The translations under genes and the position numbers were made by a program. From assembly GCA_030295235.1 (NCBI GenBank), contig AP026142.1, positions 434,001 to 498,000 on the forward strand: a stretch of 64,000 bases of DNA, written 5' to 3'. Below, piece after piece: positions 1-64,000 of this stretch. The notes beneath the pieces were generated by a model. It was not told the DNA's origin. It worked only from the letters and a program-made list of their open reading frames with translations, and searched no databases. This DNA comes from Fistulifera solaris. Its lineage: Eukaryota. The number at the start of each line of letters is the position of its first letter. Position 1 is the stretch's first letter.

Positions 1-59
1 CGCTCACATGACTGGTGAATTGCCATTTTTCGTACATTGTTTGACGTACGCTAATTGTT

Positions 60-320
60 GCTGTTCGGGGATTTGCTGGATCAAATACTACTCACACACA
101 TCAGCATGACCGCCGGTCACATACAAAGTATTCCCGAGGCGTCGTACCTGCTGCCGCTCAATACAAGAGTGTAGCCCCATCCCGCGCGGCTGCATTCTGC
201 ACCGACAATCCCAACCGTAATATCAGCGTCTCTACGCTTTCGAAATCGCTCAATGCAACAAAGTCGCCCCCTGGTAGTCACGTTCGTGTAGATTGGCGCC
301 GTTCTGATAATACCTTACTG
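60..320 (-). pseudogene. Degenerate ankyrin-repeat gene fragment
   Basis: Minus-strand translation gives NGANLHERDYQGATLLH*AIS and, after a frameshift, AAARDGATLLY*AAAG. Both match the ankyrin G-x-T-P-L-H-x-A motif but contain stops. Boundaries approximate. Confidence 0.5.
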
Positions 321-899
321 TATAGTGATTCGATGAGTTGTGCGGCTTACCTTTTACCGCACGTGATGATGTTGTCGGTTGCGTCGGCTGTTGCATTCGA
401 GGCGGATCATGGTCCGCTGTAAACCTTAATTGCGTACAAAATCGGGGCTTACTGCGGCTGGCTGGGGCTCTTAACAACGGAATGAATTATTGCCGTCCTA
501 CAAACGGAATCTGCATAGCGTGAAACGTAAAAAGGGCGCCAGATGTTTAGCGTGACACGTGAAACGGCGCCAGACCAGCCCAGATCGGTACTCATCCGAA
601 ATTTGGCGAGACGAAGCATCACAGCGCATCGCACCCTTCATCGTTGTTTACATCGAAGTCACACCCGTTTCCCACCCTGCAACGCGAAACACATTCCGTT
701 CATCTGCTAGAAAGCAACATTATTCAGTCAACCATCTTTCATTGATCAACTACAGTTATCCTCGTCAATACATCTATCTTACTTTGCGACATTGCCAGGC
801 CGAAATACGTCATTCTTACAACAATATGTTGACACCATCAACGACTGGAAGAAAAGTCACAATCGATCACCTACCAAACTACGACAACATTGCTTTGGG

Positions 900-2604
900 A
901 TGACTTCTGGATTGATTGCACTTGCGATTGGAATAGCAGGGCTGATGGCAGAAGCATCGTTTGCTAAGAGCCCGCGGTGGCTGCATATCGCTTTCTTGCA
1001 ATTCCTTTATTTAGCCATCGCAATTTTCCTCCAGTTTATGCATTTGGGCGCAATTTGGATGGTGAAAGGTTTCCCTTTATCACTCCAAAGCAGACCGCAT
1101 TGTTCCCAACGACTCTACTTGGCTTATGTTATGGCGGGTATCTTCTCATGGTCGAGATGTATGCCGTTCCAGCGCTCGTCTTCAGCTGGGCGTCTCTTAA
1201 CTTGATCTTCATGCAAGCTCTGAGTACTTACCTGGAGCGATTGTTGGGGCTTGGTTTGCTGCTTTCCTTTCTGTACTCAGTCTTGCGATTGATCGTCAAA
1301 CTGTACGCAGTTAAACTGGCATATCAGTTCCGCGCTCAGGATCTCGAAGAGGTGATGAAAAAACTTGTCGTCATCCTCAAGCTGTCTCAATCAAAGAGCT
1401 TTGGTGATCTTACTGAAGAGAACATAGACAATTGTAGACTGCTACTCAAACAAATAGAAGAGCAACCTTCTGAACGAGAGCAACCTTACATTGATGTTAC
1501 AGTCCGAATTCTGTGTTTGATTCAAGCCTCCTTAGAGCTACTACTAACGAAAATTTGTACACCGGCCAAGGAGATCCACAAGCGTTTACTTGCTTCACAA
1601 TTGGGAGATGAGGAAGCGACAACAAACACTGTCAATATCTTCAAGTATGCTTCTCTTGTTGGTCGCAAAGAAGCCAAAGAAGCCATCAAGCTGTTTCGCC
1701 CATGTCCAAATGGAGATATTTCTGCCCTAGACTTTATTGAGAAAGTCGAGTCAGTCTATAAGGATCTCGATCTTATCATGCAACAAACTGAATCTGTCTC
1801 ACATCTTGTTTTTCAGCATCAGAACATGATGTACTTTACTTTTGGTGCAGTTGCTGTCATTGCGGTCGCTTCACTTCTCTTTGTTCCCACAATTATTGCT
1901 CTTGTCATCGGCAGTGTATTGGGTGCTTGCGCTTTGTCAATTCCTGAGCACTGGATGGGGTTTTATTGCAAAGATGCCCTGACTATTATTGAACGCCAAA
2001 CTCTCCGCATCGGTGAAGTGGTGAAAATAGATTCTTCTGATCCCTTGTTCTCGTCAAAATCAAAATCAAAGTTATGGCTGGTAAAGACATTTGATTTCAA
2101 GCATACTAATCTTGTCAACCTTGGTGATCAGTCAATTAAGAATTGCCCGAACAATGTTCTTGCCAATTGCAGCACTGAAAACATGAGTCATGACAAAGCA
2201 AACTATCGTATTCTGTTCAAGGCCCGTGTTGGTGATATTGGAGTCGAAGCATTCAAAGCACTCATAGAAAAGATTTGTGATTATGCAATTCAGACCAGTG
2301 AATGGAAGCCCGTGAATACGTTCATAAATGAAAATCCTGTCGATACTATTGATGCACAAGGTTTTGCAGAATATCACATTGAGCTTCAGTAAGTCCAAGA
2401 CATGAATAGCCGAATTATAAAGTGCATCTGCTTATTCTGACATACAATCCCATTCGCAGACACCGCAAGTCATTGCGAAACCGCGACCTGCTCTTGAAGG
2501 GTCAAGCTGACCTCGAGAGCTACTGTACAAGTCTCCAAAATGACATGGAAGCAACGCATGGTCCTCAAAGCATTAGCATTATCTTTTCTTCAGTACTAGA
2601 CTGA
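900..2604 (+). CDS. MscS-like (MSL) mechanosensitive channel, divergent; start uncertain, frameshift near 1065
   Basis: Several TM segments, an EF-hand-like FRPCPNGDISALDF, the beta-domain LRIGEVVKID...WLVKTFD and C-terminal GFAEYHIELQ/HRKSLRN...QADLESYC. The last two parts are joined by a GT-AG intron at 2389-2459. The N-terminal TM part is in ORF 792-1205. Confidence 0.7.
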
Positions 2605-3152
2605 CAAGCGGTGTTACTTTGTAGCCCAGCTCCTTAGATTTAGACCTTCATAAGCATAGAAAGCAGTCCACCATACATTATTAACACACCAGCCCCCTCC
2701 GCACTACATAAGGGCAGAGGGCAGCTGTATGTGTCCCAGTAGACATTGTAAGGTATTGTTCGTTGACAAAAAATGTTTTGAGGCCGATGCTCTCAATCGT
2801 ATCGCAAACCGCATAATAAGGAGGCTCCATGTGATAATCGAAAAAAAGTCTCCTGACTCGTGATTCTTTTATAGAAAATGAATAGGCCGGGCCAGTATAG
2901 GGTCGCGTTATTGCAGTGGTCGTGTCTGTCATCTTTTCGTTCAACTTCAGCTGAGAACATCCTCTGCAGGGTATAACACTATTAAAAGTACCAATTGCAC
3001 CTCTAAACTCTTATTTCACTACCAACAGCATCGAAGAAGTTTCAAATCATACTCGTTTTTCAATACGTCTGTTAGTACAGTACAGCAAGATCTTTCGCAA
3101 AATTGAACGACTCTGGCAGGGGACGGTGACCTATTTGAGCACCGAGAGTCAT

Positions 3153-4237
3153 CTAATGCACGCGAGCACTTCCGCTGTCGTTAAAGGTGCATTGTGGATT
3201 GTCAAAAAGATGCAGGGCAATCGACGATCTTTGAAATGCACGACCGGAAAGGGAGCTCGTTCGGCCGCAAATTTCTTGTCGTACTTGTGCTGCGAAGTAT
3301 GGTAGCCATAGCTTTGGCGGCTCGACGACGATGACGCGAAACGAGCGTTTCACCCTGCGGTAATGCCATTGTATTGATTGTGTATCAATGGTACCCTCCA
3401 ATTCATAATAATTCACAAGATACACAGCATGTTCCCAGCATCCACTACCGCCTCGTCGGCAAAAAGAACGACAACTTTGAAGTCCAAGCAGACAGCCACT
3501 GATGATATCGGGACGACATCCAATACAAGGTACGCGGCTGTGATTTCAATCTATCCCTCAAATATAGCGACTGTAATAAAGACTTTTAGACAACGCCTTG
3601 AGCACCCCCTTGCCGTTGAAGTGTTCAAAATGGGTGCAGTAAAAGTCAAAATAGGTGACACGGTAAACGTTCTTCGTCTTGAAATAGGCACTCTTTTCAA
3701 TCGGATCTATCTCAACTAAGTCACCAAGCTCATTAGGACGGAGCCTGTGATAAAACAGAATCCGTTTGAGCCAAAGAGAGAAAGACGAAGATACAGAACG
3801 TTGCAGAGAAGGTAGTATTGCCATCTGCACAGAGGGAGAGCCATATGACAAAAGCGAATCAGTTCAAGATGCTTAGCACTTGTCCGAGCGGAACTTCACG
3901 GCGTCTTGTCGACCACAAGAAGAGGCTGGCAGAGTTTGCGGAGGCCGTGTCTGTCATCATCGTCGCTTTCGTTTGCACCAAGTTACGAGCTAGCGCTTGC
4001 GATGCGAACGGTTGCTCGCAAAAGATTATAACACATTTGAAGACTATCGTTGATCGCACGAGTGATGTTTGCAACGCAAGAGTAGCGCTGTTTGCAAAGT
4101 GATAATGACATGAATGGATTGCAATTTATTTTGCGTTGCAGGCGGTGCGAAGACACATAATATAGAAGCACACTTAACATCCAAACTGACTTCAAATGCA
4201 TTTTGTATAAGAAAATTTGATCCAGTGTTGGCGGTAA
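3153..4237 (-). pseudogene. Decayed MscS-like paralogue (3' part only), abutting the retrotransposon
   Basis: Fragments ILFYHRLRPNELGDLVEID...YRVTYFDFYCTHF (MscS beta domain, cf. RPYxxGDxxxID) and LVNYYELEGTIDTQSIQWH, broken by stops and frameshifts. Confidence 0.5.
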
Positions 4238-4315
4238 CGAAATAACCGAGTGTAGTACAGACGGAGAAGCCTCTGTGGTAGATGTAACATGTATAACACT
4301 TTTAGTCATAATTTT
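4238..4315 (+). repeat. 5' terminal direct repeat (start of 5' LTR)
   Basis: CGAAATAACCGAGTGTAGTACAGACGGAGAAGCCTCTGTGGTAGATGTAACA...CTTTTAGTCATAATTTT matches 13819-13887 apart from a 9-bp insertion and two substitutions. Confidence 0.85.
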
Positions 4316-5347
4316 TTTACACCACTGCCTTATTACGGGTTAAAAACCAGGGTTTAGCAATGAATCCCTCTGAAATGATGAAAAACACAGGAAAACAATG
4401 GTAATATCGTAAGAGTAATGTTCCTTATGTATGTGTTACTAACTGTTGGGCTTGAGTGGTCAAAGGAGATGATCTCGGCGTTGTCGGAAGTCGACAATTG
4501 TCCACATGAAACTGTGAGATCATGACCTTATGTATAGGTCGACCCCATGGAGTCATCGTGTTAATCATATGTCTTGATTAGATGGCTGGGTTTGTGAGGT
4601 AATTAGCACTTATGAAGCACCGTTGCTTTCCTTTATTGGCAGTTCTGGCTCTGTCAATGGATGCATCGGACCACAGTGATTGTGTCACTTGTTGGTAAAA
4701 TATGGGGGACGCCTCGTATACATGCTAATACACCTTTAATGCTAGAATATATAAATGAGTGAATTACGCACTTAATTGTTTGAAAGTCCTCATGTTGGAG
4801 GGATGTTCTTCCTCCAGAGGCGGTCAAAGCACAACATCGTCTTTTCGAGAGACATCTTTTCGCGAGAAGTATTGCGCATGTGAAATCGTGTTGTGAGTGT
4901 ATTTTGGCCTATCCGAGGTCTTGCCCAATACTATTATTTTAGGCCGACCTGTCTTCTCGTTAAGAACGGATTCTCTACTTGAATAGAGTTAAGACGATTT
5001 CCTGTATGGGCTAGTGTGTAGAATGTCTTACGGTCACAAGGGCATTTTTGCGCTGTGCACTTGGAGTTCCCTACAGTCAACGACACTCTCGAAAAGGAGA
5101 AAAAGGGATCGGAATTTCAAGGAGACGATGTTCCGACGCCAATTCCACAAAAGCAAAAGACAAGTCGTTTTCGTCTTAACCTCTAACACAATTTTCCGAG
5201 TTGTGAACTTTCTCACTTTTCTTCTTGTTTACCATGGCAGCCAATCTTGCTGCATTCAACAACTACCTCCGTGATGTCCTCCTTATTGAGGATGCTGCAG
5301 CTCGTCAGGCTATCAATGGCCAAGGCATTACTGCTTTTGACGACTTG

Positions 5348-5901
5348 TGACAGATTCTGGCGAACCAACAACGCGTGATCCAGTCCAGAACGAAACAACA
5401 ATCAACCAGTGAAACGATCAAAACAAATGGTAGCGACAACAAAAGGATATTAATTGTGACGGTACCGTATCGTTGCAGAGCATGCCAACTTGTCAACTCA
5501 GTCCAGTGTGCCAGTGGACCTTTACACGGATGAAAACTCGACAAGTCGAAGTCGTTCAATAAATACAGTCAATCAATTAATGAGCTTATTTGCTACCTGG
5601 ATCGCTTCAAAACCACAGACAATAGGTTTTCCTGCAATAAGTCTTGTATTATGTTCTTTCTCTCTTTCTTTTGTCCATGTGCCAATTACATGTTTCATAT
5701 GCTTCTTGAATTCAAATAAAGTGAAGCCGTTGCTCTTTTTCTCAAATCATGGCAAGGAGACTGGAAATACAACTCCGTTCGTCCATATCATAAATCATCT
5801 TCCAATGTCATCCGGTACTCCATCCGTCACTCCCCGTTCTTCATCCTCTTATCCATCCTACCGGTACCCCAACAGTACTCTATCCTATCTCCAATCTGAT
5901 A
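5348..5901 (-). mobile_element. Solo LTR (554 bp) of a different element inserted in gag
   Basis: 5-bp TSD ACTTG at 5343-5347 and 5902-5906, with imperfect terminal inverted repeats TGACAGATT...AATCTGATA. Removing it restores gag ...AFDDL/THRSDKYVQEIF. Orientation is inferred. Confidence 0.8.
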
Positions 5902-6542
5902 ACTTGACGCACCGGAGTGATAAGTATGTTCAAGAGATCTTTACAAAGATTCGAAGCCCTGGGGGTTTGATCCCAAACCCAGCCTTTGTCCCTCCTGCGG
6001 TTGGAGTGGAGGCTGCACCGTTGGTACCTGCGATGATCCCAAACTGTGGTATAGCGATCGGAGTCAATCTTGAGCTCTGTGTTTGTCAGCTTTGTTACTT
6101 CCTTTTCCACTTGCACCGCTTGCAACGCGACTTTGTTCCTGTCTTTGCTACTCTTGCTTGATTGGAACGCGCTTAGAATCTGCGTGAGCGTATTCACCGC
6201 ATGCGTGAGGCCAACAAAGATCTTCCGATGATCGATGTGTTGATGAAGGTGGAAAATGTTAGGAAGATGGTTGAAGATATTGATGAGGTACTTGGCAATC
6301 ACCTTGGAGCTTATGGTGCGCCTTTGTTGTATCTTGTTCGGGAACATGTTGATCCCAATGAAGTTGAAGATCCAGGTTTCGGTGTCCCTGATGCAATGTC
6401 GAACTTGTTCGTCATACTCGCCATGATGGAGACCAGTTTGAGGAAGATAATATGATGCTATGGAGCATTATTTGACAGGTTTCCCACGGTGGACCCGCTT
6501 GGAATTGGGTTAAGCCTTTTGCTTACAGTAAGGATGGCCGCG

Positions 6543-9500
6543 CTGCTTATTTTGCCTTGAAGCACCATTATATGGGGCGTTCTTTTCAGAAGTGCAACAT
6601 TGCTCAAGCTGACCGAGTCCTTCAGACAGTCTTCTATGATGGAAAGGCGTAACTATTCCTTTGAAGATTACTGTCAGAAGCTTAACTTGGCTTTCTTGGA
6701 CTTGGAAGAGGCTGGTGAGTTGGTGACGGAAGATAGAAAGGTGCGAATCTTTCTTGAAAACATTCGGGCAGAAGAGTTAAAGATGAGTGTTGCAGCCCAA
6801 GCTGATGCTGTGTTGGAAAGTACCTTCGAAAATGCAATGAACTACTTGGCTGAGCAGGTCGATAAGAAGAAGCAGGCCGCTGCAAAAGCCCGTGGTTCCA
6901 CTCGCAATATTTCTTCAGTTACTAGGACTTCTGGCAGCAGTAACAACAAGAAAGGTGGCGGCAAAGCTGGGAAAGGAAAGGGTGGTAAAGCAAAGAAAGG
7001 CAAGGATGGTGTCCTGTACTATAAATGGAAGGAGTGGATCAAGTTGCCAAAGGAGAAACAGGAAGAAGTTCGCAACGCTTCGTGAGAAAGCTAAATCCGA
7101 GACACGAAATGCCTCAGCTGTTGAGACGGCTGATTCTGATAGTGATGATGTAGTTGAGACAACAGGTGATTGTATGAGTCAAAGACCTTCACTGTCGGTG
7201 CAGCGGATTGCGGCGGCATTGCAACAGCAAGCTTCTGGGAGAGCTGAATTGGACTTGCACTGTGATACTTGCTCGTTTGGTAAAGATGCGGTTCTCGTGT
7301 ATGATACCGGCAAAACAGTTTTGGTCGAACCATTCATTAGTTCTCTTGGGAAAGTAACCAAAGTTCCCATTGGTACTGTTGCAGTTGCATATGATTACCC
7401 CATGACGCTGCAAACCTACATTTTGTTCTTTCACCAGTCACTCTATTTCTCAAACATGCATCGACACTTGATCAGCCCTGCCCAGCTTTGTCATAACCAA
7501 GTGGTTGTGACTGAAACTCCTCTCCTACACCTACCTCCAGAACAACATCGTCCGGAGAGCCTTTCTATTCTGTTTTCTGATCCATCTTTCCAGATCCCTT
7601 TGAAACTTAAGGGGACTATCTCATATTTCCCTACTCGCCGACCGACCAACAAAGAATTGAACTCGGACGCTGACTGCATCCATGTAAACGTCACCTCCGA
7701 AGTCTTTCTGGGATCCCATGGATTCCAACCACGCGCATGATGAGGACTCATTGCGTGTCTCCCTTGACTCTGAGATTCGTTTTAGGGGGGACAGAGGATG
7801 CTTGGTTCTGTTACGAGTGAGCGCCGTTTGTTCCGCCAGCTCGTTCAATAGCAGTGATTTCTGCTGAGCGCGGATCGGCAGCTTTTGACATTGATTCATA
7901 CACTGCTTCCCTTACCAGTGCTACAATCTCAACGAAGAATTGGAAAGCATATGTCACACCCAAAGACTTAGCAAAACGATGGAGTATAGGGATTGAGACG
8001 GCTAGACGAACGCTCCAGCACACGACGCAACGAGCAATTTGGGACTTCTCGACAGTCTCAGGAACACGTCGTCTCAAACCATTTGCGTACCAGCTGCGTT
8101 ACCCTCGACTTATTACGGAGATGTACTGTGACATTTTGGTTGGTACATGTGTCTCATTGTTGGGTAATAAGTATGCAGCAGTGTATTGTACGCCCTTCCA
8201 CTGGATATGTGTGGACCCGATCAAAAGAAAAGCGATGCTCATTATATGCTTGATAACTTGTTTTGTCGAGTCCGTGTCCCTCACACTCTTATTCCAGACA
8301 ATGCCGGAGATGTGACAGCAGGAGAGTTTAAGCAAAAGGCACAGCGAGCGCAAGCGACCATTAGGCCGTTCGAAGCACACACATTCCCAACGCTAATCTC
8401 GCTGAAGACGGCATTTGTGAATTGAAAAGGATGTATAGGCGTGCTATGATTCGCACGAACTCCCCACGTTGTCTATGGGACCTATGTTTGGTCTACCACG
8501 CGTATGTTTGATGTCACTCCTGTCTTTCTATAAGACAGTTGGATGGTGAGGTACCGCAGACACTGTTGACAGGGGACACCGCCGATATCTCCCACATTTG
8601 TGAGTTCGGTTGGTATGATTGGGTTTGGTATATCTCACCTCAAGAGCATCTTGGAAGATACCTTGGTCCCAGTTTTGATGTCGGCAATGTCCTATGTGCT
8701 AGGATTCTACCCGCTTCTGGACGACCGATATCCCGTACGAGTGTTTTCCCTTTGTCAGTTGAGGAGCAGAATAGCCAGGCCGTTGCTGAATTAAAAGCAA
8801 AGTTCACAGAGACGTTGGAGCAAAAGCTAAAGGATCGTGCCCAGAAGATGAGCCTACTGCTTATTTTGCCTTGAAGCACCATTATATGGGGCGTTCTTTT
8901 CAGAAGTGCAACATTGCTCAAGCTGACCGAGTCCTTCAGACAGTCTTCTATGATGGAAAGGCGCGTAACTATTCCTTTGAAGATTACTGTCAGAAGCTTA
9001 ACTTGGCTTTCTTGGACTTGGAAGAGGCTGGTGAGTTGGTGACGGAAGATAGAAAGGTGCGAATCTTTCTTGAAAACATTCGGGCAGAAGAGTTAAAGAT
9101 GAGTGTTGCGCGCCCAAGCTGATGCTGTGTTGGAAAGTACCTTCGAAAATGCAATGAACTACTTGGCTGAGCAGGTCGATAAGAAGAAGCAGGCCGCTGC
9201 AAAAGCCCGTGGTTCCACTCGCAATATTTCTTCAGTTACTAGGACTTCTGGCAGCAGTAACAACAAGAAAGGTGGCGGCAAAGCTGGGAAAGGAAAGGGT
9301 GGTAAAGCAAAGAAAGGCAAGGATGGTGTCCTGTACTATAAATGGAAGGAGTGGATCAAGTTGCCAAAGGAGAAACAGGAAGAAGTTCGCAACGCTTCGT
9401 GAGAAAGCTAAATCCGAGACACGAAATGCCTCAGCTGTTGAGACGGCTGATTCTGATAGTGATGATGTAGTTGAGACAACAGGTGATTGTATGAGTCAAA

Positions 9501-11175
9501 GACCTTCACTGTCGGTGCAGCGGATTGCGGCGGCATTGCAACAGCAAGCTTCTGGGAGAGCTGAATTGGACTTGCACTGTGATACTTGCTCGTTTGGTAA
9601 AGATGCGGTTCTCGTGTATGATACCGGCAAAACAGTTTTGGTCGAACCATTCATTAGTTCTCTTGGGAAAGTAACCAAAGTTCCCATTGGTACTGTTGCA
9701 GTTGCATATGATTACCCCATGACGCTGCAAACCTACATTTTGTTCTTTCACCAGTCACTCTATTTCTCAAACATGCATCGACACTTGATCAGCCCTGCCC
9801 AGCTTTGTCATAACCAAGTGGTTGTGACTGAAACTCCTCTCCTACACCTACCTCCAGAACAACATCGTCCGGAGAGCCTTTCTATTCTGTTTTCTGATCC
9901 ATCTTTCCAGATCCCTTTGAAACTTAAGGGGACTATCTCATATTTCCCTACCTACCGACCGACCAACAAAGAATTGAACTCGGACGCTGACTGCATCCAT
10001 GTAAACGTCACCTCCGAGTCTTTCTGGGATCCCATGGATTCCAACCACGCGCATGATGAGGACTCATTGCGTGTCTCCCTTGACTCTGAGATTCGTTTTA
10101 GGGGGACAGAGGATGCTTGGTTCTGTTACGAGTGAGCGCACGTTTGTTCCGCCAGCTCGTTCAATAGCAGTGATTTCTGCTGAGCGCGGATCGGCAGCTT
10201 TTGACATTGATTCATACACTGCTTCCCTTACCAGTGCTACAATCTCAACGAAGAATTGGAAAGCATTTGTCACACCCAAAGACTTAGCAAAACGATGGAG
10301 TATAGGGATTGAGACGGCTAGACGAACGCTCCAGCACACGACGAACGAGCAATTTGGGACTTCTCGACAGTCTCAGGAACACGTCGTCTCAAACCATTTG
10401 CGTACCAGCTGCGTTACCCTCGACTTATTACGGAGATGTACTGTGACATTTTGGTTGGTACATGTGTCTCATTGTTGGGTAATAAGTATGCAGCAGTGTA
10501 TTGTACGCCCTTCCACTGGATATGTGTGGACCCGATCAAAAGAAAAGCGATGCTCATTATATGCTTGATAACTTGTTTTGTCGAGTCCGTGTCCCTCACA
10601 CTCTTATTCCAGACAATGCCGGAGATGTGACAGCAGGAGAGTTTAAGCAAAAGGCGCAGCGAGCGCAAGCGACCATTAGGCCGTTCGAAGCACACACATT
10701 CCCAACGCTAATCTCGCTGAAGACGGCATTTGTGAATTGAAAAGGATGTATAGGCGTGCTATGATTCGCACGAACTCCCCACGTTGTCTATGGGACCTAT
10801 GTTTGGTCTACCACGCGTATGTTTGATGTCACTCCTGTCTTTCTATAAGACAGTTGGATGGTGAGGTACCGCAGACACTGTTGACAGGGGACACCGCCGA
10901 TATCTCCCACATTTGTGAGTTCGGTTGGTATGATTGGGTTTGGTATATCTCACCTCAAGAGCATCTTGGAAGATACCTTGGTCCCAGTTTTGATGTCGGC
11001 AATGTCCTATGTGCTAGGATTCTACCCGCTTCTGGACGACCGATATCCCTGCACGTAGTGTTTTCCCTTTGTCAGTTGAGGAGCAGAATAGCCAGGCCGT
11101 TGCTGAATTAAAAGCAAAGTTCACAGAGACGTTGGAGCAAAAGCTAAAGGATCGTGCCCAGAAGATGAGCCTACT
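6543..11175 (+). repeat. Tandem duplication of ~2.3 kb (gag C-term, protease, integrase core)
   Basis: Unit 1 (~6543-8858) and unit 2 (~8857-11175) are near-identical. The junction GAGCCTACT/GCTTATTTTG has 2-bp CT microhomology. Confidence 0.95.
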
Positions 11176-13810
11176 CCGGAGATGGTATATTATGTTCCGA
11201 CCGAGTCGCAGGATGCCGAAGTCCCTGAGATAAAGGAAGCTGATGAGTTTGACTATGATTCGTACAATCAATATATCTCAGCAAGGGTGATGCTTCCGCA
11301 AGTGGACTCGATGTCATAAGGTACAGTTAAAGGTCGAAAGCACGACCAAGATGGGAACCCTATTGGCCGGTACCATCCTAACCCTTTGCTTGAAACCGCT
11401 CTGTATGAGATCGAATTTGATACAGGTGAAGTGGAGGCTTATCATGCAAATCAGATTGCTGAAGCCATCTATGCCGAAGTTGATGACCATGGGCGTGCGA
11501 GTTATGTCCTAAAGGAAATTGTGGACTATAAGAAGGAGTCGTACGGTCCCGCCCTGAAGAGGCATTTGTAATTGTCAACAATCAAAAGTATCCTAAGCGG
11601 ACTACCAAGGGATGGAAGTTGTGTTGTTTATGGAATGACGGCACTACTACTTGGGAGAAATTGAAGGACTTAAAGCATTCTCACCCTTTACAACTAGCGG
11701 AATTTGCTGTTGCAAGACAGATTGCTGAGGAGCCTGCTTTCTCATGGTGGGTTCCCTACACGCTCAAGAAAAGGACCAGGATCATCAAAGCAATGGCTAA
11801 GCGCTACTTTTGTGTCACTCAGAAGTACGGCATTGCATTGCCAAAGACAGTTGAAGAAGCATTGGCGATTGATCGTGCTACGGGTACTGACTTTTGGGTA
11901 AAGCGATTGCGAAGAGATGCGTGCGGTAGCTAAGGCGTTTCAGATCCTTGACGAAGACGCTCCCAATCCAGCTGGTTTTACCAAGATTGCGGTTCACATG
12001 GTTTTTGATATAAAACCAGACTTCACACAGAAGGCCCGCTTCGTAGCAGGGGGGGCACATGACGGATCCGCCAAGCTCGATTACCTATGCTAGTGTTGTA
12101 TCAAGAGAACGTAGCGGATTGCCTTCCTACTATGCGGCATTGAAGACCTGGATATTATGGCAGCAGATATTGGAAATGCGTACTTGAATGCACCAGTTCA
12201 AGAACGGATCTTTATTATTTGCGGTGCTGAATTTGGTCCACGGTTCAAAGGCCGAAAGGCGAAGATCGTATAAGCTCTCTATGGACTGAAAAGTTCTGGA
12301 GCTGCGTGGAGGTCATATCTTAGTGAGTGTTTGTATGAGTCGTTGAATTTTACACCTTGTCGAGCGGATAATGATGTATGGATACGGCCAGCCCAGAAAG
12401 CGGATGGGACAAGTTACTATGAAATGGTATTGGTCTACACGGATGATATTCTGTGTGTTTCTGCGGCGCCGGAAGCGATTCTGTACAAGCTTGATCAACA
12501 CTTTCTATTGAAAGAGGGTTTGATAGGCAAGCCAACTCACTACTTGGGTTCAACGATTGGTCAGCATCAGTTCCCGGGTGATGAAAAGCCTTGTTGGTCA
12601 ATGAGTTCGAATGAATATGTGAAGAAAGCAATACAAAATGTTTGTCTTTGGTTAGAGAAGCGAGATGAGACTTTACCAAAGAAGGCGTCAAGTGTTTTAC
12701 CACCAAAGTATTGTCCGGAGCTTGACATATCACCTGAGTGCGATGACGACGAAATCCAGTTTTATCATTCGCAAATAGGGGTTTTGCGCTGGATGGTCGA
12801 GCTTGGAAGAGTTGATATTTGTGGTGAAGTTTCGATGCTTGCGTCTCAGAGTGCCATGCCAAGGAAAGGTCATCTAGCTGCGGTTGTGCATGTGTTTGCA
12901 TATTAGATGTCGCATGAAAGGTCTAAGATAGTGTTCGATCCATCATATGTGGAGCATACCAGACAACCTAGACCCGATTGGAATGACTTTTACCGTGATG
13001 CTAAGCCTATAATTCCTACGGATTGTCCAAAGCCATTGGGTAAGCCTGTGCAAATAACGTGTTTGGTTGATGCTGACTTGGCGGGTGACCATGTTACTCG
13101 TCATTCCCGTACAGGTGTCTTGATCTATTTGAACAGGTCTTTGACGGTATGGTATAGCAAGAAGCAGACTTCGATTGAGACGTCAACATTTGGTGCTGAG
13201 TTTAGTGCTATGAAAACGGCAGTTGAATTAATTGAAGGTCTATGGTACAAACTACAAATGATGGGTGTTCCGGTAGAATATCCTGCAGTTGTCAAAGGTG
13301 ACAATATGTCGGTGATCAAGAACTCGAGTATTCCCGAATCAGTTCTGAAAAAGAAGTCCAATTCGGTGGCATATCACTACGTACGTGAGCGAGTTGCGAT
13401 GGGTATTGTTGATATATCCTACGAGCCTACGAAGACGAATTTGGCAGACATTTTAACAAAGCTTCAAGCTGGGAATGTACGAGATCCACTGGTGAAGCGT
13501 ATTTTACATCAGTGATGCAGGCGATAGGTCCCGATGCACTGGTTGGGTAGTTATGTTTACTATTCCGATGGGATGAGCCTTCTGGAGATAAGTTTTTTTT
13601 TGTCCAGGTACAGTGATTGAAGTTCAAGTTTGATACGTGGTTTTGACGTATTTTCCACGGACAAGTCGATGTGTGGTTTTGATGTATTTTCCACATGATG
13701 AAGGATTGATTCGATGGATGAATCTTCATGGTTTTTATGTTGTTTTTCCATGAAATAAGGGTTAGTCGGTTATGAAAGACACGTTGAAGCCCTAGTTCGG
13801 GTCTCATCGT

Positions 13811-13817
13811 GAGGGGA
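13811..13817 (+). promoter_or_regulatory. Polypurine tract of the Copia element
   Basis: GAGGGGA lies just before the 3' terminal repeat. Confidence 0.75.
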
Positions 13818-13818
13818 C

Positions 13819-13887
13819 CAAAATAACCGAGTGTAGTACAGACGGAGAAGCCTCTGTGGTAGATGTAACACTTTTAGTTATAATTTT
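13819..13887 (+). repeat. 3' terminal direct repeat (truncated 3' LTR)
   Basis: Matches 4238-4315; clear similarity stops after ATAATTTT. Confidence 0.8.
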
Positions 13888-14824
13888 AGAGAGTCATTAG
13901 CTTCGAAAAATTTCTTTGAAGTCAAACAGGACAGAAGATGATAAATGAAAGCAAATTGAAGTAACGTAGGAAACAAAAAATGAGGTGCACATCTCTAAAT
14001 AGATAATTCAAAAGGCTGTTTATAAGTATTGTGGTTGTACTGTAAAATAAATGAATAGTTTGAGAGGAATAAACGTTTTTTCGATTGTATTTGTAGTGTA
14101 TCGGTGGTCCGAAATTGGCCAGACAGATATATTTGATCAATAGCAAGTGTGTGAACCGAGGTAACATGCACATCAGCGCCTTGTGGTACAGTGGGTGGAC
14201 ATGAAGAAAGCTGCGCGCACCAGGGATTCATCCTTCATCCAAAATAATTGGCCGAAGATTAAGCAAGCAACCGAGCAATCATCTCTCAGTCAATTCCGTT
14301 GACAATTGACGGAGCAATCATCATGCGATCAAAAAGGATTATCAACTTAAAATCATTTACTTTGACAGATACTTAAAGATGCAATCACGCAACGCTTTCG
14401 GCAAAACAAGAGTGTTCATTGATCATTGATCATTGATGCCGCCGGAACAATTTTATGAGAGGAGCGTTCGTTCGATTATTGCACTGACGGAGCAGTGATG
14501 ACAAACGGCCGTTTGAATTTTAGTTATCTAGGTAGATATAAAAAGTGAGGCAGGCTCGGTCACCTTGTGACGTAGGCGCGCGAACAAGGCGCATGGGCCC
14601 GTGTTTTGCAAAAGTTTTGCAATAAGTGTTTTGCAATTAATGACTCTCATAATTTTACGCCACTGCCTTATTTCGCCAGTTCGACTATATCTCAAATTCT
14701 CCAAATCACAAAACGACCCACCGCGCATTTCTCATGTTTACAAGTTACAAGTAATTTTATTGAATCATTTCCCAAATAACACGCGAAGAATGATAGTAAC
14801 ATTTTGTTCCTTCGCAATAGCAAT

Positions 14825-16446
14825 ATGATCAGAAATGAAGCTTCAGAAGTAACACCGCTGGCAAAGCAACGCAAGAATAAAGTGTTCCGCGAAGAAGAGC
14901 ACATCTCCCGACAACTGGCACTGGAAGAAACCAAGAATCTCATCCAATTAGCCGTTCCCACCGTCGGGATTCAAATAGGAGCCGTTGTTCCTCCACTTTT
15001 ATTGACATCCTATATAGGCCGCACGTACGGTTCTGTCCGTCTCGATGGATTTCTCCTCGCCAGCCTCACGGGAAATTTATTTACTTTGGCCTTGTTGCAA
15101 GGACTCTTTTCCGCATCGGACACGTTGTCACCGCAAGCATTTGGAGCCAACAATGAGCGTGAAGTGGGACTATTAGCGATGCGAGGGTTCTTGGGGAGCA
15201 TGATGGTTATGATACCCGTTAATGCCGTCCTCGTGACTCACATGGGTCCTATTTTGGAATTCGTAGGCATCGACCCGGAAGTATCACATAATGCGTGGCA
15301 ATGGTACCGAATCTACATCCTTTCTTTGCCTTTTTACGCACTCTTTCAAGTGACTTGGAAATTTCTGTCGGCGCAAAGTGTTTTGTTTCCATGCGTGGTT
15401 GCGGTCGGCGTGAGTAGTCTGCTGGTGTTGCCAGTAGCACTCGTGGTATGGACACATTTTTGCGGATACTTGGGCACCGCTTGGGCCCTGGTTACATATC
15501 AAGTGATAGAACCACTACTGCTGCTCCTGTATATTTGGTGGAAACAACCGCACAGGCCGGAAACGTGGCCAGGACTGGCATCCTGGAACGAGGCGTTGGA
15601 GGAAAGACGCTTCTGGTCCTATATTGTAAGTCGATTGCGCTCGAAAAGTTGTGGTGCATTAAGCACAAAGGTTTCATCTGTATTGACTCGCACTGAATTT
15701 GTTATTTTCTCGATTACATCTAGGCACTCGGAGCTGGCGGGATTTTGGCGAGCTCGGAGTGGATTTACTGGGAGTCACTAACACTCATGATTGGTACCAT
15801 TGGAGTCGAAGCATTATCGATACATGCCATTCCATCTTATGTTGTCATGGTTATATTTATGTTCCCTTTGGGATTGGGCATCGCTTTGGCCATTCGGATG
15901 GGTCATACGTTGCCTCACAGTGTTTCGCGCACCAGAGAGCTCGCGTTTGGATGCTGGTGCATCAATGCGGTACTCTCCGGAGTCGTAGCTATCATGCTGC
16001 ACGTGACACGTCATCATCTTTATCGTATTTTCACAAACGACCCCATCATTCAACAAGGAGCAGACGAAATCTGGCCCCATGTGTGTATATTTCAGTTCGG
16101 ATTGAGCATATTCGCAATTAACATGGGGCTAACGACTGGTCTGGGAATGCAATGGACGCTGGGCCTGGTCACTATCCTCTTTTTATGGGTTCTTGGATTG
16201 CCATCTGCCTATTACTTTGCAATTACCCGGAGAGGAGGACTACTGGCGGCCTGGCGATGCGTTTGGCCGCCGTACTTGGCCATTAATTTTGTTCTCATGC
16301 TGGCGGTATGGTGCAAGGATTGGGAAGAGATTGCAAAACAAATTCGTGCGCGAGAAGAGTTGACAGGAAACAGTCCACTTACTCCTCCTAAACAGCTGCA
16401 CAAACGAACATTAGATCAGTACTATGGAGCAACATGCGAGCGTTAG
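14825..16446 (+). CDS. MATE-family efflux transporter (2 exons)
   Basis: GLFSASDTLSPQAFGA, KFLSAQ, SEWIYWESLTLMIG and FMFPLGLGIALAIRMG motifs, with about 12 TMs. Intron 15626-15723 (GTAAGT...TAG) joins the frames. Confidence 0.9.
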
Positions 16447-16719
16447 CTGCGTTTTGGAAGATGACGACAACACTCTCCGCTGTGACGTTATGGCTTGCTT
16501 TCTGTCGTACACTGTCACCACTCTATAGCCTAAAAGGTACCGTTGGATAGGACCGGTACCGGTACCAGGTACTTGTACTGGCATTCCCTCTTCCGCCGAC
16601 ACCACGAATTCAACCGTGCACCATTCATTAAAAAAACCAATCAACTTCACCTTCGTCGTTGAAAGAAGAGATTTTGTTTGTAAAATAGTGAAAGCTCCAG
16701 TCAGTGCCTCGCAACCAAA

Positions 16720-18206
16720 ATGGGAAGACCAGAGTTTAAGTAAGTGGCAGTGGCGGGCTCGCGAAGAAATAAATCCGTTTTAAAACTCTCATCTCGTCAG
16801 TGCTGTCGCGTCACGTCCTTTTCTTTCAGTGCCTTTCGGGATTTTCTTTCCGGCACCATTATGGCGGCCACGTCGGTTCCCCAGTTGATTGCGTATGCTG
16901 AAACGGTTGGTTATGCCGGATATCGAGGACTGGCTACGGCTGGGCCGCCACTTATTGCTTGGGGCGTGGTGACAGGAAGCCCGTTTATGAATGCTGGAGT
17001 GACTAGTATCACTGCACTTATGGCAAAATCTGATTTAGACGGCGAGCAATTTGTACAGAAATACGGAGAAGAAGCTTATGTGCTGTTAGTGGCCACATAC
17101 TCCTTGTGCATTGGTATCGCATCCGTTTTCTTGGCCCTGGTCGGTTTCGGGAAATTGGCTCAACTCGTTCCTGGCTGCGTCCGCCGTGGCTTCAAATGGG
17201 GCTGTTCTATTGGGGTTCTAGTGGCAGCTATTCCCAACGGTTTCTTTTTGAAGGGTGGGGGTGACTTGAAACAACTGGTGGCTTCTTCTGATTTCATTCG
17301 AGACACCATTGCCAAACCGTTACATGGAAACTTACCGGGTGCCATCAGTGTCGCGCACTGTTTGTATGGACTGACTCATCCTTGGGAATGGGGATTAGCA
17401 CCAGCTGTAATGTTCGTCTTTGGGACTGCTTTTGTCATTAAAGGCCCCAACTATTTGCCAAAAGCTCTCCCACCGGGGTCAGAGGTCATTATTGTAACGG
17501 CACTCGCTACTGTTTATAGTGTTTATGTCAACTACGAAGGCGCTGTCGTGGGTGAAATTCCGACGTTAGACCCAGATGCAGGACTGTTCTTTTTTCAAGG
17601 GAAGCTTCGAATACCAGTCCAATTTGTCAGCGTTTCCGACCTAATCGGCAACATTCCCGCACTGGTCGGACGATTTGGAGGCTCGTTCATGATGCTCGCC
17701 TTGTCAAGTATCATCTTTGCGGCAGTTAACTTTTGTCTATTATGGGAATCGCTTCAGGGTTTGAGAGTGAAGACGGAATTGAATGGAGCGCCGAACGGGA
17801 GATGGTATCGCAAGGCGTCAGTTGCGGGGTGGCGGCTGCCGTGGGTTCCGCTCCTGTTTCAGGCAGTTTATCTCGCTCTCTGGTTTCCAGAATGACAGGA
17901 ACAACTAGTCAACTCGCTTGCATTATTACAGCTTTAGAGTGGATCTATTTACAGCCCTATATGAGCATCATGGCGCCCACTCCCAAGGCGGCTCTCAGCG
18001 CAGTGATTGCGAGTGCCGTCATCCAAGGCGTTTGTGTTCCAAAGGATTTGCTTAAGATGAGTGGCGTCGATGCGTTGGTAGGATGGGGCACCGGTTTCGC
18101 TACCGCTCTTTCCAGTCCAACTCAGGGTTTTGCGGCTGGGCTTGTGCTGTACGCAGCAACGCTAATTTTCCGACAAGGGGGAGACAAAAGAGAGAAGATG
18201 GACTGA
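16720..18206 (+). CDS. SulP/SLC26-family anion transporter, no STAS domain; 1-nt frameshift in a T-run near 17733
   Basis: DFLSGTIMAATSVPQLIAYA, EREMVSQGVSC, PVSGSLSRS and PKAALSAVI motifs. Short exon 16720-16739 and intron 16740-16829. Confidence 0.85.
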
Positions 18207-18224
18207 TGGGTGTGCGGCATCTCA

Positions 18225-19803
18225 TTACACTTTATTGCTAGCTATACTATTTGTACTATCGTCTTCCTCTGTCGTCATTATCTCCCTCATCGTGTTCGCA
18301 TTAAAATCAAAGCCAGATCGAGGCACAACAAGCTCCATAAGATCATCTGCAAAGAACACACGCGTTCCTTTTCTCTTGATTTGTCGACTCGCTTCGGCGA
18401 TACGCGCTCTCACGGATGACGAGTTCCGAATCGTCGGACTGTGATGTACCAATGCCAGCACACACGGATTCACTTCATTCGCGAACATACCAGCCATTGC
18501 GGCTGACGAATGACCTGCAATCATAACTTTCGAGTCGGAATCCTCTTCGGAAAGGGTATTTTCATGAAGTATCACATCAGTGCCTCGGCACAAATTTGCC
18601 ATGACTGGTGGTACAGCATAGCAGTCACCAAGAATAGCAAGCTTCCTTGGCCTGCCTTTTTCACCTATCATAACCTCCTCAGGCTGAATCATACAACTTT
18701 CGTCATCCGATAGAACGGGAAAGCCCCACTTTAGTGCTTTATACTTCCTGCTAGGTTTCAGCCCTATACTGGTGGCTTTTTCGCTGTCAATATTGATGGA
18801 TTGTGTCTTCGGTTCTTCCACAACATAACCCACGCACTGAAGTTTGGGCGTGTGTTCTACTTCGGCTGCTGTAATATACATTCCACGATAGCGCGACGCA
18901 TGAGTTCGCTCGGCTTCTTCTATTGTGTTCACCTCGGGTGGAGTCATAATCGTCCATGTACCATCGGCATTTCTAGGAATTGATTTTCGTATAAGACCAC
19001 GATGCCGAAACTCTGTAAAATTCTTTTGAATTCCAGGATGCCTCCACCGACAGGAACCACCAATGAGCTCGTACACTTCCACTCGCAAAAGCTTAAGCTC
19101 CGCCGCACTTAAACTCAAAGTCATTGCAATAAAATTATGCAATCCAACAGGACCGTATATTTGTATAGTTTTAGTTGCTGATTGCTGCACTGAAGCTATC
19201 ACTTGAAGATATAGTAAAAGGCCCGGAAGTCCAAAGACGTGATCTCCATGAAGATGCGTAACTATTTTTTGTGAGACGAAAAAAAACAATCAAAAGAAAC
19301 CAATGGTACACGAAAGGGTGGATCGACTCACTGAATATCTTCTCAATTTCTCCCAAGTTTACGGACGACATCATCAACTGACGTTGTACTCCATCTCCGG
19401 CATCAAACAGAAAGGTTTTGCCTCCCATCCGCAATGCCGAAGATGTTTGACTGCGAAACGGAGACAATGATGCACCAGTTCCCAAAAACGTAATGGTGAA
19501 GCCCGAATCGAGGTGTGCCAGATGATCATCCGTACAACCCGATACGCGAACGTACGGTTTCAAGTCCGGGTGGAGAACGACTCCCGCTTCGTTGACGCTC
19601 AATGTCCCGGGAACTTGAAATTCCGAGGCTGACGACTCTGGTAAAGACCGAGGATGCGTACTGTGCAGAGGTCTTCGATCAATCTTCATGTGAATATGAA
19701 CGCCACTGTTTATTGGTGCTGCGGCAAATATGTTATAGATTGGTCGGATAGAACACTCCCGCGGTCTTATTCTGGACCGAAGAACACACGTAAATCGGGG
19801 CAT
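18225..19803 (-). CDS. Ribonuclease Z (short, bacterial-type tRNase Z), probably organelle-targeted
   Basis: FLGTGAS, FLFDAGDG, ITHLHGDH (across intron 19262-19331), a flexible arm, ILGDC, LHENT, GHSS and LVHHS. Arg-rich N-terminal extension; start uncertain. Confidence 0.88.
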
Positions 19804-20939
19804 TCTTGATTTTGATTCTTTCACCCCTACAAATCAAAGGCACAATACTGAAAATCCAACTAAAGGACGAAATTCACCCACTTCAACAACCTCTTTTATA
19901 ACGAATGCAACAGCGAAAAATAGTTTTGTTTACGAAAGACTTCGTCAGTTTGTATTGGCTATCGTAAACACGCTGCCGATCAATAGGAACGAAATTGTTA
20001 TTGTTTTTGTTTTATTCGTTTGCGTTTGCGTTTTTTATTGTCGTCCAATGATTTGATTCTGTCGCAAAGGCTTTACTTTCACGAATGACGGCCAGTCGTG
20101 CGTAGAAAACGGCGGCGGCGGGTCATCGTCATCGTTCATCGTGTATCGTGTCATCCAGTTGTCCGTTGAGCTTTCAGTTCCTATGTATTAGAGGGGCCCG
20201 CGTGAGATTACCTAGTAAAAAACAACCGTAGCGACAGAAGGAACAATCGAATGCTGTCGAACCCGTTTCAGAGCCACGTTGCCACCTCGTAGACTTTTGT
20301 ACCGGTCCGAATGTGCGGGAAAAGTCGAGAAAAACTCCTTTCGTCTCTCGTCTCGCTTCGTTCACAACACAGCTCGCCCTTTGTGCTGTTGCTGTGTGAC
20401 TTGGTTGTTCTCCTTTGCTTACTTTTTCAATAGGGCCACAATTGCCCTCTCTTAATTATATTCTCATTTTTAAAACAAAAATGTGAGTTGTACTAGTTAA
20501 TGGTGAACGCGTTGCAAGGATAGAAACGAACTCTTCCATTATTTGTTCGGTTTGCCTGCGGTGTTTTACTGTGCGTAACCACATCTTCCGGCGAGCGTCG
20601 ACGGACGGGCGAACGTAGAGTCAACACGGCGAAGGAATGAATCGCCGTTGATTTCCTGAGCGCATGCTTGTCTTTCATTTTTTCTTTTTGCTCATTCTGT
20701 AATTATATATCCTTCGCTTTAACAGTAAGGATTAAATAAAAAGAAAGCAAATTAGGGAATAGTCGGGGAAGTTTCGCTCCTCTTTAGGGAGTCATCTTGC
20801 TTTTCGCGTCCTTATTGGACTTTTTCGGTAATAGGCACCGGAATCGACAGCTTGTCATCTACTTTACATTCACCGAGAAAAATTGGAATTTGCCTTGTTC
20901 TGCATTTTTTTTATCAAAATTGGAAAGTTTCCTCCGTTT

Positions 20940-22602
20940 ATGAATCAAACAATGGCAACGGTATCGACGATGAATCGACCTCCCCCGCCCGGTCGCTCTG
21001 CCCCAAATGGCACGGACCGGCCTCCCCGACCCCCTACAAAACCCCCACCGCCACCACCCCCGCGCAAAAGCGCTCCTCCCCCACCACCCCCTTCTTCTTC
21101 GACAAAACGTCTGGGGCCGGCGAATAACGAACATGAACCAGAGACCAAGAAACGTCGCGGTTCGGTTTCGATCATGGCACCGGTTGTTATGCGTGACGTG
21201 AACGTTTTTGACAAAAAACATCAAGTTGGTCAAGGTACGTCATTTGCGGGGAGATCAACGAAAGCTTTGGTTGCAACTTTCTGTTTCTCAATCCGTGTTC
21301 TGTTTCTCATCCTTTCAAGGTACCTATGGTAGTGTTTTTGTCGGCCAAGACAAAGTCACCCGCGAAATCGTTGCTTTGAAACGTATCAATACGGAACAAG
21401 AAGAGAACGGTTTCCCCATCACCGCTATCCGCGAAGTCAAAATCCTAAAAGCTCTTCGACATGTCAATATTGTCAACTTGAAGGAGATTGTCACGTCAAA
21501 GGGTGCGTTCATGCTGTTTGTGTTTTGATTGGCGGAAATAAAGTTTCGCGTGTTGTTGCGTTTTCCACGAAGCAGTACGCAGTTCTGTCCGCCTACAAGA
21601 AAAGGCAGTTATCTATCACAGGTCGTGCTCTTTTTTCGCTCGCTCTGTATACACCCTGCCACAATGTTTGTGCTGTTGTTGTGTTCGTATTATGTTGGCA
21701 AAGTCCATCACGATTATTCTGACGTTCTTCGTTTTTCACCATTTTTGTTTGGGTGTTGCATTGGTGCCACTTTAGAACAAGGTGAAATTCCGAAGAACGT
21801 TTTTATGGTCTTTGAGTACCTCGAGTATGATCTTACGGGAGTCTTGGACACTCCCGAGATTCGCTTTACTCAAGACCACATTAAGTCATGGTCTCAGCAG
21901 CTTCTTAGCGGAGTTCACTACATGCATATCAACAAGGTCATTCATCGTGATCTCAAGTCGTCGAACTTGCTTATCAACAAGAAAGGACAGCTTAAGATCG
22001 CGGACTGGGGTCTTGCTCGTAGTTGGAACGATGAAATGAAGCGACTGACGAACAAGGTCATCACGCTTTGGTACCGACCTCCCGAACTGTTGCTTGGCTG
22101 TGCCAAGTACACGTCCAAGATAGACATGTGGAGTGTTGGTTGCATCATTGCTGAGATGTTCCGCAGAACCGGACTGTTCAAAGGATCGAGCGAAGCCACT
22201 CAGCTTGACTTGATCTTCCGCACGTGCGGCCATCCGAGCGAAGAAAATTGGCCTCATATCGATGAGTTGTGTCCTCTCTGGCGCAAGTTCGAGCCGAAAG
22301 AAAGCGAGCGATTGCCCGATCGTTTACGCGAGGCTTTGAAAGCCAACCTTCCCCGTCCGGAATGGATGACAGAGAACGCCATTAGTCTCATTTCCAAACT
22401 CATAACTATGGACCCTAACCAGCGTTGGTCCGCGTTGGAGGCGCTAGATGCTGATTACTTTTTCGAGAATCCCATCGTGAAGAGTGCCGACAAGCTCTCC
22501 ATGAACTTTTCCGTCCATTCTGTTCACGAGTGGGAATGTCGCCGTAAATTTGAGCAGAAAATGGCTCAGGCTAGAGCTCCGCAAGCAAGCGCCAACAATT
22601 AA
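20940..22602 (+). CDS. CDKC: Cyclin-dependent kinase C (CDK9/12-like, PITAIRE), Pro-rich N-terminus, 3 exons
   Basis: VGQGTYG, VALKRI, GFPITAIRE, HRDLKSSN, ADWGLAR and VITLWYRPPELLLG. Introns 21235-21319 and 21503-21775. Confidence 0.92.
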
Positions 22603-22933
22603 AAAAGCTCACACAAAAATCCTATCTTTTACTTCAGGCAATCCAACTTCATGTGTAGTGTTTCGTGCAACCCTCAACAAACGGATTATTCTCCTCTCTT
22701 TCTACTTCTCTCTCTCTCCTCTTCACAACCAAAACATAGAAAAATGATGCACAGCGTACGATTAACTTAGTCACTTAAATTATATGGTATGCACAGACAC
22801 GTTAGTACCAAAGGAGTATAGTACAGTCAGCTCTTAGTATTCGAGTAGACACGGTGCATTTTTGTTGTTCGTCTAATAATTATAAAGGTGTCTTGTAACT
22901 CTCAATACGTAGCTGATGGTCGGTCTGATCACT

Positions 22934-23746
22934 TCACTTGCAGCCTTGACCGCCTCCAGCGACGGCACGATAGTAACGATTATCACAGTAAGTCGGTCGG
23001 CTGCCACTGCTCGATGCGGCTTGCTCGGCCAGTTTCTCATCGTAGCGTAGCTGACTCAGCATGTCCGGATCGTACTGATCAAACATTGGTTTCGCCGAGT
23101 TCGCCACATTGAATGCAATGACGGATGCCAAACATAAGGCCGCCGTCGCCATGGTGAATTTCTTGAGACGCTCCACGACAGGTTTCACTTCGTTGGTATA
23201 CAAGAATCGGTCGCGCTGTAATTCGGTCGGAGTTTTCATCTCAATATCACCGTCATACCATCCCGTTTCTTCGTATTCAATCACTTTAGACGTTAATCTT
23301 TGGCCCAGGTAATCCCATCCGGAATAAAGACGAATCATGACGATCATGACTAGAAATATAGCTCCGACATTGGCGGCGGCCAGTTTTTGTACCAAATATC
23401 CTTCCTGTGTAAATGTGGCACCCGCAATCGGATAGCAGACAGCCGCAAATGCAATGGAATACAAGAGAACGAGACGTGTCAACAAGCCCTTGCTTCCGGA
23501 TTCTTTATTCGCCCAACCGAACATGGGTTGATTCGAAACATCCATGTATTCATTGACGGGTCGTTGTGCTTCGGGGACCGCTTCGGCCCCAAAACTGGTG
23601 TCAGGCAATAATTTTTCAAACTCTTCACTGTTTGTACTTTTGAGATGCGAGATTGTCGGCCTTCTAGTCGGCATTTGAAATCCGGAACTAATGTTGATGC
23701 CAAAAAGCACCACCAGAATGCAAAACGTCGGCCAAAATTTCGTCAT
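22934..23746 (-). CDS. CGLD27: CGLD27/Ycf36-like (DUF1230) plastid membrane protein
   Basis: VPEAQRPVNEY, RLYSGWDY and YEETGWYDG motifs; signal peptide ending SSG-FQM. Confidence 0.85.
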   Translation of the reverse strand: MTKFWPTFCILVVLFGINISSGFQMPTRRPTISHLKSTNSEEFEKLLPDTSFGAEAVPEAQRPVNEYMDVSNQPMFGWANKESGSKGLLTRLVLLYSIAFAAVCYPIAGATFTQEGYLVQKLAAANVGAIFLVMIVMIRLYSGWDYLGQRLTSKVIEYEETGWYDGDIEMKTPTELQRDRFLYTNEVKPVVERLKKFTMATAALCLASVIAFNVANSAKPMFDQYDPDMLSQLRYDEKLAEQAASSSGSRPTYCDNRYYRAVAGGGQGCK

Positions 23747-24230
23747 GTTGATTGAGATTACAAATGATTCGAAAAGGGACCGCGAAGACAGACTGTTTCG
23801 ATGAATTCTTCTAGTAATTAAGAGCTCAATGGTGAAAGAAAGCGCAGATCGATCTTCTTTTCACTTGAAACAATAATCAAACCACATCGCTTCTTTTGTT
23901 TCGAAATGCATCAAAATGGAACAGAAAAAAAATAAGGACGACAACGGCAACGAGAAAGCAACGAAGGGTGTTTTTACACTCCAATTTTGTGTACTTCGGA
24001 AGCTGCGTCAGCCTGTTGCAGAGTCTGGAGCATGCTGCGCCCGTGTTGAACCGGTCCGACATGGTTTCGGATTTTCAACCAGACGGACTTTTTCCAATAA
24101 TGATATGCCAGAGGATCTAGGATACTTGTACGTACACCACGTCATTCTTGAATGACAATGAACTACAAACCTTCTAAAACGGTCTAGTTTCGTGTCATAG
24201 CTCTAGGGAGCTACTTTATTTGTCTTTCTC

Positions 24231-25231
24231 TTAAGCAAGTGGCTTACCATCGGCACCTAGTAAGCCACCACCGACTCGATTCTTTTCCAGTTTCTTTCCA
24301 TCCGCTCCCAGCAATGTGGGCCCTCCACCAATTCCGGCAGACATGACTTCGAGTAATTGAATTTTGAAAAATAAGGTGGAACCTCCGGGAATACGCCCAT
24401 CGGGAGTTCCCATTTCCCCGTATCCTTGTTCTGGAGGAATACCCATCATCGCGGTTTCCCCCTGGTGCATTTTCAACACACCATCCCGCCAACCGGGGAT
24501 AACGCCCGCCAAAGGAAACACGACAGGATCACCCGTTAATGTGGTATCAAAGATTGTTCCGTCGGCCAAGGTACCGTGATAATGGATCTTCACTGTACTG
24601 GATTTAGTGGGACGAATGCCGTTTCCTTTTCCTTCCGGGCCATATTCAAAGACATGCAAAACGACGCCCGAGTCTAATACTTCAACTCCTTCTGTTTTCT
24701 TCATTTCTTCTAACATTTCTCGGCCGGCACTTTCCATTCTCTCCTTAATAGCGTTACTGTGGAGGCCAAACATGGAGCAAGAACATCCGGCATTAGACGA
24801 CGACGACGACGACGACGTTAAAACTATGACCAACCATCCGAAAATTTCACTCACGCTCGTTGTGTAATTAGATCATTGAGTTCTCCCCCGCGACGCTGCA
24901 ACAATTCACGCTGTCCTTCGTCCGCCAACCGTCCAATTACCGTATCCAACAATCCCTTGGCTACACAAGTCAACTCGGCACTATTCTCCACCAAGGGTCG
25001 AACATCCCCCAGCTGTCTTGCTAAATTGACGCCCAACGCATACACCAGCTCTTCGTGCGAGCCTGCTTCGTATGGAGACTTATCAATGTTAGCGACCATT
25101 TCGGTGGTCGACGACTCTTCTGCTAAACACAGACGATGCTCTTTTCGTGTCGACAAGTTGACATTGAACGCATGCGTGGCAGCAGGCAAAGCCGCACATA
25201 TTAGTATTAGGGACAACTGAGAGAATAGCAT
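24231..25231 (-). CDS. FKBP-type peptidyl-prolyl isomerase (FkpA-like), plastid-targeted, 2 exons
   Basis: Presequence THA-FNV, then YALGVNLA, VKIHYHGTLADGTIFD, VIPGWRDG, IPPEQGYG and IPGGSTLFF. Intron 24757-24854. Confidence 0.9.
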
Positions 25232-25542
25232 GACAAAAAGTGGATTGAAATCCTTGTTGGATGCGAACACTGTCTCGATTGCAAAAACTATCAAAAATTG
25301 TGCGGTGCTCGCTTTTCTATTATCCTTCGATTTTTGCCGACGGACACCCTGTTAGTACCGGTGTGAGCTTGAAAACGGTTTTACTATGGACAAATGTGTA
25401 AACTGGTTTCAGTCATGAATGACTTTACTCTTTTCTACTGTTGTTAGAAGTACATCGCTATTAGCAGAATATATCTACAATTAAATTTTGGATCTGCGGA
25501 CCGAACAATAGAAAGGACTGCCCAAGCGCAATGGCTGCGATA

Positions 25543-27227
25543 TCACGGTTCCATGATCTCTTGCAGCCATGATTCAACTAACTGAGCGACTTGAGAATGC
25601 ACTAGCTGGACATCAGGCGTATCTTCTTGGAGCTGATGTGTCAGATCCGAGTGGTGTGCGCCGTTTTCCATTGTCAACACGAAAACGTCCGCAAACGATT
25701 CTGGATAAGAGGTAGGATACCATCCATCGTTCTTTCCGTTCGTCAAAACCAGCCGCGTCGTGTTTGTCAAGTCCGATAATGCAAATTCTTTTTCCATGTA
25801 GTCGGGATCCATTAAAATATCAAAATTGTTTCGGCAGTAGTCAGCGTCTTCTTCTAGAATGTATGGATGCGGAGGCCACATGCTCTCCTCCGATTTGCCG
25901 ATCATGGGCACCAGATAACAACACAGCGCACCCCACAAGTCATCGTCGTCATCGTCATCGGTTGCAGAACTCATCGAGTGACACTCACTTGAGCCGGAAA
26001 TCATTTCAATATATTCCTTTATGCGCTCTGCGACCGATTTTTGCGTGTTTTCAAAAATCGAGCATCCCTGAAAGAATTGCCGTTCGGGATCGGGTGGGTA
26101 GTAGTCCATCAACGTGTTTCCAAAGTTGGACGATGTGTAGCTAATAATCTCCCGAGCAACGTCTGCACCCAGCACGTCTTTGCTGAGATCCGGACAAATA
26201 CCATAATTTGTCACTTTCGCTGTGAGTTCTCCATGATGAGTAATCGGTTCGAGATCTGCTTGCACTTGGGCTACAACGGTTCGCACGGCATCGGAGCAAC
26301 CTTGTGACACTCGATCCGCTACTTGAGTAATATAATCATAATACGCATAAGGACTACTGGCATGCTGAAAAGGAAGAGACAAGGAGAAGCAGCGTAGGCC
26401 ATATCAATCATGTCCGGATACGATTTGCGCAAGAGAACCGACAAAAGACCAGCATACGATCCTCCGACTGACATGACTGGACAGTAGGTTGCTGAGCCAC
26501 GAGGTCCACAGCCCAGCTCCTCTCTTTTGAATTGAAAAAAATATAGATAGTCTTGTACGGCCTGTCTGGGTGTAAGTTGTTGTCGAATGTCCTGGGTAGT
26601 GAAATTTTGAACCGGAAAAGACTCGCCAAAATATCTACAAAGATCGGAGAAAAGAAGAGCATTAGCACGGTCTTCTTTACTCAAATTCACAGCTCAAGCA
26701 TAAGGTACGCACCGGTGTTCAGGATTGAAGGTGGCGGCACCAAATCGTTCCGCCAAAACTTCCGAGACGAAAGGATAGAGGATTCGTTCCAGGGGCCCTT
26801 CTCCTCCCAAAATGAGGAAAATAGGATAACCCGGACCTTTCCAGTAGTTTAGATTCTCATAATATCGCTGTCGGAATGTGCCTGACGTATCGGGATGGTC
26901 GTGATCGATGAGTTGTTGCGTAAAATACTTGGTTTGATCGATAGGATTCGTCGCGGATACCAGTTCGACGGTGGCAGTTGGTTGAAGCACGGTAGAATCA
27001 GTGGCGGTGTCGGTAAACGCAAAGAGCAACGCTAAAAATGCCCAACAAAAGCCCATTCCTATTGACAACGTTATCCCATGCGTACCGTTGGAAGAACTTT
27101 CGAAGCATGACCCCACGGATGACGAATCCGATGAAAACGCCGAAGAAGAGTCGTAGCTCTTTTCGTCATCTTCTTGGACGTCACTGCACCACAAATCCGA
27201 AAGAATACTTCCGTACGTTGATTTCAT
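25543..27227 (-). CDS. Serine peptidase S28 family (PRCP/DPP7-like) with N-terminal anchor; frameshift near 26370
   Basis: FRQRYY, IFLILGGEGP, EHR/YFGES (intron 26635-26712), GGSYAG nucleophile, NGKNDGW and GAHHSDL. Confidence 0.82.
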
Positions 27228-27569
27228 GGGTATAGGGAATGGAGAAGAAGGACACAGCAGTGACTATTGCGGTATCATCGGGCTTCAAAATGTCAATACT
27301 AAAGCGAAGAAAATCCAACGCCGTCGAAAAATACATCATCAATAGCAGCGGTGTAGCTTCACTCAATTAGGGTGTCGGTTAAGAATTAGCAGTAGCTATG
27401 CGAACCAGCAAGCAAATATAGAATGCCATTCTCTTTTGCTAAGACACTCCTAAAAGATTGTCTAATTTTTATTATTTCAAGAAATTAGTGCGTGAAGACA
27501 GCTTGATACTTTAAAACTTTAATGGCATTCGCGATTTAGACACAATCATCTTAGTTCATGATGCGTGAC

Positions 27570-27935
27570 TGTCATCGTCCTCTTCCGACTCGCTGCTCTC
27601 ATTTTGCGCCTCTTTTATCGTTGCTCAACGTAACCATCGATCGATAAGCGCGATATTTGTCACCTCTTAATTCGTCGTACCTGTCCTCATATCGATCTCC
27701 CCCCTTCAAAAAGACGACACGTATCCGCGATGCGATCATTGATCCTCTGTTTTCTTGGTACCCAGACATCCGAGATCCCGTAAACGAAAGACTTCCGAAA
27801 CCGAATCATGAGAGATGATATGGTAACAAAGGTCAGTACAGTCGTGCAGGTCGCCACTTCCGTAATGTTGTCCGCTCTTTGAGGCAGCATTGCGATTTCT
27901 TGTTCGACATCCAACTCACCAGTATTGATGGGTAC
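27570..27935 (-). pseudogene. 3' fragment of the paralogue family (partial duplicate of the copy A C-terminus)
   Basis: Encodes ELDVEQEIAML and ISDVWVPRKQRINDRIADTCRLFEG. Nucleotides 27672-27741 closely match 28141-28210. Confidence 0.75.
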
Positions 27936-28001
27936 GATTACTGTATGTTAGCAAAACAAGCGCCACGGCAACATAGCGAACCTTGAAAGGACTACCAGGT
28001 A

Positions 28002-29498
28002 TCATCTTTCTTCATGATGATTGATGACGCTGCTACTGGCATCGCTATCCTCTCTTCCAGCATGCTGTTCGTCTCCACCTCTCCTTAAGTCGTTAAATGT
28101 AGTTACGGAAAGAAACTCAAGATATTCAGCACCGCTGAATTCGTCGTATCTGTCCTCATATCGATCTTCCTCTTCAAAGAGAAGACATGTATCCGCGATG
28201 CGTTCATTGAGTGACTGTTTTCGTGCCGTCAAGACATCCGAGACTCGTAGATTAGTCCATGAGCGGAACACTTCTGAAACGGAACCAAGGAGAGAAGCTT
28301 TCACACTGGGCTTGCCCAGCGCGTCCGTAGAGGTCGTACGACTCGTTGGAAAGGCCGCCGCTTTAGCCATACTTTCCACTACGTGGAACAGCATCGAAAT
28401 TTCTTCGTCGATAGCCAGCTCATCCAGTATTAATGGGTACACTTGTTGAATAAAAGGAACAGAGGAAAGTTCCGGACGAAATTTGCCGGCTTTAACGATG
28501 ACACAATCAGGGTATGCTCTCAACAAAAGAACTGCTATTTCTTGAACCAGCGGTCGGTTGCAACGATTTGCTAGCATGTGTACTGGTAGGTATCCGTGGC
28601 CTTGCACTTGTTGGCGAATTAAACTTGGGTGTTCGGCTATAAGAAAGCGGCATATCTTGGCGACATTGGGCGTGCATCTGGTGGGAACCCCGGCGTCGAC
28701 AGCATTGCCGAGATGGCGCGCAATTTCGAGATTGAGCTGACGCACAGCTAGTGTAGAGCAAACCTTATGCAACACAGTATACCCCCGGTTGTTTCTGTGA
28801 TAGACTGCTTCGGGGTATTGTTGAGCCATCCAGATGAAGGTGTCCGCATCTGGCACTCCAGCTCCGGACATGCTTATCGTTAGTGGGAAGCCGCCCATGA
28901 ACGCTTCGCTGTCTTTTTCTCGAAGTCCTTGAGGGTATAATTCGTAAAACCGTCGGACAGTTTCATTGGATATTTGTTGACTGGCGTAGAACCGCATCAT
29001 CTTCAAATGAGGTTTCTTTGTTCGGCATAGTTTGTGCTCAAACACCCAGGGGTAGCGCTCCATAATCCAGGGAAACAGCTCGCAGCTCCAAGCAAAATTC
29101 CCTATCAGTTGGATAGGAGTAAGTTTGGGTCCGAGACTGTTTCCACGCCGCTCCCAGAGAAGTGCGTGCGGACTTACTTCAATGAGATACTTGGTAATAT
29201 CGGGGCCTGCGTAATTGAACTTTTCGCAAACAACATCTAATAGCGAGCGCATGTCCCCTTTTTCGTAGGGTGACATAGTCCGAGCAAAGATAGAATGAGC
29301 CGAGACTTCTTCTCTAACGTGTTGAATCCAAGAAACAGCAGCAGCTTCCGCGGTGTCGACACCCGCGCGTTCGACCTCCGCCTCATTGAAGAAAATGTCG
29401 TAACTTTCTTCAAACAGTGCCATAAACTTCATCTGCAACTCCGGGTCCAACGCCGAGACTAAGACGGGCTCAAACGAATCCGGTGTATTGTTTGCCAT
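28002..29498 (-). CDS. Ankyrin-like family protein, copy A (intact)
   Basis: Open frame with the family motifs SPHALLW, YPWVFEH, FYELYPQGL, PDADTFIWMA and GYLPVHMLANRCNRPLVQE, plus an acidic tail. Confidence 0.8.
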   Translation of the reverse strand: MANNTPDSFEPVLVSALDPELQMKFMALFEESYDIFFNEAEVERAGVDTAEAAAVSWIQHVREEVSAHSIFARTMSPYEKGDMRSLLDVVCEKFNYAGPDITKYLIEVSPHALLWERRGNSLGPKLTPIQLIGNFAWSCELFPWIMERYPWVFEHKLCRTKKPHLKMMRFYASQQISNETVRRFYELYPQGLREKDSEAFMGGFPLTISMSGAGVPDADTFIWMAQQYPEAVYHRNNRGYTVLHKVCSTLAVRQLNLEIARHLGNAVDAGVPTRCTPNVAKICRFLIAEHPSLIRQQVQGHGYLPVHMLANRCNRPLVQEIAVLLLRAYPDCVIVKAGKFRPELSSVPFIQQVYPLILDELAIDEEISMLFHVVESMAKAAAFPTSRTTSTDALGKPSVKASLLGSVSEVFRSWTNLRVSDVLTARKQSLNERIADTCLLFEEEDRYEDRYDEFSGAEYLEFLSVTTFNDLRRGGDEQHAGREDSDASSSVINHHEER

Positions 29499-29920
29499 AC
29501 TGAATCTAGAGTGTATGGTGTATGTTATTTTTGATAACAGCAAGACGACGGCGATGATGAGATATACGGATAGTTTCAAAATTCTTTTTGCGATGCAACA
29601 AAAACGTCGTGTGAACCATTAAGGTTCACGTTCGATGGGATTTGATGACGCGAGACGCGAGTGACACAATGAACTAAGCTAACTATAGTGAATTAGCATC
29701 TGTAGGCCTATAGCCAAAAGTGGTTCAGTATCATCATTATCTTACCGAGTACGGAGTATATCTTATCTCTTATGCGTTAGCCGAAAAATATAGCCCCTAA
29801 CAAAACTCTCCTTCTTGATGGCAAAACAATGCTTAACATTTTGGGCTTGGTGCATCCCAGGCTTCCGTACTCGTTAGTAAATTACGCAGTTCAGGCATGA
29901 AAATACTGACGCTATCCAAG

Positions 29921-31366
29921 CTAAGCTCCCCCATAGTTCTCCTCTTCCGAACGGCTACTCGTAGAAAAATTTCCAAAATCGTCCATGTGTGGGTTGAACA
30001 CACGTTCTACGCTTCTTTCAAAATCTTCGTATAAGTCATTCTCGCGATCTTCCGCTTCAAAAATCCGACAGATACCCGCGATGCGCTCATGGATACGCTG
30101 CTTTCGACATTTTAAGACATCCGAGATTCACGATCCAGCCCATGAGCAAAAGATTTCCGCAACGGTACCAAAAAGGGAATGCGTGACAGCCGAGCCAGTC
30201 GGAGCCTCGATAGACATCATCTGAGGTGCTGATAAGACAGCCGCTCCTGGTAGATTGTCTGCGATTAGGGACAACATTAAAATCTCTTCGTCGATTTCCG
30301 TCTCGTTCAGAATCAGAGGGTGCAAGTTTTGAATGAACGGAACTGTACAAAGTGCGGGACGAGATTCTCCCGCCTTCACGCTGACACAGTCAGGGTACGC
30401 TCTCAACAAAAGAACAACTATTTCCTGAACCAGTGGTCGGTTGCAACGATGTGCCAGCATATGAATCGGTAAGTATCCACGATCCTTTACTTGCTCGCGG
30501 GTTAGATCAGGATGGGCAGTAATGAGGATACGGCAAATTTTTGCCAATGTAAGTGCGCGTTGGCTGGACGTTTCCGTACGGTCTTTCCCCATAAATTCAA
30601 AATTCTTTTCTTCTCTTTCACCAAGCCTCAGGCATATTTCATGCAAAATAGTATATCCGCGGTCGATTTTCAAATACACAACGTCTGGGTACTGTTCGGC
30701 CATCCAGATGAAGAGATCCGGGTCGGGTAGTTCCGGTCCAGCTATGCTTATTGACAGAGGGTAGCCGCCCCGTATCCGACACGGTGATCTATCCTTCTCT
30801 TGAAGTCCATGTGGGTATAATTCGTAAAATTTCCACACGGTTTCTGTCGAACAGTGGCCCTCGGCGTAACAACGCATCATGTTCAAGTGTGATGGATTCT
30901 TTCGACATACTTTGTGCTCAAACACCCATACGTAGCGCTCAGCGATCCATAGAAGCAAGTCGCAAGTCTCAGGATAGTTTCCAATCAAATGAATTGGTGC
31001 ACGTTTTCCTGGGCCGCTCCTGTAGCGCCGTTTCCAGAGCAGTGCAGGCGGATTGGCTTCAATGAGCAGCTTGGTACTGGTGTTATGTCGGTCATGCTGG
31101 TCAATCATTTCGCAGGACACATCGAGTAATGACCACATTTTCTTTTTGGTGTTGACGACTCGAGCGAGAATCGGATCCTTACCAAGAGCATCCTTCAAAC
31201 GTTCATAGAACGAACTCGCTGTAGCTTCTAAACCCAAAAGTCGAGCTTCATGTCCAGAGAAAAGATTGTAGCCCTCCCAAAACAAGGAAGTAAACGTTTC
31301 ATGCAGCTCCGGTGTGAGTTCGGTATCTAACACTGGCTTGAATGACTCGGGTATCTCGTATGCCAT
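29921..31366 (-). pseudogene. Ankyrin-like family copy B, with in-frame TGA at 30128-30130
   Basis: Starts MAYEIPES. SWAGS*ISDVL aligns with SWxNLRISDVL of the other copies, and the frame continues to TAG at 29921. Confidence 0.7.
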
Positions 31367-31462
31367 GATGACTTTTGTTTCAAGTAAAGAAAAAATGGAC
31401 TTTTGTTCTTGTTCCATTTTGATGGGTCAACAAAATAGCGCAGACGCGCACACGATGACAAT

Positions 31463-31482
31463 TATACGGAGTACTCCGTATA
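31463..31482. repeat. Perfect 20-bp palindrome TATACGGAGTACTCCGTATA upstream of copy B
   Basis: Self reverse-complementary; built from two overlapping TACGGAGTA/TACTCCGTA motifs. Confidence 0.85.
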
Positions 31483-31969
31483 CAATAATACCTGGTACGT
31501 AATAATGTCGTGACGAAAAATGTCGATGATTGAGATGATGCCGCATGTCTGCCGCAAAAGCTTGCAGAGGGTTAGGGTTACTACTAAGTATGTTCAATAC
31601 CAGCAATAAAACCTTATATTATAGCCTTATAGCGACAACGAAGGTGACAACAACTAGACCAACTCCCTCCGCGCAGATAGTAGCTTGCGACCAAAGGACA
31701 GATCATTCGAATAAATTGAAAGAGTTTTTAGCAATATGTATGGAGTAAACTTTTTAGACGTTCTCCGATCCATATAATTAGAGCTCCATCGTGACACGTG
31801 ACTGGTATCGCCTTCGGAAAAACAGATTGAAAAGAAATCATCATGTTCGTTTGCGTCCCGCTTCAGGCTCAAGTGCAAACTCAAGAACTTTTTGCTTTCG
31901 GCCGGCGGTGCAAGTATCGACTTCGTTATAAGCGTCGTCTCGTTCACCGACGATTTCGAAAGCGCAATC

Positions 31970-33639
31970 TTAATTCCAGTTCTCTTCTTGTACGATTTCG
32001 TCGATTACGTCGCTGTTCCTTCTATTTATTGTTTCAGATTCCCAACCAGCATTCTCGTTGTGAATGCCGGCGGCCTTTTCGTAGACATTCTCCAGCGTTA
32101 TATCGTCACTCCTCACTTCTTCCCCGGGTTCGTCAAAATGCTCATCTACTTGTTCTTCAATGCCATCGGCAACATCGTCGATATCTGTTTCTGAGAATTC
32201 ATCAGGAACTAGATTATCTCCTGGAGGGTACTCTTCATCCCTGTCGCCCCCGTCTCCAAAATCATTGTTGAGGTTTTCGTCGCGGTCTACGTTGTCATCT
32301 TCTTCCCCGATTTCGTTACATGCATTATCGTCCTCTTCGTCCCAATCCACAAGTTCCGCTATTTCGTCAGAAACATCCATGATATTGCAAAAACTTTTAA
32401 TGAAACTTTGTAATACTTGTTTCGCTGGGATTAAATCACCGGAGATTCTCAGCTCTACCCAGCAACGGAAGACTTCAGAAACGGAGTCAAATAGACAAGA
32501 TTGCAAACCTTTGACAGGGGCAGTCGATGTTCCGAGATTCTTTGCTGGCAGATCCGTTGCATCTACCATGCTTTGAGAGCATTGTACTAGCAACGCAATC
32601 TCTTCTTCAATCGCTAACTCTGCCAGAATGAGCGGATGGACGCGTTGGATGAATCGGACACGGGAAAGCTCGGAATACACATTGCCCGCCTTTACTTGCA
32701 CGCACTCGGGGTAGGCTTTCAGTAAGAGAATTACCATTTGCTGTACAATCGGTCGATTGCAACGGTGGGCTAACATGTGAATTGGCAAGTAACCGTTGTC
32801 GTCTTTTTGGCGGATCAACTGAGGATGCTTAGAAATAAGGAAACGGCATAGCTTTGCCATGTTTGGCGAACATTTAAAGGGTTTAGGAAAAGCTGGATGC
32901 GTGTCTCTTTTCTCAGAAAATGAGGCGCAAACTTCGTGAAGGAAAGTGAAGTTTTCACCGTAATGGCTGTACACTGCCTTAGGATACTGCTCTGCCATCC
33001 AGATAAACAGATCGGCATCTGGGCGCTATGAGACAGACCAATCGGCCCTCTTCGTCTTTCTCGGCAAGCCCTTCTGGGTACAACTTATAGAATTTTTGTA
33101 TCTCTTCTATATGCTCCAAGCAACAACCCAAGTCGTGACAGAGCATTTTACCATTGTTAGATGAGGGAATATTGTTGACATAACTCGTGCTTGAATATCC
33201 ACGGGTAGTGCTCCACAATCCAGGGGAACAGCACATCATTATCGGAGTGCCCCGATAGCATGTAAATGGGACCGCGGTAGCCTTTAGGATCAGTATCGAC
33301 CCATAGCAGCGCATGGGGATTGGCTTCGATGAGAAACTTGATTGCTTTGTGACATAAGTAGGAAGCGCTGTCGCACACAATTTTTAGCAGTGTCCACTTG
33401 CGACCATCTTTCTCATAAACAGTCTGAGCAAGAATATTTGCCGAGACAGATTCCTTGATGTGCTGATACAAACGCTCGGCGGCGGATTCTTCGTCGTCGA
33501 ATTCGTCATGCTGGCAATAACCGGCGCAGACTTCATCGTACAAGACGCATGAAACTCACCGTGCAATTCTGCTGGCAATAAATCTGTACAGAGTATACAG
33601 AACTGCTGGCTCCGACTCTTCGGGTATTTCGTATGACAT
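31970..33639 (-). pseudogene. Ankyrin-like family copy C, several frameshifts and deletions in the 5' half
   Basis: Starts MSYEIPEE. Motifs are spread over several frames (ORFs 33157-33543, 32979-33380, 31970-32998), and the GYPL block is deleted. Confidence 0.75.
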
Positions 33640-34684
33640 TATGGTTTTAGTTTTGAATGATTGACTAAAGAGGATGAATTTCAAAACTTGAGAGACGACG
33701 AACAATGCGAACGATACGATAGGATAACAAAATGCCGCGTAAAAGGTTACCTTCGGTAATAAAGGTTACCAGTACGAGATATATTAACTGATGTAATGCA
33801 ACGCGGCTTGACTGTGAACTTTCAGTCCCGGAGGCTAAAGTGGCAACTTTCTCACTAAGGTTTATAATCATTCCGCTTCTTCACATCTTTCCCTTCACAG
33901 CTACGGCATGACTACACAAAAACAAAAGAGGACGGCAGTCAAGGTCAAAAAGGGTTGCCTTAAGAAAACTAAAACTTACTTATTAGACTTTTTATTAGGG
34001 TCTCTACCTCGCGAATATCTCGCGAATATTTCATCGCTTTCCTTTCCACCCCCGACTATTTTTGTGTTTAAACACACTGCGGTGTGAATCTTGTCATTAT
34101 AGCTTTCGCTAGAAACAATGCTGTCTCTGTCACTTCGAGCCGTTTTAAGCGCTTCCTACTTCCATGACACGACAAGATCACTCCGGTTTATCTTGAATCC
34201 ATCGTGACGTCTCGTGACTGCCATCGCCTTCGGAGAAACAGAAGAAGGATCTATATCACCGTTTTCGTTTGAGTCCACATTCAAATGTAAACATACAAAC
34301 TTGATTCCGACCGCCGATATCGACTTCTCTGAGAGCATTTCCTCCTTCATTAGCACGAGCTACATTCCAGATGTTTTCTTGTGCGATTTCGTCAAGTCTG
34401 TCGTTATCTCTATTTAATGGTTCTGGCGCATGATCTTCGCTCCTGTCCTCTCCCGCCTCGGCATTGTTAGGAATGTCATCGATCTCAGAGTTGGCATCAT
34501 CTTGGTTGTTGCCGTGCGAGGCATCGTTTATCGGCCGGAGGACTATCTCCATCCAAGACTCTGTCAGTCCCTAGTCCTGACGTAGCAACACCGGAAGACA
34601 CAATGAATGACTTCCTCAATAGGATCGTAGAATAACGAGCTCTCCATGAGCTCACTCTTCATGTAAACGACTATTGCGTAGCAA

Positions 34685-36036
34685 TTAGAGTCTTCCCCCG
34701 ATATCGTTGTCCTCCCCAATCGAGCTGTCTTCTTCGAAATCTTCGTCTGAATCGTCGTCCCCTTCGAAAAAAAGACCCAAAAGTGCGAACCAGTCTTGAA
34801 CTCTTTGTTTCTCAGTTGATAAATCGGTGACTCTAAGGTTCGCCCAAGAACGATACACTTCTGAAAGGGACCCAAAGAGTGAAGATTCTATTGCGGAATG
34901 GGCTGCTGCAGCTGAGGAAGAAGAGTCGTGCTTTGACGGCATGATTGCTGCTTCGGATAAGTTGTGCGATATGTGTGTAAGAGAGGCAATTTCTTCTTCT
35001 ATTGCCAGTTCTTCAAGAATATTTAGATGCACCAGCCGAACGAACAGAATGGATAAAAGTGTGGGATATTCCAATACGTACACGGGGTGAGCTTTCAGCA
35101 AAAGAACCACGATTTGCTGCACAAGTGGCCGGTTGCAATGATGCGCCAACCTGTGAATTGGAAAAAATCCGTCGTCATCCTTGTGCCGGATGAGATGAGG
35201 ATACTTAGAAATGAGGTGGCGACAAATTTTGGCCGTGTCAGGACAGCATTTATTGGTTTTTGGAACGCGTGTATCTTCTTTTTCGGTAAGTAGGGAACAC
35301 GCCTGATGCAGCATGTTGCAACCTCCAGGTAAAATGTCGTGTACAGCTTCGGGGTATCGTTCTGCCATCCAAATAAATATTTCCGCATCGGGTTCCCTCC
35401 AACCCAGCATTGTCACCGAAAGCGGGTAGCCGAAGCGGTTTGCTTCGTCTTTTTCACCGAGTCCTTGCGGGTACAACTCATAGAACTCTTTACGAGCCTC
35501 AACGTTTTCCAGAGTACACATGTCATTGAAGATACCGTGCACCATCTTTAGGTGGGGCGGAACCTTTGGCTCATTTCACTTTGAAAAATCCATGGAAAGC
35601 GCTCAACAATCCATGGAAGCAACACACTGTGCCAGGTATCCTCCGCAATCATATAAATGGGTGCACCTTGGTGATACGTGTAGGGATCACCATTTGACCA
35701 CAGTAGGGCATGAGGATTTGTCTCGATCACGAGCTGGATTGTTTTGCAGCACTCGCCAAGTGTCTCATCAATAAGAGTTTTCAAAAGCGACTGCGCGTCT
35801 GTTTTGACAATCGTTCGGGCAAGAATAGGATGGGCTGATACCTCTTCCTGTATGCTGTGATGCAAGCGGTCAGCAGCCATTTCTAGAGATTCTACAGATT
35901 CTTCTTCTTCGCCACCTTGAATGATCATTTTAAAGTCGAATACTTCTTTCAGCAACGCATGAAACTTGTTACGCAACTCCGGTGACAAATCCGTATCTGA
36001 CACTGGTTTGACAAGCTCGGTTGATTCGTTTGACAT
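34685..36036 (-). CDS. Ankyrin-like family copy D, one frameshift near 35555
   Basis: ORFs 35548-36036 and 34685-35545 together give the whole family motif series. Confidence 0.7.
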
Positions 36037-36420
36037 GCTGATCTATAAATTTATAAAGGGAAAATAAGCAATGCGACTCTTCGCAGTTGCTTTCGCAAGT
36101 AACGCAGGGTCGAAATGCGTTCTCTTTGAGGTTTTGTGCTTTTGGAGGGAGTGGAGTGCTCACTTATAATGGACCGACGAGCTCGTTCTGGATCCCGGTC
36201 ACAAAGAAACATAGGAGAATGAAAACCGTATTAGTCGCGGGTACGAACGCTATTCAGTAACGCGAAACTCAAAGCAACGCGCGCGCAGCGCAATACCTTT
36301 GTACGTATGTCGTCCGCATGCCGATGATCGACCAAGCATTTTCATGAGGAGAATATATTATTGCTCCATTTTCATTCTTGTTCATTCTCCGTAGTTGCTT
36401 TTACTCTTCGAAACTATAAT

Positions 36421-37912
36421 ATGCAGTGTAATCATCCCTATCACAAGCTCCATTCAATATGCTTGTTGGCAATTGTCTTATCGATATGCCGGACAAATTC
36501 GTTTCTTTTATCACCTGCCCAGCACAGGACGATAGTTCGACCTACTTTTCATCGAACGAAGTTATTTGCCAATAAACGACCCAACAAGCCAACTGGTAAT
36601 ACTTCTAGCAACAAAAACAAAGCAACTAGTAATAATGGCAAAAGATGAAGCCTCAGCAGCAACAACCCCGGGCTTCATCGTCGGCGTCTTTTCCGAACCT
36701 GCAAAAAAGAAAGACAGTAGTAAAAAGACCAGAAGCTCGACACCGCCGTGGCAAGTCCTCAGTGCGAAAGAGGCAAAAGCAAATATATCGAAAGAAATTG
36801 ATCGAAGGAATCAAATCAAAGAAGGTGTGGCTCCCACTCATCAACTTACGGCATCCAAAAACTCATCGCGCGAATCGAAAATCCTGTCGAAGGATTTTCT
36901 CGCGGACGCGGATCGTAAATTGTTGAATTGGAAGCCATTTAATCCTGATAAAGCAATCATGGGTATGAAAATGGTCGGATCTTACTTGGATGACCGTCAA
37001 CTTCCTCCTCGATTGGGTGTACCCGAGGTGGCTTTTCTAGGTCGATCCAACGTGGGCAAATCGAGTCTTCTCAACCGACTCACGGCATCAGCCGTTCAAT
37101 CCTCGACCAAAGCGCGTGTCGGCAAAACACCAGGTGCTACCGCCAGTGTGAATCTGTACTCGTTGTACAATCGCAAAGAAAAGGATCTACTGGGATTTGT
37201 CGATCTGCCCGGGTTCGGTTTCGCTAAATTGTCGAAGGATACCAAAGCGGCCGTCGAAGCTGCAGCCGAAAACTATCTCGGCAAACGAAAAGAACTAATG
37301 TTGGGTATATTATTGGTGGATATTCGGAGAACACCGAGCGAAGATGATCGTGCCGTATTGGCGGCCTTGTTTGATATGGGAGTGCCCATTGCCGTAGTCG
37401 CCACCAAGACGGACAAGATTTCGTCGTCGAATGAAAGAGAGAAACAGCTACTGGAAATCAATCAAGAACTAGGATTGCCCGAAGGTCAACCACTCTGTGT
37501 GAGCAGCGTGACGGGCGAAGGAATTCGCGATTTATGGAGAATCGTATTAGAGGCATGCGAAGCGGGGGTAGCCGAGAAATTCGCACAGTATCAAGAAAAG
37601 TCTGAAGAGATGGACGATGAGGACGACTATGATGATGACGAAAGAGGCCTTGATACGTTCGAAGACTCGGAGGATATAGTGTACGATCAGGGCTATGACT
37701 GGGTTCATGGGAATTATTATGAAGATGATACGGAGGAGGGTGACGACGAAGACGGCGAATATTTGGGCGAAGATGATTCGTACGAATTTGAGGACGACGA
37801 TGATTTCTTTTACGACCTTGACATTTCCAATGTACAGAACAATTCTCCCAAAGAAACACTCAAGGATCTAAGAAAAAGAGTGCGAGATATGGAACGAAGA
37901 GGGGATGTGTAA
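36421..37912 (+). CDS. engB: EngB/YihA-family GTPase, probably plastid-targeted; frameshift near 36645
   Basis: GRSNVGKSS, KTPGAT, DLPGFG, TKTDK and VSS motifs; acidic tail. The signal peptide (TNS-FLL) is in the upstream frame. Confidence 0.85.
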
Positions 37913-37943
37913 ACTGACATTAAGTAACAAATAGGTAGATTAA

Positions 37944-38939
37944 TCAGCACAGTTGATGTGCGCTTTCACTCTTTGCGGATTGCAACAGCGCGTTGCGCAT
38001 CTCGGTACTCTCCTTACTCGAGGAAGGAACAAATGTTGTTTTACAATGGGGAGCGGATCCGACATTTTGAATCATATCAAAGTACTGAGTGAGAAGTAAC
38101 AAATCCATTACATCTTTCGTACCAGCACCTTGCACATTACTGGAAAAGTCCACAATGCTGGATCGCAAACCATCGACAATAGCCTTGCGTTGTTTGGAAA
38201 CTCCCACACCAGACAGATACTTCGATTCAGCTTCCGCTTCAGCCGCTTTGACTTGAAGAATTTTGTCTCCTTCCGCCTTTTCGGCAGCAGCATATTTCAT
38301 ACGCTTCGAACTATTGATTTCGTTCATGGCGTCCTGGTCGTATGCATAGTGTGAGTCTCATGCAATTCAGTAGACTATTCAAGCATCACCAACTTACTTT
38401 GACGCGTTCATCCGGATCGAGATCGGTGATCAGCACTTGTACAATTTGATACCCATAATTGGTCATCGTTTCTGCTAGAGCATTCTTTACCGTCAATGCC
38501 AATTCTTCTTTGGCTTCAAAGACAGCATCGAGTTCCAAGCTTGGGAGTTCAGAGCGCAGGACCTATAGAGAGCAAGAGCGAAAGCGGTAAGAATTTTGGA
38601 GCAAGTTCGAAACAGAAAGAACCGTAGAGTACGTACATCAAAAACATGAGAGGTGATTTGTTGGGTGGGATTGGTGAGCGCATAATAGGCATCAAATACT
38701 TTTTCACGCAACACTTGATACTGGACCGAAACGCCCGCCGTGAGAAAAACATTATCGAGTGTTTTGGTCTCTACTCGCACATCCAGTTGCTGCACGCGGA
38801 AGGACAACTTCCCCACGAGTTGTTCCATGGGACAAATAGTGTAATTGAATCCAGGTTGCACTAGTCGCGAAAAAAGACCAAATCGTTCGACCACTCCGAC
38901 TTCGGCGGTCTGAATGATGAAGCAACAGGGAAAGCACAT
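37944..38939 (-). CDS. SPFH/band-7 protein of the HIR (hypersensitive-induced response) type, 3 exons
   Basis: MCFPCC start, VETKTLDNVF, EAEAESKYLSGVGVSKQRKAIVDGLR and LLLLTQYFD. Introns 38563-38636 and 38334-38397. Confidence 0.9.
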
Positions 38940-39515
38940 GATGACCAATGTCGGTGATGATTCGCAAAAGATGAGGTGCAGTGTACTATGGAGCGACCAA
39001 GACGGATAACGAGATTGCGGTTGTTTTTCGTCTCCAAAGAGTCAATACGTCTTTTATCAATGCCGGGGCGCAATACGATAGGTTGAATACTTCGAACGAT
39101 AAGGGCGGTACTGGTACATAAATCGCAACGAAATCGTTTTGCTGTAAATAATTACAAACAACAATTATTATGCGAAAGCTTGATGATGCGAGATGCGAGC
39201 TTCCGATTCGATTCAGCTCTCTAGTTTCACTATATATATTTTTGTGCCAAAGACGTATCATCACGAATAAAGCAAAGGAGTGAATAAGGTGTCTCGCTTG
39301 CTCGGTGGCTCAACAATTTTGTACACACTTTAGTACCGCTACGAATCCCGGATACGGATACCGCATTCATCGAAACAAAACGATCTGCTATGCCAGCGAT
39401 GATGATCTTTTTCCAGCCTTTTTATCTTCCAGGTTAGGTGACAACAATCATTCACGGTTCATAAGTATACTAAAGCTAAGAAAACACCTGATTAGCATTC
39501 TAGTCAATAAACAAT

Positions 39516-40818
39516 ATGGCACACGATGCGCCCGAGGCAATTCTTGATACGGCACTGCCACCGGAATTGCTACTAGCGTTCCGCGCAATTTTCTCTCATC
39601 CTGCCTTTGACTTTCCCAATTGTTGGAATGGAGATAACGAGCCTGCGGAAGCGGCGGCTGTGCTCTTGTATCAAGACATCAAAAATGAACTTTCGGCGCA
39701 TCCCATCTTGGCGCGTACAATCAACGCAAATGGACAGACACTATTGGAAAAAGTCATCGTAGCCCGAGCCAGTGCCTGTCGGGACACTCTTCAATTCCTC
39801 ATTGAGACAAATCCACACGCCTTGATATGGGAGCATGGCGTTCGTCGTCATCGTCGTGGCAAGTTAATTGCACCGATTCATCGGCTAGGGGAAAGCTTTT
39901 TGGGGAGAAGGCCTACTTCCGTGGATTATGGAGAAATATCCGTGGGTGTTTCAGCACCAACTGTGTCAAGAAAATCCACCACATGTTGCCATGGTGAGAT
40001 CTTGGGTCTACAATCGATGTGACCTGGAAACCGTTCGAAGCTTTTATGAACTGTACCCACAGGGACTCCGCGAGAAAGAAAGCAATTTTGACTAGTATTA
40101 TCCTTTATGGGTAAGTCTAGGGGGCTGTGAAGCGCCCAATTCAGACTTGTTTATCTGGATGGCGAAACAATACCCAGAAGCTGTATATCATGAACCATCT
40201 CACGGTTATACTCTACTGCACGAGTTCTGTGCTTCACTTGTCAAGAGAGTCGTGGAAGATTACGATGGCTGGACCACAATGAGCGTGGGAAACATATGCC
40301 GTTTCCTCATTTCTGAACATTCCAGTCTAGTTCGACAACAAACACAAAGCAAATTTTTGCCCATTCACCTTCTTTCTGGTTCTTGCAAGTGGTCCATTGT
40401 ACCAGAAGTTGTGATTCTTTTGTTGAAAGCGTACCCCGAGAGCGTACAAACAAGGCCTGCGAATCCGTGCGTGATGGACCCTTCTCAGGTCCCATTCATC
40501 CAGGTAGTGTATCCACTGATTTTAAAAGAACTGGAAGTCGATCAAGAGATCTCGTTGCTAGGTCCAATTTTGAAAAATTTAAAGGAGGCGGCCAGAGTTT
40601 CGACTCATCGAATTCCATTGACGAGTGCGAGCGATGATGGTTCCGTACGGAATGCTGATATTCTTGATTCCCTTTCCGAAGTGTTTCAATGTTGGGCCAA
40701 TCAACGCGTTGATGGTTTATCAGCACGGAAGCAGGAAATTGTTAAGTCTATGGATGAACAGGGTAAGCGGTTCGTAGTAGTAAGCGACAACAGCAGTAGA
40801 GATCACTCAGAGGATTAA
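39516..40818 (+). pseudogene. Ankyrin-like family copy E, with a frameshift (~39900) and in-frame TAG at 40093-40095
   Basis: HPILART, NPHALIW, YPWVFQH, FYELYPQGL, FIWMAKQYPEAVY and FLPIHLL motifs. Confidence 0.72.
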
Positions 40819-41505
40819 GATTTGAAAATGATTTGCCTAAGAATGCTTTTGTACCGTAGGATGAGTAGGATGGCGTCTGTTGGAAGCCCATGTGGAGCAC
40901 CAATGACGTTTCTACGAATTTTATCCTCATTTGTAGTAGACACCCCTCTAAACGAAATCACAAGCTACGAATCCATTCATCAATAAACACACTCAAGAGA
41001 ATAGAGACTAGCTGAAACAATGCATGCGGATTCTGGAATAAACTCCGAAATGCGTTTGACGTAGTCTACTGTAGGTAATTATTTGTAGTCGGTTTGGCAT
41101 CGTCGGGGTCCACATTAGCCGGGACTGACACGTAGTTGAATATCGCTGGACGCGACGGTGATACCTGGTAGCGCAGTTTTTCTCTAAAGTCATTACGGAG
41201 TACGGTACTTTTTGTCAAATGCCAACGAGGTAAACCTTACATATAAAACAGTCGATTACAATCATTCAATGTTCCTTATAACCTATAACTCAACGGTCGA
41301 AAACTATGTCCGAAACGGTGCTCATAATATCGGCGCGTTGCATGTCCCTTCCAAAGAGAGCAATAACGTCAGTCACGCCGACCCATTTTTCGACAGTTTT
41401 TGAAGTGAAAGTGAGTTCATCCTTTTAGCTTGTCGCGCAATGCAGGTGAACTCCATTTTTTCGGCATATCTCGACTAGCAGTCCATCCTGATGAATCGAG
41501 CCAAC

Positions 41506-42909
41506 ATGTCGTACGAGATCCCCGAAGCGTTCACGCCTATTTTGAATACGGATGTTTCACGAGAGTTGGATGACAAATTTCAAGCCTTGTTCGATAAAGT
41601 GATCGACCACGATCACAGCAAAGCAGAACATTTCTATCAGCGTATCAAGGAAGAAGTTACCGCGGAGCCCCTTCTGGTCCGAATGATCAACACATCTATG
41701 GAGAACTGGTCGCTACTGGGGGCTGTCTGCAGGTGGGCCAAATTCGACTGCCAAGGAACTATCCTGTTCCTTATTGAGCAGAATCCGCACGCCTTAATGT
41801 GGGTAGGGCGTAGTCGCGACAGGAATAAGAGATGTGCACCGATTCATTTGATAGGGGAAAGCAGCAGAAATTGCACTTGGCTCTTTTGGATTGTGAAGCG
41901 CTATCCGTGGGTCTTTGAGCATAAAGTATGCCAGCGAAATCCGCCGCACTTGAGCATGGTTCGATGCTGGGCTAATGGTGACTGTGAATCGGAAGTAATT
42001 CGATGGTTTTATGAGGCTTACCCACAAGGGCTCCATGAGAAAGAGCGAATTACATCGACCGTCGGAAAGTACGCCTTGATGGTCAGCCTGGAAGGATCGG
42101 AAGAGCCGGACGCGGATATCTTTATCTGGATGGCAGAGCAACATCCCGATGCAATCTATTACAAAACAGTTCGGGGTTATTCAATTTTACATCAAGTTTG
42201 TGAAGCGTTGGGCGCGAAGGAAAATGAGTACCAGTTCGTACCTTTCAAGTGTTCACCAAACATGGCCAAGATAGCTCGTTACCTCATCTCGGAGCATTCG
42301 GATCTGGTTCGCCAACGAATCCACCGTTGCGGGTACTTGCTGATTCATCTGCTAGCGACTCGCTTAAATCACCCTTTGGTACAGGAAATGGTGATTCTCT
42401 TGCTGAAAGCGTATCCCGAGTGTATTCAAGTGAAGGCTGCAAAATGTCGCCCGGAGCTTTCAGTTCTTCCTTTCATACAGGAACTTTATCCCCTGCTCAT
42501 GTCTGAGCTAGAAGTTGATACCGAAATAGCACTGCTTGCTCAGTTATCGGATAGTATGGCAAATGCCGTGCTCATTTCAGGAGATAGTTCTCTCGTCAAG
42601 AACTCGTTTTTGGGTTCCATTTCCGAAATCTTCCGTTGCTGGGCTGATCTTAGAATCGCTCACGTCTCAATTCAACAACAGCGTATCAGAGATGGCATTG
42701 CGGAAATGTGTCATCGCCATGAAGGGGAGGATGTTCCAGACGAATTGGTGGATGAAGACGACTTTTGGAATGAAGTTTGTTTCTCGGATTATGAGAGCGA
42801 CGAAGAACCTGATGAACAAAACGATTCGGACGGAGATAGTGCCTCAGAATTTGAGAGTACCAGTGATAACGTGAGCAGCGACAGTGACAATGAAGATGAT
42901 TGGTATTAA
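41506..42909 (+). CDS. Ankyrin-like family protein, copy F (intact)
   Basis: Open frame from MSYEIPEA with all family motifs and a D/E/S-rich tail. Confidence 0.82.
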   Translation: MSYEIPEAFTPILNTDVSRELDDKFQALFDKVIDHDHSKAEHFYQRIKEEVTAEPLLVRMINTSMENWSLLGAVCRWAKFDCQGTILFLIEQNPHALMWVGRSRDRNKRCAPIHLIGESSRNCTWLFWIVKRYPWVFEHKVCQRNPPHLSMVRCWANGDCESEVIRWFYEAYPQGLHEKERITSTVGKYALMVSLEGSEEPDADIFIWMAEQHPDAIYYKTVRGYSILHQVCEALGAKENEYQFVPFKCSPNMAKIARYLISEHSDLVRQRIHRCGYLLIHLLATRLNHPLVQEMVILLLKAYPECIQVKAAKCRPELSVLPFIQELYPLLMSELEVDTEIALLAQLSDSMANAVLISGDSSLVKNSFLGSISEIFRCWADLRIAHVSIQQQRIRDGIAEMCHRHEGEDVPDELVDEDDFWNEVCFSDYESDEEPDEQNDSDGDSASEFESTSDNVSSDSDNEDDWY

Positions 42910-43553
42910 TAATCTCGCATGTTGCATTCTGCATTCTTGCATCGTGGACTGGTTGACGAATAAGCAAAGAGATTTTCGTGACTCGATACAAATTTCACCT
43001 TGTCCTTATTTGCAAGGCTGTGTTTTGCCCTTTTATGTAACTACTCCGGTGTTTGTAGAATTTCAATATGACTGTTTAGGGTCCCATAATGTACATAGTA
43101 TTGAGACTTTTCCAAGACTGCTTTTCAGTATGGATTTGGGTTGTTCCGTACCAAACTGCTATCGAACCTCTCGACACCATTTGTCTTGAGACAATGGTTC
43201 CTGTCGTTAAAGTCTACTATTAGTACAGTGTTAGAATGCAATGCATGCCCTGTTCTTCGTGATCAACTTAGTTTTTCCGTGCACTGGTTTTCCACATATA
43301 TGATCCATGTCGCAGAGCTCGATGATTCGAGGCAGTTTCAATTTCACAGGCCACTTTGTAAAGGATACTCCTGAGTGATACTCAGTCGTGAGACACGAGA
43401 GGGACCGCAACGCAGCCAGATCGTGCGACGAGAACCTGTTGTGTTTCTGACGCTTTGCTCCTCCTTTTTCACACGACAGGAAACAATTTTGCGATAACTT
43501 TCCTATCCTGTAGACAGGATAGGTATAATTCTGTCATGGAAAAGCCGTTCACC

Positions 43554-45091
43554 ATGTCATACGACATACCCAAATCCTTCTTATCTGTCCCCGATTCAAA
43601 ATTGCCACCTGAGTTGAAAGAAACGTTTCACTCTTTGTGCAAGGAAGCGGAAGACATAATTAAAATGCAGGATTTGACGGAACATCGCGAATCCACAGTG
43701 GCACGCTTCCATCGACGTGTCGTGGACAACTTCTCGGCACATCCTGTCTTGGCCCGCACTGTAGTAGCTGACCATGAGAGAATACGAGAGTTGACACTAC
43801 TGGCGATGGTTTGCTTCAGTGGCTCGATTTGTCGGGAAACCATTTATTTCCTCCTTCAAGTCAATCCATATGCACTGCTGTATGTTTTGTTTATGAATGA
43901 TAGCCTCATTCATGTCATTGCGGTGGATCGGCGGATCTATGACGTGCTCCTTTGGATTGTCGAGCACTATCCGTGGGTGTTTCAGCATGCAGTGTGCCAG
44001 CTAAAGCCACCTCACATTTGGTTGATGAGAGATTACGTCTATGGCCAGTGTAGTCTGGAAACGGTGCGGAAGTTTTACGAACTGTATCCGCAAGGTCTCC
44101 GGGAAAGAGAAACTTCACTACTTATGTTTGGGCCTTGGTATCCTCTATCACTGTGCATTGATGGAGAAAATGATCCCGATGCCAATTTCTGTATTTGGAT
44201 GGCTAAGCAATTCCCTGATGCTGTTTATCATTTACTAACTAGGGGCTTCATGAAATACACAGTGTTGCAAAGGTTTGTTCTTCTCTTGCTAGTACCAGGT
44301 GTACGTCAAATATGGCCAAAATTTGCCGTTTTCTTATTACCGAACATGCTGATCTAATCCGGCAACAAGGATGTTTTGGCGAACCTTTACCGATTGTTAC
44401 TCTGGCAGCACACTGCAACCGTCCCCTGGTGCAGGAAGCGGCTGTTCTCATGATGAAAACGTGCCCCGAGTGCGTGAAAGACAATGCAGGCAACTGGCTC
44501 CCTTCACTTTCTCCGAATCCGTTCATTCAGCAAGTTCATCCGCTTGTTGTACAAGAGTTAGAAATCGAAAGGGAAATTTCTCTTTTATCTCGGATATCGG
44601 ATGATATTTCCAAGGCAGCAATCATGACGAGGCATCAATCTCCGAGGGCAGTCATCATAAAATCACATCTACTTGGTTGTCTTTCGGAAGTCTATTGTTC
44701 CTGGTCAAACCTTCGAATTTCAGATGTCCTGCAAAGACAGAAGCAACAAATACAGGAGCAAATAGCGGAAGTGTGCCGTAAATTGGAAGGGAATAACGGT
44801 TTTGAGATAATGTGGTATGATGGAATTAGAGAAGAATTCGAAATGCTAGATTGGATTGCGCATTACGACTCGAACACTGACGATGAAAATGTTCACTTCG
44901 ACGAAATGGAAGACAGACTGAACGAAGATAGTGAATCTGAATTGGAAAGCGAAGAGGATGAGGAGACGGAGGACGACTACGATGACGATTCTTCTGATGA
45001 AATTGAGGGCTTCACTTATGAAGATGCAGTACGCACATCTTCGATCGAAATGGGCGGTGTCCGGTTATACTATGAAAGGCCTCTCTTGTGA
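43554..45091 (+). CDS. Ankyrin-like family copy G, one frameshift near 44272
   Basis: Starts MSYDIPKS; ORFs 43455-44357 and 44312-45091 join at an A-run. Confidence 0.72.
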
Positions 45092-46104
45092 AGGTCATGC
45101 GTCACACTCTGACAATGACGACAACAACTCTCCCGAAATCGACGCTGATGATAGGTCAAGTGAGAATTGTTTTGTCTGAAGAGGAAGAAGGCAATTATTT
45201 TGACTGGAACTGAGGATGATGAGTATTTGCACGAAGGCCGTTCGTTCACCCAAGGATTAAAAGGACGGCAATGTTCCCACCGGCAACGGTGTCGAATAGG
45301 GCAATGTCTTTCCCATCGGCATTGCGGATAATGAAGTCTTGTATGACGAAAGCTCCCCTGAAGCCGAGAAAGAGGAAGATGTGTTCAATGGCAACAAGGC
45401 AATTGACTACGATCATGCATATCAGTCTCCTGAGACTGACAACGTTCACAAGCATCCTGATGAAGCAGATCAGTACAAAGATGATAGTGTTTTTTTTGAT
45501 GAGATTGGAAAGGTTGACGCACCAGATGAAGTCGAGGAAGAAGCTTGCTACTATGATAATGCAGAATCAGATGAGATCGAATTTAGATCATCTCATACAG
45601 CATTGGTGAGAGCTTGCGTCTATCATCGATGTGACCTCAAACGATGAAACCACGACTTGAGATTGAGGGTAAGAAGACGATGATTTCACCAAAAACGTGA
45701 TGATAACGATGACTGATCTTCCAACAAAATACGCAACGAAGGTTGTAGATACTTTTGTAAGTTTTTAGTTATACTCCGTATAAAAAAAAATTGCAGCTCT
45801 AACCTTACCGTAGAACTCTCCCTGTCGGATCACGAACCACGAATGAATAAAAAGATCTCGCCGCACCCATGTGGCTCTCGGAAGTTCGACGTGTTTGTCA
45901 TTATTATTTCTGAAAAAGGTGAGAAGAGAAATGATTTGTAGTCGAAAGTATTATGTTTGATCTTCCAAAACGACCTGCTCAAGTACCGGTACCTTACGAG
46001 TCTTGTCTCGACCACTTCCCCTTTCTCAATTGACCAAGACTTGTTTTGCTACTTTTCTTTGTCGAACCAGTTCTTGAATTTGCCTGATTGAAAAGTGCAA
46101 CATC

Positions 46105-47635
46105 ATGTCGTACGAAATACCAGAATCGTCAAAGCCGATCCTCGATTCGGAATTGCCACCTGATTTGCAAAAAAAGTTTTATGAATTATGTGTCAGTGCA
46201 GACAGATTGAATACAACGCATGAAATTCTGGAACAGCTGGAATCCTCTGTGACGTTCTTCCATCAAGATTTCGAGGAAGAGTTCCATTCACCTTTCAAGG
46301 AAAAATTCTCGTCACATTTCGAGGAAGAAGTCTCGTCACATTCGCTTTTGGCCCGGACCGTGACGAATGACAGTTGCAAGATATCACTTCTCAAAGTTAT
46401 TGCCACGAGCAGTGGCCATCTTTGTCGGCGAACCTTTGATTTCCTCCTTCATATCAACCCGCATGCACTACTATATCCGGGTTCCCGGAGTTGGAATTGC
46501 CTCATTCATGATATTGCGGCGGATGGAATGAAGTGCTCTTTGCTTCCAGGGATCGCCGAACACTATCCGTGGGTGTTCCAGCATGCTTTGTGCCAGCAAA
46601 GGCCACCCCACATAAAGATGATGAAATGCTATCTCAAGGGCCAGTGCAGCCTAGAAACGGTCCGGACCTTTTACGAATGGTACCCGCAAGGTCTTCAGGA
46701 AAAAATAGTCCGCCGCACGAGTCCGTGTATCCCCTGTCGCTGTATTGTGATGGATCGGCATATCCCGACGCCGATTTTTTTTATCTGGATGGCTAAGCAA
46801 TTCCCTGAGGCTGTTTATGATGAACTCAACTTGGGGCGCACTATGATGCAACAAATTTGTTTTTCACTTCTCAGTACGATCTGGACGCCGGACTTGGTCA
46901 AAATTTTCCGTTTCCTTATTACCGAACATGCTAGTCTCGCATGCGAAAGTGGAAGTTATGGATGGCCTCTGCCGATTCACGCGCTGGCTATAAGTTCCAA
47001 TCGTCCCCTCATGCAGGAAATGGCTGTTCTTATGCTAAAAAGGTGTCCCGACTGTGTTAAAGATAGTTCAGGGAACTGGCTCGAGGAGCTTTCTGCAGTT
47101 GCGTTCCTGCAACAAGTTCATCCCTCTCATTTTGCGCGAATTGGAGATCGATGAAGAGATTGATGTTTTCACTCAGATTTCGATTAATTTTTCAAAAGCA
47201 GCAACTCTGACGTCCCATCAATCTACGAATGCAACGGGGAACATCGGCGTAAAATCGACTCTTTTCAATGCCATCTCCGTAGTCTATTGTTCCTGGTCCA
47301 ACTTAAGAGCCAATGGCGACTTACCGAAGCAAAAGCAACAAATACAAGAACAAATATCGGAAGTATGTCGTCGCTTTGAAGGGGAAGACGATCCTCAGAT
47401 GGTGTGGGAACTAGAACAAATCGCAGACGAATTAGAATTGCTAGGTTTGATGGCGCATTCTGACTACGAATCCGAACGCGATGATGATGGCAATTATAAT
47501 GATCTCTTCCTAAGAGAGGATCGTGCCTCTGGGAATGAGGAAAGCGAAATCGATTCCTTCGGAAGTGAGCGTGACGAAGCTGAAGGGCGAAGATGTTGTT
47601 GGCCTTTCCACCGAAATCGAGTACGCGGTCGATGA
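46105..47635 (+). CDS. Ankyrin-like family copy H, frameshifts at ~46705, ~46780 and ~47125
   Basis: Starts MSYEIPES. YPLSLYCDGSAYPDADFF and PLILRELEIDEEI are in alternate frames. Appears closest to copy G. Confidence 0.68.
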
Positions 47636-48112
47636 CAATTTTACCGTTTGAGTCCAGAGTCCAAAGGATTTCGACATTTCCTTCGATATCGAGCATAATA
47701 TAGGCGTTTATGATGATCGTTTATGCATCTAAGCATGATGGGCATGGCTTGGACAACGTTAGGGAGCATGACTACAATCACGAAAAACGCACGCGGAAGA
47801 TTAACGACGTTCACAACTGGCCGGAGGGATTGGACCATCGTGCGAATGAACGTGATAGTGAAGGGGACCAGGACGATGTACCCGACAAAGTGTAAAGCTC
47901 TCGTGAACGTCTTGACGGAAATGAAATAAAATCCGACGACAGTCGATTATGCCTGCAGCGACATAAAAGCTCATGACGATTGGCTGGTGACCATGACACA
48001 ATGACGATGATTTCGATGAAGACTACGGCACCGTTCAAGAGGTAGATATAATTATTATTTAATTTATTTGAGTGGAGAGTTTGTACGATACATTTGTTCT
48101 TCTCTTTTATAA

Positions 48113-48755
48113 TTAGCTATTGTTTTCGGTGCCTTCCGAGAAGAATTGACTTAACTTGTAATGATCGCCGTCACTGTCATTCGATTTTGACTTGTGACGG
48201 TGGTCTTTCGGTGTCTCCTTGAGCTGTCCTCGCTTTCCGAGTCACTGCTACTACCATCCCGATGTTTACGTTTTCTCTTTCTCTGTTTTCGTTTGTGTTT
48301 TTCTTGCTGTGCCTTTTATGATCTCCACTCCTTTCAGAACTCTGCTCCGAACTACTCTCGTCTGAAGCTGACTCGTCCTCTTTCCGTCGTTTTCCTTTCT
48401 TCTTTTTCTTCTTTTTTACCGGTTTTCGTGCCAGCAATCGATCTCGTTGTTCGTCTAGTTTCCTTCGATACAAATCCATTTCCTGTTGATTGGTTTCGTC
48501 TAAATTCAATTTATCATGATTGTCTTTTTTGTATTGTTCCCACGTGGGTCGATTCGCATCCGCCAATTTTTCGGCAATCGTTCGTTCTTCCCGACCCGTC
48601 ATGAGACGCATCACCGCATCCATTTGGGCGCTCGGGGGAGGCACAGCCGTAGTAGTGGGGCGCTGTTGTGCGGCAAAGCGAGCATCTTGTGCTGGACGAT
48701 CGGCCACTTTCGAATAGTCGACGAGTGATTTGCGGGGCACGGGAGGGTCACTCAT
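48113..48755 (-). CDS. FAM133-like Lys/Ser-rich nuclear protein (frameshifts in the 3' part)
   Basis: TIAEKLADANRPTWEQYKK resembles the FAM133 RPTWE motif. K/R/S low-complexity tail, inferred to end YKLSQFF...*. Confidence 0.55.
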
Positions 48756-49186
48756 TGTATCAAGTGTGTTTTTAATTCGAGAGAGGACTATTTGCCGTGA
48801 TGGCTCATTATTGTTATTTGTGTCTCTCTCAGTGTGCTAGGATTTGATGGGAGATTTTGTGGTCGATACTTGTACGAAACCTTACCATCATCGTCGCAAT
48901 AACAATAAACGCCTGCACATCATCATCCACAATACGGTTCGAGTTGTTGTGTCACGGATGTCCTGAGTCTATTTTTCCAGTATTAATGATACATACGGTT
49001 TCACTCTCTCTAGAGAGCCAAAGATCCGCTCTCATCATCATCTGCGTCATCCGTCGCGCCTTTGCGCAAAATGCAACAATACGAAAAGCATCGCATCGGG
49101 AGAGTGTTGACACTTACTTCTCCCAACCATTTCCGATAGCCAGACACTCCTGCACTTCGCATAGAAAGTCTAACAGCAATTAAAGA

Positions 49187-49924
49187 ATGAGGGCGCTTCT
49201 TTTCTTTTTTTCTTCTCTTGGCTATATCGCAAGCCTTTCAACCTGTCCTACCCGAGATCTCGTCTTCCAGAACGACGGCCCCCCTTCGGATGACCGCTGA
49301 TGATTCGTTCTCGAATGTGAATCGTCGAAATTTTTGCTGCAAACCATCGCCGCCTCTGCTCTCCTAACTCCGCAATCCGCACATGCCATCGGCCCTGTCC
49401 GCGTCTCACTGACTCCCACGTCTTACATTGCTCGGACATGTCCACCCAACAAACCTATTCCAGGACAAAAGGCCATGCAAGGTATGCGGGGACTTTGTGT
49501 CACCGTCCAAGCCACGTTGAACGATCCTGTCCCCAAAGAACTCGAGAAAGTTGGTGTCTATGGCTTCATTACGGACGGAGATACGGGAGACTCGGTATTG
49601 GCCAACAATCCGGATCTCAGTACAGATGCGGGACAATTTGCCATTGTCGAAAAAGTAAAGACGACCGACAAGACGATCGAATTCGAATTCATTGCGGCCG
49701 TGCCTCGCGAAAAAGATTTGACGCAATACGACAATGGGATCGGACCGCTCCACTTTGAAAGTTTGCGATTAGTGAGTTTTCCGGGGGGACAGCAATACGG
49801 TGAGATCAATCCGTGCGAAATGAACGAATTCAGTATCGAGTGTGAAGAATGGGAAGAACAAAATGGACCTTACACGAAAGGAAAGTTTATGATGGAAAGT
49901 AACAGCCGTACCAAAGGACGCTAA
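49187..49924 (+). CDS. Thylakoid-lumen protein of unknown function
   Basis: After correcting two T-run indels: signal peptide SQA-FQP, twin-Arg NRRNFL and AHA cleavage site. The mature domain includes VGVYGFITDGDTGDSVLANN. Confidence 0.65.
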
Positions 49925-50041
49925 AGACAAGGTCGATGACTGCCACAAGACGACATTGCTAAAATATATAGGGAAGCATTAAGGAACTCCTCTTCAACGG
50001 AACACGTGTTAATGCTGTTCAGTCTTCTCTCGTGTATCTTT

Positions 50042-51606
50042 TTAGATTTCTCCAGCAGTACGGCCAGTCAAGTCACCGATATCCTTATGACTTTCGTCCC
50101 ACAGAGTATGGAAGGTTTGACCGGAGGGTTTGTCGACACGCTCGTACGTGTGTCCGCCAAAGAAATCGCGCTGCGCTTGAATCAGATTAGCGGGCAATCG
50201 GCCTCGACGGTATTGATCATAATACGACAATCCTGCCGATAAAGCGGGTGTAGCAATACCACAAGCCACTCCTAAACTGACAATGCGTCGCCAGGCCATG
50301 TGGCGGGCATTCAATTCGGCTGCAAAGCCACCCTTGTCCACCAGCAAATTGGCTAGACCCGGGTTGTTGGTCAATGCGTTGGTAATCTTGGTGAGCAACG
50401 CCGCACGAATGATGCATCCGCCCCGCCACATACTAGCGCACAACGACAAATCGACATCCCAGCCGTGCTTGTCGGATGCCGCGCGGATTATACTGAGACC
50501 CTGTGCATAGGAAGTGACCTTGGCGCAATACAAAGCAGATTGCAAGTCCGCAATGATCTGATCCTTGTCCACAAGAGGTTTACTTTCCTCCGGTGGACCT
50601 TCGAGAAGTTTTTCGGCGGCTACACGTTCTTCCTTGCGGGCCGATAAATACCGACTATCGAGCGAGGCTGCGATAACTGGAGCCGCTACACTTTGCTCGG
50701 CTGCCTCTTGCACTGTCCACCGTCCCGTTCCTTTCATTCCTGTTTTATCGAGAATCTGATCCACCACATAACCATCTGCGGCGGCGTCCTCGCGATCTTC
50801 CTTCTTGGCAAAAATCTTGGCCGTGATTTCGATCAAATACGATTCCAGCTCACCTTTATTCCATTCGTGAAAGAGATCCGACATTTCCTTATTGCTCATT
50901 CCAACAATCGTCTGGAGTACGTGCGAAAAAGTATGTCGAGATGAGTGATGGCGTAGAATGCCCTCTTAGATTCAACTAGACGTACCTTGAGAATATCGTA
51001 CACTTCACTAATCAATTGCATGTCCCCATACTCGATTCCATTGTGCACCATTTTGACGTAATTTCCGGCTCCGATAGGTCCACAATATCCAGTACAAGGT
51101 GTTCCGTCGGGTGCTTTGGCGGCACATTTCATCAGAATGGGTTCAATCATATCGTACGCTTCTTTTGGACCACCGGGCATGAGGGAAGGACCATTGCGTG
51201 CACCCTCTTCTCCACCCGAGATCCCCATACCAATAAATAAGATCCCTTTCTCAGCTAGTTCAGTGGAACGACGAATTTGATGAGGGAACCATTCATTTCC
51301 ACCGTCAATAATCAAATCCCCTTCTTCGAGATATTCCGACAAGGCCTCAATAGTCATATCGACCGGTTTTCCCGCTTGTACCAAAATGACAATTTTGCGT
51401 GGTTTTTTCAATTTCGAACAAAAGTCTTGTGGCGATTCAGACGGAGTAATGGGCAAATTGCCTTCGTTCTGGGCCCGCGCCACGGTTGTCACGACCTTGC
51501 TGTGTGAGCGATTCCCCACACAGACCGAAAAGCCTTGGGAGGCCATGTTGAGAGCAAAGTTTTGCCCCATGATGGCGAGACCGTACATTCCAATGTCGCA
51601 ACTCAT
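50042..51606 (-). CDS. gnd: 6-phosphogluconate dehydrogenase, decarboxylating (cytosolic)
   Basis: GLAIMG, SGGEEGARNGPSLMPGG, VKMVHNGIEYGDMQLI, KGTGRWT, WRGGCIIRA and QAQRDFFGGHTY. Intron 50912-50985; probable 5'-UTR intron 51608-51717. Confidence 0.97.
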
Positions 51607-52792
51607 ACTATGAGGTAAACAGGGTCAGTAATGATTGTTAGGCTTGACTTGTTATAGTAAATACGTAAAAAAACTCCTCGGATGATGTTATTTTCGTCAT
51701 GCCATCCCTAAACGCACCTGTATTCGAATTAATTCAAGAATATTATATCTTATAAAATATAAGGATCTTCGTCCTCCTTCGATGAATGAAAGTAAGAAAA
51801 GAGAAGAAGAAGAGGCCCTTCTTTTGAGGAGAAGAGACTTCAAACTCCGCGTCGAATGCGATCTTCGTCGAACATCGTCGGAGGGAATTCGCTGCTGATT
51901 TTTTGGGAGCGTTTTCGGTGCACCCGATAGGTGCTTCCAAACGTATAGTGCAATACATCTAGACAAACCGGTGCGATAATTAAAAAAGAAAAACTCGAAA
52001 CAGATCTTAGCTTCACCAGGTACTGGTAATGATGATTTCTAAAGAGAGAAAGGCCAAAAGGTAAATACATTGTAATCAATAGATCCATTTTTATTCATAT
52101 TGCTTTTGTCCAGATTGCTCTTGTCGTCGTTGCTACTGAGTTTTTACATGTTTTGCTGTCCTTCGAAATCGCTTCAATGCCGGACTATCTCATAAAATGA
52201 AGGCGCCCTTTTTCGTCGACTGAGGACCCGATTCCAGTCATGAACAACAAGGACATAAATATTATTGGTTACGGTTCCTTGTGTGTTTCGTGTCTTTCTG
52301 AGATAATGGGATGCTAAATCAATAACCTTTATGATGTGACTTAAGATTGCATGATGCTGCGATTTTGGATCAATCATCCATGCCTGTGTTGTTTTGTCAA
52401 GATGGCTATAGCACACACTGTTGACTTTTACGACTTCACGACTCCTCAGCTGATTTCCAGTCCCGTACGTGACAACAGCGATGCCTCGGTCGTGATTGCG
52501 TCATCCGTCGCGCCACGAAGCGGTGTTGAAGTCAATAACTTTTGCTTCACATCTCGTCGAAAGACTTCCTCTTGATGCGAGAACCAAGGTGAAGTATCTA
52601 CGAAAGACGTGACAAGTGCAAATAAGTACCTCGTAGACACTCATCAGACTGATCAACGACAGCACGACTCAGTCAATTGATCTGATAGCACTTACACCAT
52701 CCGATAAAAAGTCAGTGCGCATTCGAACGTTGTAAAAAAGTCAAACGACATTCTCATAAAAATCAAACACGCGAAACAAAAATAGAGACATC

Positions 52793-53941
52793 ATGAGAAC
52801 GCATGCATCAACACTAACGGTTGTGCTTCTCGCGCACAACACTTATGCCTTCACTTCCATGAAACCCCATTTGACCCGAAATATCCATTCAACGCCCACC
52901 TTTCGGACGACACTCATGGCCGAAACATCCGACGATCAAATCGAACGACTGCGATCGGAAGCGGCTCGCTTACGAGCCGAAGCGGCCGCCCTGGAGGCGC
53001 GTCAAGCCGCCGAAATGGCACAAGCCGTCGAAAAAGTCTTCCAGAAATTCGATACCAACAAGGATGGAGAGATCTCTCTCGCCGAACTCAAGGCTGGCTT
53101 GGAAAATGCCTTCAAACTGGAATTATCGGAAGATCGTGTGCGTAAGTTGATGGAAGCCTTTGACAAGAGTGGAGACGGAGCCTTGCAGCTGGATGAATTC
53201 GTAGGAGTGGACCGATTCCGCAACAAACTAGACGCATTAGCGCGTGATGAACGCGCCAAGGCGTTGGAAAAGGCCAAGATTGCCAAGCAAGAAGCCGACG
53301 TTTCTCGTCTTCTCGAAGCACAAGTAGCGAGAATCAATGATGGTCCTCCAACTCCGACGGATCGAATCGTTTCCGTTCTTCCGTATTTGTTCCCTTTAAT
53401 GGATGGCCTGCAATACGCCAGTTTCCTTTTATTGAAAAATCAAGACAATCCTTTGGCGGTCCTCTCGTTGGTCACCTACACTCTGTATCGAGCCATTCCC
53501 TTTGGTGGATTCATTGCTTTCTTTGCACTCTTTTATGTCGCGGGGAAACCCGAAATCAATCGCCTAGTACGATTCAATACACAACAAGCCATCTATTTGG
53601 ACATTGCGTTGTTCTTTCCTGGTTTAATTACTGGCCTCTTTGCCATTCTGGGCGGACCCGTCGATCCGACCCTGGCCGAAATCACCAATGATGCCATCTT
53701 TTTCACACTGGCCGCTGCCATCCTGTATTCGGTGGGCAGTTCCTTGTTGGGAATCTATCCCGACAAGATTCCCTTCATTTCGGACGCTGTCGCCAACCGC
53801 ATTCCGCCCGCTGAAAAAATTATGAAGGACAACAAGGACTTTTTGGATATGATCATCAAGAACGGAGGAAAACTGCCCAAAGATTTGGTAGGACCCAATG
53901 GAGAAGCTTTGGAAAAGAAAGACGAAGACAAGAAAAAGTAA
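52793..53941 (+). CDS. TIC20: Tic20/Ycf60-family plastid import protein with an N-terminal EF-hand pair
   Basis: Presequence TYA-FTS; EF loops DTNKDGEISLAE and DKSGDGALQLDE; Tic20 motifs LPYLFPLMDG and VRFNTQQAIYLDI. Confidence 0.82.
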   Translation: MRTHASTLTVVLLAHNTYAFTSMKPHLTRNIHSTPTFRTTLMAETSDDQIERLRSEAARLRAEAAALEARQAAEMAQAVEKVFQKFDTNKDGEISLAELKAGLENAFKLELSEDRVRKLMEAFDKSGDGALQLDEFVGVDRFRNKLDALARDERAKALEKAKIAKQEADVSRLLEAQVARINDGPPTPTDRIVSVLPYLFPLMDGLQYASFLLLKNQDNPLAVLSLVTYTLYRAIPFGGFIAFFALFYVAGKPEINRLVRFNTQQAIYLDIALFFPGLITGLFAILGGPVDPTLAEITNDAIFFTLAAAILYSVGSSLLGIYPDKIPFISDAVANRIPPAEKIMKDNKDFLDMIIKNGGKLPKDLVGPNGEALEKKDEDKKK

Positions 53942-54088
53942 TTAAGCTGACAGTATGAATTTCATCGAGAATGAAACGTGTGGGATCGCGTTTGAACAAC
54001 CCAGACAAAATAATATTGAAATACTGTTTTAAATACATAAATCACAGATGAAAAGATATTAATCATATTGCATCGACCCGCGAACGCG

Positions 54089-55042
54089 TTATAGACCCGA
54101 CGGTGGAACCAAGACCTGTTGCAACCAGTCGAGCTTCGTAACATCGCCCCCAATGTGCTGCAAATCCCGTTCAAATTGTTCCAACAAACCCAAGGGCTGT
54201 CTTTTGCGGGACGGTACCATCACATGTTCCGCATCTTCTATTTCGTCCACGGTCCGTCTCTTTTCTCGTTCTTGCATTTCTTGCATCAATGCGGCCGCCT
54301 CTTGTTGTCGACGCAGGAGGAGCGGCACGGCTTGCACGACGGCTTGTACTTCTGGGAGGGAAATTTGCGAAGGATTGGTGTCGAGGGCCTTTTGTGCCAA
54401 CAAAGCCGCCCATTCCGTTTGTGTGACCGTTTGCTGCAACTGGTGACGACGCATTTGGATCGTTTGATAACGATCCCGCAATTGTTGCAATTCGTCTTGC
54501 AGTCGTTGTAACGCTTCGTGTGGACTTTCGTTCTCCTTTTGCAGTAACTGTTTCGCAGCAGTGATTTTGTCATCTTCAACCAGCGCGTCGCTCATTTCAA
54601 TGTCTGTTTCGTCTTCATCTTCTTCTTCTTCGACCACAACGTCGTCGGAAACAAATTGCTGCAGAATCAGCGCACGCCGTTTGGGCGGATAGTGGGAAAT
54701 CGAGAACACGTGACGTCGCGCGTAAACTTCGGCAATATCCATGCCACGATAATACACGGGAAGAACTTTGTTGATCAATTTCTCGACGCGGGCGGCATTT
54801 GCCATGGGCATGGACGTCCCAACGCTCGATCGAATGTAGGTCGTCAAGTGCGCCGTCATGACGTCGGCGAGTTCCGCATTGAGACTCCCGAATAATTGGG
54901 CGTCTTCTTCCACCAAATGTTCTTCTGTTTGTTTGGTCATGTGGTGGTGGTGGTTGTGGTGGTGGTTGTTCTTGTGTTCGAAGAATGAGTGAGTCCTTTT
55001 CTGAAGTGTTGTTGTGATTGAGGTTATCATTGCTTTCATCAT
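54089..55042 (-). CDS. Coiled-coil protein, possibly kinetochore Mis12-like
   Basis: MDIAEVYARRHVFSI resembles the Mis12 D-x-F-E-x-Y-x-x-R-N-x-F-x-I motif and is followed by a coiled coil. The start could instead be 54940. Confidence 0.5.
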   Translation of the reverse strand: MMKAMITSITTTLQKRTHSFFEHKNNHHHNHHHHMTKQTEEHLVEEDAQLFGSLNAELADVMTAHLTTYIRSSVGTSMPMANAARVEKLINKVLPVYYRGMDIAEVYARRHVFSISHYPPKRRALILQQFVSDDVVVEEEEDEDETDIEMSDALVEDDKITAAKQLLQKENESPHEALQRLQDELQQLRDRYQTIQMRRHQLQQTVTQTEWAALLAQKALDTNPSQISLPEVQAVVQAVPLLLRRQQEAAALMQEMQEREKRRTVDEIEDAEHVMVPSRKRQPLGLLEQFERDLQHIGGDVTKLDWLQQVLVPPSGL

Positions 55043-55460
55043 GATCGTGCAATTTTTTCGTCAATGCTGCGCGTGAGGCGTGACAGGCGTGACAAGGAAA
55101 ATAGATAGGAGTATTGATGTCATTAAGACGTTTTATGAATAATGAATGTATAATTCAACCGAAACAAGGACTATAATACAAATTGTAGCACACGCTCAGC
55201 CATCTGGTCCAACCTCCCACCCTTCTATCCCTGCGTCAGATGAAAGACACGAGGAACGTTTTTGATGGCCGCAGCCACTTGATTTTTGTTTTTTTCTTTT
55301 CTGTCGTCGTGCCGACGTTGCTTGAAAGACACGCTTCCAAACTGCGTTGTTATTAGCAATATCTTTTACCATTACTTATCGAATTCACGTGATCGAACAG
55401 TTTTATTCGGTTTCGTCCAAATCCTTTTTCTTGTTCTTCCTTTTACTTCTTTTTACCAAA

Positions 55461-56532
55461 ATGTTCATCAAACATCTCGTTGTTCTGCTCCTACCGGCCG
55501 CCGCCCACGCGTTTGTCGTGCCTTCTGTCGCGACGTTGCCGAAACCTCTCTTCCTTTCCAGTGTCGAAGCACCGACGGAAGAACGTTTTACCATCTTTGT
55601 GGGAAATCTTCCTTCTGGTAAGATAAATAAAAGAGAATCACAGTAGAGATGCTTCCGTCCGTTTATTTCATGGGTCTCACGGTTGGTTTTACTTCTTTCT
55701 TCTTTCTCTCTCTTCACTCCCGAATGATAGACTCGACGCAAGAAGGACTCGAAGCCTTGTTTTCCCAACACGGATCGGTGAGTTCGGTCAATGTCCCGAC
55801 CAACCGCGAAACCGGTCAGGTACGGGGGTTTGCCTTTGTGGACATGAGTACCGCGGACGGTATGCAAGCCGCCATTGATGCCTTGAATGGGGAAGACTTT
55901 CACGGAAACGAATTGCGCGTGTCGGAGTCGGTTCCGAAAGATCAATTAAAGAAGAAGGACAATAAAAACAAAGATGTCATGGCGGGATACAAAAGATTTA
56001 TGTCGGTAACCTTCCGTACGATATTGATCGCGACGAATTGTCCGAATTTTTCTCGGTTTACGGTGACTTGCAAGATATTTACATTCCCACAAATGCCGAC
56101 ACCGGTTCCGGTCGTGGCTTTGCCTTTCTCACTTTCAAGGAAGAAGATGCGAACCGTGCCGTCAGTGACGCCAACGGAAAAGAATTGAATGGACGTCCTT
56201 TGGTGGTCAATGAACCGTTGCAGGCGGGAGAACGACCGGCACGACCCGCCCGAAACAACAACAACAACGACGACCGCGTCAAGTTGTACGTTGGCAATCT
56301 GAGTTTCTACACGGTCCGCGAGACGTTGCAAGAAATCTTTGAAGAATTCGGGACCGTCATTGACTGTTACATGCCCGAAGATCCCGAGACGGGTGGTACT
56401 CGAGGATTCGGGTTCGTGACGATGCCCAAGGATGCCGCCAATCGGGCAGTGGCCGAGATTGATGGGTGTGAAGTGGATGGTCGCGCGATTCGTGTGAATG
56501 TGGCTCAACCCAAGGGACGTGGTAGAAATTAG
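55461..56532 (+). CDS. Plastid-targeted RNA-binding protein with three RRMs
   Basis: Presequence AHA-FVV; RNP2 motifs IFVGNL/IYVGNL/LYVGNL and RNP1 motifs RGFAFV/RGFAFL/RGFGFV. Intron 55618-55730; A-run frameshift ~55992. Confidence 0.88.
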
Positions 56533-56689
56533 GGAGACTTTTGCGTTGAGTGAATCGGTATTCATCTTGTTTGTTTCGCATGGGTGATTGATTCGCTGCA
56601 ATCGTGGCTTTATGATAACACCAAATCGATGGATATTTTACGAATGAAGATAATGATAAAAAATCAATCTGTTTTTCTATTGCTTCTTA

Positions 56690-57772
56690 TCAATCATGCA
56701 TTTCGACGGGTAAGGATTGGACAAGACGACCGACAAAGTCTCGCAGGGACAAAGATGCGCTGGCCTCGGGGAAAAGCTCGGTAAACGGTTTGCCCATTTC
56801 ACACGATTTCAGTAGCTCCGGATCGAGAGGGAGTCGCCCCCAAAATGGTACGCAATAATCGTTGCACATGCGCTCCGTTCCACCTGTGCCAGCAAAAAAA
56901 TCAGAGGCCACTAAACAGTCCAGTACCTCTGGACATTTCTCTCTCAGCGTCGCCAGAATGGCTTCGGTACAATCCGACCCGTGAGCGGATAGGAACCGCA
57001 GTTTGTCCATACGGGCCTGAAAGGTGCCCATGTTTTCTACAACACCAAGAACGGGTACTGAAGTCTTTTTGCAAAACGACAATTCCTTGCGCACGTCCGC
57101 CAAACTGACTTCTTCCGGTGTTGTAACAACAAGAGCCCCGGCAATGTTTTGCGCCTTTTGCAAATACTGCACGGTCGAAATGTGCTCATCGCTGGTTCCG
57201 GGTGGCGTATCGACAATCAAATAATCCAAGCCGTCTGTTTCCCCGGTCCAGTCGACTTCGGTGAGAAATTGTTGAATGAGAGCATTTTTCCGTGGCCCTC
57301 TCCAAATCACCGCTTGATTGTGATCGGACAGCATGAACGAAATGCTCATGACGGCGATATTGCTGCTACTGTACACGGGAATCCATGACCCGGACCCCGA
57401 ATGACGAACGGTTTGAGTGACATAATCATCTCCGAGCACCATCCGCGGCGCCGATGGTCCGCACAAATCCACGTCGAGCAACCCCACGGCGTAGCCTTGT
57501 GCGGCCAACGTATGACAGAGCTGCGCCGCCACGGTACTTTTCCCCACCCCGCCTTTGCCCGAAATGACCAATACCACGTGCTGCACATTCCGCAGGCTAT
57601 ATCGCAGTTGCTGTGCCTCAGCTTCAGCTTTGGCGATGGCTTCTGGAGACGAAAACGCGCCCGAAGCACAAGCGCCTTGATTCGGACATCCCTCACACGC
57701 GGAGGCTTTCCCGGCGCTTTCCGAAGTCGGGCCTACGCAATTTTCGTTGGCGTTGGTGGGTGCTTCTTGCAT
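56690..57772 (-). CDS. NBP35: Cytosolic Fe-S cluster assembly factor NBP35
   Basis: N-terminal C...CEGCPNQGAC cluster, ISGKGGVGKST, DVDLCGPS, WRGPRK, DTPPGTSDEH and VVENM. Confidence 0.93.
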   Translation of the reverse strand: MQEAPTNANENCVGPTSESAGKASACEGCPNQGACASGAFSSPEAIAKAEAEAQQLRYSLRNVQHVVLVISGKGGVGKSTVAAQLCHTLAAQGYAVGLLDVDLCGPSAPRMVLGDDYVTQTVRHSGSGSWIPVYSSSNIAVMSISFMLSDHNQAVIWRGPRKNALIQQFLTEVDWTGETDGLDYLIVDTPPGTSDEHISTVQYLQKAQNIAGALVVTTPEEVSLADVRKELSFCKKTSVPVLGVVENMGTFQARMDKLRFLSAHGSDCTEAILATLREKCPEVLDCLVASDFFAGTGGTERMCNDYCVPFWGRLPLDPELLKSCEMGKPFTELFPEASASLSLRDFVGRLVQSLPVEMHD

Positions 57773-58650
57773 TTGAGTTCGTTAACGAAGAAAAAACAAG
57801 GAGGATAATAATCGAATTATAATGGTACTGGTACCGCTCCTGTTGAATGCAAAAACGGCCCAAGGAACATCGTCTCGGCGGCGGAAAAGCATGGAAATCC
57901 GCGTTCAAACCGTTCCATCCAAAATCAATCGTGCTTGGAGGGAATTTGGAATGAAGAATGCTGTACCAGGTAAGGTTTTTACATTGGGTACAACAAAGAC
58001 TCCCCCACTCAAACTACCAGTACCAGGTATCAATCCCAAAGTGGAGGAACCCTTTTCTACTGACTGGATTTTTCAGTCTTGGATCTCTTTCTCTGGCCAA
58101 CAAGATGTGTTTCTTGCTTCAAACAGCTGACATTCTCGTTCCAATTACATTCCATCACTATTAGCATCATCATAGACATTATTAATGATTCGGAGCAAAA
58201 TCAGGTTGAAGGTTGTATGCATGCAAAATCCTTGCAATCAATGTCATCAAATGGAAGACGGAACTGGGACTTCTTGTTATTACTTTGATTTAGTGCCGTA
58301 AGTCGATGAAGAAGTATATAATCCAAGAAATCATATACTAACAACTTATGTAATCCTTGCTATTGGCAACATTTGCATGCAACTCTTCATTCATGTTCAC
58401 ATCGAAAATCCATTCATTTCGTACACCCCCCAAAAGACTATAGATCCCGAGTGCTGTCTCGACCTTAACATGACTGGATTTCTGTCATGAGGATGACGTC
58501 TCGATCGCATCGCAACGGATGGCAAACACATTAACATGTCGAAAAAGATTATTGTTATTATTTTTCATGTTCACAAATCCGAACAGATTCGAGCTGCAAG
58601 CCATATTTTGAAATATTTGTAAAACAATTGATTTCTCGAGAATCGAAGCT

Positions 58651-58675
58651 ATATATATATATATTTATATATATA
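58651..58675. repeat. (AT)n microsatellite
   Basis: ATATATATATATATTTATATATATA just upstream of the ATG at 58685. Confidence 0.8.
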
Positions 58676-58684
58676 ACCGATATT

Positions 58685-61635
58685 ATGGAAAGAAAGATTG
58701 ATGATTCGGCAGAACTCCTGGAAGAGGAGAAGAAAGAGAATGAGCACACTGAAACAACCTCGTTCGGTCCAAACAAAACAAACGACAATGAGAACCGGCC
58801 GTTGAGTAGTAATAACACGGAAAATAGAGGCTTGCAACCATCCTCATCAAGACGAACCGTCTCTTGGAAGCTACTTTACTGGATCGGATTCATGTTGCGG
58901 TTCGTCTTTTGGATGTTTCGATCGCTCTCGTGTTTGCCCTCTCGTTGATGACGATCTATTTGGGACGATTCACCGATGAGTACTTGATTCCCGCTGGAAA
59001 ACTCATGACTTGGAATTCCCAGCGCGCTGCACGAGAATTGACTTACTTTCATCGATACTGCGACGAAGAGGACCAGAGTACGCATTATGCGGCCGATTTA
59101 CTCGTTGACAGTGACATGACCGCCGAGGATGCGACCCAGGTCATGCTGACGCACGGAGCAGCCATGTTTCCCAATATCTTATCTGAAGAAACAGCGACCG
59201 AGTTGCGTGACTTTATTTTGGAACAGAATAAAAAGAATGAGGACATGATTTATGTCATTGAAAATACCAATCGCTGGTCCTTCTACTTGACGGTGGATCA
59301 ACATCCATCCGTTTCGAAAGCACTTCATGAACTGCTCAATACCAACCCACTACTCATTCAATCGTTAGAAAAAATTGCAGGCCATAATCCGGCCGTCATT
59401 GAGCTTACTACCATTACCAGCGCGTACGGGGCGGTCGATCAACACTGGCACCAAGATGTAGTACCCGAAAACAACGGCGCGAAGTATTCTCGCAACTTTG
59501 TGCCATCTTACTCGCTGTTCATTCCTTTACAAAATACAACCACCGCTATGGGTGCCACGGGATTGTGTCCCGGAACAACCATGTGTGCCGATGGGTGCGG
59601 AACATTCTGTGCCGAGACGGGTTTTCGACTTTCGGAGGCGACTGCTGAAGGAAATTGGCCCGTAGGGTGGGGTGCTCTCGTCAATCAACAAACGACTCAT
59701 ATGGGCGCCGGACATACCGATCCCCAGGGTCCTCACCGAGTGGTCATGGTCATCACGTTTGCACCCCGTCCACGATTTGGTCCTCATGAATTGGAGACGC
59801 GAATGATCGGCATGGGTGGCTCATATTCCCTGCACTGGTCACAATGGGGGCATACACTGCGAGACTTTTCGAATCCCCAACGGTACATGAAACAACCGTG
59901 GCGAACACTACGGAGTTTGGGACTGCACAAACCTTCTGGTACGGATTGGGGCTGGGATTTCGTGAGTCAAACACTTCAACGTGTGATGAACGGCGATGTG
60001 GGTTATTATCTGGACGATCTTGTTGAGTTTGTGGACAATGGCGGATTCCCCTTCCTTCCACAATATCTGCAAGGCCAGTTGCCCCCTGGAGAGATCAAGA
60101 GCGCTCGGACTGGATGGATTCAAATCTTTAGGAACACGCTTGAAAAGTGGCTTGAGTTTGTCAGCCGAGCATATGCCCATTGTCTGCGGTTCTTGTTGTT
60201 GGCGATTTTGGTTATTGTAATGTTCGCCGACAAGCCATTTGTTCAAAGTGTCACCATGGTAGCGCGGATAGGGATGGTGCATTTGCTAATTTTTTTGTTG
60301 AGTTTGTGGGCGTGGAACAATTTGGAGAGTGGTAGCTGGGCCTTGAATGTCCGTCGCTCGGCAGCATTTCGCGTTCCCAGTGGGCCACATCCCATGTACC
60401 CCCATATCCCTGCCTCTATTCCTTCTAACGATGATGTCTTGATTTTAAATGAAATGAAATCATCTTACATGGCATCGTTCACCGATGTGCTGGAGGTCAT
60501 GCATCCTGGCAACAAGTACTTCAAGGATCTTATCGACGCCAGTAGCAAAGGATACCAGTCGCTACCAAGGAACTTGCAAGAAAGACTGCGAACAAGTATT
60601 GTAGATTTACTGCACGACGATCAGAGGAGAATCTTGACCAAGAACGAAGAAGGAAATTGGGCTGAGGTAGATCGCAATCACGCCATCTGGTATTGTCATA
60701 AACAGTTTAGTTCCAGAAGCAACGCTTTGATAGAGTTGTCGATGAATTATCTTGATCATGCTCTGATGGAAACGCGATTTGGGTACTTTCGTGACACTGT
60801 TATGCACCGAAAACACAGTCCTATGTTTCTGATGAAACTACAATCCGATCTCTTGCGGCTTTCACCGCACTCAAGAGCACATCCAAAGGAGGGACAACCT
60901 TCAAACACCTTTTTGGCGCGAAGCGGTTTACCGAAACTCCCAACGTTGAATAATGAAATTTTTCGAAGGAAAGAGAGCAGCCCTCTCATGTCAGTGCGAA
61001 AAGCTGAAGAGCCGTTTCCCGGGGCGTGGTCAGCAGAGGGTGACGAAGTAGAAGCTCTATACGCGAGTGATTCGAGAGGTAGGTTCAAAAAGTGTGTGCT
61101 TGGTTTGTTGTCTCCGATGTCGTTTTACTTGGGTACCTTACTATTTCCTTTTTCTATAGAATGGTATAAAGGAACAATCATACGAGCCAGCTCGGATCGA
61201 CTGACGTGGACGGTACGGTTCGACGACGGGGATGTTGTTGATAACGTTTGTGCGCAATGTGTGCGTCCTTTCGTTCCCTATTCAGTGGGAGAAAAGGTGG
61301 AAGTGCGCATTTCCGATTCCGAATTTGCGACCGGGCAAGTAGTGGCGGCCATGGACGGTACTTACGACGTGACCTTGGAAGATGGAAGCGTTGTTTTTGG
61401 TACATCCTGTGCCGAAATGCGACGGGTGGATGAAGTTTCAGAAGAAGATGATGATGATGATGATGACGTGATAATAGAGCCTGGAGATCGTGTGATGGCC
61501 ATGTTTCCCGGCCTGCCGAACCAATGGTTCCCTGGCGTGATTGAAGGACACAACAAGGACGGATCGTTTGCCATTCAATACGACGACGGTGATTATGCAC
61601 CTCGAGTCGATCCTCGTCACATCCGATTACTGTAA
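58685..61635 (+). CDS. Membrane protein with a PhyH-like 2OG-Fe(II) dioxygenase domain, a DUF6824-like segment and three Tudor/Agenet-like repeats
   Basis: QHWHQD, TTHMGAGH and HRVVMVITF; TM segments; HPGNKYFKDLI; repeats ending VRFDDGD, VTLEDGS and IQYDDGD. T-run frameshift ~58910; in-frame 81-nt intron 61079-61159. Confidence 0.72.
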
Positions 61636-62096
61636 CGTTAGCATGGAACATGGTTAGATATCTTGGGAGGGGATTCTTGCATCGCTTGTCCAGTTTGCCG
61701 TCTTTCAGCAACTATTAAATGCCTCTTGTATTAATATTAAATTTAGCTCAATACATTTCATACTTGTAAGTTTCTCACAATGCCAGAAGCGTGTCTATTT
61801 GGTGTGCAAGTAAAAGATCTAGGCAGGACCAGGTAGAACAAAAAGTTTTGCTCTAGATCTAGATCTATGTGTAACCCTACCTGTACCTGGTACCAGGTAA
61901 CGATAAGCACTTCCTCTTGTTCATTCAAGACGGGTGATAACGTCGTTGGATGCATGACAGACGAAAAACGTAAGATTTTTACCAAACGTTTTTGTTGACA
62001 AAAATAAACTATCGAATCCATCGTTACAACATTATACGGAGTAACTTTGAAAGTTAGTTTGCGATCCAATACTGTTGTCGGCATTCCTTCACAGCC

Positions 62097-64000
62097 ATGG
62101 ATGCGGCATCTTCCCATTCCTTCGGGATTTCGGAAATCCCAGGATCGCCTTCTTTCCGCAACTCGGCCGTCAACGCCATTGCGGTGATTCCCTTATTGAG
62201 TAGTAAGCGCGACGGTGACGATGCGTCGACGAAATCCACCAAATCCTTTGGCGATCTGTTTGATGCGCTGCGTCGATATACCCAAAGCTTCGGGCATTCG
62301 GCGTCCTCGGAAGGCGAAGATTTTTATCTAATCGTTCCGAATAGTAGTTTAACGAGACCGGGTGACTGGAAATATGACGAAACGCCCTTAAAAGGCTTTC
62401 ACTGGCAGCATGGCTGTCAGCGAATGCGCCTTTTGACGGACGCCCGGAATATTCGCGTTTGGCACATGACCGCTTAATGAATCATACGATTGCTAGAGAA
62501 TGGATCGATCTATGTCCGAGTCGCCGCACGGCCGCTGTCATTGGTGTGTTGAACGTTCACGATTGCCACGATATTTCCGATCTTCATCGGGCCGAAGAAG
62601 AGCTACGAAAATGGGCCGAGAAATACGCATCGCCTCCGTACGAAGTCTCGGCACATGGGAAAGATGCCGAACGGGATCATCCCGTTTACAGGATGTTTGT
62701 GTACGACAGCTTTGACGAAGAGGGTCAGAAAATTGATTTGTCACACTCGAAAATGGGCTCCCAAATTTTGGCATTTCCGCCCACCGATGATTCACACGCT
62801 CAAATGATGGATCTGCATTTGAACGTAGTTATTAACGATCTAGCAGTAGCTATCTTCCGAGACCTAGAGTCCAAGATTCGTGAGTCGGATCAAATCCGGA
62901 ACGCGTCAAATCCGCCGGCGCCTTCGCAAAACAGTGTGCTGAGTCGAATTATATCGGCGGGTAATAGTGATAGGGACAAATTCTCCGACCAATCCAAAGA
63001 TGGCAAATTAAATGTGGGACGACTGGCGGGTTTGGTGAGTGCGGGCAACCCATTGGCGGACACCGAGGCGGATGAGGCGAGCACTGCAACCAAAGGAGGC
63101 AACACCGAAGCAACATCGAGCGTGTCGGTGGATGGTTCATCGTTCAAAGCAAGCTCATCTTTACCGCTTCTCTTAACGCCGCTGGACACGTATTGGGAGC
63201 AAGCCAACTTGACCCGAAAAGACATGGAAGATATTCGTAAACGAGACATTGGCCGGCGCGAAAAGTATTCCGCGGACTTGGCTTTATTGGCCGGCTCCCC
63301 TTTAGATGCGTACGAAAGATACCTCAAAGCGGCGGAATTGTGCAAGAGTTCGTCTGCTTCGGACCCATTGTGGTATGCTGCTAGTCTAGAAGGATGCGCC
63401 GGTGCGCACATTTCCATGGCGGAGGCGGGAGGTTACAATGTTGATGAGTATTTGGAAAACAATTTTCAATTGCCCAAAGACTTCTTCAACTTGATGAAAA
63501 TTCCGGAGGGCGAGAAATATTCAAACGTTAAACAATCTCTCCCTGATGTCGTGATAGCCCTTTGCGAGGAAGCTTTAGCAATTGTAAGCAGGAACGCACT
63601 TCTCTCGGCCTATCGTGCTGAGATTTTGTTAAAGCTGGCATGGTATTTATCGGATTTGGCAGAGAGACATCAAAGGTGCCGTTGGGGTGAAGGTGATGGT
63701 TGCTATGCAGGCGAATCTGGAAGCATACCTCGATGGGAACGCCCGTCTGTTTTTTGCGTTGGAGTTTGACCCTGAAAAACTACGAGAAAATGGCGCATTC
63801 AATGCCCAAAAGCATACACTGAAACGAATCGCAAAAATTTGCGAGTTTTTGGGTACAGCAAGTAGTCTGAGCTCCCTTCATTCAGGCACCAGGGTAGATG
63901 TTGCAGCCCAAGCTGTGAGCATCTGTTTGCACGGCATTAAGGTGAGTTGCCACGTTTTAATCAAACGTCTCAAAAAAGAAACCCTCACTTTCACACTTTC
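62097..64000 (+). CDS. TRS120: TRAPP II subunit Trs120/TRAPPC9, 5' part (runs off the window)
   Basis: GRREKYSADLALLAGSPLDAYERYLKAAELCK...DPLWYAASLEG. Frameshifts ~62435 and ~63765; splice donor GTGAGT at 63942. Confidence 0.75.

Follow-up and report, generated by a model that had tools for sequence, protein, structure and literature searches.

What kind of protein is encoded by an array of related genes on the chromosome 14L scaffold (485,476 bp) of Fistulifera solaris, and how many of the copies are still whole? The sequence analysed, here called the window, is a stretch of 64,000 nucleotides in which the array spans 27581-47635. The array is probably (a probability of about 0.7) a tandem cluster of long standing, made up of genes of a divergent ankyrin-repeat family that is specific to Fistulifera or its close relatives.

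Layout of the array

A tblastn search of the whole 64-kb window with copies A and F found eight full-length loci and one fragment, all of one protein family, within 27581-47488 (Table 1). This bears out the count of eight paralogues and a fragment in an earlier note made from the letters of the sequence. The other copies were matched with E values of 1e-46 to 1e-132 and with amino acid identities of 27% to 50% per aligned segment. The paralogues are split evenly between the strands, the four minus-strand copies being separated from the four plus-strand copies by two unrelated genes. The product of one unrelated gene, the GTPase, is 100% identical to the named protein. The other consists of two ORFs, of which 38493-38939 gives the Band_7 match in Pfam (E = 2.8e-13); the 165-nt gap between the two is probably an intron. 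Elsewhere in the window, the split ORFs of a 6-phosphogluconate dehydrogenase and of a sulfate permease look like cases of short introns.

Table 1. Members of the array and the two genes enclosed by it, with positions in the window.
Feature	Position	Strand	Description
Fragment	27581-27938	-	Remnant of an A-type copy (its C-terminal third), frame-changed as well
Copy A	28002-29498	-	498 aa, single uninterrupted ORF
Copy B	29921-31417	-	ORF 30128-31417 closed by in-frame TGA at 30128-30130
Copy C	31970-33639	-	Compared with the intact 599-aa FisN_14Hh221, five frame changes and about 23 nt deleted (three-frame views)
Copy D (FisN_14Lh222)	34685-36036	-	One frame change near 35560, at an A-run (CAAAGG)
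EngB-type GTPase (FisN_14Lh223)	36635-37912	+	Inside the array, unrelated; Pfam MMR_HSR1, E = 2.7e-15
Band_7/SPFH gene	37944-38939	-	Inside the array, unrelated; two ORFs
Copy E	39516-40818	+	Frame change near 39890, at a G-run; in-frame TAG at 40093-40095
Copy F	41491-42909	+	472 aa, uninterrupted; family-type start at 41506
Copy G (FisN_14Lu250)	43536-45091	+	One frame change near 44250, at an A-run (CAAAGG)
Copy H	46105-47635	+	One frame change near 47125, at a C-run

The genes had been described as eight intronless genes. The eight loci are confirmed, but a single open frame is found in two of the eight only (A and F, which the earlier note also calls intact), the other six being interrupted in the window DNA. 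The protein of copy A is identical to the stored protein P0285 of the chromosome 14L scaffold, and its nearest named relative is FisN_14Hu219 (64% identity). In copy B the frame remains open and family-like for 68 further codons past the TGA, to 29921; the stored model P0013 (412 aa) ends at the TGA. Copy C is 73-78% identical to the intact FisN_14Hh221 and is most likely a real pseudogene; the protein stored for it (P0176) covers no more than the last 296 codons. The proteins deposited for copies D (P0144, 450 aa, otherwise 98-100% identical) and G (P0288, 512 aa) pass through the breaks. Copy E has two relatives, P0192 (192 aa) and P0186 (219 aa), that end and begin, respectively, at nearly identical places. 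In copy H, positions 46268-46342 contain a tandem repeat of 24 nt that keeps the frame. The fragment is matched in tblastn by residues 353-482 of A and by P0006 at 57-63% identity, and its DNA at 27652-27775 is 81% identical to the 3' end of A.

Age and state of the copies

In the tree, neighbouring copies form the pairs A-B, C-D and G-H (SH-aLRT 98-100). The proposed local amplification is borne out by this, neighbouring copies being mutually closest paralogues. An inverted segmental duplication, with the minus-strand copies mirroring those on the plus strand, was rejected because the pairs in the tree do not occupy mirror positions. DNA similarity between copies is restricted to the coding parts, where it is 65-69%. 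Between copies pS is 0.55-0.77 and pN 0.33-0.39, with synonymous sites near saturation, and dN/dS is 0.29 for A-B and 0.45 for G-H. The duplications are old, as follows from the low amino acid identity (33-50%) and the near-saturated synonymous sites, and the copies are under purifying selection. Copy A is joined to 14Hu219 with B left outside, and C to 14Hh221 with D left outside (SH-aLRT 100 for both), which in this sequence tree places the A/B and C/D duplications before the split of the subgenomes. The amplification is ancient on both counts, and the idea of a recent one does not stand.

The cluster probably grew through duplications in place that preceded the divergence of the allodiploid's two parental genomes. 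At present it shows birth-and-death turnover, with copy C decayed, premature stops in B and E and one orphan fragment. The features of such turnover are seen in the array, in that neighbours are closest kin and that intact, truncated and decayed copies lie side by side. The family is fast-evolving; closest-relative pairs are 64-87% identical, compared with 90% for the neighbouring GTPase.

Taken at face value, the window DNA would make the array mostly a graveyard, with six of the eight copies as real pseudogenes and A and F alone, if any, working. There is a TGA in B, a TAG and a frame change in E, five frame changes and a deletion in C and one frame change each in D, G and H, and the orphan 3' fragment adjoins A. 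Stops made by substitution are not typical pyrosequencing errors, and the stops in B and E are of this kind. However, D, E, G and H each have their single frame change at a run of 2-4 identical bases, and the F. solaris assembly is described as a product of pyrosequencing (bioRxiv 10.1101/2021.11.10.468027). Downstream of the breaks every frame stays open and family-like to the normal end, and pN is well below pS in G-H and A-B. For D and G the deposited proteins also continue across the breaks, although such proteins do not independently prove the true DNA to be whole. The base runs, the read-through proteins, the open frames and the low pN together argue for breaks that are artefactual or very recent, and the graveyard interpretation is unlikely. 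The probable cause of the single changes of frame in D, E, G and H is a run-length error of pyrosequencing or a very recent mutation.

Fold of the family proteins

Ordered motif blocks had been listed for the copies, and the entire series reappears in the consensus of both the 21- and the 40-sequence alignment. The first part of the series is MSYEIPE, HPILART, FLIExNPHALLW, PWIxExYPWVFxHxxC, PPHL, FYELYPQGLxEK and PDADxFIWMAxQYPEAVY. The second part is GYTxLHxxC, AKICRFLI, GYLPIHxLAxxCNRPLVQE, LLLKAYPECV, PFIQxVxPLILxELEIDEEI and SEVFxSWxNLRISD, followed by an acidic tail. The N-terminal part of the proteins consists of a conserved peptide and a helical hairpin, the middle of six degenerate ankyrin-type repeats, each with an inner, an outer and a short helix, and the C-terminal part of a hairpin of two 35-40-residue helices and a disordered acidic tail. 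The short helix of each repeat bears a recurring hydrophobic-x-x-x-Y/H-P-x-x-hydrophobic motif. Self-alignment of the family profile gave internal repeats (P = 6.6e-5 to 3e-4). TPLH-type motifs are present in the consensus ('APIHLI', 'GxTxLHxVC' and 'GYLPIHxLA') and are clear in three of the six repeats only. The AlphaFold models of copy A (pLDDT 85.5, pTM 0.83) and copy F (pLDDT 82.3, pTM 0.77) both have six helix-pair units stacked into a solenoid.

The reading of the repeats as degenerate ankyrin repeats gains support from a profile-profile match, from the PDB matches of the two models and from the Atlas neighbours of the family, which are ankyrin clusters, mostly of Bacillariophyta. In hhalign the family profile matched P0257, a Pfam-verified ankyrin protein (Ank_2, E = 2.1e-46), with 97.1% probability (E = 5.2e-11, 215 columns); 'GYLPIHxLA' of the family aligns to 'GYLPIHLAA' of the verified protein. 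Proteins reaching the Ank-clan cut-off were 5 of the 15 long or distant matches of the family profile that were scanned. Structure prediction and fold comparison for copy F had been proposed in the earlier note; for this model and that of A, the ten best Foldseek matches in the PDB are all ankyrin-repeat proteins, going by entry descriptions. The top matches are Espin1-AR, FEM1C, tankyrase ARC, ankyrin-1/AnkB and Nas6p. The best matches had probabilities of 0.98-1.00 and E values of 2.9e-4 and 5.7e-4; TM scores by query were 0.15-0.39 for both models, below the usual 0.5, and gankyrin, lower in the list, had a TM score by target of 0.67.

The Ank-clan cut-off of Pfam was reached by none of the 21 family members and none of the 11 ORF pieces from the window. 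Sub-threshold matches among the 21 members were to Ank_5 (6), Ank_3 (5), Ank_4 (3), Ank (2) and Ank_2 (1). When the PDB was searched by sequence, neither copy F (best E = 2.4) nor the 21-sequence profile (best E = 3.7) had a meaningful match. The commonest sub-threshold Pfam match, to HTH_upst_double_PIN, was seen in 10 of the 21 members, with a best E of 5.3e-4; it lies over ankyrin-like repeat six and was taken as a chance likeness. Sequence profiles and predicted models together support an ankyrin-like fold, in a divergent subfamily.

Canonical ankyrin-repeat proteins (Espin1-AR, 5et0; FEM1C, 6lf0; ankyrin-1/AnkB; Nas6p/gankyrin, 2dzn and 3aji) likewise form a stacked helix-pair solenoid, and TPLH-like motifs ('APIH', 'GYTxLH' and 'GYLPIH' in the family) open the inner helices in both. 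Canonical repeats are 33 residues long and lack a third short helix, whereas those of the family have one and are 35-52 residues long, and the family adds its own N- and C-terminal helical modules and the acidic tail. The unit 'GYLPIH...LLxAYPE' is common to the family and to repeats ending in '...LLxAYPEG...', which we label diatom-type ankyrin repeats (P0257 and P0269); proteins of this type are found by the family profile at E of about 1e-20 to 1e-22. They have long arrays of near-identical 33-residue repeats recognised by Pfam (Ank_2, E = 2e-46 to 4e-51), whereas the family has six individually diverged repeats in fixed order, plus the extra modules.

A different solenoid is suggested by the recurring unit of two helices and a short one preceded by a proline, as this resembles the motif of mTERF proteins, whose helical repeats of about 30 residues have a proline-containing short third helix. 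The Pfam mTERF family (PF02536) is above cut-off in 5 of 15 distant relatives, and one of the 21 members has a weak match to it (E = 0.0074). Nevertheless, P0257 matches Ank_2 far more strongly than mTERF (E = 2.1e-46 against 1.6e-8), TPLH-like 'LPIH' and 'TxLH' motifs start the inner helices, and none of the PDB matches listed for either model is described as mTERF. The combination of PF02536 above cut-off and an mTERF-type fold was not found among the 21 members and the listed matches of both models. That the proteins are mTERF-like nucleic-acid-binding helical repeats, not ankyrin repeats, is highly unlikely.

Relatives, possible function and meaning

The named relatives of the family are all F. 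solaris proteins, most hits carrying no name, and in a scan of bacterial and archaeal genomes none of the 40 pattern matches was confirmed, which is consistent with the suggested lineage specificity. A search with the family profile gave about 100 representative clusters for the subfamily at E <= 1e-30. The family still has no characterised homologue, as was stated earlier, in view of the empty PDB sequence searches and the absence of six of its FisN ids from the papers searched; neither a mention of these ids nor expression evidence was found, and the supplements of PMC5935921 contain none of six gene-id strings for the array region. The term 'undescribed system' is an overstatement for a single-gene family whose array genes are already deposited and annotated as hypothetical proteins. 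The family is new as a subfamily, and it is a gene-family expansion of an ordinary kind.

The most likely function, we infer, is that of a soluble protein-binding adaptor, cytosolic or nuclear. A crude hydropathy scan, to which the support for the cytosolic location suggested earlier is limited, found no hydrophobic or basic N-terminus and no clear transmembrane segment; the N-termini are acidic and the maximum 19-residue hydropathy (1.27-1.66) falls in core helices. The repeat surface would hold a partner, as ankyrin solenoids generally do, and the fifth and sixth repeats, which are the most conserved, probably constitute a common binding site. A complex prediction for two copies of F residues 7-417, made without controls, scored 0.00, a figure that speaks neither way on dimerisation.

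In IkappaB-type inhibitors a conserved peptide at the N-terminus precedes about six ankyrin repeats, and the tail is acidic and rich in Ser, Asp and Glu. The family has a similar layout, the likeness being an analogy of layout only with no sequence or phylogenetic link. By this analogy the proteins could be IkappaB-like sequestering adaptors peculiar to this diatom lineage, with a six-repeat surface holding a conserved basic partner, for example a transcription factor or a protein of viral or bacterial origin; such a role is quite improbable. If true, the acidic Ser-rich tail would, together with the invariant N-terminal peptide, govern release or turnover, and the birth-and-death pattern, the 64-87% identity set against the 90% of the GTPase and the division of copy E into two ORFs, which is apparently conserved, would represent ongoing adaptation and not decay.

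Diatom ankyrin proteins are also described from Thalassiosira pseudonana, where dAnk1-3 (Tp23225, Tp5147 and Tp21058; PMC9894196) are reported to be cytosolic, without transmembrane or targeting sequences (PMC9894196; PMC11151724), and to be attached to the silica deposition vesicle and to mould the cell wall's pattern of pores (PMC9894196). By description they are predicted protein-protein adaptors like the family (PMC9894196), and ankyrin proteins are implicated in wall formation in Seminavis robusta too (PMC9894196; PMC11151724). That the family is the pennate-lineage counterpart of dAnk proteins is highly unlikely, as dAnk2 and dAnk3 are reported to be common among diatoms and to have recognisable ankyrin domains (PMC9894196), whereas the family falls below the Pfam cut-offs and is named in F. 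solaris only.

As a divergent ankyrin-repeat cluster, the array will be of limited wider importance for as long as neither a partner nor an expression pattern has come to light. Many repeat proteins of diatom genomes escape standard domain libraries, and the array shows a whole subfamily that is tied to ankyrin repeats solely via profile and fold comparison. F. solaris is an oil-producing allodiploid used in biotechnology. For this organism the array is a case that bears on trust in a pyrosequenced reference at runs of identical bases, and on the fate of duplicates in two subgenomes, the decayed copy C of 14L having an intact relative on 14H.

Layout and gene content of the array

The standard-code ORF listing shows a run of related ORFs between 26 and 50 kb. 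With copies A and F as tblastn queries, eight full-length loci and one fragment were found, all within 27581-47488, and no further loci of the family in the rest of the 64-kb window. This confirmed the array of eight paralogues and a fragment described in the earlier note, and the motif blocks listed there as shared and ordered all recur in the consensus of alignments of 21 and 40 sequences. Between copies, tblastn gave E values of 1e-46 to 1e-132 and aligned segments were 27% to 50% identical. Four minus-strand copies (A-D) and four plus-strand copies (E-H) are separated by two unrelated genes, of which the GTPase matches FisN_14Lh223 of Fistulifera solaris at 100% identity. Copy H has an in-frame 24-nt tandem repeat at 46268-46342 (3.1 copies, 78% matches), giving an acidic, Phe-rich 8-residue repeat inserted in the N-terminal region.

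Features of the window with the corresponding stored (P) or named (FisN) proteins
Feature	Position	Strand	Remarks	Protein
MatE transporter	14825-16446	+	Two adjacent/overlapping ORFs	
Sulfate permease	16861-18206	+	Two adjacent/overlapping ORFs	
Protein kinase, CGLD27-like protein, FKBP, NUBPL/ParA-type P-loop NTPase, 895-aa Tudor/Agenet protein, TRAPPC9/Trs120 fragment	21664-24773 and 56690-63769			
Peptidase_S28 gene	25543-27227	-	Two adjacent/overlapping ORFs	
3' fragment of the family	27581-27938	-		
Copy A	28002-29498	-	498 aa, uninterrupted	P0285, 498 aa
Copy B	29921-31417	-		P0013, 412 aa
Copy C	31970-33639	-		P0176, 296 aa (last 296 codons only)
Copy D	34685-36036	-		FisN_14Lh222 (P0144), 450 aa
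EngB-type GTPase	36635-37912	+	Pfam MMR_HSR1, E = 2.7e-15	FisN_14Lh223
Band_7/SPFH gene	37944-38939	-	Pfam	
Copy E	39516-40818	+		
Copy F	41491-42909	+	472 aa, uninterrupted	P0001, 472 aa
Copy G	43536-45091	+		FisN_14Lu250 (P0288), 512 aa
Copy H	46105-47635	+		
6-phosphogluconate dehydrogenase	50042-51606	-	Two adjacent/overlapping ORFs	
EF-hand pair and TIC20-like domain	52793-53941	+	Single ORF; Pfam TIC20 E = 6.6e-17, EF-hand_7 E = 3.2e-12	

The six stored proteins that match window copies are all on the contig of FisN_14Lh223, and those that have a name are annotated as hypothetical proteins. All named relatives of the family are F. solaris proteins, comprising 14Hu219 and 14Hh221, which judging by their names belong to the partner chromosome, and further 6Lh255, 6Lh258, 6Hh258 and 9Lh269. 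No mention of six of the family's FisN identifiers was found in the literature searched. No bacterial or archaeal relatives were found, none of 40 pattern matches being confirmed.

Outside the array, four conserved genes are split in two ORFs; the splits of 6-phosphogluconate dehydrogenase and sulfate permease look like short introns. In the EF-hand ORF a calcium-binding motif is joined to a protein that resembles a plastid import channel.

Relationship to ankyrin-repeat proteins

The Pfam cut-off was reached by none of 11 window pieces and none of 21 family members, and PDB sequence searches found nothing. Sub-threshold matches to the Ank clan were present in a minority of the 21 members (Ank_5 in 6, Ank_3 in 5, Ank_4 in 3, Ank in 2 and Ank_2 in 1). 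A search with the 21-member profile against 1.84 billion representatives gave 401 proteins at E <= 1e-3, of which 209 were at <= 1e-10 and 99 at <= 1e-30. When 15 long or distant hits from this search were scanned with Pfam, five passed the cut-off of the Ank clan (P0244, P0252, P0257, P0267 and P0269), two had weaker Ank matches and eight had none. The relative P0257 has a Pfam Ank_2 match with E = 2.1e-46, and hhalign aligned the family profile to it with 97.1% probability (E = 5.2e-11, 215 columns), pairing 'GYLPIH...LLLKAYPEC' of the family with 'GYLPIH...LLSAYPEG' of P0257. Aligning the profile to itself gave off-diagonal repeats (P = 6.6e-5 to 3e-4).

The AlphaFold models of F (21-row alignment; pLDDT 82.3, pTM 0.77) and A (40-row alignment; pLDDT 85.5, pTM 0.83) are both all-helical, with six units of an inner, an outer and a short helix, behind which come two long helices (35 to 43 residues) and a tail modelled with low confidence. 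Structure prediction of F and fold comparison had been proposed in the earlier note, and ankyrin-repeat proteins came out on top. For both models the top Foldseek matches in the PDB were Espin1-AR, FEM1C, tankyrase ARC, ankyrin-1/AnkB, Nas6p and gankyrin. The best E values were 2.9e-4 and 5.7e-4, with TM-scores up to 0.63-0.67 by target and only 0.15-0.39 by query. In the ESM Atlas, the neighbours are clusters of ankyrin proteins, most of them from Bacillariophyta.

The mTERF cut-off is also passed by 5 of the 15 distant relatives, which is why mTERF proteins were considered instead of ankyrin repeats, but this alternative is weak, as only one of the 21 family members has an mTERF match (E = 0.0074) and none of the Foldseek matches listed is described as mTERF. 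The hhalign result, the fold matches of both models and the Atlas neighbours back the degenerate ankyrin repeats previously proposed. These indirect lines of evidence agree, and place the family in the ankyrin-repeat superfamily by fold and profile homology, though below Pfam cut-offs.

History of the array and state of the copies

According to the genome literature, F. solaris is an allodiploid that carries two subgenomes (PMC5935921). The phylogenetic tree had 49 rows. Eight were the window copies, joined by coordinate with an X at each break, 18 were hits from the first search and 23 were representatives with a length of 380 aa or more; left out were P0013, which is the same as B, the shorter representatives and P0284-P0288. 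Copy A paired first with 14Hu219 and next with B, copy C first with 14Hh221 and next with D, and copy G first with P0145 and next with H (SH-aLRT 98-100). The position of E and F was not settled by this tree. Neighbours in the array are therefore the closest paralogues, in agreement with the local amplification suggested earlier, and both the A/B and the C/D duplication are older than the split between the two subgenomes.

DNA similarity between copies is limited to coding sequence (G-H 68.6% over 1,092 nt, A-B 65.8% over 1,073 nt), except for a short 3' flank in C and D and the fragment, which is 81% identical to the 3' end of A. The non-coding flanks downstream of C (31785-31858) and D (34198-34276) are 74% identical and constitute the sole intergenic similarity in the array. 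Nei-Gojobori estimates were 0.55-0.77 for pS and 0.33-0.39 for pN, with a dN/dS of 0.29 for A-B and 0.45 for G-H, the other pairs being saturated at synonymous sites; the excess of pS and these ratios point to long-term purifying selection, also on copies now seemingly broken. Within the family, identity between closest relatives is 64-87% per pair, whereas the GTPase is 90% identical to its own nearest relative, and thus the family evolves faster than a housekeeping neighbour; pairs that involve one of several unnamed relatives are not firmly homoeologues.

As the DNA reads, only A and F are single open frames, and every broken copy has an open, family-like frame through to the normal end. 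Copies D, G and H have one frame change each, and E has one together with a TAG at 40093-40095. Copy B has a TGA at 30128-30130, where the family consensus is Leu-Arg, and past it the frame is open and family-like for 68 more codons. Copy C has five frame changes and, compared with FisN_14Hh221, is missing about 23 nt; FisN_14Hh221 is an intact 599-aa protein to which it is 73-78% identical.

Each single frame change falls on a short run, CAAAGG for copies D and G, GGGG for E and CCC for H. Run-length miscalls are a typical error of pyrosequencing, and according to its authors this assembly was made by that method (bioRxiv 10.1101/2021.11.10.468027). The deposited D and G proteins are not colinearly translatable from the window DNA (35550-35575 and 44262-44290): they read 'Q-K-V' across the CAAAGG break, as though a fourth base were present in the A-run, and are elsewhere 93-100% identical to both flanking frames. 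Either suspected pyrosequencing errors were bridged in the annotation, or another consensus was used for it. The single frame changes of copies D, E, G and H are probably artefacts or very recent mutations; a deposited protein that reads through is no independent sequence evidence. The stops in B and E are probably real, because they are substitutions, and C is most likely a real pseudogene. The TAG of E is seemingly common to a close relative, as P0192 (192 aa) ends one codon past the same spot, and P0186 (219 aa, 87% identical) begins at the same Met as the second ORF of E. That both halves of E are kept open is odd for a dead gene.

Likely function and standing of the family

In a crude scan the N-termini were acidic, with a net charge between 0 and -10 across the first 30 residues, and the maximum hydropathy of any 19-residue window was at most 1.66, with maxima in the solenoid core helices; the proteins are therefore likely to be soluble and to reside in the cytosol or nucleus. 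By analogy with ankyrin solenoids as a class, they may act as protein-binding adaptors. The fifth and sixth repeats are the most conserved, suggesting that the paralogues share a partner and do not present a hypervariable surface for recognition. The family also has an invariant N-terminal peptide and a C-terminal hairpin. In 12 of the 19 members whose tail is 20 residues or longer, Asp and Glu make up at least 30% of the tail. The C/D-type relatives P0008, P0284 and P0154 from outside the window have a basic 'KRKR' C-terminus, which resembles a nuclear localisation signal, and the window copies C and D end earlier, without it. The neighbouring genes gave no hint to function, and no expression data for the family genes were found in the literature searched.

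The closest known kind is the diatom-type 'AYPEG' ankyrin array, from which the family differs by six individually diverged repeats in fixed order and by end modules of its own. Among the characterised ankyrin proteins of diatoms are dAnk1-3, of silica morphogenesis (PMC9894196). The earlier note was right in substance. The evolutionary setting is ordinary, an old tandem array with turnover, and the family forms a subfamily, so far undescribed, within a class of proteins that is very well known.
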